The position numbers and the translations under genes were made by a program. The notes under the pieces are model-generated. The model saw only the letters and a program-made list of their open reading frames with translations. It ran no database searches and was not told the origin of the DNA. From IMG/VR virus record IMGVR_UViG_3300020400_000008, positions 1-53,642 of that record: 53,642 nt of DNA; one strand, written 5' to 3'. Source of the stretch: a virus. Taxonomy: Duplodnaviria > Caudoviricetes. Positions within the stretch are counted from its first letter, which is position 1, and the number at the start of each line of letters is the position of its first letter. Of the stretch, positions 1-53,642 are shown one piece after another.

Positions 1-38
1 TGCTGCCTTGAGCGGATTACTATCAAGCACGAATATGT

Positions 39-350
39 TCATTCAATCACCCCTAATGATTTTCTCCACATCTCTCTCCATTCCTCGACAGGCTCTTTCT
101 CGTCAATCATTTCAAAAAGATAGTTGAGAAATTCCTTCTTGCCCCACGTCTTATTCTTTCCCGTGAGTCTTGACTCGTAGTGCTCAATATGATGCTCTTG
201 TTCCCGCGACAGGCTGTTGAAATGCTTGAGGACCTCTGATTTCCTACCGTTCTTCATGACGTCATGGAACGTGAAGAGCAACCACTTGTAGTGGTCCCTC
301 TCATTCTTGATGTGCTCTACAATCTCATATGGAGTTGCTATGTATCCCAT
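39..350 (-). CDS. hypothetical protein
   Basis: 103-aa ORF whose start overlaps the upstream stop; ends in GVIE, which carries the RBS for the next gene. Confidence 0.75.
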   Translation of the reverse strand: MGYIATPYEIVEHIKNERDHYKWLLFTFHDVMKNGRKSEVLKHFNSLSREQEHHIEHYESRLTGKNKTWGKKEFLNYLFEMIDEKEPVEEWREMWRKSLGVIE

Positions 351-691
351 TATTCCAACACCTTCCTGAGTCTGCCCAGCAGTACCTCCATCTTGTCGAT
401 GGTGTCCTGTATGACGAGCCGCTGCTTCCTCTCCTTGGCCAACGTGCGCTTGTGGCTCTGGAAGAACTCCAGCACTGATTTATAGTCATCTTGTTGGGTG
501 TTTCTACCCCGCCTCTTGAGCGTGTTGAACCGCTGCCCACATGAGCCCTCGGTCCTACCTAGCCTCTTTGCGATCCTCCGCCTCTGGACATGGTCTCCAC
601 GCTTTACCTCACCCCACAGTGACAGGAGTTGCTCGTCCTCTGCATTCGTCCATTTCTTGTTCTTTCTCTTTGCTTTGCTCATTCTTCTCAC
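350..691 (-). CDS. Myb/SANT-like helix-turn-helix DNA-binding protein (likely start ATG 682)
   Basis: WTNAEDEQLL...IAKRLGRTEGSCGQRFNTL matches the Myb repeat pattern; C-terminal coiled coil; first gene after motif copy 1. Confidence 0.7.
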   Translation of the reverse strand: MRRMSKAKRKNKKWTNAEDEQLLSLWGEVKRGDHVQRRRIAKRLGRTEGSCGQRFNTLKRRGRNTQQDDYKSVLEFFQSHKRTLAKERKQRLVIQDTIDKMEVLLGRLRKVLE

Positions 692-700
692 TCTTCCTTC

Positions 701-722
701 TTTGCTCCTTTAAGTATGAATT
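701..722 (-). promoter_or_regulatory. conserved early-arm motif, copy 1
   Basis: plus strand tttgctcctttaagtatgaatt; one of 7 near-identical copies, each upstream of a minus-strand gene block. Confidence 0.8.
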
Positions 723-1308
723 ACAACATGAACACGTCGTCTCCCGAGTATGGCGGCTCGATACCATCCAACTCCGAAACGTCCAAGCCCATCTGCTTGG
801 CCATGAGTTCAACCTGCTTCTCATGATCGTAGATGGGGACCTCTGACCTCTTCGCCAGTTCGATCGCCTTGTCCTGATCGATCATCCCCTGCTTGGTCAT
901 CTGCATGACGACCATCACAGCCTCGGTCGAGATGCCCTCGCCGTACACCATGCTCATCGGTCCCTTGACCGTGATCAACGGCTTGGCCCTGTCAGCGTTC
1001 ACCGCTATCTCCAGCCCCGCTAGGATGCTGGGGTGTACTCCTGTCTCAGAAGAAATGTCCTGAATGAGCATCTGCCAGCCCACGATGTCGAGCGGCTCCT
1101 CGTTGATCATCATCAGGCTCTGGTTTATCCAAGCCGCATGCTGTGACATGCTGTCCTGTACGATTGACTGGAGCGTGTCCAGCGTGTCCATGCGGGAGAG
1201 CATGTAGGTCCAAGTCCTGTCGGGTATCCTCATGCCGTCGACCTGCTTGGCGACGGTGCCGAGATACTCCAGTGCGTACTCGATGGTGCTGTCAATTACC
1301 TTGCTCAT
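721..1308 (-). CDS. hypothetical protein
   Basis: start moved to ATG 1308 (ATGA overlap with upstream stop); MSKVIDSTIEY... Confidence 0.7.
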   Translation of the reverse strand: MSKVIDSTIEYALEYLGTVAKQVDGMRIPDRTWTYMLSRMDTLDTLQSIVQDSMSQHAAWINQSLMMINEEPLDIVGWQMLIQDISSETGVHPSILAGLEIAVNADRAKPLITVKGPMSMVYGEGISTEAVMVVMQMTKQGMIDQDKAIELAKRSEVPIYDHEKQVELMAKQMGLDVSELDGIEPPYSGDDVFML

Positions 1309-1505
1309 TCTTCCTCGCCCCTGTAGTGCATGAAGTTCGACATGTAATTCTCGTTGACTCTGATCGTCCTGTCGTCCCACGCGAGCGTGTAGATGCTGAT
1401 GGTCTTCTTCCCATCGACCTTCATCCTCTCTTCGTCCACGATGACATACATCTCACCGGTGTACACGTTTGCCACGGTGTCTGTTATCATCCACTTTCGT
1501 ATCAT
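1305..1505 (-). CDS. hypothetical protein
   Basis: MIRKWMITDT...; start overlaps the upstream TAA. Confidence 0.6.
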   Translation of the reverse strand: MIRKWMITDTVANVYTGEMYVIVDEERMKVDGKKTISIYTLAWDDRTIRVNENYMSNFMHYRGEEE

Positions 1506-1681
1506 TACTCTTCCTCCTCTTCTATCTCTGCATTTTCCATGTCCCTCTCGGTTCCAAAGGCCTCGATGAACCACAGGTAGTACCCCACGTCCTGCAGTCG
1601 GTCCAGTGCCTCTCTCCCCTCGTAGGCCAGTGCCCCGGCCATCTTGCTAAGTTGGTGCATCAATTTCTCTTCTGTATTCAT
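1505..1681 (-). CDS. small acidic protein (58 aa, absent from ORF track)
   Basis: manual translation MNTEEKLMHQ...NAEIEEEEE; overlaps start/stop codons of both neighbours. Confidence 0.6.
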   Translation of the reverse strand: MNTEEKLMHQLSKMAGALAYEGREALDRLQDVGYYLWFIEAFGTERDMENAEIEEEEE

Positions 1682-1968
1682 TCCTCATTCACCTCATCAT
1701 TACTCTCAGGTAGTAGTACTGGTGCTTGGTCGGCACCAAATTGGTACGACCACTCCACGCCACAGTCCTTGCACCTGAGATTCAACTCGTGGACGTGGGT
1801 GAAGGTGCCGTCCCTCCCGGCCCACTCCCAGTCGTGCCAGTCTCGTGTGGAGCACTTCTCCATCGTCTTCAGTTGGTTGTACTCCTGCTCGAGGGTAGTC
1901 GCCTCGTTCGTCAGTTCGTACATCTTCATCTCCAGTTCCGCTATCTTCTCGTTCACGTTGTATGTCAT
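1678..1968 (-). CDS. coiled-coil plus putative zinc-binding protein
   Basis: MTYNVNEK... heptads followed by C...HDW...CKDC; ATGA overlap. Confidence 0.65.
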   Translation of the reverse strand: MTYNVNEKIAELEMKMYELTNEATTLEQEYNQLKTMEKCSTRDWHDWEWAGRDGTFTHVHELNLRCKDCGVEWSYQFGADQAPVLLPESNDEVNEE

Positions 1969-2597
1969 GCAACCACCTCGCCCTTGTGCTCCCTGCCCTC
2001 GGAGTATATCTTGTAGCACATCTCCCTCAAGCCCGCTGCCACTGCGAAGACGCTTGGCCAGTCATCAAAGCCGGGGACTTCGTTCCTGCAATATGTCTGG
2101 GGGTCATCGATCGAACCCCACATCTCCACTGTGATGGACTCGTGCACCCACTCGCCCTCCTTCACTCTCTCCAGATCGTCATACGCGTTGTCCATGTCAT
2201 ACTCAGCATAACTCATCTCGTCGTGGGCATCTTCCACATCGTCCTCATCTGCATCCTCGTCCTTGTCCAACTTCTTCCAGATGTCCTCCTTGTCACAATA
2301 GGTACTCAAGGCGGCATCGTACTTCTCCTCCGCCTCCTTCACCTTCTCCTCATCGACATGATTCCACTCGACGTCAAAGCACACCTCGCGGGGGAGTAAC
2401 TCGTGGTCCCCATACCAGACACCACCTGACAGATGGAACCCATCGACCTCATGCGACCAATCGAAGTCACCACTGTCAGGCGATCCCATCTTCACCTTCA
2501 TGTCACGAACAGTGAACCTGTGCTCCCATTCGCCATCTACCTTGTACGTTCTCAGTTCCTCGCTCCAGTGTCTTCCTTCGTATCTCTCTTCGCTCAT
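1965..2597 (-). CDS. highly acidic hypothetical protein
   Basis: 210 aa, rich in D/E (DKDEDADEDDVEDAHDE). Confidence 0.75.
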   Translation of the reverse strand: MSEERYEGRHWSEELRTYKVDGEWEHRFTVRDMKVKMGSPDSGDFDWSHEVDGFHLSGGVWYGDHELLPREVCFDVEWNHVDEEKVKEAEEKYDAALSTYCDKEDIWKKLDKDEDADEDDVEDAHDEMSYAEYDMDNAYDDLERVKEGEWVHESITVEMWGSIDDPQTYCRNEVPGFDDWPSVFAVAAGLREMCYKIYSEGREHKGEVVA

Positions 2598-2776
2598 TCT
2601 ATCACTTCTCCTGTATATTCATCAGTGTTGTATTCCTGCTCCCATACTGGGTCGCTTATGCTGTGCTCCTGCAGCCGCTCGAGCCTCATGGTGTTCATCT
2701 TCTGAAGGGTGTCGACGAGGCGTTGCAGCCTGCCGACCTCCTTCTTCGCCTTGGCGAAGGCTATGTGTACGCTCAT
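2594..2776 (-). CDS. small coiled-coil protein
   Basis: MSVHIAFAK...EVIE; ATGA overlaps on both sides. Confidence 0.6.
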   Translation of the reverse strand: MSVHIAFAKAKKEVGRLQRLVDTLQKMNTMRLERLQEHSISDPVWEQEYNTDEYTGEVIE

Positions 2777-3792
2777 TGCATCACCACGCTCATGGCCTTG
2801 TTCCATGCGACCTGCTTCTTCTTGGCGAGGGCGCCGAACAGAGCCGACTCCTGCCTCTTCTCGCTGACCTTGCCGTCAGCCAGTTTGGTGAAGTCGTAGT
2901 CGATGGCCTCGGTGATCGTGTTGTACGCCTGCCAGACCGTGCCGGTCATGAGACCGACGTTGTTGGTGTCGTTGTACAACCGCTCCACCACGTTGTCCAG
3001 TAGGTTGCGGCCACGTGTCTTGAGGTTGCCATCCTCGTCCTTCTCGATACCTAGGACGTCGATGAAGTAGGTCTCCATCTCGCCCATGGTCATCTGTGTG
3101 CTGAGCATGCCGTTCGCCATCTCGCCCCACTGCACGAAGTCGGTGTTGACCATGCCGAGTGCGTCCCTCGCTAGGTCGACCTTGTCCATCATGTTCCTCG
3201 TGTGGCGGATGTTGTATCCCTGCCCGCGCCCTTGGTTGAGGGCCCAAGTGAGTGTGTTCTGGCACACCACCCTGATTGGTGTCTGTAGTATCTTGACGGC
3301 ACCGCTGCCGTCGTGCGTGTTGCTGATGAGGATGAACTGGTCCACCACATCCTTGCCACCGATGAGGATGCTCTTTGGCATACGTGCCAGCAGCCACACC
3401 GTCGCACCGTTGCGGAGCGCACCGCACACCTCGATCTTCGCCTCGTCCGTCTGTGTCAGGTCGTCGACGAATGCGAAGGCATCATCGTTCTGTAGAGCAG
3501 TCCACACCCGTCCCACGCTCTTGCCACCACGGCTGAGTGGGATGAGTCCGCCTTCCTCGTCTCTCCTGAACACGCCGAAGGTGTCAGGCACACGTACTGG
3601 GTTGCCGTCCTCCTCGATCGCCCACAGTGGAAGTTTCTCCACCTTCCAGTCCAGATGCGCCATCTCCAGCGCCTCTGCTGAGGTCATCAGGCCCTTCGCC
3701 TGTTGACCCAATCCGTGCCACGGGGTGTTGCCCGTCCACGCTGTCATCATCTGTCCGCTTGTTGTTTGTGCAATTCCATGCATTTTTCTCAT
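2773..3792 (-). CDS. DUF932 / TIGR03299-like phage-plasmid protein
   Basis: TPWHGLG, LDWKVEK, GALRNG..VWLLA, NTHDGSG, TPIRVVCQNTL, IRHT and GTVWQAYN motifs. Confidence 0.85.
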   Translation of the reverse strand: MRKMHGIAQTTSGQMMTAWTGNTPWHGLGQQAKGLMTSAEALEMAHLDWKVEKLPLWAIEEDGNPVRVPDTFGVFRRDEEGGLIPLSRGGKSVGRVWTALQNDDAFAFVDDLTQTDEAKIEVCGALRNGATVWLLARMPKSILIGGKDVVDQFILISNTHDGSGAVKILQTPIRVVCQNTLTWALNQGRGQGYNIRHTRNMMDKVDLARDALGMVNTDFVQWGEMANGMLSTQMTMGEMETYFIDVLGIEKDEDGNLKTRGRNLLDNVVERLYNDTNNVGLMTGTVWQAYNTITEAIDYDFTKLADGKVSEKRQESALFGALAKKKQVAWNKAMSVVMQ

Positions 3793-3800
3793 TCCTCCTC

Positions 3801-3822
3801 TTTACTCCTTTAAGTATGAATT
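3801..3822 (-). promoter_or_regulatory. conserved early-arm motif, copy 2
   Basis: tttactcctttaagtatgaatt. Confidence 0.8.
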
Positions 3823-3837
3823 ACTTTCATCACCGTT

Positions 3838-4254
3838 TTATTTTGTAGGGAGCGGTGCTTCCCCCACTAGCATGCTCTGTTGTGCGAAGTCGAGCAGGCT
3901 CTTCGCCTGCGGGCTCTCCATGTCCAGACCCAAGGCCATCCCACTCGGGAGCAACTCACCGTAGTCGTTTGCATCCACGTCACCGTGTATGATGATCCAA
4001 GGATGCTCCTCCGCTTGGTACAAGTCCACGCACACGTAGTACTTGCTCGTGCTGGCTGCGCTCTGGTGCGTCGGCTCCTGCTTGACCAACCACTCGGTCA
4101 CCTCGTCGGGCGCACGTAGTTCCAGTGCCACCCCGTACTCCCTGTTGATGCTCACAGGACCGATCCCCTGTATGTGCAATCGCCCTGCTTTCATTCCGTT
4201 CGTTCTCACTTGTATTCTATTCAATCTTCTCATCTCCTTTGTTGACGTACTCAC
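3838..4254 (-). CDS. hypothetical protein
   Basis: 138-aa ORF in the same block as the phosphatase. Confidence 0.6.
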   Translation of the reverse strand: MSTSTKEMRRLNRIQVRTNGMKAGRLHIQGIGPVSINREYGVALELRAPDEVTEWLVKQEPTHQSAASTSKYYVCVDLYQAEEHPWIIIHGDVDANDYGELLPSGMALGLDMESPQAKSLLDFAQQSMLVGEAPLPTK

Positions 4255-5107
4255 TCACGTCGATCATCTCGTCTTGGCACTTGTCGCACCCCACGCCCTC
4301 CTGATTGGGCTCGTGGTGGAATCCCATGTTGTCGCATGAGAGGCACTCGTAGACGTGCTCGCCCTGATGTGAGATTGTCTTTGTGGGGGTGAAGTTGTTG
4401 GGCCACTCCCACCCTAGATTGAAGGGGACATAGTTGCCATACGCCGATCTGCTCACCGGCGGGAACAGGTCCTCGCCCAGTGGTATCTGACAGACGTCCG
4501 CGATGTACTGCTGCTGTGATGCTGCCTCGACCTCGTGCTCGCACATCCTCGACCTGATGAACCGGATCAACTGAGCCGAGTCGGTCCACGTGTGCTCCTC
4601 CTTCGGTATGAGGAGGTGGGCGAGGATGGCCAACTGCACACCCGTCCTGCCGTGGCCACCGACGCACTGGCAGGACACGGTCTTGATGTCCTGCGTCTTG
4701 ATGTCGTAAGCCAAGTCCAACCAGAACTCCCGCTTGAGAGTACGTGGTATGGAGTAGTCGGGCCAGTCGATCGGGATGATGACCGGCGGCTTGGGCGCGT
4801 ACTTGGATATGGCCCAGCCATCGGGGAACGAGAACACGTCCCGCTTCACCACGTCACTTGGGCCCAGCGCCAAGTCAGGCAGTGGGTCCATCCTGTACCA
4901 ACAGCCGTTGCGGCTGGAGCCACCACCGTAGACGTCGACGCCACCGGTGGAGAACACGAGTATGTTGCCAGTGTGACAATCTACCTTGCTCTTCCACACG
5001 CTCTTCACCTCATCCAGTTGCTTCTTCGCTTCCTTCGTTCTTTCCTTGAGATTCTTAGTATGTCGTATCTGCATCTTCTTCTTCTTTCTCTTGCCCATGT
5101 TCACCAC
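4217..5107 (-). CDS. Cys-dependent protein-tyrosine/dual-specificity phosphatase-fold protein with C-terminal zinc ribbon
   Basis: WPD loop (IDWPDYSIP), CX5R P-loop CVGGHGRTG, Q-loop-like VEAASQQQYI, CLSC...CDKC. Confidence 0.85.
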   Translation of the reverse strand: MVNMGKRKKKKMQIRHTKNLKERTKEAKKQLDEVKSVWKSKVDCHTGNILVFSTGGVDVYGGGSSRNGCWYRMDPLPDLALGPSDVVKRDVFSFPDGWAISKYAPKPPVIIPIDWPDYSIPRTLKREFWLDLAYDIKTQDIKTVSCQCVGGHGRTGVQLAILAHLLIPKEEHTWTDSAQLIRFIRSRMCEHEVEAASQQQYIADVCQIPLGEDLFPPVSRSAYGNYVPFNLGWEWPNNFTPTKTISHQGEHVYECLSCDNMGFHHEPNQEGVGCDKCQDEMIDVSEYVNKGDEKIE

Positions 5108-5118
5108 TCCTGTTCCAC

Positions 5119-7524
5119 CTAATCATCAGCGTCATCGAGGTGACCCTGCTCCTTCGCTAAATCGTGAGATTTGATCTTCAGTTTCTTCACCAGCCATGTG
5201 AATGACCCCAATACATGTCCCAATTTTTGTCTCTCGACATCGGTCATTGTCGATGAGTTGATCCGAGCAACGTACTTGTTGACCTTCTTGTCCAAGATGT
5301 GGCAACACCAATCGTAGATCGGCTTGGCGCTGTACTTGCCGTGCCAAGGATGCTTGCCCTTGTAGTACATACGGGCTATCTGGCCATCCTTGTTGATCTG
5401 ATCTTGTATTTCCAAGAACGAAGTACTGGGGGTTTGCTTTACCTCACCATCGAGGATGAACACAGCCATCTTCTCGGTGTCCACAGGGGTGGTATTGGGG
5501 TAATCGTCGTTCAAGTCGATGGTGGCATCTGCCGCAGTGGTGATCGTGCCCTTCACCTCGACCTCCTCTTGGAAATGCTGTTTGCACGACGAGCAGTGTG
5601 GCATGCCGCATGGGACGTACTCCGACTTCTTCGGGTACCTCATAGGATTGATACCAACGCTTGGGTGGACCATCACGTGTGAATCGACCACAGCCCTCAG
5701 TGAGGGCCAGATGAAGTTGGGTTGACTGTGGAACAGGTAGGAGGTTTCATTGGAGTTCAACTCCATCCCCTCGAATATTGGATGCTGCCTCTGGTGGCTG
5801 TGTTTGTTCTTCTTCAGCCACTTGTGCAACATGCCGTACTTCAAGTCGGCCTCGGACTTGTAGGTCGCTGTCACCAGTGGCTCATCCTCGATGATGTGCT
5901 TGGCGATGGCGTACACCTTGACCATGTCGTTCATGCGAGTGTCGGGGAACCCCGCTGTCGCATAGTCGAAGGCTGTCTTCTGTAGGAACTTGTTGAACAG
6001 GTGACCGGTGTTGTGGACGCAGTTCTCCAACGAGTTGATTGACGCCAGCACCTGCTCGTAGTCACCACCATCGAGGAAATCGGCGAGGGCACGTGCGGCA
6101 TCACGCCCATGCTTTGCACCATCGGCCCACTTAGGACCACCGTAAGACGATTCCCAGTTGGTCCTGAACTGCAACCTCATCCAATCAAGGAGGTTGGCCA
6201 CCTGCCTGAAGTCCTCGATGAATATCTTCTGGACACCAGCGTAGTAGTGTCTCCTGACCTTGGTGATCGTGTTTGGGTTGCAGGTGGTGGTGACCTCCTT
6301 CATGATGCCGTCACCGAGGACGGCATGTAGGAAGACCGGAATGTCAGGTGTGTGGGTCTTGTTATGATCCATAGAGTGCCTCATCTCACCCACTGATATG
6401 GCGAAAACCGCCTTGACGATCCAGCCAGCGAAGACTCCAGCGAGGTAGGCGACGACCTTGGGGTCGGACATGGGCATGCTCGCCCACTGGTGGAAGAACG
6501 TGGCGAGCCAGCCGAACTGCTTCTGCCAGTGTTGGTTGGCGTACTGCACACCAGCACGGAACTCACTCACGTACTGGGACGGGTCATATGGATTGGCGAT
6601 GAAAGTATTGTCGGGGTCATTGACGACCCAGCCACTAGCAGGCTCCACCCAAGAGTCACCGACCTCGACGTGACCGATCACGTACGGGATGTGGTGGGCT
6701 CGGCAGTGCGCACAGATGTGCGAGAGGAGTGAGCCGTTAGGTTCGCTGACAACGAAGCCGTCGGGGACGTTGTCCTTGGTGATGAACTCCTCGAGCCAAG
6801 CAACCTGCTCCAGACCAGTTGCCTCGAACACTTCACCGACTTCAACCCTGCCGTCCGGTATGATGCCATTGATGTCGACTCCCTCCGGTGGTGGTGCTAT
6901 ACGGACGTGGTTCTCAGCGCCCCTGATCTGTGTAAGGTACGTGCTGAAAGAATTCTCCTCCGCCTCAAGATGGTCACTCATCTTCCACTTACTCCATGAG
7001 ACGAACTCGATCTCGTGCATTTCAGGATCGAAGTTGAGTCCCTCCAAGTTGTAGAACAGTGATCGGTGACCCATCTTCAATGGCAGCGTGATGCTCAGGC
7101 CATGACCGGCGGTGGTGCCATCGTGACCCTGACCGATCACCGCGTACTTGCCCGGTGCCATGACCGCACTGTAGTCAGCGTCGATGAACGGCTGGAGTAT
7201 GAGGCAGCCCTCCGGGTCCAACTCGAGCATCGAGTTCCTGAGCCTCGCCCAGTCCATCAGGAAGTCGTCGGACCTGATCATCTTCGACTCGAGGACGCCA
7301 TGCCTCGGGGTCAGTGGGGCGGTACGCAGGAAAGCGAACTCCCTGTCGTTCCTCATGAACCACTCCCGTATGTGCTTGGGCTCGTCATCGAGCAGCAGCA
7401 CCATCGTGTGGCGTGGTACCTCGTAGGACCTGTTGAAATCTTCCTCGTAGCGCAGCAGGGCCGCTGCCTTCTGACTCCTGATCCTGTCTATCCTGTCTCT
7501 GTTATGTTGCCTCTCTATCATCAC
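5119..7524 (-). CDS. PPDK/PEP-synthase-like dikinase (ATP-grasp, phospho-His swivel domain, unknown C-terminal domain)
   Basis: LILQPFIDADYSAV, GQGHDGTTAG and EIEFV...YLTQIR resemble the PPDK N-terminal ATP-grasp; GSLLSHICAHCRAHHIPYVIG resembles the swivel motif GGxTSHAAIVARELGIP. Confidence 0.7.
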   Translation of the reverse strand: MMIERQHNRDRIDRIRSQKAAALLRYEEDFNRSYEVPRHTMVLLLDDEPKHIREWFMRNDREFAFLRTAPLTPRHGVLESKMIRSDDFLMDWARLRNSMLELDPEGCLILQPFIDADYSAVMAPGKYAVIGQGHDGTTAGHGLSITLPLKMGHRSLFYNLEGLNFDPEMHEIEFVSWSKWKMSDHLEAEENSFSTYLTQIRGAENHVRIAPPPEGVDINGIIPDGRVEVGEVFEATGLEQVAWLEEFITKDNVPDGFVVSEPNGSLLSHICAHCRAHHIPYVIGHVEVGDSWVEPASGWVVNDPDNTFIANPYDPSQYVSEFRAGVQYANQHWQKQFGWLATFFHQWASMPMSDPKVVAYLAGVFAGWIVKAVFAISVGEMRHSMDHNKTHTPDIPVFLHAVLGDGIMKEVTTTCNPNTITKVRRHYYAGVQKIFIEDFRQVANLLDWMRLQFRTNWESSYGGPKWADGAKHGRDAARALADFLDGGDYEQVLASINSLENCVHNTGHLFNKFLQKTAFDYATAGFPDTRMNDMVKVYAIAKHIIEDEPLVTATYKSEADLKYGMLHKWLKKNKHSHQRQHPIFEGMELNSNETSYLFHSQPNFIWPSLRAVVDSHVMVHPSVGINPMRYPKKSEYVPCGMPHCSSCKQHFQEEVEVKGTITTAADATIDLNDDYPNTTPVDTEKMAVFILDGEVKQTPSTSFLEIQDQINKDGQIARMYYKGKHPWHGKYSAKPIYDWCCHILDKKVNKYVARINSSTMTDVERQKLGHVLGSFTWLVKKLKIKSHDLAKEQGHLDDADD

Positions 7525-7533
7525 TATCTCTCC

Positions 7534-7555
7534 TTTGCTCCTTTAAGTATGAATT
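7534..7555 (-). promoter_or_regulatory. conserved early-arm motif, copy 3
   Basis: tttgctcctttaagtatgaatt. Confidence 0.8.
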
Positions 7556-7607
7556 GACTCTGTATTGCTCTCACTGCTATCACTCCGGCGACTATGACTC
7601 TTCTCCC

Positions 7608-9656
7608 TCACTTGTTCTTCTGGGTGAGAATACTCGCATCGATCTCTCCTGCGTCCACCATATCTTGTAGCAGTGCGCGTGTGATCTTGCTCCTGTCCAC
7701 CTCGTCCCCGCCGTCGAGAACAGCCTTCACGACTGCTCGCTTCTGCTCGATCAGTTGATGGAACCTCTCGTCTATTGTACCTTCGACAGTGAAGTACAGG
7801 GCGTGTACGGTCTGCGCGTCCTGCCCTATCCTGTTCACCCTGTCCTCGGCCTGCTCTTCCCATCCGGGTACCCACTCGCGCTCGACGAACACCACGGTGT
7901 CCGCTGCCGTGAGGGTCAGTCCCTCCTTCGCTGCGAGGGTGCTGCACACCAGCACGTCGATCTCCCCCGCTTGGAACCTGTCCACGATCTCGCTCCTCTT
8001 CTCGGACTTTACTCCCCCGGTGATAGTATCGACCCTGAGTTTCTCCAGTTTGAGTATGCTGACCAGTGGTGCCACCACGTTCTTGTGGTGAGCGAACACG
8101 ACGATGGGTCGCTCGTTGTTCCTCTTGTAGTCGATAACCCACTCCGATACCGGTCCCACCTTCATGATGCCGCAGTTGTGCCTGAGATCGGTCAGCATGT
8201 TCAGCACGTAGCCCGCAGGCAACGACCTGCCGCTGTCCCTGATCTGTGAGTAGTCGTCTCCCCAGTCCCTCTGTCTCTGCCTGTACTCCTTGAGTTCTAC
8301 CTTGGTCGGGATCACTGGGATGCTCTGCCTGATCTTGTCAGGCAACTCGGCCATGACTTCCTTCTTCAGTCTGCGAATGGCGAAGTCCCTGCTGATGGCA
8401 TGGAGTTCCTCGATGTTGCTCGCACCACCCGTCTTCCAACCGAAGCCGTCATTGTATGCGCTGCAGTATCTCCTGACGTATGACAGCCAAGATGAGAACT
8501 GCGCCTTGCGCAGCAGGTTGAGTGTAGTGAAGTACTCGGATGGCCTGTTGGTGATCGCCGTGCCTGAGAGGCACAGCACAGACTCGCTCCTGTCAGCGAT
8601 CTCCACTGTAGCCTTGGTCCTGTCGGTCTTGCTGTTCTTGATGTAGTGGGACTCGTCCAAGATGCTGATGCCGAAGGACATCTGCTCCAACTGCTCGAGC
8701 CTCCTGCTTATGATGTCGTAGTTGATGATGGTGAAGTCGGCCTTCTCGATTGGTCCCTTGTACCCATTGATGACCTCGACAGTGGCATCGGGCATCCACG
8801 TACGGACCTCCTTCGCCCAGTTGTACTTGACGTTGGACGGACAGACCACGATCACGGGCCACTGCTCCTTATGGAGAGCGGCGTAGCCGATGGCCTGTAT
8901 GGTCTTGCCCACGCCCATGTCGTCACCTATCAGGCAACGACCACCAGCCAACTCGGCGAACCTGACGCCGACGTACTGGAAGGGGTAGAGTTCCAGTCCG
9001 GGTGCGAACACACCGGCCAGCCTCTCCCTCATCTCGGCCACGACCTCCTCGTCATCCAACTCGGCGGCATCCGATATGGCGATCCTCGCTGCGTAGTCAT
9101 CCATGTAGGTCTGTACTTCTGGGAGCGAAGCAATCGCATCGCATAGTGGTTGGTACACATCGTTGAGCCTCGACATCAGGAATGCAGCCTCACTCAGTGG
9201 TATGCGCCACACCTTCTTCTTGGCGTCCCATGCCCTGTTCGGCACACCCTTGACGATGTTCCTCACACGGTCACGGAGGTGACTGTCCTGAATCCAAGGC
9301 CAGTTGAGTTCGATCTCACCACGCACGACTGAGGCGGTGGCCACCTTGACCTTGCCAGCGTTGCTCGCTGGTGCGTCCTTGACCATGCCGAGCAGGTTGG
9401 TGACGTCGTACTTCTGCTTGAGAATACTTGCTGCCACTCGTATCACCTCGGGGTCGTACCTGATCGACCAACCACCATTGGAGAACTTCAGGTTGTAATA
9501 TCCCTCGACCTCGCGCAGCCTCTCCTTGAGTTCACCCTGCACCTCCCTGTCGAATGGGAACTTGATCGACACACGCTTGGACTTGCGTGGATACCTGCGA
9601 GCGGTGTCGTTCTTAGCGAACCACTCCTCCTCGAACAACTCGGTCTCGACCATCAT
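7608..9656 (-). CDS. SNF2-family ATPase, HARP/SMARCAL1-like
   Basis: LYPFQ, DDMGVGKT, DESH, LSGT, RRLK, EGLTL and QAEDRVNRIGQ; N-terminal HARP-like segment VKGVPNRAWDAKKKVWRIP. Confidence 0.9.
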   Translation of the reverse strand: MMVETELFEEEWFAKNDTARRYPRKSKRVSIKFPFDREVQGELKERLREVEGYYNLKFSNGGWSIRYDPEVIRVAASILKQKYDVTNLLGMVKDAPASNAGKVKVATASVVRGEIELNWPWIQDSHLRDRVRNIVKGVPNRAWDAKKKVWRIPLSEAAFLMSRLNDVYQPLCDAIASLPEVQTYMDDYAARIAISDAAELDDEEVVAEMRERLAGVFAPGLELYPFQYVGVRFAELAGGRCLIGDDMGVGKTIQAIGYAALHKEQWPVIVVCPSNVKYNWAKEVRTWMPDATVEVINGYKGPIEKADFTIINYDIISRRLEQLEQMSFGISILDESHYIKNSKTDRTKATVEIADRSESVLCLSGTAITNRPSEYFTTLNLLRKAQFSSWLSYVRRYCSAYNDGFGWKTGGASNIEELHAISRDFAIRRLKKEVMAELPDKIRQSIPVIPTKVELKEYRQRQRDWGDDYSQIRDSGRSLPAGYVLNMLTDLRHNCGIMKVGPVSEWVIDYKRNNERPIVVFAHHKNVVAPLVSILKLEKLRVDTITGGVKSEKRSEIVDRFQAGEIDVLVCSTLAAKEGLTLTAADTVVFVEREWVPGWEEQAEDRVNRIGQDAQTVHALYFTVEGTIDERFHQLIEQKRAVVKAVLDGGDEVDRSKITRALLQDMVDAGEIDASILTQKNK

Positions 9657-10123
9657 GCTCTCACCTCATGATACAGTGATCCGTCTTCCTTGAACTCCCA
9701 TCTGTTTGCATCTGCTATTTCCTCGATGCCCTCATTGGAGTACGCGTACTCAGACCCCCCGTGAATAGTACCAAGGAGTCCCTCCATGTCATTCCGGTTG
9801 ACATGGCTGATCACAATCCAATCCCAGAAAGTACCGGTTAGAATCTCGTCACCGCTGTTGACTGCCTTATGATACACCTCTTCAAACTCATCATTGTTGT
9901 AGTTGGTGAACCGTATGTACTCACCCCTGTCAGGGAACTGACCCACGCAGTAGTCCAGACTCCCACCGACTCGTGCCTGCAAGGCCTTCAGTGACGCGAT
10001 CATCTCATCCACATCATGTTGGTTGAGGTCATGCACGTTGTCCCTGACCCAATTGATGCACCTCTCTTTGTCGGGGTGCTCGCCTATCCTGTACACTGTG
10101 TACGTATGTGTTATCTGTCTCAT
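9653..10123 (-). CDS. conserved mobile-element hypothetical protein
   Basis: TVYRIGE..KERCINWVR and YAYSNEGIEEIADANRWEFKEDG resemble a widespread phage/ICE family; function uncertain. Confidence 0.6.
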   Translation of the reverse strand: MRQITHTYTVYRIGEHPDKERCINWVRDNVHDLNQHDVDEMIASLKALQARVGGSLDYCVGQFPDRGEYIRFTNYNNDEFEEVYHKAVNSGDEILTGTFWDWIVISHVNRNDMEGLLGTIHGGSEYAYSNEGIEEIADANRWEFKEDGSLYHEVRA

Positions 10124-10127
10124 GCCA

Positions 10128-10364
10128 TCACTCTATCCTCGCTATCGCAGCGTCGTACTCCTTCCATGCCTCGGCGGTCTTGACGTCCTTGTTGGCTCCG
10201 TTCCTGTTGAGGGGATGCTGGTGCGTGATCCTCAACTTGCCACGCAGCACACGCTCGGCCTCCTTCCTCGCTGCCTTCCTCTTGGCACACAGCGAGGCCT
10301 CGGTCCTCAGTACTTCTCTCCCCATTATATTCATTCCATCATTCATCTTCGTTGTCTTCTTCAT
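10128..10364 (-). CDS. small basic hypothetical protein
   Basis: 78-aa ORF with ATGA overlap. Confidence 0.55.
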   Translation of the reverse strand: MKKTTKMNDGMNIMGREVLRTEASLCAKRKAARKEAERVLRGKLRITHQHPLNRNGANKDVKTAEAWKEYDAAIARIE

Positions 10365-10648
10365 TCTTCTTCCACCTCGTTAGTCATTATGAAAAGAGCA
10401 GTATCACGATTAGGACCATTCATGGTTCTGCAGATACGCTCTACTTCTGCTTTCCATTCACTCAACTCCTTGTATGCCTCAAGGAGAAGTGGTGCGTCTG
10501 CGATGAGTTTCTGTGTAGCCTCATCGTCAAGCCAATCCTCTCCGACTAACTCTGCAATCTCCTTGTCATACCCATCCCTCAGCACATGGGCTGAGTCAAA
10601 GTGCCATCCTTCTTTTGCGTGTCCTTCGTACTTGTCTGTGTCAATCAT
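10361..10648 (-). CDS. MIDTDKY cassette protein 9
   Basis: MIDTDKYEGH...LIADAPLLLE. Confidence 0.8.
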   Translation of the reverse strand: MIDTDKYEGHAKEGWHFDSAHVLRDGYDKEIAELVGEDWLDDEATQKLIADAPLLLEAYKELSEWKAEVERICRTMNGPNRDTALFIMTNEVEEE

Positions 10649-10942
10649 TCAATCATCTCCCATATATTCCTTGAACAATTCGTAGTGTTCGTTGCGACCT
10701 GCTTCACCGAGTCCATCCCACACGGACTGAATGAAATCACGCAAGCGCTTGACTTCTTCAAGGAGAAGTGGTGCGTCTGCTATGAGTTGCGCAGTTGCCT
10801 CTTTTGTGTTCCAACCCTCAGTCATTTCCGCTATTGGAGTGCCATGCGTGTCCATGAGGGTGTCGATGTCATCCCAATCCCAATCACCCTCTGCGTGTCC
10901 CTCGTATTTCCTTGTGTCAACGTATTTCCTTGTGTCAATCAT
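10649..10942 (-). CDS. MIDTDKY cassette protein 8
   Basis: MIDTRKYVDTRKYEGH (duplicated tag)...LIADAPLLLEEVKRL. Confidence 0.8.
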   Translation of the reverse strand: MIDTRKYVDTRKYEGHAEGDWDWDDIDTLMDTHGTPIAEMTEGWNTKEATAQLIADAPLLLEEVKRLRDFIQSVWDGLGEAGRNEHYELFKEYMGDD

Positions 10943-11292
10943 TCAATCACCTCATAATCTCCTATTTTTCTTTCAATCAATTCCTCTACAATAGCCCTAT
11001 CAACTTGGGGGTAATCTTCTTGAAGTATCTCCCATATCGCAATCAATTCAGTAGCCATTGGTTGTAACCGCTTGACTTCTTCAAGGAGAAGTGGTGCGTC
11101 AACCATCAGCCTGATGTCCGGGTTGTCCTCGGTGAGGTAGTGATCGCTGTCACGCATCACCAGTGCGATGGTCTTGAAGTCAACCACCTCACCATGCTCA
11201 TCATGCACCTCGAATATCACGGAGTCGTCAGCGCTGGTGCCTCTCCACTTGCCGTCGTTCGTCAGTCCATCGTATCTACTCATGTTAATCAT
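10939..11292 (-). CDS. MIDTDKY cassette protein 7
   Basis: MINMSRYDG...LMVDAPLLLEEVKRL. Confidence 0.8.
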   Translation of the reverse strand: MINMSRYDGLTNDGKWRGTSADDSVIFEVHDEHGEVVDFKTIALVMRDSDHYLTEDNPDIRLMVDAPLLLEEVKRLQPMATELIAIWEILQEDYPQVDRAIVEELIERKIGDYEVIE

Positions 11293-11636
11293 TCACTCAC
11301 CAACCTGTTCATCTTCTCAATGTGATTACCAAGTTGGTAGTACCAACCTGTGTCTTGGTCACTGATGTCCGACCTAACTCTCTCAGCCGCCTCAACAAGT
11401 TTCCTTCCCTGTACACGCAGCCGCTTGACTTCCTCAAGGAGAAGTGGTGCGGAGGCCATGAGTCGTGCATTGGCGTAGTCCTCTTCCGTCCACTCTTCTG
11501 CGTTAGCCATCACCAACTCCGCTATGATGTTGTCAGTCTCGTTAGAGTGAATCACCGTGGGGTGAATGACATCCATCGCATCATCAACATACCAACCGTT
11601 AGGTGTGTGTCCATCGAACATGCTCGTGTCAATCAT
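11289..11636 (-). CDS. MIDTDKY cassette protein 6
   Basis: MIDTSMFDGHTPNGW...ANARLMASAPLLLEEVKRL; start moved to ATG 11636. Confidence 0.8.
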   Translation of the reverse strand: MIDTSMFDGHTPNGWYVDDAMDVIHPTVIHSNETDNIIAELVMANAEEWTEEDYANARLMASAPLLLEEVKRLRVQGRKLVEAAERVRSDISDQDTGWYYQLGNHIEKMNRLVSE

Positions 11637-11815
11637 TCCTCTTCCCTCCATTCTTCCAATTTTGCTAATACATCATTGTTGAATTGTTCTCTTACCAATT
11701 CATACACACCCGGTATCGCCAGCATTGACTTAGCATCAAGTCCTTCTATCAGATAGTACAAAGCCTCATCAAACATTTCGTTTGTTATCCAACTGTATTC
11801 GTCTATGTCAATCAT
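11633..11815 (-). CDS. MIDTDKY cassette protein 5 (N-terminal tag only)
   Basis: MIDIDEY... followed by an unrelated acidic body. Confidence 0.7.
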   Translation of the reverse strand: MIDIDEYSWITNEMFDEALYYLIEGLDAKSMLAIPGVYELVREQFNNDVLAKLEEWREEE

Positions 11816-12162
11816 TCTTCTTCACCTTCCCACTTCTCTACAAGACCGACATACTCATCTCCGTCAGGGAAACGCACAGTGACGTACAGATGTCCCTTCT
11901 TGTGGTAGTCATCCACCGTGACTGTCGGCTCACTCCGCAACCGCTTGACCTCCTCAAGGAGAAGTGTGGCTTCTGCTAGGAGGAATGGTGCGTCTGCTAT
12001 GAGTCGTGCATTGGCTAAGTGCCACTCCCTCTCCTCATGTATGCCCACGAAGTCAGTCCTTGCGATGGTGCAGTCCTGTACATCCACCACACGGAATGGG
12101 TCGTCCTCATCCACTGTCCATCTCTCAGGTGTTATGTTCTCGTATTTGTCTGTGTCAATCAT
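11812..12162 (-). CDS. MIDTDKY cassette protein 4
   Basis: MIDTDKYENITPERW...ANARLIADAPFLLAEATLLLEEVKRL. Confidence 0.8.
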   Translation of the reverse strand: MIDTDKYENITPERWTVDEDDPFRVVDVQDCTIARTDFVGIHEEREWHLANARLIADAPFLLAEATLLLEEVKRLRSEPTVTVDDYHKKGHLYVTVRFPDGDEYVGLVEKWEGEEE

Positions 12163-12374
12163 TCTTCTTCATCTCCTATCCAAAAGAACGGTCCCATATG
12201 TTTGTTCCAAACATCAGTCGCCTCTGTGCTTAGATGACTTGGAATCAAATCGAACAAGGCATCTGCCAATGCACTCAACCGCTTGACTTCTGCGAGCAAG
12301 TGCTCAACTGCATCCTCCAACTCATCTGATGGTGTTTCCCAAGTCATCTCCTCGTATGCGTCTGTGTTAATCAT
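12159..12374 (-). CDS. MIDTDKY cassette protein 3
   Basis: MINTDAYEE...HLLAEVKRL. Confidence 0.75.
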   Translation of the reverse strand: MINTDAYEEMTWETPSDELEDAVEHLLAEVKRLSALADALFDLIPSHLSTEATDVWNKHMGPFFWIGDEEE

Positions 12375-12517
12375 TCAGTCACCCTCTCAATCAATTTTGT
12401 ATCACAAGTAGGACAATGCCATGCGTGGGAATCAATGTTCCATGTCTCATCACATTTAGGACAATGCCCATCCTCGTACCAATCCATGTGTTCTTCGTAT
12501 TTGTCTGTGTCAATCAT
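12371..12517 (-). CDS. MIDTDKY cassette protein 2 with zinc ribbon (48 aa, absent from ORF track)
   Basis: manual translation MIDTDKYEEHMDWYEDGHCPKCDETWNIDSHAWHCPTCDTKLIERVTE; ATGA overlaps at both ends. Confidence 0.7.
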   Translation of the reverse strand: MIDTDKYEEHMDWYEDGHCPKCDETWNIDSHAWHCPTCDTKLIERVTE

Positions 12518-12789
12518 TCCTCTTCCCTCCATCGGGGCCAACCCTCATCGCTCAAGTCAATGTGGTAATGCTCCTGTGCCTGTGCCACTACTTCCTCTAA
12601 CCATTCGTTGCGCTTCCGCAACTCCTTGATCTTCTTAAGGAGAAGTGGTGCGTCTGCGATGAGGTTTGCATCAGCCCTGTTGTCCGATGTGATGTGAGCA
12701 ATAGTTGGGCCTTCGTCAACAAAGACTTCCTCGCCCATCCATGTCCAATGCCCTTCTGTATGTCCTTCGTATTTGTCTGTGTCAATCAT
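12514..12789 (-). CDS. MIDTDKY cassette protein 1
   Basis: MIDTDKYEGHTEGHW...ADANLIADAPLLL; start moved to ATG 12789. Confidence 0.8.
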   Translation of the reverse strand: MIDTDKYEGHTEGHWTWMGEEVFVDEGPTIAHITSDNRADANLIADAPLLLKKIKELRKRNEWLEEVVAQAQEHYHIDLSDEGWPRWREEE

Positions 12790-13355
12790 GCCTCGACCTC
12801 CTCGGTGGGTGCGAGGTACGCTTGCTCCCTCTCGTCGTCCCAAAGCAGTACGTTGCCGTTCTCGTTTATGTCCGTGTCATACATGTAGTCGGGGATGAGG
12901 TAGTGGATCTCGCTGGCCTTGCCTGTGTCAGCGAGGTACCCAACGATCCTGTCCAGTGCGTTCATGCTGTCGACGGCGTTCTCATACACCCTCATCATGC
13001 GCTGGGTGAACCCATCACTCGACCAATTCAATGACACCTTCGCATGCTTCAAGGCCCACATCTCGAACGGATCGAGGCCAACGTTGGCTCTCCAACCTGC
13101 GTCAGCCATGCGCTGCACGAACTCCTGAGTGAACGGTGCGCCGTCCTCGTTGTCCTTGAGCACCTTCCTCGCCGTCATCTGGAACCTGAACGTGGCCTCG
13201 TCCACGCTCACCGATCGGTGGTATTGGTCATCCGCTATCCTTCCGATACCGGCTGCCATCGCAATGCCACCCATCGCCAGCGATCCGAGGAACTCGTTCT
13301 CCTCCTCGCTGAACATCTGTCGTCCTTTCTCACTCTCTATGCCTACAATCAACAT
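12786..13355 (-). CDS. hypothetical protein
   Basis: MLIVGIESEK...; ATG after GGAGTGA RBS and motif copy 4. Confidence 0.7.
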   Translation of the reverse strand: MLIVGIESEKGRQMFSEEENEFLGSLAMGGIAMAAGIGRIADDQYHRSVSVDEATFRFQMTARKVLKDNEDGAPFTQEFVQRMADAGWRANVGLDPFEMWALKHAKVSLNWSSDGFTQRMMRVYENAVDSMNALDRIVGYLADTGKASEIHYLIPDYMYDTDINENGNVLLWDDEREQAYLAPTEEVEA

Positions 13356-13372
13356 TCTCTTCACTCCTTTTG

Positions 13373-13394
13373 TTTGCTCCTTTAAGTATGAATT
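13373..13394 (-). promoter_or_regulatory. conserved early-arm motif, copy 4
   Basis: tttgctcctttaagtatgaatt. Confidence 0.8.
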
Positions 13395-13464
13395 CAACCA
13401 TCCAACTCCCATTCCTCATACACGTACTCGTCTGTCTCTATCCTGACCAGCAGTTTGTCCTTGC

Positions 13465-13617
13465 TCATGACTCACACCTTCCATAGATGGGGTGGCCGTT
13501 CATGTACACACGCATGATTGGACCGTCATCATTCTCAGGCACACCCTCTGTGTCTATCTCGACCACCCATCGACCATCCATCGGTGAGCGGTAGACAATA
13601 ATGTCAGGGTCGCTCAT
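13465..13617 (-). CDS. small hypothetical protein
   Basis: MSDPDIIVY...; AGGTGA RBS and ATGA overlap. Confidence 0.55.
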   Translation of the reverse strand: MSDPDIIVYRSPMDGRWVVEIDTEGVPENDDGPIMRVYMNGHPIYGRCES

Positions 13618-13748
13618 GCTGTCACCTTCCACGTGATTATCTTCTCCTCTTTCTTCGCACCACACATGGGGCAATACCTCCACTTGGATGCTATACGCAC
13701 ACCACAATGCTCAACCACGCTTCCGTCTTTACGCTCGCCTCGCTTCAT
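13614..13748 (-). CDS. small zinc-ribbon protein (44 aa, absent from ORF track)
   Basis: manual translation MKRGERKDGSVVEHCGVRIASKWRYCPMCGAKKEEKIITWKVTA; coupled to the ArdA stop. Confidence 0.55.
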   Translation of the reverse strand: MKRGERKDGSVVEHCGVRIASKWRYCPMCGAKKEEKIITWKVTA

Positions 13749-14326
13749 ATGCTCACCCCATGTTCAAGCAGGTAGGTGTACTCGCCGTACTCCATCGAGT
13801 AGTAGCCATACATCTGGTCCCTCGCGTAGTGCTCCCAATCTATGTACGACTCCATCGGGTCGCCGTTCTTGACGTGGCCACAGTCGTACGCCCACTCCCT
13901 GAAGAAGTCCTCCACATCCTCGGTCCACATCATCTGGCTGGCTATGCTCTCCACCTGCTCGGCGGTGGGAGTGTCATGCACGAACTCCGTTGCGAACAGG
14001 AACGCTGGCACGTACCTGCTGGCCTCGTCCTCGAACAGCCTCATGCACTCGATGAGGTTCGGTATGTTGGGCCACTCGCCCAAGTGCTGGGACACCCTGC
14101 CGATGTCACCGTCGTAATCCTGTATGTGCCACTCCTCCGGGTTGTGGTAGATGGTCACCGGCTGATCACACACGTGTGCCGCCATGTTGCCAGACTCCCA
14201 CGCCTCCTCTAGTTGATCGGCGTCCAAGTGCTTGTAGGTCAGTCGTCCTTCGTTGTAACAAGAGAGGCAGCCAACGGCCACCCGCTCCCTCCATGTGTTT
14301 GTCTGTTCCATTGTCATGTCTCTCAC
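13745..14326 (-). CDS. ardA: ArdA antirestriction protein (DNA mimic; likely start ATG 14317)
   Basis: VGCLSCYNEGRL, EEWHIQDYDG and YIDWEHYARD are ArdA signature segments; acidic. Confidence 0.85.
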   Translation of the reverse strand: MRDMTMEQTNTWRERVAVGCLSCYNEGRLTYKHLDADQLEEAWESGNMAAHVCDQPVTIYHNPEEWHIQDYDGDIGRVSQHLGEWPNIPNLIECMRLFEDEASRYVPAFLFATEFVHDTPTAEQVESIASQMMWTEDVEDFFREWAYDCGHVKNGDPMESYIDWEHYARDQMYGYYSMEYGEYTYLLEHGVSI

Positions 14327-14335
14327 TCCTTCAGT

Positions 14336-14357
14336 ATTGCTCCTTTAAGTATGAATT
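14336..14357 (-). promoter_or_regulatory. conserved early-arm motif, copy 5
   Basis: attgctcctttaagtatgaatt. Confidence 0.8.
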
Positions 14358-14575
14358 ACCTCATCGGCTATGCCGTGGTACTCACTGCCTATGCCGAACA
14401 GCCTCTCCATGTGGTCGGCGTCCCGCAGTTGCCTCGCTTGCATGTACTCCTCCATGAAGGTAATCTCCCCATCACCATCGAGGAACAGGCTCCTCCCATC
14501 GGTCCACTCTATGACCGTGTACAGCCCCTTCGGCCCTCTCTCAATCTCGTACGTCGCATCGTCGTAGTCCTTCAT
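14345..14575 (-). CDS. acidic hypothetical protein
   Basis: MKDYDDATY...; stop codon lies inside motif copy 5. Confidence 0.6.
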   Translation of the reverse strand: MKDYDDATYEIERGPKGLYTVIEWTDGRSLFLDGDGEITFMEEYMQARQLRDADHMERLFGIGSEYHGIADEVIHT

Positions 14576-14772
14576 TCTAACCACCTCTCTTGCTCCTCGA
14601 TTCGAGCCCAAGCCTCGCTGTCCGAGGGGTACCATTCTTGACCGCACTTCTCGCACCGCATGAACACACTCCCGTCAGCACCGTGGAGGAACCCTTGGAC
14701 GTGCTCGCACTCACGTATCTCAACACGCTTCCACGTGGGGAAGTTCTCAGTGGGTAGAGACATCCACTTCAT
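14572..14772 (-). CDS. small putative zinc-binding protein
   Basis: CEH...CEKC; ATGA overlaps. Confidence 0.6.
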   Translation of the reverse strand: MKWMSLPTENFPTWKRVEIRECEHVQGFLHGADGSVFMRCEKCGQEWYPSDSEAWARIEEQERWLE

Positions 14773-14984
14773 TCAATCACCTCAATGCTGTCGGCGTACT
14801 TGCCGTCGAGCGTCATCACATCCTCGATGCACCACTCCTTGAACATCGTCGCGTTCTCAAACATGGCAAGCACCTCCCAATCGTAGGAGTACGTGTATCT
14901 CCTGCCGCCGTACTCCACGTGTATCTCCTTCCACTCGGGGTGCTTCGTCAGGAACAGGTTCTCGTATGCCTGTGGTCCAATCAT
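14769..14984 (-). CDS. hypothetical protein
   Basis: 71 aa; ends EVIE (GAGGTGATTGAATGA junction). Confidence 0.6.
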   Translation of the reverse strand: MIGPQAYENLFLTKHPEWKEIHVEYGGRRYTYSYDWEVLAMFENATMFKEWCIEDVMTLDGKYADSIEVIE

Positions 14985-15193
14985 TTTATCATCTCCCGCA
15001 ATTCCTCTACCTTTTCATCATACAATGCAAGTGCCTTCTGCTCGTCTGCGACCTCCCATCCCTCGACCAACTCCTTGGTGTCCTCAGATGTGTGTCGGAC
15101 AATGTCAATCGCCCAGACAAACTTAGCAAGTCTGTGCATCTCGACCTCCCTATCTCCAATCATTCCACTGTACGTGCTATCATCTCCCTTCAT
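14981..15193 (-). CDS. hypothetical protein
   Basis: MKGDDSTY...; RBS and ATGA overlap. Confidence 0.55.
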   Translation of the reverse strand: MKGDDSTYSGMIGDREVEMHRLAKFVWAIDIVRHTSEDTKELVEGWEVADEQKALALYDEKVEELREMIK

Positions 15194-15354
15194 TCTATCA
15201 CCTCTACGAAGGTGTCCTCGATCGGCACCCACGGGTGGAGCCTCGCTGTCTCGCTCATGTCGAAGCACTGCTCGCACAGGTCGACCATGGGGTTGTTGCA
15301 TGGGGTCAGTATGGTGACCGCCGCTATCGCATGGTAGCAGTCGTCACAGATCAT
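15190..15354 (-). CDS. small zinc-finger protein (54 aa, absent from ORF track)
   Basis: manual translation MICDDCYHAIAAVTILTPCNNPMVDLCEQCF...EVIE. Confidence 0.55.
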   Translation of the reverse strand: MICDDCYHAIAAVTILTPCNNPMVDLCEQCFDMSETARLHPWVPIEDTFVEVIE

Positions 15355-15695
15355 GCGCTCACCTCCATCTCCCTCAAGTCCTCGACAATCTCCAAAGCCT
15401 GCTTGAGCATCTCCTCATCAGCACTACCATTGATGGCCTCTTGGAGTGCGTGGTGCACCCAATTGAGCGCCCGCTTTGGATTTATGTTGCCTCTCTCCTC
15501 ACGGTGGAGTTCCCCGTGCATCTCCACCGCATCCCTCATGGCCCACGCCACGAAGTCGTCATAGGTCTCGTCAATGTCCGGGTCCGGTTCCCAATTGTAC
15601 CGGTACTCCACCCCGTCCACGGACACCACCGTGTCAAGGGTACCGTCGTCTATCAGTATAGGCTCGTACTCATCTTTTGTTGTCATGTCTCTCAT
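15351..15695 (-). CDS. acidic hypothetical protein
   Basis: LIDDGTLDTVVSV...; first gene after motif copy 6. Confidence 0.7.
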   Translation of the reverse strand: MRDMTTKDEYEPILIDDGTLDTVVSVDGVEYRYNWEPDPDIDETYDDFVAWAMRDAVEMHGELHREERGNINPKRALNWVHHALQEAINGSADEEMLKQALEIVEDLREMEVSA

Positions 15696-15704
15696 CTCTC
15701 CTGT

Positions 15705-15724
15705 TTTGCTCCTTTAAGTATGAA
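15705..15724 (-). promoter_or_regulatory. conserved early-arm motif, copy 6
   Basis: tttgctcctttaagtatgaa. Confidence 0.8.
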
Positions 15725-16097
15725 ATCGATTGGCACCCTTGCTGTCCCTTGAATCTAAGTGTCCGGTGTATAGTCTGCACACAATACTGATGGCTGGTAG
15801 TATCTGTCTCACTACACAGTAGTCTCTACACACATATAGTAATACATACTTAGGTAAGTGTAGGATTGTTGGACTAATCCTCGTCTTATGTATGGACTAT
15901 AAATCGGACAGTCGGACGAAAGCCAACGAGCATCCGCCCATATACGCATACGCGTATGGGTCATTGGAGCCGCTGGGCATCCGCCCGCCCCGCACCGGCC
16001 CGATCGCCCATCCCTTCAAGAGGGGTAGGCATACGGGTCGTGGCTGTCTCTCCACAATGGGAGACAGATGCAGGGAGGATAGGGGAATGCCCCTGTG

Positions 16098-16123
16098 GGA
16101 GAGGGGCCCGTAGGCCCCCCTCC
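16098..16123 (-). terminator. GC-rich hairpin with C(UACG)G tetraloop
   Basis: minus strand GGAGGGGGGCC-TACG-GGCCCCTCTCC, an 11-bp stem with one G-U, just downstream of the stop at 16151. Confidence 0.55.
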
Positions 16124-16150
16124 GCTGGGGGATGGGTGCGCCCTACCGAC

Positions 16151-17026
16151 TTAGGCGGTTCCCCCCGTGATGATTCCGCAGGCGATCGCCCCTTGGTACC
16201 GGGCTCGCACTTGGTCGACCTTCTCTTTGGGGTTGACCTCTAGGCCCGCACCCTTGAGGGCTTTGAGCATGTTCGCCTTGGTGACCTGCTTCGGCTTTCG
16301 TGCCTCCGCCTTCTTGACCGTCTTGGTCCCGCCGTTGCGGGTCTTGACGGTCTTGGTCGTGGTCCCGTCGGCGTTGCCCTGCCACGTGTTGGCGGCGGCG
16401 ATGATCTTCTTCCGGCGGTTCTTCACGCTGGTGGTCTTTCCGTCGGCGTCCTTGATGACCTCGTACACGGTGTTTCCGTTCTCGTCCTTGACGACCTTAC
16501 CGCCCTTCTTGACCGGGCGCCTTTGTACGAAGGCCTCCCACCACGTGGGTCCGTTCTGGTCCTTGTGCCACTCCTTGGCCGCTGTGAACTGGTCCGTGAA
16601 GGGCCTGCTGATGCCCTCGGCGAACCATGCTTTCCCTGCGTGGGCCGCATTGATGGATGCATTCAGGTTGCGCTGGGCCGCTAGGTGCTTGGCGTATTTT
16701 CGCATGACGCCCTTGGTGAAGGCGTCGGCTAGGCCTTTGTCTGTGGTGGGTACGTCTTTTTCCGCATGGGCTAGGGCCGCTTCCACGAAGGCCCTTACGT
16801 CTGCTCGTGGGTTGGTGGCTACGTAGTTCACACGGACACGCTTTCCGTCCACTACTATTTGCTTGGTGTTCCACTTGGCCGTGGACGCACCTAGGAACAT
16901 GGGTATGCTCTCTAGGTTGTTTTTCCTACCACGCAGGTAGGCCCCCACCTCTGGGGCCATGGACGTATAGGTCCACTCTTTGTCGGTCGTTGTCTGGCTG
17001 TCGGTATGTGCTGTATTGTTCGACAC
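16151..17026 (-). CDS. Lys/Ala-rich basic protein with C-terminal SAP/HeH-like helix pair
   Basis: GTG 17026 after GAGGTGA RBS and motif copy 7; VTKANMLKALKGAGLEV...VDQVRARY. Confidence 0.7.
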   Translation of the reverse strand: MSNNTAHTDSQTTTDKEWTYTSMAPEVGAYLRGRKNNLESIPMFLGASTAKWNTKQIVVDGKRVRVNYVATNPRADVRAFVEAALAHAEKDVPTTDKGLADAFTKGVMRKYAKHLAAQRNLNASINAAHAGKAWFAEGISRPFTDQFTAAKEWHKDQNGPTWWEAFVQRRPVKKGGKVVKDENGNTVYEVIKDADGKTTSVKNRRKKIIAAANTWQGNADGTTTKTVKTRNGGTKTVKKAEARKPKQVTKANMLKALKGAGLEVNPKEKVDQVRARYQGAIACGIITGGTA

Positions 17027-17048
17027 TTGTTCACCTCGTGGCTCTAGT

Positions 17049-17070
17049 ATTGCTGCTTTAAGTATGAATT
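17049..17070 (-). promoter_or_regulatory. conserved early-arm motif, copy 7
   Basis: attgctgctttaagtatgaatt. Confidence 0.75.
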
Positions 17071-17401
17071 GGTTGACGGTGATCGATTCTCGATGGTCGG
17101 TTTGGTGGATCGGCTCCCCACGTGTGGGTATAGCGGCGGCGTATAGCGTGGGCGTGTCAAAGGAGGCATCATTCAGTGCTACCCATATGGATGGGAGGGT
17201 GAACGTGGCGCAGTGGGTTCGGCTTACTGCCAAGGCCATTCGTACAGGCGTAGCCGCACGATGGGGTCGGTTCGGGGTCGGTGTGGTGTGGGTGTGGCAG
17301 TGGCCTAGCCCCGACCCCCCTGCAAAACCGCTGTACTGCGAGCCTGTGCGCACACGCCACCACACCCACCCCACGCCAGCACCACACCCACCCGACGACC
17401 C

Positions 17402-17497
17402 TTTAGCGCTGGGCTTTAGCGGGGTGGGGGCAGGGGCGCAGTACCCTTTAGCGCCAAGGGGCTTAGCCGGAGGGATAGTTTAGCGCCGCCTTTAGCG
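17402..17497 (+). repeat. cluster of TTTAGCG direct repeats
   Basis: TTTAGCG at 17402, 17415, 17447, 17479 and 17491, plus degenerate CTTAGCC at 17462. Confidence 0.8.
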
Positions 17498-17642
17498 GCT
17501 CCTTATAACCCCATGCAGCGCTGCAGAAAAATTTCGGTGGGAGGCCCCTTCCGAAAAATTTTGAAAATTTTCAAGTAGCGAGCCCCCTCCTGCCCCTGTA
17601 TGATGCCGGAGTTCACCCTCTTCTACAATCAGGGCCAGCACC

Positions 17643-17744
17643 TCACTGCGTCAGAACCCAGCCCGCTGCAGTGAGCAGGAACACCGCCAGAATGCCGATT
17701 TTGATGCCGAGGTCGATCAGTGCGTCGATCACGATCTTGCACAT
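17643..17744 (-). CDS. putative single-TM peptide (33 aa)
   Basis: manual translation MCKIVIDALIDLGIKIGILAVFLLTAAGWVLTQ. Confidence 0.35.
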   Translation of the reverse strand: MCKIVIDALIDLGIKIGILAVFLLTAAGWVLTQ

Positions 17745-17785
17745 TGACCCCGCTATGGACCCCATATGCAGGCAGTCGCTGGGTT

Positions 17786-17796
17786 CATATATAAAA
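17786..17796 (+). promoter_or_regulatory. archaeal TATA-like box
   Basis: CATATATAAAA roughly 25 nt before ATG 17817, spacing typical of a leaderless transcript. Confidence 0.55.
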
Positions 17797-17816
17797 CAGC
17801 CATGCCACTACTACTG

Positions 17817-18008
17817 ATGGCACAGACCACAGACCCCTTTGTGAGGGCATGGCTCATGCTCAAGACCCAGCCACAGGGCATGAAGTTCACGGAGGCCGAG
17901 AAGTCGCTGATCATGTCCACGCTGACCAAGGCGATGACGAGCGGTGACCCGATCATGGAGGAGGAGGCCAGTATGCTCTTCGCCCGGTACATTGATGTCC
18001 AGAGATGA
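17817..18008 (+). CDS. small protein with AWxxLK tag
   Basis: MAQTTDPFVRAWLMLK... Confidence 0.65.
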   Translation: MAQTTDPFVRAWLMLKTQPQGMKFTEAEKSLIMSTLTKAMTSGDPIMEEEASMLFARYIDVQR

Positions 18009-18020
18009 TTCCGCAAGGTC

Positions 18021-18959
18021 ATGTCGGAGGTCATTCGCCTGTATGAGGTGGGTCCACGCGACGGTCTGCAGAACCTCGAGGGCGACATAACCACCGAGAA
18101 CAAGGCCAACCTCGTCGAGTTGCTGCTCGATGCGGGTCTGGACCGCATTGAGATCGGCAGTTTCGTGAATCCGAAGCACGTGCCGCAGATGGGGGACTCG
18201 AAGGACCTGTTTTTGTTGCTGCTTGATAAGGTAGGGGGGCGTGATGCGTTCTCCGTGCTCGTTCCCAACAAGAAGGGCGTTGAGATGGCCCAGAGCGTGG
18301 GTGCCGAGTTCCTCAACATCTACGTCAGCCCCTCGCCAACGTTCCTCAACGACAATCTGGGCACGTTCGAGTTGTCAGAGGTGCTTGATCGGTACGACGA
18401 GGCGCTGGAGGGCATCGATGAGAGCCGCGTCAGGGGCTACATCAGCCTCGCGTTCGACTCACCGTTCGGCGATTGGGATACCAAGGCGCTCGAGGACTGC
18501 ATCGTGTGGTGCAAGGAGAACTGCTCGACGGTCGTGCTCGCGGACACGGCTGGCATGGCCACGGAGAGCAGGCTCACCGAGGTGATCAAGATGGCGAAGC
18601 GGCACACGGACAACCTCGCCCTGCACCTGCACGAGCCACAGGTGAAGAGGATGACCTTCGACAAACTGCTGACGACGGCGTACCTCGCTGGTATCAGGGA
18701 GTTCGACACCAGCATAGGCGGTCTTGGTGGGTGTCCGTTCGTTCCGGGCAGTTTCGGCAACCTGCCGACCGAGTACATCGTGGACTGGGCCGAGTTCTAC
18801 GGCATCGAGATCGAGCAGTTCATCAGCAAGTCGAGGCTCGAGGCGGCTCGCCTGTATGCTGAGTCGATCACCGACACGCCCCTCACGGAGCGCCTGACGC
18901 GCTTCATATCAGGAAAACTGAGTGGTATTCGTCGACGCTGGATTCGTAGCGGAGCGTGA
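18021..18959 (+). CDS. hydroxymethylglutaryl-CoA lyase-like DRE-TIM metallolyase
   Basis: EVGPRDGLQN, GSFVNPKHVPQM, LADTAG, LHLH and GGLGGCPF...GNLPTE. Confidence 0.9.
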   Translation: MSEVIRLYEVGPRDGLQNLEGDITTENKANLVELLLDAGLDRIEIGSFVNPKHVPQMGDSKDLFLLLLDKVGGRDAFSVLVPNKKGVEMAQSVGAEFLNIYVSPSPTFLNDNLGTFELSEVLDRYDEALEGIDESRVRGYISLAFDSPFGDWDTKALEDCIVWCKENCSTVVLADTAGMATESRLTEVIKMAKRHTDNLALHLHEPQVKRMTFDKLLTTAYLAGIREFDTSIGGLGGCPFVPGSFGNLPTEYIVDWAEFYGIEIEQFISKSRLEAARLYAESITDTPLTERLTRFISGKLSGIRRRWIRSGA

Positions 18960-19298
18960 TCGCTGACTCATCTGCTCCTGCTCCTGCTGCTCCATCATCT
19001 CCTGCTCCTGTCGCTTCTGGTTGGCCTCTTTCAGCCTCTCGAAGGCGGAGTCACCTGCCTCCTCCGCACCCTCTCGCATGAAGAGCGGTTTGGTAGCCTT
19101 GGAGCCTGCGAGGGCACCTGCCCCCATGGCAGCGGCCCTACTGGTGAGCGCTCCCTTGATACCTGCTGCGACTGCAGGGGCGAAAGCATACTTCCTTATC
19201 TCGGGTGTGGCGACCCCTGAAAAGGAGCGGATAACACCAACTGAACGACCATATGGGAATACACTTGGGGCCGCCACGTCAAACCGGAGTGTGCGCAA
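18909..19298 (-). CDS. possible hypothetical protein (opposite strand)
   Basis: Ala/Gly-rich then Gln/Glu-rich, like neighbouring proteins; overlaps the 3' end of the lyase gene; start uncertain. Confidence 0.45.
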   Translation of the reverse strand: MRTLRFDVAAPSVFPYGRSVGVIRSFSGVATPEIRKYAFAPAVAAGIKGALTSRAAAMGAGALAGSKATKPLFMREGAEEAGDSAFERLKEANQKRQEQEMMEQQEQEQMSQRSRSATNPASTNTTQFS

Positions 19299-19342
19299 CT
19301 GTAAAATGCTTTAGGTGTGTATGACCTCCTAGGTGAGTCGCC

Positions 19343-19588
19343 ATTGCTGAATCGTTTGACGTCTGCTTTGACCTTATCAAAGGTCAAAAAGGCCAATTCG
19401 GCTACCCGAGCGAGTCATACATCTCCCAAAGGCCTAGGAAAGTCGCGCAAGCCAAGGTTCAGCGACAGGCTAGGAAGGTCAAGACTCGCAAGACGAAGGC
19501 GAAGTACAAGAGGCAAGTCGATCGTGGAAACGTTCGTCCGAAGATGAGAAGGCAGACAGGGTTAGTAAGGGTGGCGAGATCAAGATGA
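19343..19588 (+). CDS. basic protein with apparent ATT start (81 aa, absent from ORF track)
   Basis: AGGTGA RBS 6 nt before ATT; (M)AESFDVCFDLIKGQKGQFGY...; stop overlaps ATG 19585 as ATGA. Confidence 0.6.
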   Translation: MAESFDVCFDLIKGQKGQFGYPSESYISQRPRKVAQAKVQRQARKVKTRKTKAKYKRQVDRGNVRPKMRRQTGLVRVARSR

Positions 19589-19863
19589 CATCAGCATTCG
19601 AGAAGGCATGGCAGAAACTGGAGAAGGCAGCGTACGACAGTACGGACAGGGGCTACATGGACGACCCCCAGAACCCACAGGAGATGACACCGGAGGAATT
19701 GGCCCGTGCCAAGGCCAAGGAGCAGGATGACTTCACGCAGATGCTCGACGAGATGCCGGAGTTCGACGAGGACATGATGCAGCAGAGGCTCATGAACATG
19801 CCACGCGAGCAACTTATGGCCTTGGTCAGCCGAATGACGCGAGAGCAGGAGATGAGAAGATGA
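19585..19863 (+). CDS. hypothetical protein with AWxxLxK tag
   Basis: MTSAFEKAWQKLEKA. Confidence 0.75.
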   Translation: MTSAFEKAWQKLEKAAYDSTDRGYMDDPQNPQEMTPEELARAKAKEQDDFTQMLDEMPEFDEDMMQQRLMNMPREQLMALVSRMTREQEMRR

Positions 19864-20417
19864 AGGACATGAAGGGCAAGAAGGGCATGACTCTGGTCAT
19901 CGCCGTCGGCAAGCCGTCACCGAAGTCACCCATGGACACGGCCAAGCCTGACAAGGACGAGAAGAAGAAGGAACTGGCCCAGCGTGGATTCGGGCGCTTA
20001 GATCCAACCACCCTAGCGATGATAGCGCAGCAGTACGGTCTCCCATACACGCAGACCAGTGACGTCAGGCCGGGAACCAACTATGATGGAAGGAGAGAGG
20101 AGATGGAAGCAGTTATGTCGAGGAGGCCACAAGAGAGGGCCCGCAACATCATCCCACTAAAGCCGAGAGAACCGGAGATGATCCAGCGATCCGACGACGC
20201 GTTCGACATGGCATGGTCCTTGATCAAGAACTACAACATGATGGGAGTGCCAGCGAGCCAGTCCATGATGACGGACCTGCAGGCTGCCCGACAGAGGGTC
20301 AACGAACTCGATGCCGCTGCTGAGATGGAGCAGGACCCACAGAGGAAGTTGCAGTTGAAGATGCAGGCCGAGCAACTCTACAACCAACTCACGATGATGA
20401 TGTCAGCACGAAGATGA
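19860..20417 (+). CDS. modular hypothetical protein
   Basis: internal DDAFDMAWSLIK tag. Confidence 0.75.
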   Translation: MKDMKGKKGMTLVIAVGKPSPKSPMDTAKPDKDEKKKELAQRGFGRLDPTTLAMIAQQYGLPYTQTSDVRPGTNYDGRREEMEAVMSRRPQERARNIIPLKPREPEMIQRSDDAFDMAWSLIKNYNMMGVPASQSMMTDLQAARQRVNELDAAAEMEQDPQRKLQLKMQAEQLYNQLTMMMSARR

Positions 20418-21418
20418 TGGGTATGCCGTTCCGCTCAGAGAAGCAGAGACGGTATATGTTCGCAAACGAGCCTGAGATAGCCGAGAGGTGGACGAAGAAG
20501 TACGGCTCTAAGCCGGTCGGCGTCAAGAAAGCGGTCGTGATGAGGCCAAGCCCCGGCACAAGCACGTTCAGCAGCGCCGTTCTACCTGCACTCAGGGAGA
20601 GGAGAAAGAAGCCCTACCAGTACATTATGAGCCCCGGAAGGGCTGGGTCGCAGAAGATACAGGAGAGGATTGAGAGGAGGATAAAAGATCCCAAGATCAT
20701 CTCCGAGTCGATGGAGGACCCGTATCAGGGATCGCTCGAACTCGCGGAGTTCCTCGCCAGCCGGGGACTCTTTGATGACATGAGCGTTGATGACAGGCTG
20801 TACCTGCAGTCGTACCTGTCTCGACCCGGTGAGACGTACGCCGCATCAAAGAAGGACGTGGCTGCTGCCATGCCAGAGAGGAGGCGGAACCAGTTGTTCA
20901 TGAGACCGAGGGACCTCGGTGTCGTGTATCAGGTGATGAACAACCCTCGTGTCGAGTCAGGAAGGGGCATCATGCCCATCACTATCACCCCAGCCAACCC
21001 TAACAAGCCCATCCAGCCCACGTACGCGTACACGGGGGCTCCGATTGGCAGTAGTACTATACCCAGCAAAGTACAGGCAGCGCTGATGGAGAACTACGAG
21101 GACCTCATTCAACCACCCTCCTCCATCTACGACGTGCGAACCGGCGAGCCAATGGCACTCGCCTTCAGGTTGCTCAAGGAGCGCAAGTCGCCAGAGGCGA
21201 TGAGGCGCAAGTTGGAGTACGACAAGCGGTACGAGAAGACGCCCGAGCGGCGAAAGTACCAGCGCGAACTCCACGCTGAGAGACGAAAGAGGGGCATCTA
21301 CGGCACTGGTGACCACATGGACGTCAGCCACACGCAGGGTGGGAGGCTGACGCTTGAGCCCGAGCATGCGAACAGGGCGAGGCACTTCAAGGACCGGGGT
21401 ACGCTGAGGGTGGTATGA
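20414..21418 (+). CDS. modular protein with C-terminal HNH-like module
   Basis: N-terminal MPFRSEKQRRYM...W module; after AFRLLK comes GDHMDVSH...ANRAR. Confidence 0.65.
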   Translation: MMGMPFRSEKQRRYMFANEPEIAERWTKKYGSKPVGVKKAVVMRPSPGTSTFSSAVLPALRERRKKPYQYIMSPGRAGSQKIQERIERRIKDPKIISESMEDPYQGSLELAEFLASRGLFDDMSVDDRLYLQSYLSRPGETYAASKKDVAAAMPERRRNQLFMRPRDLGVVYQVMNNPRVESGRGIMPITITPANPNKPIQPTYAYTGAPIGSSTIPSKVQAALMENYEDLIQPPSSIYDVRTGEPMALAFRLLKERKSPEAMRRKLEYDKRYEKTPERRKYQRELHAERRKRGIYGTGDHMDVSHTQGGRLTLEPEHANRARHFKDRGTLRVV

Positions 21419-21879
21419 TGAGCCCCTTCGACCGAGCATGGACTTTGCTCAAGAGGCAGACCACGCTCGGTGAGTTTCACCCGGACCTCCCAAGCCCATA
21501 CGGCTCACACGTCATGCACTTCCATGGCACGACCCAGCCGGTGGCGCAGATGATCATGGCTGATCCCGCTGGTATCAGGCCGAAGCGAGGCGTACATGGG
21601 CATGGTGCCTATGTCAGCGATGACTACGAGATAGCGAGGAGGTATGCCAATGCAAAGGCAGTCGACCAACGTGGGTGGGATGGAACGAAGGTCAAACCAA
21701 TGGTGCTGGGTGTCAGGGAGGGTGTAAGCCGCTCTCGTAGCGAAGACAGGGAGTATGATCCAACTGTGACGATGGGAACCGAAGACTGGATGGAGGAGGG
21801 GTTCTACCCACAAGGCGTGAGGCCAGAGTACCTAACTCAGATACCAGCCGACTTCAACTGGTCAGGGGACATGCAGTAG
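21415..21879 (+). CDS. ADP-ribosyltransferase-fold protein (HGT / GxGxY type)
   Basis: FHGTT, GHGAYVSDD and ARRYA; preceded by PFDRAWTLLK. Confidence 0.7.
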   Translation: MMSPFDRAWTLLKRQTTLGEFHPDLPSPYGSHVMHFHGTTQPVAQMIMADPAGIRPKRGVHGHGAYVSDDYEIARRYANAKAVDQRGWDGTKVKPMVLGVREGVSRSRSEDREYDPTVTMGTEDWMEEGFYPQGVRPEYLTQIPADFNWSGDMQ

Positions 21880-22031
21880 GATGATTCCGATTCGTCCGAT
21901 TATTCATCTGTACGATATACTCTACAAGTAAGTATTATTCTATATGTATAGACTATACATTAGACACTTAGACACATTTCTCACAATACCTTTATGTTGA
22001 CCTCACGGTTGCCCTCAACAGGGGTCATACT

Positions 22032-22610
22032 ATGTCTCAAGACAACAACGACGCCGAGATAAGGCTCATGGGACTCATTTTGAGCCAGTCGGCACTCATC
22101 GGAGTGGCAGTCGCCATCTTCGACTCTGAACTATGGCTAGTGAACGACGATGTCTGGATGAACGGACTGAACTACGGAATGGGGGCCTTTGCAGTGCAGG
22201 GGCTCGCCTACTACATGTTCAAGATGTTCTTTGAGAGAAACCTGCAGGAGCGGGCTCGCATCAACGAGATGCAGAGATCGCAGCAATCTAGGTTCCGCAA
22301 CATGCAGGCCAACTTCGATCAGAGGAGGTCGGAGATGGAACTGCGCAAGGCGGAGGCGGAACTGGAGAAGGAACTCAGGTGGATGGAGCAGAATCCCGGC
22401 AAGGTGCCTAGTGGCTTCAGCCCCACTGGCGCAGCACGGGACGGTTTGAACCTAGGCAGCGACATGCACAGCACGTTCAACCCCGGCACACCGGTCCACG
22501 AGGCCTCCGTCACGCCCTCATTGAACCTCGGAGTGAATGAGAATGGCATACCCCTAAAGAAGGATGGCACCCCGGACCTTAGATACAAGAAGGTCCGAGG
22601 TGACAAGTGA
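22032..22610 (+). CDS. membrane protein (2 TM) with coiled coil
   Basis: two hydrophobic segments, Q/E-rich heptads and C-terminal LKKDGTPDLRYKK. Confidence 0.75.
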   Translation: MSQDNNDAEIRLMGLILSQSALIGVAVAIFDSELWLVNDDVWMNGLNYGMGAFAVQGLAYYMFKMFFERNLQERARINEMQRSQQSRFRNMQANFDQRRSEMELRKAEAELEKELRWMEQNPGKVPSGFSPTGAARDGLNLGSDMHSTFNPGTPVHEASVTPSLNLGVNENGIPLKKDGTPDLRYKKVRGDK

Positions 22611-22867
22611 TGGGCAAGATATTCAAGACCCCGAAGGACGACTCCGTGGAGGAGACCCTCCGCGCAATGCATCTGGCGAATACCGTTGACAACGTCTACG
22701 AATGGGGCATAGGATGGGTACGGACGCTCATCGCATTCGGCATCGGTGTGCTTGGTACCAGTGCCGTGGAGTACTACACCGACATAGCGATCTGGGAGTC
22801 AACGGGTGATTGGGCTGCTGGTAAGGTCGAGGATCTCGCCCAATGGCTCCTTGATCTGGTGGGTTGA
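22607..22867 (+). CDS. small membrane protein
   Basis: WVRTLIAFGIGVLGTSAV hydrophobic segment. Confidence 0.7.
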   Translation: MMGKIFKTPKDDSVEETLRAMHLANTVDNVYEWGIGWVRTLIAFGIGVLGTSAVEYYTDIAIWESTGDWAAGKVEDLAQWLLDLVG

Positions 22868-22873
22868 TCGAGG

Positions 22874-23587
22874 ATGTCGGCGACAGGCAGCGTTCTGGTC
22901 GGCGCAGCATTATGGGGCCAGCACCTCTACAACGCTTGGAAGCCGAGGAGCGTTGGTATCTACGGTACAAGTATGGTCGGCAAGACGACGCTCGATCGCT
23001 ACATGACAACCCCCGGTGAGATGGAGGATATCCCCGAGGAGGAGAGGACCAACCACTTCCGCATTCTGAATCGCTATATGCTACCGAGGGCATCTAAGAA
23101 GAGGATCAGTTGGAAGGGGGAGAAGCGTGTCGTCAACTCCAGTGACGTTGGAGGCCAAGAGAGATTCTGGAACCTGTGGGTCGATGACATGGTGGCAAGG
23201 CAAGTTGAGGCCGTCGTCTACATGTTCGACGACAGGGCGTTCAAGGGGGGAGCCGAGGGCATGGAGCAGGTTGCTGGATTCAAGTACCTCGTTGACGTAC
23301 TCGTAAGCAGGAATTATCGATACAGGACATTGAGGAGCAGATGGAAGGGCAGGAAGTACTCGCCAAAGGTCGTTATGCTGGTGGCGAACAAGGCCGATCG
23401 GTTCTTCGACGAGAAGGCAGCACTACTCTGGCAGCAGGGGAGGATAGGCGAGCACAAGGTGTTTGACCCTTTCCGAGACGACTTGATCAGGCTGCAGAAG
23501 GCGAACATCAGGAGCAAGCGCTCCTTCATGGCCACACGCATAGGTTGGAACGTGGAAATAAGCATGCTTGACTTGCTGACCTCATGA
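22874..23587 (+). CDS. small Ras-superfamily (Arf-like) GTPase
   Basis: G1 GTSMVGKTT, G3 DVGGQERF, G4 ANKAD; N-terminal hydrophobic helix. Confidence 0.85.
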   Translation: MSATGSVLVGAALWGQHLYNAWKPRSVGIYGTSMVGKTTLDRYMTTPGEMEDIPEEERTNHFRILNRYMLPRASKKRISWKGEKRVVNSSDVGGQERFWNLWVDDMVARQVEAVVYMFDDRAFKGGAEGMEQVAGFKYLVDVLVSRNYRYRTLRSRWKGRKYSPKVVMLVANKADRFFDEKAALLWQQGRIGEHKVFDPFRDDLIRLQKANIRSKRSFMATRIGWNVEISMLDLLTS

Positions 23588-23633
23588 TTGACCCCATCAA
23601 TAGCCTTTTGAATGAACAACGGATGCGACTCAC

Positions 23634-23828
23634 ATGGCCAAGACCAATGGGGATACTGCTTTGGTCTCCACCGGTGGTGGTTCTAACAGCCTCAGAACCA
23701 CGGTCCCCATGTGGTTGGTCGAGCAGTTCTCTCTCGCTGCGGGAGACCGGTTGAACTGGAGGCTCGACACAGACGGAAAATCCATGTACATCAAGGTCCT
23801 ACCAGTCAAGGAGGGTGATCAGGCGTGA
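23634..23828 (+). CDS. AbrB/MazE/SpoVT-type DNA-binding protein
   Basis: GSNSLRTTVPMWLVEQFSLAAGDRLNW. Confidence 0.8.
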   Translation: MAKTNGDTALVSTGGGSNSLRTTVPMWLVEQFSLAAGDRLNWRLDTDGKSMYIKVLPVKEGDQA

Positions 23829-24766
23829 TGGGTGGAATTCCGAATCCAATGGCCTCAACACCCCAGCAGTCACTTGGCGTCGTCAACGAGGCACATCTCA
23901 TGGCGCTCGCCGCACAGGGTAACCCCCAACTCAACAGGGCAGCGCTCATGGAGCAGGCTGTCGCACAACAGCAGATGCAGGAGATAGCCCAGCAGAAGAA
24001 CCTCGAAGTGCCCAAGGTCAACTTCTACCCAAGCACACACGCAGATCCTAGGAAGGCGAGGCGCAAGGACATCAGGCAGGCTTACAAACTACTTCGCCCA
24101 GCGAAGAGGAATATATTCAGTCCAGCAAGACTACTGGGATCGAAGTACCTGTACAACAAGCAGACCCACGTATGCGTCGTCGACGGATGCAACTGCTCCG
24201 AACTCATACAGCACGACAACCTCTACGCTCGCATATGCGACGAAGACACAGGCCGCAGCCTATGGGAGATGTACTGGCAGAACCCAGTGACTGGGGAGCC
24301 ATCTGCATTCCTCGCCATGGACAAGGTCACGAGCGGGAGGAGGATGAGGGGCACGTACTGCCCCGAGCACCTCCACCTCTACCACCTGCTGTGCAAGTGG
24401 GAGGCCGAGCAGGAGAAGGAGAAGGAGATGCAGCCATCGAGGTTCAAGGACAAGGTGAAGCGAGGGGTCTCCATCGTCACCGTCCCAGTCTCCACCATGA
24501 AGAGGGACGAGATACCTGTTCCTGAGATGCTGGCGAAGTACGAGCCCTTCTTCGAGTTGCTTGAGAGGGACTCGAGGGTGACCAAGGGCATCAACATCAA
24601 CCACTACACGAACCCGATGACAGGACTCAATGACATCACCACCGTCACGTTCGATCTGAGGATATTCCAAGACGAGTTGGCAAAGATGCAGCAACCCACA
24701 CCCGCGTTCCAGCAGATAATTAACCAACAACCCCCTCCCATGAACCAACAGATAGGTGATCAATGA
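23825..24766 (+). CDS. hypothetical protein with Cys/His cluster
   Basis: Q-rich termini; CVVDGCNC...YCPEH...LLC. Confidence 0.75.
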   Translation: MMGGIPNPMASTPQQSLGVVNEAHLMALAAQGNPQLNRAALMEQAVAQQQMQEIAQQKNLEVPKVNFYPSTHADPRKARRKDIRQAYKLLRPAKRNIFSPARLLGSKYLYNKQTHVCVVDGCNCSELIQHDNLYARICDEDTGRSLWEMYWQNPVTGEPSAFLAMDKVTSGRRMRGTYCPEHLHLYHLLCKWEAEQEKEKEMQPSRFKDKVKRGVSIVTVPVSTMKRDEIPVPEMLAKYEPFFELLERDSRVTKGININHYTNPMTGLNDITTVTFDLRIFQDELAKMQQPTPAFQQIINQQPPPMNQQIGDQ

Positions 24767-25398
24767 TGTTCGGATTCAACAATCAGCAACAACCGCAATC
24801 GAGCACCCTCAACCTTTCACAGACCGGAGCACCACAGGCACAGGGAGGCATGTTCGCCATGGGTGGACAACCAGCGCAACCCGGATTCTTGGGTGGGATG
24901 TTCGCTGGCGCTGGGTACGGTGACCAGTACAACCAGTACTACAACCAACCAGTCGCACCACCCACCGAGACGGAGATCCTCGACTCCATGCTCAAGACGC
25001 TCAACCCCGTTGACAAGTTCATCGTCAGCCCACAGATGCCAGCGCTGATGGACATGCTCGCATCCCTCGTCAGCATGTCGGTCCTCAACATACTCAAGAA
25101 CGCCAAGTTCGCAATAGACGATGAAGATGGATCGATGCAACTCGATATATCATCGCTCCCCTCTGACCTCCAGACGCTCTCAGCCGAGAACATCATGGCC
25201 CAGTTGTCCAATATGCAGAACTCATCCAACCAAGTTATACAACAGGCTGAGATGCAGAGGCAACAGGTCCTCTCCATGGCCAACCAGAGCATGATGGCCG
25301 GTGCGCTCAACGCGGCCATGGCCAACCCCGGACTCATGGAGAATGTGGGTACAGGTATAGGCAGTTTCACCAGAAACCTACTGACGGGAGGAAGATAG
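24763..25398 (+). CDS. Gln/Met/Gly-rich hypothetical protein
   Basis: 211 aa; ATGA-coupled. Confidence 0.75.
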   Translation: MMFGFNNQQQPQSSTLNLSQTGAPQAQGGMFAMGGQPAQPGFLGGMFAGAGYGDQYNQYYNQPVAPPTETEILDSMLKTLNPVDKFIVSPQMPALMDMLASLVSMSVLNILKNAKFAIDDEDGSMQLDISSLPSDLQTLSAENIMAQLSNMQNSSNQVIQQAEMQRQQVLSMANQSMMAGALNAAMANPGLMENVGTGIGSFTRNLLTGGR

Positions 25399-25399
25399 C

Positions 25400-25645
25400 A
25401 TGATGAGCGGAGTACCCATACCATCCCAGTTCGCAGTCATGGGCCTCGACCTGTGGTCACCCAAGAGGAGCGTCGTCGTTGACATGGTCATGGTCCAACT
25501 GATCAGTCTCGTCCTCCTGATGCTCGGTGTCCTCGTCTTCAGGGCGAACGAACTCTCCACCAACGAGGCCACGTTCTACCTCGTCGGACTCTTCGGCTCG
25601 ATGATATTCCTATCAGCGGTTTATGCCCGAATTTCACGTATGTAG
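25400..25645 (+). CDS. small 2-TM membrane protein
   Basis: two long hydrophobic helices in 81 aa. Confidence 0.75.
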   Translation: MMSGVPIPSQFAVMGLDLWSPKRSVVVDMVMVQLISLVLLMLGVLVFRANELSTNEATFYLVGLFGSMIFLSAVYARISRM

Positions 25646-25684
25646 AAGAAACGTTCATGTTTCGTGCTGCCTTAAGTACCACCA

Positions 25685-26368
25685 ATGGAGGGCGGGCCGC
25701 GCATCACAAAACGCTCCTGCGCCTTCTGCCAGAGCGACCAAAGAGACGAACTCGAGGAGATGCTCCTGTCCGGCGACATGACCGCCAAGCAGATGGACAA
25801 GGACATGGGTTGGAGGGCGAACACAGCCGACCGGCACTACAGAAATCACATGGGGGAGTACCACATGGCGGCCAACCCGTCGTGCAAGATATGCTCACAC
25901 CCGCATCGTGCGGAGTTCGAGTCGAGATACTTTCAGGATGGAAGTGAAAGCGAGGCAATTGCTTCTGAGTTGGAAGTATCCGAGTCAACCGTGTACCATC
26001 ATATGAAGCACCACTTCCAACCACTCGTCCAGAGAACGGCAGCCGTGGAGGTCGCACTCACAGTCGGTAGGGAACTCGACACGCTCAGGGGCAACGTCGA
26101 GAGGCTCAACGAGAAACTCAGCGAACTGCTCTCCGAGGGCTCCGTGCACGAGGACGGGTTCGTGCGTGACGCAGTCTCGCTACACAAGGAGGTGAGGGAG
26201 TCCCTCAAGGACATGCTCAAACTCAACAACGACTGGGGCAGTGACTCCAACGAGACCACCGTCAACCAGACGATCAACGTCCTGAAGTTGGAGATGTCAA
26301 AAGAGTCCCCCGAGACTTGGAGCAGAATACGAGCCCAACTCATCGAGCAGGCAGGTGGTGACCTGTGA
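25685..26368 (+). CDS. tandem zinc/HTH protein, candidate terminase small subunit
   Basis: two repeats CxxC...HTH...HxxxH (CAFC...RHYRNH; CKIC...HHMKHH) and a coiled coil; upstream of TerL. Confidence 0.6.
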   Translation: MEGGPRITKRSCAFCQSDQRDELEEMLLSGDMTAKQMDKDMGWRANTADRHYRNHMGEYHMAANPSCKICSHPHRAEFESRYFQDGSESEAIASELEVSESTVYHHMKHHFQPLVQRTAAVEVALTVGRELDTLRGNVERLNEKLSELLSEGSVHEDGFVRDAVSLHKEVRESLKDMLKLNNDWGSDSNETTVNQTINVLKLEMSKESPETWSRIRAQLIEQAGGDL

Positions 26369-26793
26369 GGGACGTGCAGCAGTACATCCAGATCAAGGAC
26401 CTGCTCCAGCAGGACCACCCCGGATACGGCATGGTCAAGTCGAAGCACACCGGTATCTTCAGCGAGAAGGAACTCCCCCTCTTCCTCGACTTCGTGGCCC
26501 TTCTCTTCGAGCGATTCAACTTCTACTTGGGTGACAGCGGTCTACATGTGCTCGAGTTTGGCACCAAGATACCCATGCTGATCCAGAACCTCAAGACCAT
26601 ATGCGAGTCTGACGAGCCCGAGATCGTGTTCCCCGTCAGGAAGGAGATGAGGGAGATCATACCACTTATCGAGCAGGAGTTCCATGGCATGGGTGATTGC
26701 TTCACGGAACCACCGATGGTCAAACAATTCTATGAACGGGTAGCCTCTGCGCTAACACGCTCAGCGAAGTATCACATGGGGGAATCACAATGA
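26365..26793 (+). CDS. hypothetical protein
   Basis: 142 aa; GTGA and ATGA overlaps. Confidence 0.7.
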   Translation: MRDVQQYIQIKDLLQQDHPGYGMVKSKHTGIFSEKELPLFLDFVALLFERFNFYLGDSGLHVLEFGTKIPMLIQNLKTICESDEPEIVFPVRKEMREIIPLIEQEFHGMGDCFTEPPMVKQFYERVASALTRSAKYHMGESQ

Positions 26794-28019
26794 CAGAGGG
26801 TATGATGGGACGCACCTCGGACACCCGAATGTACAATCCCCGCTCGGAATCCTCGACGATGTTCCGCAACAACGACGGCGAGGGTGGGTACAACCCCGGT
26901 GACCCGAAGTACGAGGACGAGGAGAAGCAGAAGAAGCAGGCCGCACGTGACAAGCAGGAGAAGAAGGAGAGGTCCCGCAAGCACATCAAGGTCAAGCCGA
27001 GCATGCTACGCGAACTCGACAGCGACGAGGATGCCATCGACGACTCGAAGAAGATCGATGCCGACAGGGAGATTCACTCACAGACCGGCGCTGCCGGGAA
27101 CTTCGGATTCCTCACCAGCCTCGCTGGCGGGGCCAAGGGACCGGGAGCCGCTCGTGGTGAGATGGTTGCCATGAGCGAGGCGATGGACGACGCTTGGTCC
27201 GAGTTGCTGAAGTCCAGTGCCAAGGACAGGTCGAAGAGGCGAAAGAAGGAGGCTCAGAGCAAGTTCAAGCCCAGCACTGGCGAGTTCAAGAGGCCAGTTG
27301 GTGGCTACGATCCCAAGACGGCTACCAGCCGACGTGCCAAGTTCAAGTCGAGGGCACTCGGTGGCAAGACCAAGAGGACAGGTCTTGGAAGGGCACACCT
27401 CGCTGTCGAGATGGAGCATCGCGGTATCAAGACGAAGCAGCCTCTCAGGCTCGAGGACCCGAGGAAGTACATGCAGCAGATAGGGAGGCAGCAGGTCAGG
27501 GCCCAACAGGGTCAGGTCCGAACACCCGCTTCCCCCTCTATACCACAGATAAGCGGCTACTCCACGAGGGGGATGCCGAAACCCAAACTTAAACCACACA
27601 GAGCACCACCGATCAACCCGCCGATGATCGCTGGCGCACCGCATCTGAACATGAGCGGAGGCACAACGGGCATGGGGATGGGAGCCCCTGCGCCTCCACC
27701 ACCGATGCCGATCATGGCGAGCGAGTCGAGGCACTCGGGTTCAGACCTGCAGAAGCGGTTTGATTGGGCTACCGTCCAACAACTGAGGCACATGCTCGCA
27801 GAGAGCAAGAGACTACTGCGCGAGAAAGAGCGTAAGAGGAAGGGCAAGGGAGATGCAGACACGTCGGGTGCTGCCTCGAACCTACCCAACCATCCGGCCA
27901 ACGGACCCAAGCAGACGTCCCGTCCCGAAGGAGCGACCGAGGATGCCAAGAACGACCCACGCCACTTCGGTGCTCACACCATCGGCAACGATGTCGGAAG
28001 GGGCGGTAGGACGGCATGA
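26790..28019 (+). CDS. basic low-complexity protein with AWxxLLK tag
   Basis: AMDDAWSELLKSS followed by a K/R-rich segment. Confidence 0.75.
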   Translation: MTEGMMGRTSDTRMYNPRSESSTMFRNNDGEGGYNPGDPKYEDEEKQKKQAARDKQEKKERSRKHIKVKPSMLRELDSDEDAIDDSKKIDADREIHSQTGAAGNFGFLTSLAGGAKGPGAARGEMVAMSEAMDDAWSELLKSSAKDRSKRRKKEAQSKFKPSTGEFKRPVGGYDPKTATSRRAKFKSRALGGKTKRTGLGRAHLAVEMEHRGIKTKQPLRLEDPRKYMQQIGRQQVRAQQGQVRTPASPSIPQISGYSTRGMPKPKLKPHRAPPINPPMIAGAPHLNMSGGTTGMGMGAPAPPPPMPIMASESRHSGSDLQKRFDWATVQQLRHMLAESKRLLREKERKRKGKGDADTSGAASNLPNHPANGPKQTSRPEGATEDAKNDPRHFGAHTIGNDVGRGGRTA

Positions 28020-30217
28020 GGCTGATACTCAAGAAGGGGTATCCGATTCTCAAGGGTGATGGCAATCACGGCGTCCACCCAGTGACCGGTCAACCCTTCT
28101 ACTATGGCAACCCTCCACCAGAATTTTTCCACTCCGAGGAGAACCCACTGAACAGGAACGGCTTCGACAGGCCACTGTTCTCCCACTACGGTGAGTTGGG
28201 GATACCACAGGGCCAGTTCGGTCCCGGTGAGTTCGGTGAGGCTGTGTTCACCGATGAGTTCGGCGTCCAACACAGGCACGGCATCGATGGCGTGATCTTC
28301 AAGGTCGGCATGAAACTCAGGGAGGCTGGCTTGGGCAACGTCAACGCAGCCGAAGTCGTGCAGGAGGCGATTGAGAGATTCAACGAGGACCACAAGAACA
28401 CGGAGGATCACAACCTACCCGATGTGGACAGCGATGAGTGGAGGAAGTTGCGCTCGATGGACTTCCAGCACTCCAGAAGCATATCGGAGGCATCGAACAC
28501 CAAGGTCAGGGATACTGAAAAGACGCTCGGTACGATATACACGAACTCAGGGAGGGGAAGCCACCCATCCTTGGGTAGGTTCCATGAGTCCTACGCCATA
28601 CCATTCGCCCCCTACCTCGCCTCCATAATGTCGAGGGACCTCGGTATCCAAGTGGGGAGATACGACGAGGGGTTGAGTGTTGGTCACATCAGCGCGGGCG
28701 CCCTATCGCTTAATCCAGAGACCGGCATGGCCGTAGGCCGCAGGAAGAGGGGCGCTCAGTCTGGGCAGGTCATAGGCCCGAATGGCGAGGTCAGTGACAA
28801 CTTCCTCAACACGATGGGATCGGATGGCGGTGTTGCCGTCGACAACCTACACTCACACGAGATGCTTCATCACATGCCTGATGGACTCTACGGTGTCGGC
28901 AAGGGAGGCAGACCCCCCAACTATGAGAGATTCATGAGTACGCTCATGGGTCTCGACCTATCCAAGATACCGAAGGAACTGCTCGACGAGGCAGTTGTCA
29001 CCAACCCCAAAACCGGTGAACCAATTACCCTGAGAGAGACTCTCTCTCAATCAACGTTTGCTGATATACTTCTTAGGCAACTGTATCAGACTCCGGGTGC
29101 GTTCCACCTCATGATGGGTGATACGTCACAGGGAATCCCCGAGAAACTACTAACAGACATTCGTACGGCAGCGAAAGAGCAGAACCTCCTACCAGAGGGT
29201 GTCTCCCTCGATGACATGAGAACCCACATCAAGGCGGGCCCGGTGAGGAACGCATACCAACAGAGAAGAGGAAAGAACAGCCACAAGGACGCTGCCGAAC
29301 TCTTCGCCTACGCGCAACTCCTCGGCGAGAGCGAGAACTTCCCCGGCGTCAGCGCACTGAGAGACGTCAATTGGCCGGATATAAAACTCCACCCAAACGT
29401 CGAAAACCAGAGGCGCATCACGGAATTGGTAGCCGCCGCCCTATCCCATCATTACGACCACACACCGAACAGGTCCCTGCTCGATGAGACACCGACCGGT
29501 CCCAACACCGGTAGGATGAGCGCTGGGTTCCCGACAGCCCCCATGAACATGGAACTACCACAGCACCTCGACCAGTATCACCTCAAGGAGATGGCGGGCG
29601 TACCGATAGCAGAGGCGCAGGGTCAGCAGATCAGTCCCCAGTTCGCAAGAGTCAAACGTCCTATTGGAGAGATCCTTCAGCCAACAACACCCACACAGAC
29701 CCCTGTTTCCACTCCACCAATTACTCCTAGCGAGGAATACCGACAAGCACAAGAAGCATTCCGCTATGCGACTCCTGAGCAGGTGCGTCGCGTGTATGTG
29801 GCAAGGAGCGGTCTAGGGCAGCCCGGAAGGGCGCCAGCACCCACTGGTCCGATCACCCCACAAGAACAGCGATTTCAGCAGACACTGTCCGATCCTTACC
29901 AGCAGACGCTCGACCAGTACCTACGTGGTGACACCGCACCCGTCGAGGACAGGCTCATCAAGGCGATGGAGAACCTGCAGTACAAGGACGCCGCCAACGA
30001 CGACGATGTCCGCAAGCACCTACCATCCACAAGGCTCAGCGCCAGCAGCGAGGACGACCTCTCCTTCATGGCCGAGAGGATGAGCATCACGAAGCACGAC
30101 GTCCGCGCCATCATCTTCTCCAAGGGGGACTGGCACCGTGTCGCCAAGACGTTCAACATGAGCCCCGTCATCGTCAAGGCCGTCAAGGTCGCGTTCGGGG
30201 GTGGTGCCGATGAGTAA
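28016..30217 (+). CDS. large hypothetical protein, possibly virion-associated
   Basis: 733-aa ORF in the packaging region. Confidence 0.75.
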   Translation: MRLILKKGYPILKGDGNHGVHPVTGQPFYYGNPPPEFFHSEENPLNRNGFDRPLFSHYGELGIPQGQFGPGEFGEAVFTDEFGVQHRHGIDGVIFKVGMKLREAGLGNVNAAEVVQEAIERFNEDHKNTEDHNLPDVDSDEWRKLRSMDFQHSRSISEASNTKVRDTEKTLGTIYTNSGRGSHPSLGRFHESYAIPFAPYLASIMSRDLGIQVGRYDEGLSVGHISAGALSLNPETGMAVGRRKRGAQSGQVIGPNGEVSDNFLNTMGSDGGVAVDNLHSHEMLHHMPDGLYGVGKGGRPPNYERFMSTLMGLDLSKIPKELLDEAVVTNPKTGEPITLRETLSQSTFADILLRQLYQTPGAFHLMMGDTSQGIPEKLLTDIRTAAKEQNLLPEGVSLDDMRTHIKAGPVRNAYQQRRGKNSHKDAAELFAYAQLLGESENFPGVSALRDVNWPDIKLHPNVENQRRITELVAAALSHHYDHTPNRSLLDETPTGPNTGRMSAGFPTAPMNMELPQHLDQYHLKEMAGVPIAEAQGQQISPQFARVKRPIGEILQPTTPTQTPVSTPPITPSEEYRQAQEAFRYATPEQVRRVYVARSGLGQPGRAPAPTGPITPQEQRFQQTLSDPYQQTLDQYLRGDTAPVEDRLIKAMENLQYKDAANDDDVRKHLPSTRLSASSEDDLSFMAERMSITKHDVRAIIFSKGDWHRVAKTFNMSPVIVKAVKVAFGGGADE

Positions 30218-31082
30218 GGTGCTCGTCCGCAAGCAGTTGTTCGACCCCAAGCAGACAGCCAGCAACATGGCTGCTGTCACCGATCTCAGTAGCGCGGGTG
30301 CAGTAGAGCAACTCGGCCTCCTCAATCTCCTCAGTGGTCCTCAGAAGCCACTCGCCCCCGCTGCTGCGAAGGAACTCGGATATGGCATGGACTCTCCCCA
30401 GTACAGGAGGATGAGGCTGGGAGAGAAGATAGGCACGGGACTAGCCGGTCTCTACGGCGGGTATAGGATGATGGACGCCATTGCCTCCGGTAGGTCGCCG
30501 ACCAGCGCCATCGGTGCCGGGGCTGGGGCGTATGGTTCGATCGCCCCCATAGCAAGCAGGGTCGGTGTCCGTGCTGCCAGCAGGGGCATTAAACCAGCAC
30601 CAGTCGCAGTTGCACCACCTGTCCCTGAGAAGATAGAGTACAATCCCGTCTTTGACCCAGTCACATTCGGGCAAATGGAAAGGGGTAGGGCAGACACCAT
30701 ACAGCATAGGTTCCAACCAAAGCAAGTCGCAGTCGCACAACCACAACCATTCAGGCAACCTACACCACAGGAGGCTAGGGTCAACAGGTTAGACCCAAAC
30801 CAAACCGTCTTCACACACCAATACGCAGGTAGTCAACTACCTAGGAACATGCCCGAGATAGAGAGTCCCACACCCGAGGATAAAGCCGAGGGATACTTCG
30901 AGGACGAGCAAGTGCCGGTCTTGGCCCAGCAGAGCAATAAATCAGGCAACGTCGCAGTTGCTCAATCACAGCCCAAGGGCAAGAATCTAACCGAGGAGCA
31001 AATGAAGAGACTGATGGAAGGCTCATTGGACAGATTCATGGACACCGAGGCCAAGCAATCGGGTGCAGTGCAGGGTGCGTGA
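30210..31082 (+). CDS. hypothetical protein with Gly/Ala-rich hydrophobic region
   Basis: MSKVLVRKQ...; IGTGLAGLYGG and AIGAGAGAYG. Confidence 0.7.
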   Translation: MSKVLVRKQLFDPKQTASNMAAVTDLSSAGAVEQLGLLNLLSGPQKPLAPAAAKELGYGMDSPQYRRMRLGEKIGTGLAGLYGGYRMMDAIASGRSPTSAIGAGAGAYGSIAPIASRVGVRAASRGIKPAPVAVAPPVPEKIEYNPVFDPVTFGQMERGRADTIQHRFQPKQVAVAQPQPFRQPTPQEARVNRLDPNQTVFTHQYAGSQLPRNMPEIESPTPEDKAEGYFEDEQVPVLAQQSNKSGNVAVAQSQPKGKNLTEEQMKRLMEGSLDRFMDTEAKQSGAVQGA

Positions 31083-31083
31083 T

Positions 31084-32574
31084 ATGAGCAACGAGGGCGT
31101 CAAGCAGTTCGTCGTCGAGATGGACAGGGAGATGTCCAAGAAGTCGTTCAAGTACTTCTTCACCGATATACTGGGTTTCCACTACAGTCACCATCACGAG
31201 ATGTGGGAGAAGGGCCTCAACGGTCACAGGTACTACTGCGTGAAGGCGTCCCGTGACCACGGCAAATCCACGCTTTTCATGTCGTATGCACTGTGGTTGG
31301 CGGCGTTCAACCCCGGAAAGCACATCATGATCTTCTCACACTCGCTCGAGCAGACCCTCGAGCACATGCGCTTTATACGCAACAACATAGAGAGCGCGGA
31401 CTGTCTGAGGGACCTCAAGCCGGAGGGCAAGCCTTGGGCCAAGTCGTACTTCGAGTTCACCAACGGCAGCCGTATGATGGCGAAGTCGGTGGGTGGTGCG
31501 ACTCGTGGCTTCCACCCAGACGTGGTCGTGTGTGATGACATCCTGTGGGGTACTACTGGGACGGAACTACAACGAGCAGCCGATTGGTTCTACGGCGTCC
31601 TGCTCCCTGTCCTGCATCACTCGAGTCGACTGATGATGGTCGGTACCCCGTTCTCCTACAACGACCTGTATGCAGAGTTGGAGCAGAAGGAGACGTTCAA
31701 GGTCGAGACTTATCCGGCCATCAACAACGAGGGCGTCGCCCTCTGGCCAGAGCGGTGGGACCTTGACGCCCTCGAGCAGAGGCGGATGTCCATGCCAGCC
31801 ATACAATTCTCGCGTGAGTACCTATGTGAGCCGATCCACGACGTTGCGAGCATGTTCCCGATGGACATACTGGAGGCTGCACGTGACCATGAACTCGTGC
31901 TCATCGACAGGGCAGAGACCTTCTACAACGACCAAGGCGAGGCGGATGGCGTGTGGGGCCAGCACTTTGTTGGCTGGGACCCAGCGATATCGTCCGACAA
32001 GAACGCCGATTACACGGCCATGACGATCATGAGGTACCTAGGTGACGACGACATCAAGCAGATCGTACATGTCGTTCACGAGAAGGGGCTCGGCAGCCAC
32101 GCACAGAGAAACATGATGCTGTTGCTTAATAACAGATTCAAACCGGAACTGATCGAACTGGAGGGCAACAATTTCCAGCGGATGTTCGAGGCGGAGTTGC
32201 AGGACATGAAGGCCGACATACCGATCCGCACGTTCATGACTACGCGCACGAAGAAGGAGACCCTGTTCATGTCGCTCCTCATGGCGTTCGAGCAGGGCAA
32301 GATCAAACTACCATACGGTGACGAGAGGAGCAAGCAGTACACCCACAAGGTCGAGGAGGAACTGAACCGGTTCGGCATGCAGAAGAACGGCAGGCTCGAG
32401 AGCGTCGGTGTCAATGACGACTTGGCGATGAGCCTCGCTCTGGCCAACTGGGGGACGAAGGAGTTCAAGGGCAGCGTCATGCTCCTTGATGACATCTTAC
32501 CCGGATTCGACGACTGGATGGGAGGCAAGGACCATCGAAAGTCAAATTACGGGAGTCCTTGGATGATACCATAA
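31084..32574 (+). CDS. terL: terminase large subunit
   Basis: Walker A ASRDHGKST, Walker B VVCDD, coupling motif VGTP, nuclease motifs GWDPA...DYTA and NDDLAMS. Confidence 0.92.
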   Translation: MSNEGVKQFVVEMDREMSKKSFKYFFTDILGFHYSHHHEMWEKGLNGHRYYCVKASRDHGKSTLFMSYALWLAAFNPGKHIMIFSHSLEQTLEHMRFIRNNIESADCLRDLKPEGKPWAKSYFEFTNGSRMMAKSVGGATRGFHPDVVVCDDILWGTTGTELQRAADWFYGVLLPVLHHSSRLMMVGTPFSYNDLYAELEQKETFKVETYPAINNEGVALWPERWDLDALEQRRMSMPAIQFSREYLCEPIHDVASMFPMDILEAARDHELVLIDRAETFYNDQGEADGVWGQHFVGWDPAISSDKNADYTAMTIMRYLGDDDIKQIVHVVHEKGLGSHAQRNMMLLLNNRFKPELIELEGNNFQRMFEAELQDMKADIPIRTFMTTRTKKETLFMSLLMAFEQGKIKLPYGDERSKQYTHKVEEELNRFGMQKNGRLESVGVNDDLAMSLALANWGTKEFKGSVMLLDDILPGFDDWMGGKDHRKSNYGSPWMIP

Positions 32575-32583
32575 GGTGATGCT

Positions 32584-32937
32584 ATGCAATGGGAGTTCTG
32601 TGATTGTTGCACACCCATGCAACAGGCATCATTCGCCTTGTTAGACGGTCACTTCGAGAAGGCCAAGAAAAAATCCAAGCCCTTTCATGGATACAATCCC
32701 AAGAGGCACCACAGGAAGGGTGGCCTCAACGCCGCCGGTCGTGCCAAGTTCAAGAGGGAGACAGGTGCAAACCTGAAGCCCCCGGTGACGACCAAACCAT
32801 CCAAACTCAAGCCCGGAAGCAAGAGGGCTAAGAGGCGCAAGTCATTCTGCGCTCGCATGGGTGGTATGAAAGGACCAACCAGCAAGGATGGCAAACTCAC
32901 ACCGAAAGGTGCAGCATTGAAGAGGTGGAATTGCTAA
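32584..32937 (+). CDS. basic conserved phage protein (DUF6321-like)
   Basis: GGLNAAGRAKF...NLKPPV...RRKSFCARM...ALKRWNC. Confidence 0.7.
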   Translation: MQWEFCDCCTPMQQASFALLDGHFEKAKKKSKPFHGYNPKRHHRKGGLNAAGRAKFKRETGANLKPPVTTKPSKLKPGSKRAKRRKSFCARMGGMKGPTSKDGKLTPKGAALKRWNC

Positions 32938-33164
32938 TGACGATATTTGACGACATATGGAATATGCTAATAAAAGAAGAAGATATGGCGAAAGAAAAGA
33001 AGCAGATTATTGAATGCTTGAAGAAAGAGGGTGGGGCTTGCAGTCTTGAAGAGTGCTGCAAGGCCTGCGGCTTAGACAGGAAAAAGTGCAAAGCGCTCAT
33101 TGACAAGATGGACAATGTCAAAATACACAGACACGGTGACGTGGTCTTGATGGACGGATTGTGA
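32937..33164 (+). CDS. small Cys-rich, winged-helix-like protein
   Basis: IFDDIWNMLIK tag followed by IIECLKKEGGACSLEEC. Confidence 0.65.
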   Translation: MTIFDDIWNMLIKEEDMAKEKKQIIECLKKEGGACSLEECCKACGLDRKKCKALIDKMDNVKIHRHGDVVLMDGL

Positions 33165-33358
33165 TGGCTAAATTGAAGCGGGAGAGTTGCTGTTGCGGAG
33201 GCAACAAGAAGAACCCATGCAAGTGCATGGAAGAGGGCATCATGAAGTGCTCGATGACTCCTCCCCGCTGTCCGTGTTACAGTCTTCTCTTTGTTCAGAG
33301 AAAGGCAGCGGATCAACTTATGAAGATTGATTTGAAGAAGATGGTAGGTGTGATCTGA
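33161..33358 (+). CDS. small Cys-rich protein
   Basis: CCCGG...PCKCM...CS...CPCY. Confidence 0.6.
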   Translation: MMAKLKRESCCCGGNKKNPCKCMEEGIMKCSMTPPRCPCYSLLFVQRKAADQLMKIDLKKMVGVI

Positions 33359-33549
33359 TGGTCGACTCGTGCACCTGTGGACATTGCATGGGCATGGGCT
33401 CTGCTTGGGACATGTTGGAGAAGAAACTCTGCCCGGAGGGCAAGGCTGCGGCAAAGAGGAAGTTCAAGGTCTACCCATCAGCGTATGCGAATGGGTGGGC
33501 AGTGCAATACTGCCGAGGTAAGTTCAGGAAGAAGGGGAAGAAGAAATGA
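33358..33549 (+). CDS. small basic conserved phage protein
   Basis: SAWDMLEK tag followed by AKRKFKVYPSAYANGWAV. Confidence 0.7.
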   Translation: MVDSCTCGHCMGMGSAWDMLEKKLCPEGKAAAKRKFKVYPSAYANGWAVQYCRGKFRKKGKKK

Positions 33550-33624
33550 GGAATACCACATACATGAAGAACACCACATACGTAGAGGAATGGAATGAGA
33601 ACACGACGACATGGGGCTAGATGA

Positions 33625-34263
33625 ATGAGTCGATGCACCTGCCACGATACCCTTGTTGTCAAGAACCTGAACAGGTGGTTCAAGGAGAAGTGGGTCGATG
33701 TGTCGAGGAAGGACCCGAAGACGGGCAAGCACCCACCGTGCGGTAGGGACAAGGCCAAGACCTCTAGCAAGGGCTATCCAAAGTGTAGGCCGTCCGTCAA
33801 AGTGAGCAGCAAGACCCCAAAGACATCAGGCTCCATGTCGACAGGGCAGAAGAGAGCAGCAACCAAGAGGAAGAGAGCCAAGAGGCAAGGTGTGGGCGGC
33901 AAGCCCACAATCGTCAAGATACTCAAGTCCTCATCGGAGTACCATGCCACCTTCGATCTGGAAGGGGTCATGCGAAATGGCATCATAGGTAGCCCAACGT
34001 CACGGAGATCCAACAGGCACATCCCACAGTCTCTGAGAAAGGAGGACTCCGTGTCGTACACGTGGCCAACGCTTCAGGAGGCACAGGACTTTCAAGCAAG
34101 GAGGATGCAAGAGACGGGGATAAATTCCTCTAGGGCTGGTATAGTCAGAGTCAACAAGAGCATGCTACCTCCACCCACACAACACAGAGAGCCATACGGG
34201 AACATCAGCCTCGTTCGATCGGGTGGTATCCCACCCTCTGCATTGTCAAGGGTACAGGAGTAG
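33625..34263 (+). CDS. two-module protein: basic Cys module plus ART/Tpt1-like domain
   Basis: LNRWFKEKWVDV...CGR...YPKCRP; after IVKILK comes YHAT...GI...SYTW...IVRV...GGIPPSAL. Confidence 0.6.
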   Translation: MSRCTCHDTLVVKNLNRWFKEKWVDVSRKDPKTGKHPPCGRDKAKTSSKGYPKCRPSVKVSSKTPKTSGSMSTGQKRAATKRKRAKRQGVGGKPTIVKILKSSSEYHATFDLEGVMRNGIIGSPTSRRSNRHIPQSLRKEDSVSYTWPTLQEAQDFQARRMQETGINSSRAGIVRVNKSMLPPPTQHREPYGNISLVRSGGIPPSALSRVQE

Positions 34264-34292
34264 TTAAGTAAAGGTCAATCGAGGGGTCAAGT

Positions 34293-35513
34293 ATGTGGGG
34301 TAGCGCTTTTCTCACTGACTCCTTCGAGATCATCAAGTCGGAGCCTGAGAAACTCACTGCCCCAATCAGGAAGAACATGTTCTCAACCACTGGTGAGGGA
34401 TGGTTTGAGACGCACTTGGGTTGCTCTGCCGCTGACTTCGTCGACAAGTTGCGCAAGATGAGGAGACACAACAAGGACTCCAAGTCCGAGATAGACACGA
34501 TCATCGAGGACGTCAGGACACTCAAGGCCCTAGAGGTCAAGGCCACACTCGATCACATCCCATGGGCTGACGACAGGCATGACACGATACGCAACCTCGG
34601 TCTCTCCGACAGGGATCTCAAGAGCCTCAGAAGATTCTCTGACAGCAGGCAAGTGGGTCTCATACAGGCATGCAACATGTGGGAGGGGGCAGACGCAGCA
34701 CTCAAGTCGCTCGATGATTTCGAGGACGTGTGGGGCAACGAGGAGCAGATGGCATGGGCGAGGGCCATGCAGAGCAAGACCGACGCACGGAAGATGTGGA
34801 GGTCCACCCTACATCAGGCAGACAGCCTCAGTAGCAAGGACAGGGAGACCATCTCCAAGTCAGCCGAGATACTCGCCATCGAGGGACCCCTCACATCACG
34901 CTCCCTCCATGAGAGGCTCATGCAACAAGGCGCAGTCCACAAGAGCATGACACCCTCCAAGTTGTCGAAACTCCTCAAGATGTATGGGGACGCCAATGAC
35001 ATCACATCAGGTGCATCGAGGGGCACCTTCGTCAAGATGCAGGGCAACGGGCTCATACTCAAGGACCCCATGGCGTATGCCGCCGGGTTCTTGGACGCCG
35101 ATGGGTACATCACCATCACAGGGAGGGGTGAGGCACGTGCTGGCTTCGTCGCCACCGGTGACAGGGGCAAGGCTCACTGCGAGCAGTTGCACAAGACACT
35201 CGACTGCGGTGTGCTGCAACTCGATCAAAAGATACACAAGAACAGCACGAGGAGCCAACACAGGCTCCAGTTCTACTCCAAGGCCGATGTCGAAAAACTC
35301 CTGAAGGGCATCCTACCGCACCTGAAGATGAAGGACACACAGGCAAAGGCCGTCCTACAATACATCCATGAGGAAGACCCCCTTCGCAAGGAGCAATTGA
35401 TGCGCGTCGTTCGCTTCTCGAATTGGAAGGATGATACTAAGAAGGCCGAGGATCTGCTAAGCGAATGGGAGTGCACAGTTGATGATATCACAAAATGGTC
35501 GGAGGGACTTTGA
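34293..35513 (+). CDS. LAGLIDADG endonuclease-domain protein
   Basis: YAAGFLDADGYITI...ILPHLKMKDTQA in the C-terminal third; long unrelated N-terminal region. Confidence 0.8.
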   Translation: MWGSAFLTDSFEIIKSEPEKLTAPIRKNMFSTTGEGWFETHLGCSAADFVDKLRKMRRHNKDSKSEIDTIIEDVRTLKALEVKATLDHIPWADDRHDTIRNLGLSDRDLKSLRRFSDSRQVGLIQACNMWEGADAALKSLDDFEDVWGNEEQMAWARAMQSKTDARKMWRSTLHQADSLSSKDRETISKSAEILAIEGPLTSRSLHERLMQQGAVHKSMTPSKLSKLLKMYGDANDITSGASRGTFVKMQGNGLILKDPMAYAAGFLDADGYITITGRGEARAGFVATGDRGKAHCEQLHKTLDCGVLQLDQKIHKNSTRSQHRLQFYSKADVEKLLKGILPHLKMKDTQAKAVLQYIHEEDPLRKEQLMRVVRFSNWKDDTKKAEDLLSEWECTVDDITKWSEGL

Positions 35514-37264
35514 TGGCAGATGACGAGAGCAGGGTCAGTCGATTCCTATCCGCGTTGGGTAGGCCATTCCGAAGGAGAACCACTCCCCAGCCACAGATGC
35601 CCCTCTACACGACGGGCATACAGGAGCCGGTGCTGGCTCAGGGCATCACCATACCGGCGTTGTACGCAGTCTCGCGTGAGAACCTCATACTGAGGACCGT
35701 CCTCGCCAAACTCAATCAGGAGATATTCAGGAGGGGGTACTACTGGGAGAAGAAGTTCGAGTTGAAGTGCACAGACTGTGGTGAGGAGTACAACCACGAG
35801 ATCGACGTCTGCAAGATGTGCGATGGTCCACTGAGGAAGTGCGACCCGGACGAGATCATCTACCCGAAGTGGCTCCTCAATCAGGAGAACTCCATGGAGC
35901 AGTCATTCATGCACGTGCTACAGGAGATAGAGCATGACCTCAACGTCGTCGATGACGCGTTCCTCATCCTCGTCAAGGAGTACTTCGTTGATGAGAAAAC
36001 CTCGGAGATCATGTTCTACAGGGTCAAGGAGATCATCAGGGGTGATCCCATCTTCATGAGGATCGTGTCCGACAAGCGTGGTGTGCGTGGTGGTAGGTAC
36101 AAGGTGTGCCCCATCCACCGCGACCAAGTCTCATACCCCGGTCAGGACGATCCATGTCAGGTGTGTGGCTCCAAGATGGAGGATGCACACTACGTCAACA
36201 TGGCAGGAAGTGGCAAGACGCAGTACTACCTCAAGGGCGAGGTGGTTCACGTCAGCAAGTACAACCCATCCAAGTTGTACGGCAAGAGCCCCGTCAACAC
36301 GATGTGGCGCCAAGCGATGACACTCACAGCCATGGACAACTACATGTACACCGCATACCAGAAGAGAAGGGTACCAAAGGGCATTATATCAGTCACGACC
36401 GACAACCTCGAGTCGATGAAGTCGTTCTGGAAGGCCGTTGACGAGAAGATGGAGCGAGACCCCCACTACGTCCCGAAGGTCGGCATAGAGTCAGCCACGG
36501 GCAGGGGCGGTGTCAACTGGGTCAAGTTCATGGACACGATGGAGGAGATGCAGTACATCTCCGTGCGTGACGAGATAAGAAACAGGATAGCAGCCTACTA
36601 CGGTGTGAGCGCTGTTTTCATGATCGACAACGGGAAGAGCGGTGGGCTCAACAACGAGGGGATGCAGATCCTCGTCACCAACAGGGCGGTCGAGTTCGGT
36701 CAGAAGGTGTACACGGAGATCCTGTTTCCACGCATGCTGAGGCAGATGGACGTGCACGACTGGAAACTCACACTCTATCCGAACGAGGAGGAGGACGAGA
36801 TTACCAGACTACGGAGGGACGAGATGGAGGCCAACCTCGCACAGCGAATGCTGATGCTCGGCTACAAGCCCGAACTCCTCCAAGAGGGACAACGTGACAT
36901 CCGATTTGTTTATCGTAAGCAAGCACCAGAGATGGAAGGGGCTCCACCCGGCGCACCTCCTGCCGGAGGGGCTCCACCGATGATGCCACCGATGGCCGGA
37001 ATGGCTGGTGCACCACCAATCATGGGTGGCATGCAAGCGAGGGGGATGCCTCCGGGCATCATGCAACAGGTCATGCCACCATCACAACCCGGAGGTGAGG
37101 GTGTCGGCATCAGGACGCCAAGCGGTCCAGCACGTCCACAGCAGCGATCATCCATGGGTGCTGGAGCACCATTCTCGAGCGTCCAACAGAGGGGTCCAAC
37201 CAATACTCTGGGGCAGAATGTCTCCAACGCTCTACAGAACGCCAGAAGGCCTCGTGGTGCATAA
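35513..37264 (+). CDS. portal protein with zinc-ribbon insertions
   Basis: follows TerL; SKLYGKSP, PKGII and IAAYYGVS; inserts CTDC/CKMC and CPIH/CQVC; Pro/Gly/Met-rich tail. Confidence 0.85.
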   Translation: MADDESRVSRFLSALGRPFRRRTTPQPQMPLYTTGIQEPVLAQGITIPALYAVSRENLILRTVLAKLNQEIFRRGYYWEKKFELKCTDCGEEYNHEIDVCKMCDGPLRKCDPDEIIYPKWLLNQENSMEQSFMHVLQEIEHDLNVVDDAFLILVKEYFVDEKTSEIMFYRVKEIIRGDPIFMRIVSDKRGVRGGRYKVCPIHRDQVSYPGQDDPCQVCGSKMEDAHYVNMAGSGKTQYYLKGEVVHVSKYNPSKLYGKSPVNTMWRQAMTLTAMDNYMYTAYQKRRVPKGIISVTTDNLESMKSFWKAVDEKMERDPHYVPKVGIESATGRGGVNWVKFMDTMEEMQYISVRDEIRNRIAAYYGVSAVFMIDNGKSGGLNNEGMQILVTNRAVEFGQKVYTEILFPRMLRQMDVHDWKLTLYPNEEEDEITRLRRDEMEANLAQRMLMLGYKPELLQEGQRDIRFVYRKQAPEMEGAPPGAPPAGGAPPMMPPMAGMAGAPPIMGGMQARGMPPGIMQQVMPPSQPGGEGVGIRTPSGPARPQQRSSMGAGAPFSSVQQRGPTNTLGQNVSNALQNARRPRGA

Positions 37265-37303
37265 GTGTAATTAAGGCAGCATGCCTACGGCCGGGCGAGC
37301 ACG

Positions 37304-37663
37304 ATGGATTTAACGAAGATGGACCCAATGGCTCGAAAGATGAATGTCCACGCAGTAGCCCTTTCTGAGGCTCTTGAGACCGGTGATGCTGAACTTGCGA
37401 AGTCGCACATCAACGAAATCCTCAAAGTCGGTGATTTCATGCTCGAGGACCTAGACTTCTCCATAGCCAAGTCACAGGAGGCAGAGATAAGCCCGATCAG
37501 CAACTTCGCCAATGGAGTACCAGTGATCAAGTACAATGAGCGAGGCACGAACTTCAACACCGACAACAGGAGCAGGCAACTACCCGGCACCATCATCTCA
37601 TCGAGGACCAACTCGAGGATGAGGCCGCACACAGGAACATTCGGTGGGTACAGACCACAGTAG
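37304..37663 (+). CDS. hypothetical head-region protein
   Basis: 119 aa; TAATTAA box upstream; contains IAKS. Confidence 0.7.
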   Translation: MDLTKMDPMARKMNVHAVALSEALETGDAELAKSHINEILKVGDFMLEDLDFSIAKSQEAEISPISNFANGVPVIKYNERGTNFNTDNRSRQLPGTIISSRTNSRMRPHTGTFGGYRPQ

Positions 37664-37671
37664 GTGCTTGA

Positions 37672-38019
37672 ATGGCCGAAGAGCAGGATGTCACTGAGCG
37701 ACTCATGAACGCTCTCATCTCCAAGATGGAGTCCATGGACAGCGACATCAAATCGGTCAGGGCAGAGAACGACCAACTCAGGAAGATGATGTCCAACCCA
37801 GCCACGCTCCTGAAGAGGGCTGGCTACGTCAGGACCAATACACCTCTCTCTGAAGACATGTTAGACGATCCCTTCAGGATGGATGACACTGTCATCAAGT
37901 CAGAGGGAACAGCGAACAACCAACTAGACACATACACCAACGAGGAGGTGCATGAGATGTCATGGGAGGAGATCCACGAGATGGCCTCGCAACACAGGGA
38001 AATAAGGGAGTTGTACTAA
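37672..38019 (+). CDS. coiled-coil protein with scaffold-like C-terminus
   Basis: ends ...MSWEEIHEMA, matching the protease/scaffold C-terminus MSWDEVHNLA. Confidence 0.7.
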   Translation: MAEEQDVTERLMNALISKMESMDSDIKSVRAENDQLRKMMSNPATLLKRAGYVRTNTPLSEDMLDDPFRMDDTVIKSEGTANNQLDTYTNEEVHEMSWEEIHEMASQHREIRELY

Positions 38020-38020
38020 G

Positions 38021-38773
38021 ATGGTAAGACCGAGATACAGCGATGCAAGCACAGACGCGATCAAGATGTTAGAGAAGGCACACTTCTTACTGCAGAAGGC
38101 CGAAAAACTACAGATGGTCGAGCACGACGGCAAGAAGGTCCCCCACTTCGCCGCTGATGGAAAGGGCCACAAGGACGAGAAGAAGAAGGCTGACATGGCT
38201 GAGAAGGACAAGTACTGCATGAAGCGCTTCGGCAAGAAGTACTCAGACTGCTCGGAGAAACAGAAAGCAGAGTGCGACAGAAACGTCAACAAAGTCGAAA
38301 AGGCAAGTATGGCTGAAAAGGACAAATACTGCATGAAGAACTTCGGTAAGAAGTACTCTGAGTGCACAGCGGCACAAAAGGCACAGTGCGACAAGGCTCA
38401 CGGTAAAGTCGAGAAAGGTAGTGAGAAGTGCCCAAAGTGCGGCGACAAAATGGACAAGGGGATGTGTATGAAGGCCGGTTGTGGAGGCATGATGAAGTAC
38501 GGCAACGTGCAGAAGGGCCCCCACCACAAGGAGCAGTCCTTCGACACGAAGCCCGGAGGCGTTCAGTTCATGGCCGAGTCAGGCGGACAGACATACAACG
38601 CCTACTACACGACGAATCAATCGCTCCTTGAATCAGACGACGTCGCAAACAAGGGTGCTAGAAGGGAGAACTACAGCCTAGAGGCACTTGGTCCAATCAC
38701 CAACACACACGACAGGGCTGTGGTCACCCACGAGATAACCAGTGGTGGGGAAACGAGAGCACCAGAGGCGTGA
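38021..38773 (+). CDS. Cys/Lys-rich repeat protein
   Basis: two 38-aa repeats MAEKDKYCMKxFGKKYSxC..., followed by CPKC. Confidence 0.75.
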   Translation: MVRPRYSDASTDAIKMLEKAHFLLQKAEKLQMVEHDGKKVPHFAADGKGHKDEKKKADMAEKDKYCMKRFGKKYSDCSEKQKAECDRNVNKVEKASMAEKDKYCMKNFGKKYSECTAAQKAQCDKAHGKVEKGSEKCPKCGDKMDKGMCMKAGCGGMMKYGNVQKGPHHKEQSFDTKPGGVQFMAESGGQTYNAYYTTNQSLLESDDVANKGARRENYSLEALGPITNTHDRAVVTHEITSGGETRAPEA

Positions 38774-38776
38774 GAT

Positions 38777-38926
38777 ATGATTGACGTCCTTGTTTTCAGA
38801 AAAGCAAGAATGGCTCCCTGTGGCGCTTGCGGTGTCAACCCCATGGAGGGTGACAGGATATGTGCACTACCCGGAACACTACCCCATCCGATAGAAGGGT
38901 GCAATGATTACAGACCGATGCAATAG
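38777..38926 (+). CDS. small Cys-containing protein (49 aa, absent from ORF track)
   Basis: manual translation MIDVLVFRKARMAPCGACGVNPMEGDRICALPGTLPHPIEGCNDYRPMQ. Confidence 0.5.
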   Translation: MIDVLVFRKARMAPCGACGVNPMEGDRICALPGTLPHPIEGCNDYRPMQ

Positions 38927-38936
38927 GTGGTAGCGT

Positions 38937-41900
38937 GTGTATGAGGACGCTGCTGACATTTTCATAAGGGCACGTGACGCCCTCATAGAGTCAGTCGACA
39001 ATGACGTGGACATCGACTCCTCCATGCGGGAGTACATATTCGCCAAGTCCAACTTGAGGGCCCATGGGTTCGACTACGATCTCACGTGGCGTGAGATGAT
39101 GTGCGACAGCCTCGTCAAGCAGGAGGGACGGGAGAGATTTGTTCCCAGTTCGGAGTACAAGAGGAAACTGAGGGAAGAGAGGAGGGAACAGCACAAGGGT
39201 CACCTCCCACGCACGAACCACTTCGCTGGTCGCATAAAGAGGAACGACCCATCGGTGTCACACGGCATGCCAGTGAGTGCAATAGCAGATCCTACACGAC
39301 ACCACAGCAGGGCTGATGAGCACATCCTGTCAGCCATCCACGACCCCCTAGAGAAGAGGTCCATGACAAGTGGGGTCCCGCGGAAGATAGACTTCCTAGC
39401 AAGGAGGTTCCTACCCGACGAGGAGGGCAACTCCCGATCCAAGGAGGTCAAGAGGGCAGAGAGACTCATCGAGGACTGGATGGGTGGGACGAACAATCCC
39501 CACGTCACTGAGAACAAGGAGGGCACCTACTCATACCCTCTCCTCGGACCACTCGGTGACTCCGTCGACCAATCCATACTCAGCCACGAGGACGACATCT
39601 ACGAGAGGGACTTCAGGAGATGGAGCCGGGACAACGCAGCGGGTCAGGACAGCAGTGAGATCAGGCAACAGCACTTCAGTGACAGGGCAAAGGGGTGGAT
39701 GGACACATCAGGCCCCGAGTTCGACGAGTCAGGTGAGTTGTCCGAGGATGACAAGAAGATCCTCGAATACCTATCAGAGAGACCAGAGGCAGAGGCCATA
39801 CGAGAGAGGATGGGAACCTCATCCATCACCAAGCACCCCTCCTACCTGAACCAGTTGTCGTTCATGCTCGGTCTCCAGTGGCTCTCACCAGAGGAGCGCT
39901 CCAAGGTCATGTCTCACTTGAACGAGCACGGTAGCGACTCCAAGGAGCAGCATGTGAAGTTCGACGACGGCACACGACTTCCCATGGGACGCTTGAAGAG
40001 AAACATGAGGATGGCATCGGCGAACGCGCTCAGCCACGTCAGGAGGGGACCGAAGGCAGGTCCGCACAACGTCGCACCCGCGTGGTCGCAGTCATACGAT
40101 GTAGGAGCAGGTGTCGATGATAGGGCACTCTACTCCGTTCTCGAGCATGCGTACTTAGTCGATGGTAAGGTCACTTTTGACAGGATAGAGGCGGAGAAGG
40201 CGGAGATGGCTGAGAAGGACAAGCGCTGCATGGATAAATTCGGTAGGAGATACTACGAGTGCACAGTAGAGCAGCAGAGACGAATCGACAGGGAAGTCGA
40301 GGGTCACGGCAAACTCATGAACAAGGCCATGGCCAATCTCCACGAGGCCTTTGGCATCAAAATGGATGACGATAACTACGTGGAGCGATTCATGCACCTA
40401 CCCGACCTATCTGCATCCCAACTGGCTGGCATCAAGGGTGACATGGTAGATGAGATGGAGACACTCACCGCCAGCAAGAAGAAGGGGAACGTGGTGAAGA
40501 GGGACAACCTCCTACACGTGCTTGGCTTCGACAGTAAAGGGAACGAGATACCAACCGGCGACCATGGCTACCCGAACCACTCAGGCCCATTGATAGACAA
40601 TGCCCACCTACAATCCCTCCTCAACAAGGAGAAGGAGTTCAAACTTCTACCCAGCAGACGCAGGGAGATACAGGACGTCCTCTCCTTGTTCGGGACAAAC
40701 GTCCCATTCAAGGACATCGAGAGCCTACCAACGGAGATCCAAGAGGCCATATCCGTGCTTGGTGACAAGCACTTCGCAGGTGACTTCGCAAGCATGTACC
40801 ACGAGGGTGGGCATGCCATAGACCAGCACATACTCACCGAGAAACTTCACGACCACCACTCGGAGGGGGATGACAGCATCATCTCGACCGTGGACAGGAA
40901 CAAGGAGGCCATCATCCCGAATCCGAGGAACATGGGTCTCTTCGGTCATCTGATGCGACCCTCCGCCGAGTCGGACCTCGGCCCCCACGCACTACAACAC
41001 CACTCCAACTTCCTAGGGACGTCACTCTTCAACCACGCCCTCTCCTCCGTCACTTTCCCCTCCGTGGCCAGACTCCTGCACGGTATGAAGCAGTCCGAGG
41101 TCGGATCGAGGTATGGCAAGCAGCAGACCATCGACCAACTCAACAATCTACTCATCGACTCTGCGACGGAGGGCAACAGGAAGAACATACCATACGGCAA
41201 GGGAATCATGATGCTACCGAAGGACATCACCGACTACGATAGGGAGTTGGATCGTGAGGTAGGGGACTTGTTCGCAGGTGGTGGGTCCGTTCGCAGAGAA
41301 ATGAACCTAGACGACTACAGACTCATGTCGGGGGAGCAGAGGAGGAACAAGATCGAGCACATGAGACTAGCCTCGCTGCTTGGTGGTATCCATGACAGGT
41401 TCCCAGCAAGGAACTCACGCATCGACTTCAACGAGGACAACATCAGGCAACTCGAGCAGGCATTCTCTACCACCGATGCCACAGGTGACAGGAGAAAGGC
41501 AGCGAGTCGAATAGATCAGATGAACCTCAAGCACCAATACGAACTCAAGTCGATAGTGGACGCAGCACGTCACCTCGCCACACTCCTACCACCAGAGGCC
41601 CTCGACCCTGACAACCCGGCGTTCGATGCCAACATCAGGAGGCTCTTCCACGATGCCAACAAGTCGTTGCATGTCCTACCACCTGATTATTGGGAGGGTG
41701 TTGGTGTCAGGCCGATGACCGCTGACTACATGATATCCAAGCAGATGCAGACAGCCGAGCCCATCTACAGCCAACTGAGGGAGCGCCTCACACAAGGTGG
41801 TGGCATACCAGTCACCTCCCGCTCCAACCCAAGCGAGTTGGCAGAGCAACTAGGGTTCCCCTTGGACGACGCCCACATCCAACACGTGCGATCATATATC

Positions 41901-44672
41901 GAGAGCATACCACAGGATAGGGTCCAGATCGTGCAGTCGAATCACAATCTGATAAAGGATCATGGTGACCTCATGGGTTTCGACTCAGGAGTGTATGACG
42001 ACCACCTCGACGACCACATCAAGCAGCAGTACGGGCATGGTGCTGGTAGTGCCGACTCACCGCTCGTGGCCGAGCAGCGAAACCTCAAGAGCATCAGGTC
42101 AAGACTAGAGAAAAGGATGCGCGAGGGTGATCAGAGCGTTGCTCAACAACTGCAGCAACTAGAGTCGAGACTGATGGAACTGGACCCACTCATCGAGCAG
42201 GAGAACAGGATACGCTCCTTCGACGCCCTCTACAGCAGGGCATTGAGGTACCTCGAGGACAACAACGTCGATAGGGCTACCTCCACCATATCGAGGCTCG
42301 CGGAGAGGATGGGCATAGAGGTGGACACCAACAACCCTGAACAGGCACTCGAGGGAATCAGCGAGATGATATCCGAACAGAGGGGTGGATTGGGGTACGG
42401 TAGGCAACTCCACGGTCACAGCGAGGCCATTCAAGGGATCTTCAACAAGGACAGGAAGGAGCAGCACTCCGCCTTCGGGATACGACGCATCCAAGCACCA
42501 CTCGACACCACCAAGACGGACGATGGGAGTGTGACCACCACTCCATTCACAAGGATGGGGGAGAGCGAGAGGTACAGGGGTGGAGTGTTGAGCGATACGA
42601 CCAGAGGTCAGGCACGTGAGGGAATGAGCGCCAGCCACAGGCACAACCAGACGCTCCACAACCTACGTGACTTGGTCGTCTACGACCCCGAGAGCGACAC
42701 AGGCGCCAATGAGGACAGCACGTTCTCCACCGAGCGCCTAGACTTCGGTGCACAACCAATCACCGACTTCAACTCGGATGGAGCCAATGCCATGCACTAC
42801 TTCACCAGTGCGAGCGCCAAGAGGCAGAACGGATGGAGAGTGAGGCCAACACACGGTTTCGAGTTCGACGAGGGGTCGCCCCAGATCGGCACCCAGACCT
42901 TCGAGCAAGCACTGGTGTCAGTTCCCAATGACATGATCAGCGCAGCCCTCGGCCCAGACGTCGCTCAGAGGTACCTCTTTAACGGCATGAACACTGATAC
43001 CTATGGTATGACCGAGTTCGATCCACCGGCCAACAGGGGAGATGCGATGGGAGTACCCCTGTCTCAGACACCCATGATCGGCAAGTCGATTCAAGACGCC
43101 GGACTCTATGCCACGTTCATGCTCAACCCGGACCTGATCGTCAAGGCAGACGCCTCACCCGAGTGGGTGCCGCCCATCAGACCCATGCACAGAATATTCA
43201 GGATGAGGGACTTGGAGGAGTTGAGGGGGTTCACCGGTAGTTGGGTCGTCTCCAAGTGGTACGACGGCGACAGGATAGTCCTGACCAAGAAGAACGGGAG
43301 GGTCAAGGCCTTCGACGAGGACGGGGGACAGAGAGCCATTCCAGACTGGGCCAAGAAGGGAGTCAAGAACCTAGGTGAGAAGGACTGTACACTTGATGCC
43401 ATCCTCGGCAAGGAGACGCTTCACATCATGGACATCATGCACTACGACGGCACCGACATCATGGACATGAACGTCAGGGAGCGCTTCAAGGTTCTCAGAG
43501 GACAGTACGACAGTCACGAGCAAGTCATCATCGTAGGTCCGCACGACACGAGGTTCACGGACGAGGAGGGACTGCAGGATGCCGTCAAGACACTACAGGC
43601 AGAGCACAGGACCATCCTGCTCAGGGATGGCAAGAGCACCTACATGCGCGGTGAGAGAAGACATCCCAAGTGGGTGGTGCTGAGACCGAACAGGGACATC
43701 AACCTCATCGTTCTCGATCGCAGGGGCAACGGCCCCTACACGTACAGGCTCGGTGCAGGACCACTGATAGACGGAGAGGGCCTCAATGACAGGGCCGTCG
43801 AGCATGACGGCAAGGTCTACCTCGACGCTGGTACGGTCTCGAGCCCGAAGCCGTTCGAGGAGGGTGATATCGTCAAGGTCAGGTTCTCCGGCATCAAGAG
43901 GGAGAGCAAGGGAGGACGTGACATATTCACGATCAACCCGTCAAAGTTGGTCGGCGAGGGACAAGGCGAGTCCAGTGTCTCAATGGAGACGCTCTCCATA
44001 CTCGCCAAGGCATACCCACCAGTGCATCTCCCACATGGCATCGACATCATGGACAACACCCTGCTTGTCACACTACCCAACGAGAGCATGGTCACATACA
44101 GTTTGGAGAAGAGCAGCCTAGGATATTGGGTGCACTCACCGACCACACCATTGTCCGATATGGGAATGGATACTTACAGCATAGAACTATCCGAGAGCCT
44201 CAAGCCATTCTGGGGCGAGGTCGCCAGCATGATGCTGAAGGGCAAGATAGAGAGGCAGAAGGAGGCAGAGAGCGAGGTTGCACCAAGCGAAGAGCAGCAG
44301 GAGCACCGCAGGAAGGTCATCGAGGGTGAGAGTGCTGGCATCCTGAAACCAGAGGACAAGAACATCCTACTCAAGCCGAAGATGAAGAAGGCACTGGAGG
44401 TGCTCGAGCGGGCACTCGACGTCCTCGAGAAGGAGCAGATGTTCAACACGACTGGTGCCAAGGGCTTGGGCATCGACTTGGGCAGTGGAATACAGAGCCC
44501 AAGGGGACCGACGAGACTCACGTCAGAGATGTCGTTGCCCGACTGGGACATGAAGGAGAGACCGGAGGAGGACCCCGAGGAGGAGTATCCCAAGGCAAAG
44601 GCCCTCAGACAGAGGAAGAAACGCTCGCAGTCAAGCGATTCCGAGGAAGAGATTAATACGAAGCAGGAATAA
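38937..44672 (+). CDS. 1911-aa protein with C-terminal degenerate ATP-dependent DNA ligase-like domain
   Basis: VSKWYDGDR, TLDAIL, IMDIMHYDG, RERFKVL and YMRGERRHPKWVVLRP followed by an OB-like region. Confidence 0.75.
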   Translation: MYEDAADIFIRARDALIESVDNDVDIDSSMREYIFAKSNLRAHGFDYDLTWREMMCDSLVKQEGRERFVPSSEYKRKLREERREQHKGHLPRTNHFAGRIKRNDPSVSHGMPVSAIADPTRHHSRADEHILSAIHDPLEKRSMTSGVPRKIDFLARRFLPDEEGNSRSKEVKRAERLIEDWMGGTNNPHVTENKEGTYSYPLLGPLGDSVDQSILSHEDDIYERDFRRWSRDNAAGQDSSEIRQQHFSDRAKGWMDTSGPEFDESGELSEDDKKILEYLSERPEAEAIRERMGTSSITKHPSYLNQLSFMLGLQWLSPEERSKVMSHLNEHGSDSKEQHVKFDDGTRLPMGRLKRNMRMASANALSHVRRGPKAGPHNVAPAWSQSYDVGAGVDDRALYSVLEHAYLVDGKVTFDRIEAEKAEMAEKDKRCMDKFGRRYYECTVEQQRRIDREVEGHGKLMNKAMANLHEAFGIKMDDDNYVERFMHLPDLSASQLAGIKGDMVDEMETLTASKKKGNVVKRDNLLHVLGFDSKGNEIPTGDHGYPNHSGPLIDNAHLQSLLNKEKEFKLLPSRRREIQDVLSLFGTNVPFKDIESLPTEIQEAISVLGDKHFAGDFASMYHEGGHAIDQHILTEKLHDHHSEGDDSIISTVDRNKEAIIPNPRNMGLFGHLMRPSAESDLGPHALQHHSNFLGTSLFNHALSSVTFPSVARLLHGMKQSEVGSRYGKQQTIDQLNNLLIDSATEGNRKNIPYGKGIMMLPKDITDYDRELDREVGDLFAGGGSVRREMNLDDYRLMSGEQRRNKIEHMRLASLLGGIHDRFPARNSRIDFNEDNIRQLEQAFSTTDATGDRRKAASRIDQMNLKHQYELKSIVDAARHLATLLPPEALDPDNPAFDANIRRLFHDANKSLHVLPPDYWEGVGVRPMTADYMISKQMQTAEPIYSQLRERLTQGGGIPVTSRSNPSELAEQLGFPLDDAHIQHVRSYIESIPQDRVQIVQSNHNLIKDHGDLMGFDSGVYDDHLDDHIKQQYGHGAGSADSPLVAEQRNLKSIRSRLEKRMREGDQSVAQQLQQLESRLMELDPLIEQENRIRSFDALYSRALRYLEDNNVDRATSTISRLAERMGIEVDTNNPEQALEGISEMISEQRGGLGYGRQLHGHSEAIQGIFNKDRKEQHSAFGIRRIQAPLDTTKTDDGSVTTTPFTRMGESERYRGGVLSDTTRGQAREGMSASHRHNQTLHNLRDLVVYDPESDTGANEDSTFSTERLDFGAQPITDFNSDGANAMHYFTSASAKRQNGWRVRPTHGFEFDEGSPQIGTQTFEQALVSVPNDMISAALGPDVAQRYLFNGMNTDTYGMTEFDPPANRGDAMGVPLSQTPMIGKSIQDAGLYATFMLNPDLIVKADASPEWVPPIRPMHRIFRMRDLEELRGFTGSWVVSKWYDGDRIVLTKKNGRVKAFDEDGGQRAIPDWAKKGVKNLGEKDCTLDAILGKETLHIMDIMHYDGTDIMDMNVRERFKVLRGQYDSHEQVIIVGPHDTRFTDEEGLQDAVKTLQAEHRTILLRDGKSTYMRGERRHPKWVVLRPNRDINLIVLDRRGNGPYTYRLGAGPLIDGEGLNDRAVEHDGKVYLDAGTVSSPKPFEEGDIVKVRFSGIKRESKGGRDIFTINPSKLVGEGQGESSVSMETLSILAKAYPPVHLPHGIDIMDNTLLVTLPNESMVTYSLEKSSLGYWVHSPTTPLSDMGMDTYSIELSESLKPFWGEVASMMLKGKIERQKEAESEVAPSEEQQEHRRKVIEGESAGILKPEDKNILLKPKMKKALEVLERALDVLEKEQMFNTTGAKGLGIDLGSGIQSPRGPTRLTSEMSLPDWDMKERPEEDPEEEYPKAKALRQRKKRSQSSDSEEEINTKQE

Positions 44673-44682
44673 TACGTTGCCG

Positions 44683-44697
44683 CTTCATATATGTAGT
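44683..44697 (+). promoter_or_regulatory. TATA-like box upstream of the capsid operon
   Basis: CTTCATATATGTAGT about 25-35 nt before GTG 44721. Confidence 0.45.
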
Positions 44698-44720
44698 ATG
44701 ACAGAACGAACTGTGATACT

Positions 44721-46115
44721 GTGTTGTCACAACCACTACGTGCAACAGGGGAGTCAAGTCTCCGATTGCTCAAGGGTGGTGACCTCGTCGTCGCTGGCTA
44801 TGCCAGTGTCGAAGTGGTGGACAAACAAGGCGACAAGATAACCAAGCAAGCACTCAAAGACGCATTCAAGAAATACATGGAGGACCCGAAATTCAGAAAC
44901 GTGCAACTAGCGCACTCAAACATACAAGTCGGGGAAGTAATACCATCATACACTGATAACGAAGGGAGGTTCTGGAAAAGCGAAGTTGACGATGTCGGCA
45001 TGTTTGTGGTTGTATCACTACGAGACGACATTGAGAAAGCAAAGGAAGTCGCTGCTGAAATCCGCAAAGGAGCACTCAGGGGATTCAGCATCGGTGGTCA
45101 GGCATTCAAGAGAGTGAGGAAGTCTGACCCCGAGCACGGAGACTACCAAGAGATCAGCAAGTTGGAACTGCATGAGATTACAATCTGCGAGCGAGGCATC
45201 AATCCAGAGGCGACGTTCAAGATTTTAAAAGAAGACAAAGAAAAACAAAAGGTGACAAAAATGACAGAAGAAAATGACGTAATGACGCAAATGACTGACG
45301 TCCTCTCGCGTCTGGAAGGTCGACTGGATGCCTTTGAGAAGGGGATGCCTCCTCAACTCAAAGAAGCCATGAAAGACGACAAGAAAGATATGAAGGACGA
45401 GAAAGACAAGATGATGGAACACGGCAAAGATGACGAGAAGAAATCTGAGGACGTAGAAAAGTCCGACGAGTACTCTGACGTCATCTCGTCCGAGTACTTG
45501 GACTGGATGGAGAGCACCCTGAAATCCGCTGGTGTGGATGTAGAGGGTGCTCGAACCCACTTCGATGACGTGGCAAAGGCGAACCTCGGTTCCCACCCCA
45601 GCGACATCGGAGACGGTGGCTCCTACTTCGGTGGGCAAGCACCCGGTAGGGAGACCGTAGACGGAAAGCCAGAAGTACCCAAAGCCAACTTCGGCACTGG
45701 TGGAAAAGGCAAGAAATCCACTTTAGAGAAGTCCGACTACCTTAACCCAGAGGACGTATCCGCGACTGACGTGGAAGCAGCCTACGAAGTCTACAAAGCA
45801 GCCATGCTAGAGGCAGAGATGAAGAAATCCCTAGAGGGACAGTTCGCATCCCGCTACGAGCAAGAGCGCTCCGAGGAGATCGCAAAAGCCGCTGCTCTCG
45901 AGTTCGATGCACGAGGACCTCTCGATGATATCCAGAAGTCGATCGCCTCCCTAGCGGAGAGAGTCGAGGCAATCAGCAACCCAGCAGAGACTGGCGAGAC
46001 CATCGCCAAGTCCGAGTCCGTGCCATCAGTAGATGTTCCCTCCACCGCTGACCTAGCGTCAATGTCGTGGGACGAGGTGCACAACCTCGCAAACAAGGCC
46101 TTCAGGAGGGCCTAA
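44721..46115 (+). CDS. HK97-type prohead protease fused to scaffold domain
   Basis: VAGYASVEVVDKQGD, AHS, GFSIGG and LHEITIC...NPEA; charged helical C-terminal half; directly before the MCP. Confidence 0.9.
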   Translation: MLSQPLRATGESSLRLLKGGDLVVAGYASVEVVDKQGDKITKQALKDAFKKYMEDPKFRNVQLAHSNIQVGEVIPSYTDNEGRFWKSEVDDVGMFVVVSLRDDIEKAKEVAAEIRKGALRGFSIGGQAFKRVRKSDPEHGDYQEISKLELHEITICERGINPEATFKILKEDKEKQKVTKMTEENDVMTQMTDVLSRLEGRLDAFEKGMPPQLKEAMKDDKKDMKDEKDKMMEHGKDDEKKSEDVEKSDEYSDVISSEYLDWMESTLKSAGVDVEGARTHFDDVAKANLGSHPSDIGDGGSYFGGQAPGRETVDGKPEVPKANFGTGGKGKKSTLEKSDYLNPEDVSATDVEAAYEVYKAAMLEAEMKKSLEGQFASRYEQERSEEIAKAAALEFDARGPLDDIQKSIASLAERVEAISNPAETGETIAKSESVPSVDVPSTADLASMSWDEVHNLANKAFRRA

Positions 46116-46138
46116 GTAAAACACAGAGGTGATTATGA

Positions 46139-47269
46139 ATGGCAAGAGACTACGTACGAACAATAACAGACATGGAGCGCTACTACTACGGCGCTGGAAA
46201 CGCAATGGGATACTCCTACTCCGGTAGCGAGTTGCTCAAGGCTGACAGCCCTATGCTGTCCACGACTGCTGGTACCTACCAAGCAATCTACGGGCGCAAG
46301 GTCTGGTCGCAGTTGAACCAAGAGTTCAACGCCTTCAGCATCCTACCCAAGAGACCTTGGGACAGGAGCGGCTGGAGAGTCATCACAGAGAAGCCTAACG
46401 GCGGTGCACTCCACGGCGGAGTTGCTGAGAACGCAACACTGCCTGAGACTGTGAGACCAACCTTCCAGCACATCGCTGCAAAGCCAAAGACGATCGCACA
46501 CACCTTCGACATGTCGGAGACTGCGATCTTCCTTGCTGACAAGGACGACGGTCTCGGAGACATCCGATCCGTACTGAAGGAAGAGATGGGCAAGCACCAC
46601 GCTGAGATGGTCAACAAGATGCTCCTCACGGACGTCACGACCGTCGCTGCCAACAACTTCGAGTCGTTGGACAGAATCACAACTGGCAACAACCAGATGG
46701 CATCAGGCACCCATTACGACGCTGGAGACGAGGACATCTACTCCATAGACAGAAGCGCCAACACATGGTCCTTCGCTGAGGACAACGCGAACGCAAGTTC
46801 GACGAACAGGGCCCTCAGCCTAGACCAACTGGACACGCTCTTCCAGAACATCTGGGAGCGCGGTGGAAACCCGAAGGTCATCCTGACTGGATATGACACC
46901 TTAATGAGACTACAGCAACTGCTACAGTCCCAGCAGAGGTTCATGGAAGAGAAGAGAGTGACCCCCACCTACAACGGTGTGAAGGGTGTTCCCGGTATCG
47001 AGGCTGGTTTCATCGTGGCAACTTACAACGGTGTCCCGATCATACCATCCAAGGACGTTGTGAAAGACGGTATCAGCAGGATGTACTTCCTCGACACTGA
47101 TTACGTGTACTTCAGCACAGCAATCCCAACTCAGTACTACGAGAGTGGTATCGAGACTGGCGACCCATTCGCCATCAACAGACTAGGTCAGGAAGGGCTA
47201 TACCGAACCATGGGTGAGATATGGACCACTTTCTTCGGAGCACATGGTAGCGTGAGGGACCTGTCCTGA
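46139..47269 (+). CDS. major capsid protein (HK97 fold)
   Basis: 376 aa after the protease; GGVAENATLP, KPKTIAHTF and YNGVPIIPS. Confidence 0.88.
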   Translation: MARDYVRTITDMERYYYGAGNAMGYSYSGSELLKADSPMLSTTAGTYQAIYGRKVWSQLNQEFNAFSILPKRPWDRSGWRVITEKPNGGALHGGVAENATLPETVRPTFQHIAAKPKTIAHTFDMSETAIFLADKDDGLGDIRSVLKEEMGKHHAEMVNKMLLTDVTTVAANNFESLDRITTGNNQMASGTHYDAGDEDIYSIDRSANTWSFAEDNANASSTNRALSLDQLDTLFQNIWERGGNPKVILTGYDTLMRLQQLLQSQQRFMEEKRVTPTYNGVKGVPGIEAGFIVATYNGVPIIPSKDVVKDGISRMYFLDTDYVYFSTAIPTQYYESGIETGDPFAINRLGQEGLYRTMGEIWTTFFGAHGSVRDLS

Positions 47270-47302
47270 ATTGGAGATAACAAATAGGTAAGGTGAAAAG
47301 AT

Positions 47303-47698
47303 ATGGCAGAAGAACTAACATTAAGCGGAACAGCAACAGCAACCCTAGTAGGGGCATGGGAACTCAGAGCGGGTTCCATGGACACTACCGAACACCTTGA
47401 TGGAGCAGCAGACGTATCGTACCCCGGTGGGGGTCCCGGTACGTTCAACGCATCTAACTCGGATGGAGCAAACGGGTACGACCCAGCACCAAAGTTGGCA
47501 CTAATCAACGTGACAGGCGGCGCAGATGGTGAGACAATCATCCTCGGTGGCGGAGCATCAGCGATCCTGAGCGTTATGTGCACCGATGCCGGTACATCAG
47601 CAGTAGCAGTTGGAGCATCCTTCACAGGACTAACAGCAACCTTGCAGTACCTAAGCGGCTCGGCAAACGTGACCACAGTGATGATACTGTACAACTGA
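47303..47698 (+). CDS. putative virion structural/decoration protein
   Basis: G/A/T-rich 131 aa after the MCP. Confidence 0.6.
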   Translation: MAEELTLSGTATATLVGAWELRAGSMDTTEHLDGAADVSYPGGGPGTFNASNSDGANGYDPAPKLALINVTGGADGETIILGGGASAILSVMCTDAGTSAVAVGASFTGLTATLQYLSGSANVTTVMILYN

Positions 47699-47707
47699 GG
47701 TGGGTAA

Positions 47708-48097
47708 GTGCCCTCTGTGCGATACAATGGACCCTCGTTCTACAGGCGAAGCCCCGACGCTTACACGCCTGATTGGACAAGGGGAGAGGTTAGGGAAGTC
47801 TCACAAGAATGGGTTGATCAGTGGCGAACAAGACTGGTGGCTCCCTACTTCACCCTTGAAGGTGACGAGGCCCCAACGGTCGATGAGGGGAACGACGGCA
47901 TACCTGACGATTCGTGGCGACGTGCTGACATCAGCGCGTGGCTCGGATCTCAGGGTGTCGAGTTCGCCGCATCGTCATACAGAACAAAAACGAAATTGCT
48001 TCAACTCGTGGACCAGCATCTGAACCCCCCGGCACCAGAGCCGGAAGTATTAGATGAGGAGCCTCCAGTTGAGGAACAACAGGAAACAGGAGAGTGA
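47708..48097 (+). CDS. protein with HeH/LEM-like C-terminal motif
   Basis: PDDSWRRADISAWLGSQGV...TKTKLLQLV. Confidence 0.6.
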   Translation: MPSVRYNGPSFYRRSPDAYTPDWTRGEVREVSQEWVDQWRTRLVAPYFTLEGDEAPTVDEGNDGIPDDSWRRADISAWLGSQGVEFAASSYRTKTKLLQLVDQHLNPPAPEPEVLDEEPPVEEQQETGE

Positions 48098-48104
48098 TTA
48101 ATAC

Positions 48105-48386
48105 ATGGCATTTGAAAGTACAATAGACACAAGACCAACAACAGTCGGCAACCTACTCATGGTGACCGGCACCTTCACCAACGGTGGAAGTGACGCAGGA
48201 GGAAACATAGACCTCTCAAGTCAACTTGCCACAATCGTTGCCGCTGGCGCTAACGCCGGTAGCAGCACCCCCGGAAGTGGTGCAGGAGTCGATGGAGTGT
48301 TCGCACTGATCAACGGAACTACCTTGGTCATACAGAACGTCAACGGTCAAGACGGCACATGGTTCGCTATGGGTCAACGAAGTTGA
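48105..48386 (+). CDS. putative virion structural protein
   Basis: G/T-rich 93 aa; GGAGAGTGA RBS. Confidence 0.6.
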   Translation: MAFESTIDTRPTTVGNLLMVTGTFTNGGSDAGGNIDLSSQLATIVAAGANAGSSTPGSGAGVDGVFALINGTTLVIQNVNGQDGTWFAMGQRS

Positions 48387-48403
48387 TTCGGTAGGTGAAC
48401 CCG

Positions 48404-48598
48404 ATGGTTAAGGCACTACAAGTACTAGGACCGTTCACGCCTAAGCAATTTAGCGGAGCAGGCAATGACGGTGCTCTAAGCACCAGCATGACCACTGCTA
48501 TAGAGGCCCTAACTGATTACGACGGTGCTAAGATAGTATCAGTAGAACCGATCATGGTCCTTGGTAATGTCTTCCTAATCGTCTATCAGAAACCATGA
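48404..48598 (+). CDS. small hypothetical protein
   Basis: AGGTGA RBS; MVKALQVLGPF. Confidence 0.55.
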   Translation: MVKALQVLGPFTPKQFSGAGNDGALSTSMTTAIEALTDYDGAKIVSVEPIMVLGNVFLIVYQKP

Positions 48599-48613
48599 GA
48601 GTGAGGGATATGC

Positions 48614-48913
48614 ATGGGGTTCGAGTTAAGAACGCTTGATATCGATGATCTCTCAGTGGCACAGAAGCAGAACGTGAGATACGCAACAAGCATCGGGGAG
48701 GGGAATGTTCTCTCAGAGGACAAACCCCTCGCCGGTGTCACATCCGAGCAGCGCAAACGGAACAAGAACGTAGGCGACGTGCTCAACATAGGCGCTGGTA
48801 CGCGCTGCAAGCACTGTGGATTCCTACACTTCATGTGGAGGGAAACATGCGGTGCATGCGAAAGACCAATGGAGTACAACCTAGCGACACGGAGTGAGGA
48901 GGCCAGACTGTAG
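48614..48913 (+). CDS. zinc-ribbon protein
   Basis: CKHC...CGAC. Confidence 0.65.
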   Translation: MGFELRTLDIDDLSVAQKQNVRYATSIGEGNVLSEDKPLAGVTSEQRKRNKNVGDVLNIGAGTRCKHCGFLHFMWRETCGACERPMEYNLATRSEEARL

Positions 48914-50479
48914 ATGCCACAAGTTTTCAGTCCCGGTGAGCCAGAGACTAGACCCCTTGACCCAGAGGCCCTCGTCTACACCACACCACAGAAGGTCGCC
49001 GACCTCCTCGAGATCGGCCCACAGGACGCTGTGGCAGTGAGCGCAGATTCAGAGAGCACTGGGGTCTTCGTGACTGGTGCGAACTATCGCAACATCGGGT
49101 TCGCTGTGGGAGACACGATACTCATCTACAGCGATGCCGATCCCCTTGGTCTGGAGCGCACCATCACGGCCATCACATCGACGATCAACGGTGTGAGACT
49201 TGGCTTCGCATCATCAATAACGGCAGCGGACTACCAGAGCGCAGACAACACCTTCGTACAGAACACGGCGTCGTTCACCAACGGTAGGACGAGGGGCGTC
49301 ACATTCGACAAGGTCAAGCAACTCATCCTCCGTGTGCAAGACAGGATAGACAACATAACGCACAACTCATGGAGACCGAACCTCGTCGCTGCGGAGTACA
49401 TCAACTTCGACACCTACAAGCCATACAGGCGACGATACTACACCGACTATGTCGGTACCACACCACTCCTCTTCCGCAATGTCCAACAGATGCTACGCAT
49501 CGAGTTGTGGCAGGGTGATGACTACAGGGAGATAGGTGCATCCGAGGCTCGCATCAAGATACCGGACGACCCACGATCACTGTCAGGCTCCATCGTCCTG
49601 TCTCCCGGCAATGGGAGCGCCGCTACGCTCACGACAGGGACGTCAAGCACACAATGGAGGGCAGACTTCGACAAGATAACCACAGCACAGAACCTCGCTG
49701 ACCTCATCAACAAGGAGGACAGGGTCAGCAAGGCAGCCGTTGAGTTCTCACCAACCTTCACCCTCGAGGGTAGTACTTCCAATGTAGGAGTACATAACGA
49801 GTTTCTAGCAACCGCAAACGCGGACTATGGTAGCGGCCAAGTCAAGATAACAAGCATGAGATCCACACAGGCTGGTGAGTCATGCAGCATCGTGGTCACG
49901 GACAGCAACATAGAGTTGAACCAAGTGACGACCAAGACAGCAGTCGTCAGCAATGCCACCACGACTGTCCTGACCGTTGACTCCACATCAGGCTTCGCGG
50001 CTGCTGGGGTGCTGTCAGTTGGGGACACCGCCATCAGGTACACGGGCAAGACGAGCACCACGTTCACTGGTTGCGCCTCCGTCGTAGGCTCATCAGTGGA
50101 TGACCTGAATGGACTCACTGTGACCCAGAACCTATTCGTGGTTGACCTACAGGGTGGGAGTTCCAGCGGTGACAGGGCAAGGCTCCGTGACTACTGGCTC
50201 GACCACGATCTGGGCATCATCTACTTCAACAACTCATACCCGTTCTTCGAGTACAACGCCGTCAAGGTGGCCTATGTCTACGGAGAGAGGTACTTGGAGA
50301 AGGCCATCGAGGACATCTGCACCAAGATGGTGGCCATCGAGTTGCTCCTCAGCGATGACAGGAGCGTCCTCATACCCGAGGGGTCACAGAACGTTGACCT
50401 CGCATCCAAGATCCAACTCTACCGTCAGGACATCGACAGGGCGCTACCACGGTACATCGAGGTGGTCTCTTTTGAGTAG
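48914..50479 (+). CDS. putative head-tail adaptor/neck protein with beta-rich insertions
   Basis: YTTPQKVADLL, QDRIDNIT and VKVAYVYG...AIEDICTKMVA are adaptor-like segments; position after head genes. Confidence 0.6.
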   Translation: MPQVFSPGEPETRPLDPEALVYTTPQKVADLLEIGPQDAVAVSADSESTGVFVTGANYRNIGFAVGDTILIYSDADPLGLERTITAITSTINGVRLGFASSITAADYQSADNTFVQNTASFTNGRTRGVTFDKVKQLILRVQDRIDNITHNSWRPNLVAAEYINFDTYKPYRRRYYTDYVGTTPLLFRNVQQMLRIELWQGDDYREIGASEARIKIPDDPRSLSGSIVLSPGNGSAATLTTGTSSTQWRADFDKITTAQNLADLINKEDRVSKAAVEFSPTFTLEGSTSNVGVHNEFLATANADYGSGQVKITSMRSTQAGESCSIVVTDSNIELNQVTTKTAVVSNATTTVLTVDSTSGFAAAGVLSVGDTAIRYTGKTSTTFTGCASVVGSSVDDLNGLTVTQNLFVVDLQGGSSSGDRARLRDYWLDHDLGIIYFNNSYPFFEYNAVKVAYVYGERYLEKAIEDICTKMVAIELLLSDDRSVLIPEGSQNVDLASKIQLYRQDIDRALPRYIEVVSFE

Positions 50480-50846
50480 ACCATCGTTCGAGACGAAACT
50501 GCTGCTCAAGCAAGTCACTGATCACTTCAAGGCCAACGACGAACTGCAGAACCAACTACGTGACGCATTCTCACAGAGCCCCCAATCCCAGAGGGAGAGG
50601 ATAGAGCAGGAGGAGAGGGACCTCTCTGACATAGCGGATGGGGAGGATTTGGACGAGGGTACGCTCTCTAGGGTGGAATCCCGAATGGTGAGTGAGAACA
50701 CACTCTATGACAACTACGACCTCGATCTCAAGGGAGGGGCGATAGTCCCTGACACCCAGTCGTACTTGAGAAAGGTGGAGAACAACAGTGCCATACGGGC
50801 ATTCGAGAGAACGGTGGTGAGGAAGCGTGGTCGCAACATTCAGTGA
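50472..50846 (+). CDS. hypothetical neck-region protein
   Basis: likely TTG start 50472 after GAGGTGG. Confidence 0.55.
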   Translation: MSRPSFETKLLLKQVTDHFKANDELQNQLRDAFSQSPQSQRERIEQEERDLSDIADGEDLDEGTLSRVESRMVSENTLYDNYDLDLKGGAIVPDTQSYLRKVENNSAIRAFERTVVRKRGRNIQ

Positions 50847-51276
50847 GGGAATAAATCTCGTCATCGACGTCCTCACCGAGAACTGGAACAGGGGCAACAC
50901 GGATGGCATCAAGCCCGTGATCATCGACGTCGCTGATGTCAGCCCGGAGACCGGTAAGCGCCTCGACATGCGAAACAGGGACTACGTCATCGTCTTCGAG
51001 ACAGCGCATAATGAAGAGACGCCCGAACTCCTCTACGACTTCGTCACCACTAGGATAAACATCACACTCGATGCGAGAACCATGAGAAGCCGCAAACAAC
51101 AGCAGTTGATGGAGAATGAGATCCGTAGAATCATTCATACCAAGAGGAAGGGGGACGGCACGAACATGGACAGGCTCGTGTACAAGACCCGTACGGATCT
51201 CTCCGATAGGACCAAATTACTCTTCAGAACTACGTTTCAAGTCGAAGTTGTTATCTTCGCAGAACTCATCCCATAG
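50827..51276 (+). CDS. putative tail completion/terminator protein
   Basis: 149 aa directly before the tail tube candidate. Confidence 0.55.
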   Translation: MVATFSEGINLVIDVLTENWNRGNTDGIKPVIIDVADVSPETGKRLDMRNRDYVIVFETAHNEETPELLYDFVTTRINITLDARTMRSRKQQQLMENEIRRIIHTKRKGDGTNMDRLVYKTRTDLSDRTKLLFRTTFQVEVVIFAELIP

Positions 51277-51284
51277 GTGTAGGC

Positions 51285-53282
51285 ATGCCATCGACAGTGT
51301 ATAAGGGAGATTTGACCGAAGTCACATTCGGTCATGAGACGGGTGTGGTGCTACCGCACGACTACGCAGGATCATTCAAGTTCATCGCCAAGGCGGGGAA
51401 CCGCGACCTCGTCAAGGACACCAGCATCATCACCTTCAGCGGTGGTGCAGCATCTACCCCAGTCAATAATGGAATACTCGCGTTCCCCATAGGTATGCTC
51501 GTGGGCTCCAAGGTAGTCTTCAGCATCAAGAGCACTAGCCCTGAGTTTAGCACTGATGATGACTTCTCCGTCTCTGGTCGTTCCTACACCATCATCAAGC
51601 ATGCCGTAGTAAGCAGCGCGACAGAATTGACCATCACACCCGCATTGAAGGTGGATCATAGTAGCGCAAAGGAATCAAAGACGAATGATGTCATGGAGAT
51701 CCTACCGTTCGCAACACCGTCGATGGACGTGTCGATGACCTACAATGCGACCGCCTCCAGCAGCGCAGAGCGAGTACTGACGGACCAGTTCGTAGGACTC
51801 GTCAACACGATATCACTACCTGAGACGAGGGTCGATCTCAAGAGGTATCACGTCGTTGGCCTAGGCCGTGACGTGGCCGTTCAGGTTCCGGGTAGGTTCC
51901 TCAACACGGGTGGTAGTTTCGAGTCCAACATGCACAATGCCAGATGGATGTACTACTGTCTCGGACATGAGGCGACCTCCGCCACTGGTGGGACGCTCCA
52001 GACAGGAGGGGCTACGTTCCTGACCGATGCCGTCATTTCACAAGGCGACTCCTCATTCACGTACGATGGTGGCTCATCCGCCCCTACGATAAACGGTGCA
52101 AGCCCAGCAGCAGTCGGTGCTGGTGATTACGTCATAATCGCTGACACCAACACCACCGACATAAAGACCTACAGGGAGACCGCGAGTGACGGGACATGGC
52201 CCACCAATGGAGCGAATTCAATATTGAGCAAGGCTGTCAAGCAAGAGATACGCAGGATCGTGGCTATATCAGACTCCTCCGGGTCAGGTAGGATATGGGT
52301 CGATGACCCACTGAACTTCTCCCACGCCGATAACACCAGCATCAAGTTCCTGAAGTATGAGGCTGACAGCACAAGGGGCAGCCCCCACATGACCACCACG
52401 AACACCAACTACGGGCTGATAACGAACCCAGTCGAGCGCATACTATTCTCACGTACGAATATCCCATCGTTCGCCATGGAGGTCAGCATAAGGAGGAGGG
52501 ACACTGACAGCAACGAGGGGACGACCGATGGGTCGAACAGCGACTCCAAGCAACTCACACGAGTCTTTCGTGGGTGCAAGGTGACGAGTTTCAACCTCAC
52601 AGCGGACACTGATGCGGCACTGAGGCTGACCGTCGACTTCGACTCGGCACTTGTCTACACGGACACTGGGAGACTCGAAACGGGTACCAAGGGTGACAGG
52701 TACGACACGCACAGGCTCTTCGAGGACACTGCCAACACCGAGGTGAAGAGGAAGGAGTCAGGCATCGCCAAGAGGACCCAGAAGCCCTTCATGTTCTACA
52801 ATGGGATTATTACAGTGGCAGGAGTACAGGTCGGTCAAGTCGTCAGTTTCAACCTCAATGGCACCACTGGCGTCCAGCAGTACTACACCGTCAATGGCGC
52901 GAACGTCGCTGACTCCGAGACGGACCAAGTCCCCTTTGCTGGGACACGCAACCCATCTCTGGCAGTCGAGGGCAAGACTGAGTATGACTTGGAGATGGAG
53001 ATCATCGTTGACGACCCGGTTTTCTACCACAAGATGAGAAGGGCAGTGGACCACTACGACGACGACACCAGCGACACCACCGATGCCGATATGATACGAC
53101 TGTCCTTCACCAAGCAGGGTGCAGGTGCAACGAGGGAGTCAATCGACATCGTGATGGACGACTACTTCATCGTAGAGGCCCCTTTGCCCATACCCGAGGA
53201 CAAGGGCCCCTTGCGATCCACCTTGAAGATACTTCCAAAGACGGTACACGTTATAGCCAAGGACACGCTGATGCATAGTTGA
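51285..53282 (+). CDS. putative major tail (tube) protein with insertion domains
   Basis: EVTFGHET, PSFAMEV, RVFRGCKVTSFNL, PFMFYNG and VVSFNL pattern; T/S/G-rich. Confidence 0.65.
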   Translation: MPSTVYKGDLTEVTFGHETGVVLPHDYAGSFKFIAKAGNRDLVKDTSIITFSGGAASTPVNNGILAFPIGMLVGSKVVFSIKSTSPEFSTDDDFSVSGRSYTIIKHAVVSSATELTITPALKVDHSSAKESKTNDVMEILPFATPSMDVSMTYNATASSSAERVLTDQFVGLVNTISLPETRVDLKRYHVVGLGRDVAVQVPGRFLNTGGSFESNMHNARWMYYCLGHEATSATGGTLQTGGATFLTDAVISQGDSSFTYDGGSSAPTINGASPAAVGAGDYVIIADTNTTDIKTYRETASDGTWPTNGANSILSKAVKQEIRRIVAISDSSGSGRIWVDDPLNFSHADNTSIKFLKYEADSTRGSPHMTTTNTNYGLITNPVERILFSRTNIPSFAMEVSIRRRDTDSNEGTTDGSNSDSKQLTRVFRGCKVTSFNLTADTDAALRLTVDFDSALVYTDTGRLETGTKGDRYDTHRLFEDTANTEVKRKESGIAKRTQKPFMFYNGIITVAGVQVGQVVSFNLNGTTGVQQYYTVNGANVADSETDQVPFAGTRNPSLAVEGKTEYDLEMEIIVDDPVFYHKMRRAVDHYDDDTSDTTDADMIRLSFTKQGAGATRESIDIVMDDYFIVEAPLPIPEDKGPLRSTLKILPKTVHVIAKDTLMHS

Positions 53283-53291
53283 GGGATAGAG

Positions 53292-53642
<351 letters not shown>

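Follow-up and report, generated by a model that had tools for sequence, protein, structure and literature searches.

His-swivel dikinases form a small enzyme class, and, to our knowledge, whenever a new acceptor domain has turned up in one it has brought new biology, as with pyruvate, starch, rifampin, phenol and prodigiosin precursors. Phenylphosphate synthase carries out dikinase-type phosphorylation of a phenol. In the case of glucan water dikinase, a His-swivel dikinase phosphorylates polymer hydroxyls and a CX5R phosphatase of the SEX4/laforin type removes the phosphate. We know of no dedicated phosphatase partner for Rph.

Cultured phages carry a comparable pair, consisting of a barrel-less “PPDK” (phrog_18609) and a PTP (phrog_17568), in the Vibrio J26/SIO-2 group, in RcZahn (host Rhodobacter), in RHph_Y1_11 (Rhizobium) and in DLP3/DLP5 (Stenotrophomonas), the kinase being present in sixty phage records. 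GenBank labels the two proteins “pyruvate phosphate dikinase” and “tyrosine phosphatase”. The part of the J26 paper that covers these genes reads the pair as unrelated metabolic genes and describes the ORF98 model with a TIM-barrel pyruvate-binding domain (PMC12038007), and the part of the DLP3 paper that names the kinase and the phosphatase lists them without interpretation (PMC7326821). Nevertheless, the matches of the J26 and RcZahn kinases to the PPDK equivalog model stop at position 523 of 865 and score 461 and 570 bits, respectively, against a cut-off of 843, and in Pfam the J26 kinase shows PPDK_N and PEP-utilizers only. An analogous pairing with a canonical kinase is also found in locus L162.

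The window analysed here is the whole 53,642-nt stretch of DNA from a marine phage (Duplodnaviria; Caudoviricetes; IMG/VR record IMGVR_UViG_3300020400_000008). The earlier note, made from these letters, had described a motif-headed block with an 801-aa ORF and, 11 nt downstream, a phosphatase, and both the motif and the adjacency proved real (the gap spans 5108-5118). The 13-mer core of the motif, ATACTTAAAGGAG, has eight copies on the minus strand (six exact, two with 1-2 mismatches) where 0.31 would be expected from 100 shuffles, and seven of these sites share the 22-nt element AATTCATACTTAAAGGAGCAAA directly 5' of a start codon. Since one copy (7538-7550) heads the large kinase gene and the next heads the DUF932 gene, the block comprises three genes, i.e., kinase, phosphatase and a 138-aa ORF, rather than two. 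The features of the block, all on the minus strand, are as follows.

7534..7555 (-): 22-nt block-heading element, after which come a second AGGAG and the start codon
5119..7524 (-): 801-aa His-swivel dikinase-like protein, GTG start
6805..7524 (-): compact ATP-grasp nucleotide-binding domain of the Rph/PPDK type, residues ~1-240
6610..6792 (-): phospho-histidine swivel domain, residues ~245-305 (from hhalign, conservation and structural alignments)
5890..6582 (-): all-helical putative acceptor domain, residues ~315-545 (from DSSP and pLDDT of the model)
5584..5667 (-): possible metal-binding cluster H620...C639-G640...C644...C647 (from conservation)
5134..5439 (-): C-terminal three-helix bundle, residues 696-797, variable among relatives
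4217..5107 (-): 296-aa Cys-based phosphatase of the PTP superfamily
4757..4765 (-): WPD general-acid motif W115-P116-D117, with P116 and D117 invariant
4646..4666 (-): CX5R P-loop C148-V-G-G-H-G-R154, with C148 and G150-G156 invariant
4277..4345 (-): zinc-ribbon-like four-Cys cluster C255, C258, C274, C277 (from conservation)
3838..4254 (-): third gene of the block (cluster 3), encoding 138 aa and starting within the end of the phosphatase gene
3805..3817 (-): next copy of the block-heading motif, heading the DUF932 gene, where the block ends

The kinase more likely starts at an ATG one codon in (7521), behind a strong AGGAG, which gives 800 aa and matches the length in the Atlas record. No Pfam, PHROG or NCBIfam model matches this protein, and its diverged family is named in no library searched. 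The ATP-grasp and swivel-His architecture proposed for it is nonetheless supported: Rph, PPDK and PpsA rank at the top of structure searches with the predicted model, the Rph and PPDK alignments extend through their His domains, and the His domain itself gives a profile match (hhalign E 1.1e-4, 56.9% probability, 48 columns). Within that mobile PEP-utilizers-type domain the catalytic-type H269, whose codon (6718-6720) lies inside NGSLLSHICAHCRAHHIPYVIG, aligns with the His of the PpsA motif and is kept in 212 of 212 relatives; PF00391 matches weakly in four of 57 family members (best 0.0088). K19, R67, G76, T138, E173, Q199 and R201 of the ATP-grasp are essentially invariant (K19 206/207, R67 211/211, E173 209/211, Q199 211/212, R201 213/213). 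We take K19, R67, E173, Q199 and R201 to be the collinear counterparts of the GGK Lys, the VRS Arg, the Mg-binding Glu and the Gln-x-Arg, and they line up in the extended hhalign alignment, albeit in low-confidence columns. Searched alone by HMM-HMM comparison, the ATP-grasp region was not significant (E 0.058 versus 0.31 for the reversed control), and no Foldseek row for the kinase model was as good as E 0.001, so the assignment of a PPDK_N-type nucleotide-binding half rests on predicted structure together with motif collinearity.

The four strings quoted in the earlier note all occur in the kinase translation: LLSHICAHCR at residues 265-274 (about 6703-6732), SYGGPKW at 460-466, HNTGHLFNK at 504-512 and CGMPHCSSC at 639-647. 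Its suggestion that the C-terminal region is not a PEP/pyruvate barrel was also borne out, as Pfam finds no PEP-utilizers_C in the window kinase at E up to 1, NCBIfam gives no match either, and DSSP on the predicted model assigns residues 315-545 to helices only. PPDK and PEP synthase (1kbl, 2ols; TIGR01828), in contrast, possess a TIM barrel, and their ATP-grasp is some 150 residues longer; we therefore do not file the window kinase as a PPDK/PEP synthase proper. The putative acceptor domain, searched within the larger protein, has no profile match to dikinases or PDB sequences, yet it is strongly conserved: E380, R382, R424, G462, G463, H504, N505 and K512 are invariant (E380 215/215, R382 214/215, H504 and N505 209/209, K512 208/208). 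Further on, H620 is invariant and C639, G640, C644 and C647 are kept in at least 90% of 57 sequences, a pattern that could possibly bind metal.

Rph (5hv1, 5hv2, 5fbs) has the order ATP-grasp, rifampin-binding domain, His domain. The window kinase differs, because its His domain directly follows the ATP-grasp and the helical domain comes last, an arrangement shared with PPDK. Model residues 315-545 lie outside every Rph alignment, no NCBIfam Rph model matches, and an Atlas lead to Rph_4th (0.80) is at chance level. Any likeness to glucan water dikinase and SEX4 would be an analogy; that system is eukaryotic with unlinked genes, and Pfam detected no carbohydrate-binding module.

The phosphatase carries both motifs claimed for it, in DWPDYSIP (residues 113-120) and CQCVGGHGRTG (146-156), and both are invariant and aligned with classical PTPs. 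C148, G150-G153, R154, T155 and G156 are unchanged in 49 sequences, the CX5R(S/T) loop aligns with the PTP P-loop, and DWPDY aligns with the WPD of PTPRO and CRYP-2. Q198 and Q199, the Q-loop glutamines, are likewise invariant, with the profile SQQeYI aligning to TEEQYIFI of CRYP-2. The best PDB sequence matches of the profile are classical PTPs (E 4.9e-4; PTPRO/CRYP-2, 2pi7 and 2g59), but the alignment is confined to the C-terminal half of the PTP domain and leaves out the N-terminal half. The invariant N-terminal residues C44, G62, G63, R66 and W70 and the four-Cys tail are particular to the family of the window phosphatase. Across 49 sequences C255, C258, C274 and C277 are each conserved at 90% or more, and this cluster may bind metal. 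The window protein scores 17.5 bits against Y_phosphatase, below the Pfam cut-off of 20.9, whereas syntenic relatives in L046 (30.0), L047 (25.4) and L051 (23.8) exceed it; a diverged partner phosphatase scores 36.2 against PTP-SAK (cut-off 27). Because it combines the WPD general acid, the CX5R loop and the Q-loop glutamines, the enzyme appears, as far as sequence can tell, equipped for hydrolysis of O-linked phosphomonoesters rather than phosphoanhydrides.

The third conserved gene of the block was absent from the earlier note. Its 138-aa product has an acidic tail and invariant residues Q15, H27, Q29, R38, Y40, G41, S65 and Y73, and gave no family or PDB match in the searches run.

That homologues of the two enzymes co-occur, as the earlier note had expected, is clear from the counts: the phosphatase is the next same-strand gene in 54 of 55 sources with the kinase (the 55th is a 926-bp fragment), and a kinase lies upstream in 57 of 64 phosphatase-seeded loci, although many of these loci come from related phages with wider synteny and some are near-duplicates, so that fewer independent lineages stand behind these counts than the figures suggest. 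The gap between the two genes has a median of -4 nt, the exact value in 28 of the 54. No kinase-phosphatase fusion occurs among 219 family sequences. The kinase family forms 903 clusters at 50% identity and is essentially confined to phages, with one locus among 185,579 species genomes. The RNA-library contigs are compatible with transcription, DNA carry-over being another possible source. Three outcomes had been named in advance as counting against the proposal; what we found instead is a C-terminal domain other than a PEP barrel, a conserved His and co-occurring homologues.

The description of the system as undescribed stands for the diverged family, which is unnamed in the libraries searched, but not for the pairing as such, since in cultured phages a canonical barrel-less PPDK-like gene and a homologue of the window phosphatase lie close together on one strand. 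The phosphatases share one PHROG (the window protein matches phrog_17568 at 4.6e-11; cultured versus window, HMM E 3e-10 to 9e-20, hhalign 89.5%). The label of phrog_17568, “thymidylate synthase”, looks wrong. In contrast, the cultured-phage kinase is easily recognised (PPDK_N 1e-45, PEP-utilizers 2e-19) and ends in a different C-terminal region (about 170-190 aa) that does not match that of the window by profile; one to three small genes separate the pair, another PTP paralogue usually comes next, and the module sits beside the terminase and portal genes, not in an early region. Using the window proteins in tblastn, we found no cultured-phage counterparts.

On balance, we favor the reading that the three genes of the block form a translationally coupled unit specific to phages, and that its kinase and phosphatase act on one shared molecule in early host takeover or anti-defence. 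The gene context fits this reading, with SNF2, DUF932 and ArdA in the window and ArdC-like in relatives. The folds, the catalytic residues, the coupling and the confinement to phages are supported by the analysis, while the chemistry, the common substrate and the timing are proposed. The compact ATP-grasp of the first gene product would bind ATP and phosphorylate H269 on the mobile domain, releasing AMP by analogy with PPDK, PEP synthase and Rph. The phospho-His would then swing to the all-helical acceptor domain specific to this kinase family, where E380, R382, R424, H504, N505 and K512 may hold the acceptor hydroxyl that takes the phosphate. The second gene product would hydrolyse an O-linked phosphomonoester, and the third, a small acidic protein, may be an adaptor or a substrate. 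Both enzymes could work on the shared molecule at one site (set/reset) or at two positions, early in infection and presumably within a host-takeover or anti-defence programme; a one-site writer/eraser action and a host molecule as target are inferences. A bolder version is a self-contained phosphorylation switch with a protein acceptor (Tyr, a phenol like the acceptor of phenylphosphate synthase, or another hydroxyl) on the 138-aa protein or on a host defence or transcription factor, reset by the phosphatase. The invariant Y40, Y73, S65 and H27 of the 138-aa protein are candidates for this acceptor reading, which we consider rather unlikely.

A DNA or nucleotide hypermodification module, in which the dikinase would activate a base or DNA hydroxyl and phosphatase-fold enzymes would trim or transfer the phosphate to protect the DNA from restriction, is a doubtful alternative. 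It gains from the anti-restriction genes in which the window neighbourhood is rich, from the J26 module adjoining DNA polymerase A, and from DLP3, with a canonical kinase and two PTP paralogues, whose DNA resists all 15 restriction enzymes tested, such that its authors infer an unidentified DNA modification (PMC7326821). The pertinent part of that paper, however, also discusses a glycosyltransferase encoded by DLP3 as a possible DNA-modifying enzyme (PMC7326821). Our literature search retrieved no paper linking hypermodification, phage and dikinase. A ThyA-like enzyme is the entry step of hydroxymethyl-pyrimidine pathways, but a PF00303 search for such a pyrimidine hydroxymethylase found none in five of five 95-100% complete genomes with the pair.

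Quite improbable, in our judgment, is nucleic-acid end-healing like that of T4 Pnkp, in which the kinase would act on 5'-OH ends and the phosphatase would remove 3' or 2',3'-cyclic phosphates, repairing tRNA or mRNA that nucleases of host defence have cleaved. The Pnkp logic is indeed that a kinase and a phosphatase, produced in fixed proportion, serve one polymer; certain enzymes with a Cys-phosphatase fold work on RNA ends, and the conserved Cys/His clusters of both proteins could bind nucleic acid. Yet we know of no dikinase that acts on polynucleotide ends, the invariant WPD Asp fits a hydroxyl leaving group and not nucleic acid in particular, and neither RtcB nor an Rnl-type RNA ligase was found in five of five complete genomes, though a host ligase could serve.

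It is also quite unlikely that the two enzymes have separate targets and are adjacent merely through synteny inherited by related phages. Clusters 3, 6, 4 and 7 (other unknown genes) are syntenic across many loci too, some of these near-duplicates, the cultured-phage genes are not directly adjacent, and three phosphatase-seeded loci (L150, L154, L159) have no recognisable kinase upstream. Against this, the pair alone persists, at 22-27% identity, in the most diverged loci (L046, L047, L051 and L053), where all other neighbours differ, 28 of 54 loci retain the 4-nt overlap, and an analogous pairing with a canonical kinase recurs in L162 and in phages of Vibrio, Rhodobacter, Rhizobium and Stenotrophomonas. 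Finally, a true PPDK/PEP synthase, an auxiliary metabolic gene that would divert the carbon and ATP metabolism of the host, as the GenBank labels, the J26 paper with its ORF98 model (PMC12038007) and the shared nucleotide and His domains might suggest, is very improbable given the helical region in place of PEP-utilizers_C, the partial equivalog and Pfam matches of the cultured-phage kinases and a dedicated phosphatase partner that has no role in the PPDK reaction.

The three-gene unit introduces a large, library-unnamed kinase family with a candidate new helical acceptor domain, and the link of this family to a dedicated Cys phosphatase is closer than that between the partners of most toxin-antitoxin pairs. 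The finding also corrects the annotation of the cultured-phage “pyruvate phosphate dikinase” (~60 records), presented in the relevant part of the J26 paper as an auxiliary metabolic gene (PMC12038007): because the pyruvate/PEP-binding domain is missing from the members tested (J26, RcZahn and L162) and all four cultured lineages examined have a homologous phosphatase nearby, a role in carbon metabolism is unlikely. Cultured hosts exist (Rhodobacter capsulatus with RcZahn, Vibrio, Stenotrophomonas), which makes the question directly testable. If the protein-acceptor version were true, the PPDK/Rph superfamily would gain its first member directed at proteins, in a kinase class that every kinase model misses, and the phosphorylation switch would be of a type so far not known from viruses. 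More generally, the identity of the substrate could reveal new phage takeover, counter-defence or DNA-modification chemistry.

Three minus-strand genes of the window form the block considered here, namely a large His-swivel dikinase-like protein (the kinase), a Cys-based phosphatase of the PTP superfamily and a small third ORF. The earlier note had described the first two as neighbours, and both ORFs are indeed present, 11 nt apart, with all of the peptide strings that it quoted.

Regions, block genes and repeated elements of the window
about 1-17.5 kb, minus strand: region with SNF2 helicase, DUF932 and ArdA genes
remainder, plus strand: terminase, portal and head protease
5119-7524, minus strand: large protein, 801 aa
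4217-5107, minus strand: phosphatase, 296 aa, 11 nt from the large-protein ORF
3838-4254, minus strand: third ORF of the block (ORF138), 138 aa
705-717, 3805-3817, 7538-7550, 13377-13389, 14340-14352, 15709-15721 and 17053-17065, minus strand: copies of a 22-nt element heading seven gene blocks

The window, a linear IMG/VR record 53,642 bp long, is about 50% complete by CheckV's estimate, and a tRNA search of it found none. Where the strand blocks switch lies an unusual metabolic-type gene, encoding an HMGL-like protein of the pyruvate carboxyltransferase/aldolase family (18021-18959, plus strand; E 5.7e-20). The large terminase (31063-32574) and the portal (35495-37264) flank a gene (34293-35513, plus strand) whose 406-aa product has an HNH endonuclease domain, and a 1911-aa ORF in the structural region (38937-44672, plus strand) had no PDB sequence match at E <=0.001.

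The 13-mer ATACTTAAAGGAG has eight minus-strand matches in the window against 0.31 expected, and seven of these eight sites share AATTCATACTTAAAGGAGCAAA, a 22-nt element after which come a second AGGAG and a start codon. The copy at 7538-7550 heads the large gene and the next, at 3805-3817, heads the DUF932 gene, so that the large protein, the phosphatase and ORF138 are the three genes between them. The start of ORF138 overlaps the end of the phosphatase gene, since the conserved core of ORF138 forces that start; a PDB sequence search with ORF138 returned rows at chance level only. The 22-nt element may be an early promoter, a leader or a processing signal. Promoter and terminator scans gave no excess over shuffled sequence, and a sigma-70 scan at the element sites gave nothing above chance.

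No Pfam, PHROG or NCBIfam model matched the large protein, tblastn with the two window proteins matched none of 50,697 GenBank phage records, and PDB sequence searches with the large protein, single or as a profile, returned chance-level rows only. A word-indexed search found 77 relatives; when 1.84 billion cluster representatives were searched exhaustively with HMMER, 903 matched at E <=0.001, 500 at <=1e-10 and 67 at <=1e-30. The conserved core of this family spans residues 64-527, and forms of 1000-1400 aa exist. Pfam detected nothing on the core in eight fused long forms, ten distant representatives and five diverged large proteins; the sole Pfam row among the ten distant representatives was a Hexapep match in one of them, outside the core. 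Hints of a link to PEP-utilising enzymes were weak and serve as leads only: PF00391 matched 4 of 57 family members (best E 0.0088), and language-model (Atlas) neighbours lay at 0.88 to PPDK-like clusters. An Atlas score of 0.80 to Rph_4th was likewise taken as a lead only.

Comparison of the kinase profile with E. coli PpsA by hhalign aligned only the His motif and was not significant (E 0.055), nor were comparisons with 24 PpsA/PPDK sequences (E 0.059; 6 of 30 extracted ORFs, without GGK.A.L near the N-terminus, had been left out as wrong-frame) or with the kinase of Vibrio phage J26 (E 0.15). Aligning a 215-row family profile to a reference of 28 dikinase sequences brought the His domain to E 1.1e-4 (56.9% probability). 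The extended alignment, in columns of low confidence, pairs SQK19 with GGK, QGHD135G with QGED, E171-I-E173-F with DIEF and Q199-I-R201 with LQxR, and, likewise in low-confidence columns, aligns LR67TCPLTPRHG76VLES without gaps to VRSGAAESMPGMMDT; we take GGK, VRSGAAESMPGMMDT, QGED, DIEF and LQxR to be PPDK nucleotide-site signatures. The ATP-grasp region by itself scored E 0.058, and a reversed control scored 0.31. Given this value and the low-confidence columns, statistical support by sequence extends to the His domain only. Across the broad family set, the swivel His on whose conservation the earlier reading depended is kept throughout (H269, 212/212), together with K19 (206/207), R67, P70 and G76 (each 211/211), T138 (212/212), E173 (209/211), Q199 (211/212) and R201 (213/213).

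The structural reading of the earlier note, that the C-terminal region does not look like a PEP/pyruvate barrel, is supported: the helical putative acceptor domain (residues 315-545) is not such a barrel. Its profile did not match dikinases (E 0.28-0.45), nor did the domain match PDB sequences. It carries an invariant polar set of its own in the broad family, with E380 in 215/215, R382 in 214/215, R424 in 207/208 and K512 in 208/208, in addition to G462 and G463 (211/211) and H504 and N505 (209/209); this conservation would suit a second active site that takes the phosphate. On profile comparisons the acceptor domain appears novel, by which we do not claim a new fold. We class the large protein among the His-swivel dikinases, as a variant with a novel acceptor domain that is neither a PPDK/PpsA nor demonstrably an Rph.

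The window phosphatase scores 17.5 bits against Pfam Y_phosphatase, below the 20.9 cut-off, and matches phrog_17568 with E 4.6e-11; diverged syntenic partners exceed the curated Pfam cut-offs. Of its 198 relatives, 49 were aligned, and P116-D117 of the WPD motif, C148-x-G-G-H-G-R154-T-G and Q198-Q199-x-Y201 are invariant among them. A four-Cys tail is also kept in the family. The best PDB matches of the family profile are classical PTPs (E 4.9e-4), with the WPD loop, P-loop and Q-loop aligned. PTP enzymology links the general acid to O-linked phosphomonoesters, and because the general acid is invariant here, the conservation argues for a substrate of that kind.

ORFs were clustered from 54 IMG/VR loci retrieved by the kinase profile, from a locus of a Parvibaculum MAG (L062) and from the window. 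The co-occurrence on which the earlier reading depended holds: the phosphatase is the next same-strand gene in 54 of 55 kinase-holding sources, although several loci are near-identical and most come from related phages (40-118 kb). Only L042, a 926-bp fragment, departs from this, and neither gene is present in L054. By tblastn, the phosphatase lies downstream of the kinase in 51/54 IMG/VR loci. The two genes are spaced by a median of -4 nt, with exactly -4 in 28/54 and no value above +35; large negative values probably come from start calls placed too far upstream. Seeding with the phosphatase instead, a family kinase ORF ends <=400 nt upstream in 57 of 64 loci, while the other seven comprise three with too little upstream DNA, one (L162) with a canonical barrel-less dikinase and three with neither. 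Other genes without assigned function are also syntenic (cluster 3, the third gene, in 45 sources, cluster 4 in 36 and cluster 6 in 28), but where divergence is greatest (22-27% identity; L046, L047, L051 and L053) the pair alone survives and all other neighbours differ. No kinase-phosphatase fusion occurs among 219 sequences. Among 185,579 species genomes, the kinase family was found in one locus, the 30-kb contig of the Parvibaculum MAG, and the family is essentially viral. The gene order on this contig is entirely of the phage type (SNF2, then ArdC-like, kinase, phosphatase, cluster 3 and beyond), so that the contig probably derives from a phage and was binned with the MAG; alternatively, it hints at an alphaproteobacterial host.

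Several further features of these loci were recorded. In two of them (L150 4348-6066 and L154 4414-5943), phosphatase homologues of 510-573 aa have no recognisable kinase upstream and instead follow very long, open-ended ORFs of 853 and 1196 aa with no assigned function. Another (L040 1524-7150) encodes a 1374-aa kinase-family protein and then a 506-aa phosphatase. On the 3' side of the three-gene block, a conserved run of genes (L008 10071-14028 and equivalents in about 26-36 loci) comprises cluster 6 (~200 aa; also window 721-1380), clusters 10 or 16 (~195 aa), cluster 4 (~510-580 aa), clusters 8 or 19 (~105 aa) and cluster 7 (~170-245 aa), none with a Pfam or PHROG match. The window contig stops short of where clusters 4 and 7 would lie.

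A full-text literature search retrieved genome papers that mention both "pyruvate phosphate dikinase" and "tyrosine phosphatase"; these were genome descriptions only, and no paper tying the pair to a function was found. The aRES and NARP3 papers concern other enzymes. Vibrio phage J26 encodes, in order, an annotated PPDK (691 aa), CsrA and a PTP, while RcZahn, DLP3 and RHph_Y1_11 have the kinase, two or three small genes, a PTP, a 340-480 aa hypothetical protein and a second PTP paralogue. This J26-type kinase is present in 60 phage records. In J26 it contains PPDK_N (1.1e-45) and PEP-utilizers (1.9e-19) domains by Pfam and no barrel, and the PPDK equivalog model is matched by J26 and RcZahn only up to position 523/865, with scores below the cut-off. 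These results do not support the TIM-barrel description given in the J26 paper (PMC12038007). That paper treats the two enzymes as separate auxiliary metabolic genes (PMC12038007), and the DLP3 paper only lists them (PMC7326821). The window-type phosphatase HMM matches all seven cultured-phage PTPs (7/7; E 3e-10 to 9e-20, 31-62 bits), and hhalign gives 89.5% probability against the J26 PTP; HMMs of the other window-type module clusters did not match the cultured-phage module genes.

Annotation errors appear to be propagating among these phage genes. The suspect entries are as follows.

Suspect annotations
DLP3 (L098) 9404-10180: gp141, labelled "thymidylate synthase", is a PTP-fold second paralogue (window-type phosphatase HMM, E 9e-20)
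phrog_17568: labelled "thymidylate synthase", whereas its J26 member is a PTP (2e-78)
J26 (L096) 28651-29505: "pyruvate decarboxylase", with no Pfam or NCBIfam support

As to function, DNA hypermodification is suggested by the resistance of DLP3 DNA to 15 restriction enzymes, as stated in its genome paper (PMC7326821), but a ThyA-like hydroxymethylase is absent from 5/5 complete genomes carrying the pair. A Pnkp-like end-healing role would leave the pair without a phage ligase, as RtcB and RNA_ligase are absent from the same number of such genomes (5/5). Since the barrel is missing, a role as a central-metabolism PPDK is excluded. The two enzymes may act against each other at one site, or they may work together on one molecule.

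The neighbouring genes (in the window SNF2, DUF932 and ArdA; in relatives ArdC-like, Kyano_Gp96 and Pyr_excise) and the recurrence of the 22-nt element suggest, as context rather than proof, that this is an early, host-takeover or anti-restriction region. Eleven runs from four marine studies contain near-identical DNA. Of 30 bins, only 6-7 are reached by RNA-library contigs; these short contigs, of at least 99% identity, overlap each of the three block genes in part. Both RNA runs include one that spans the kinase-phosphatase junction (5004-5206 and 5017-5175), which is compatible with co-transcription and also with DNA carry-over. Taken together, the dikinase, its translationally coupled PTP-superfamily phosphatase and the small third protein are an unstudied, widespread and phage-specific module.
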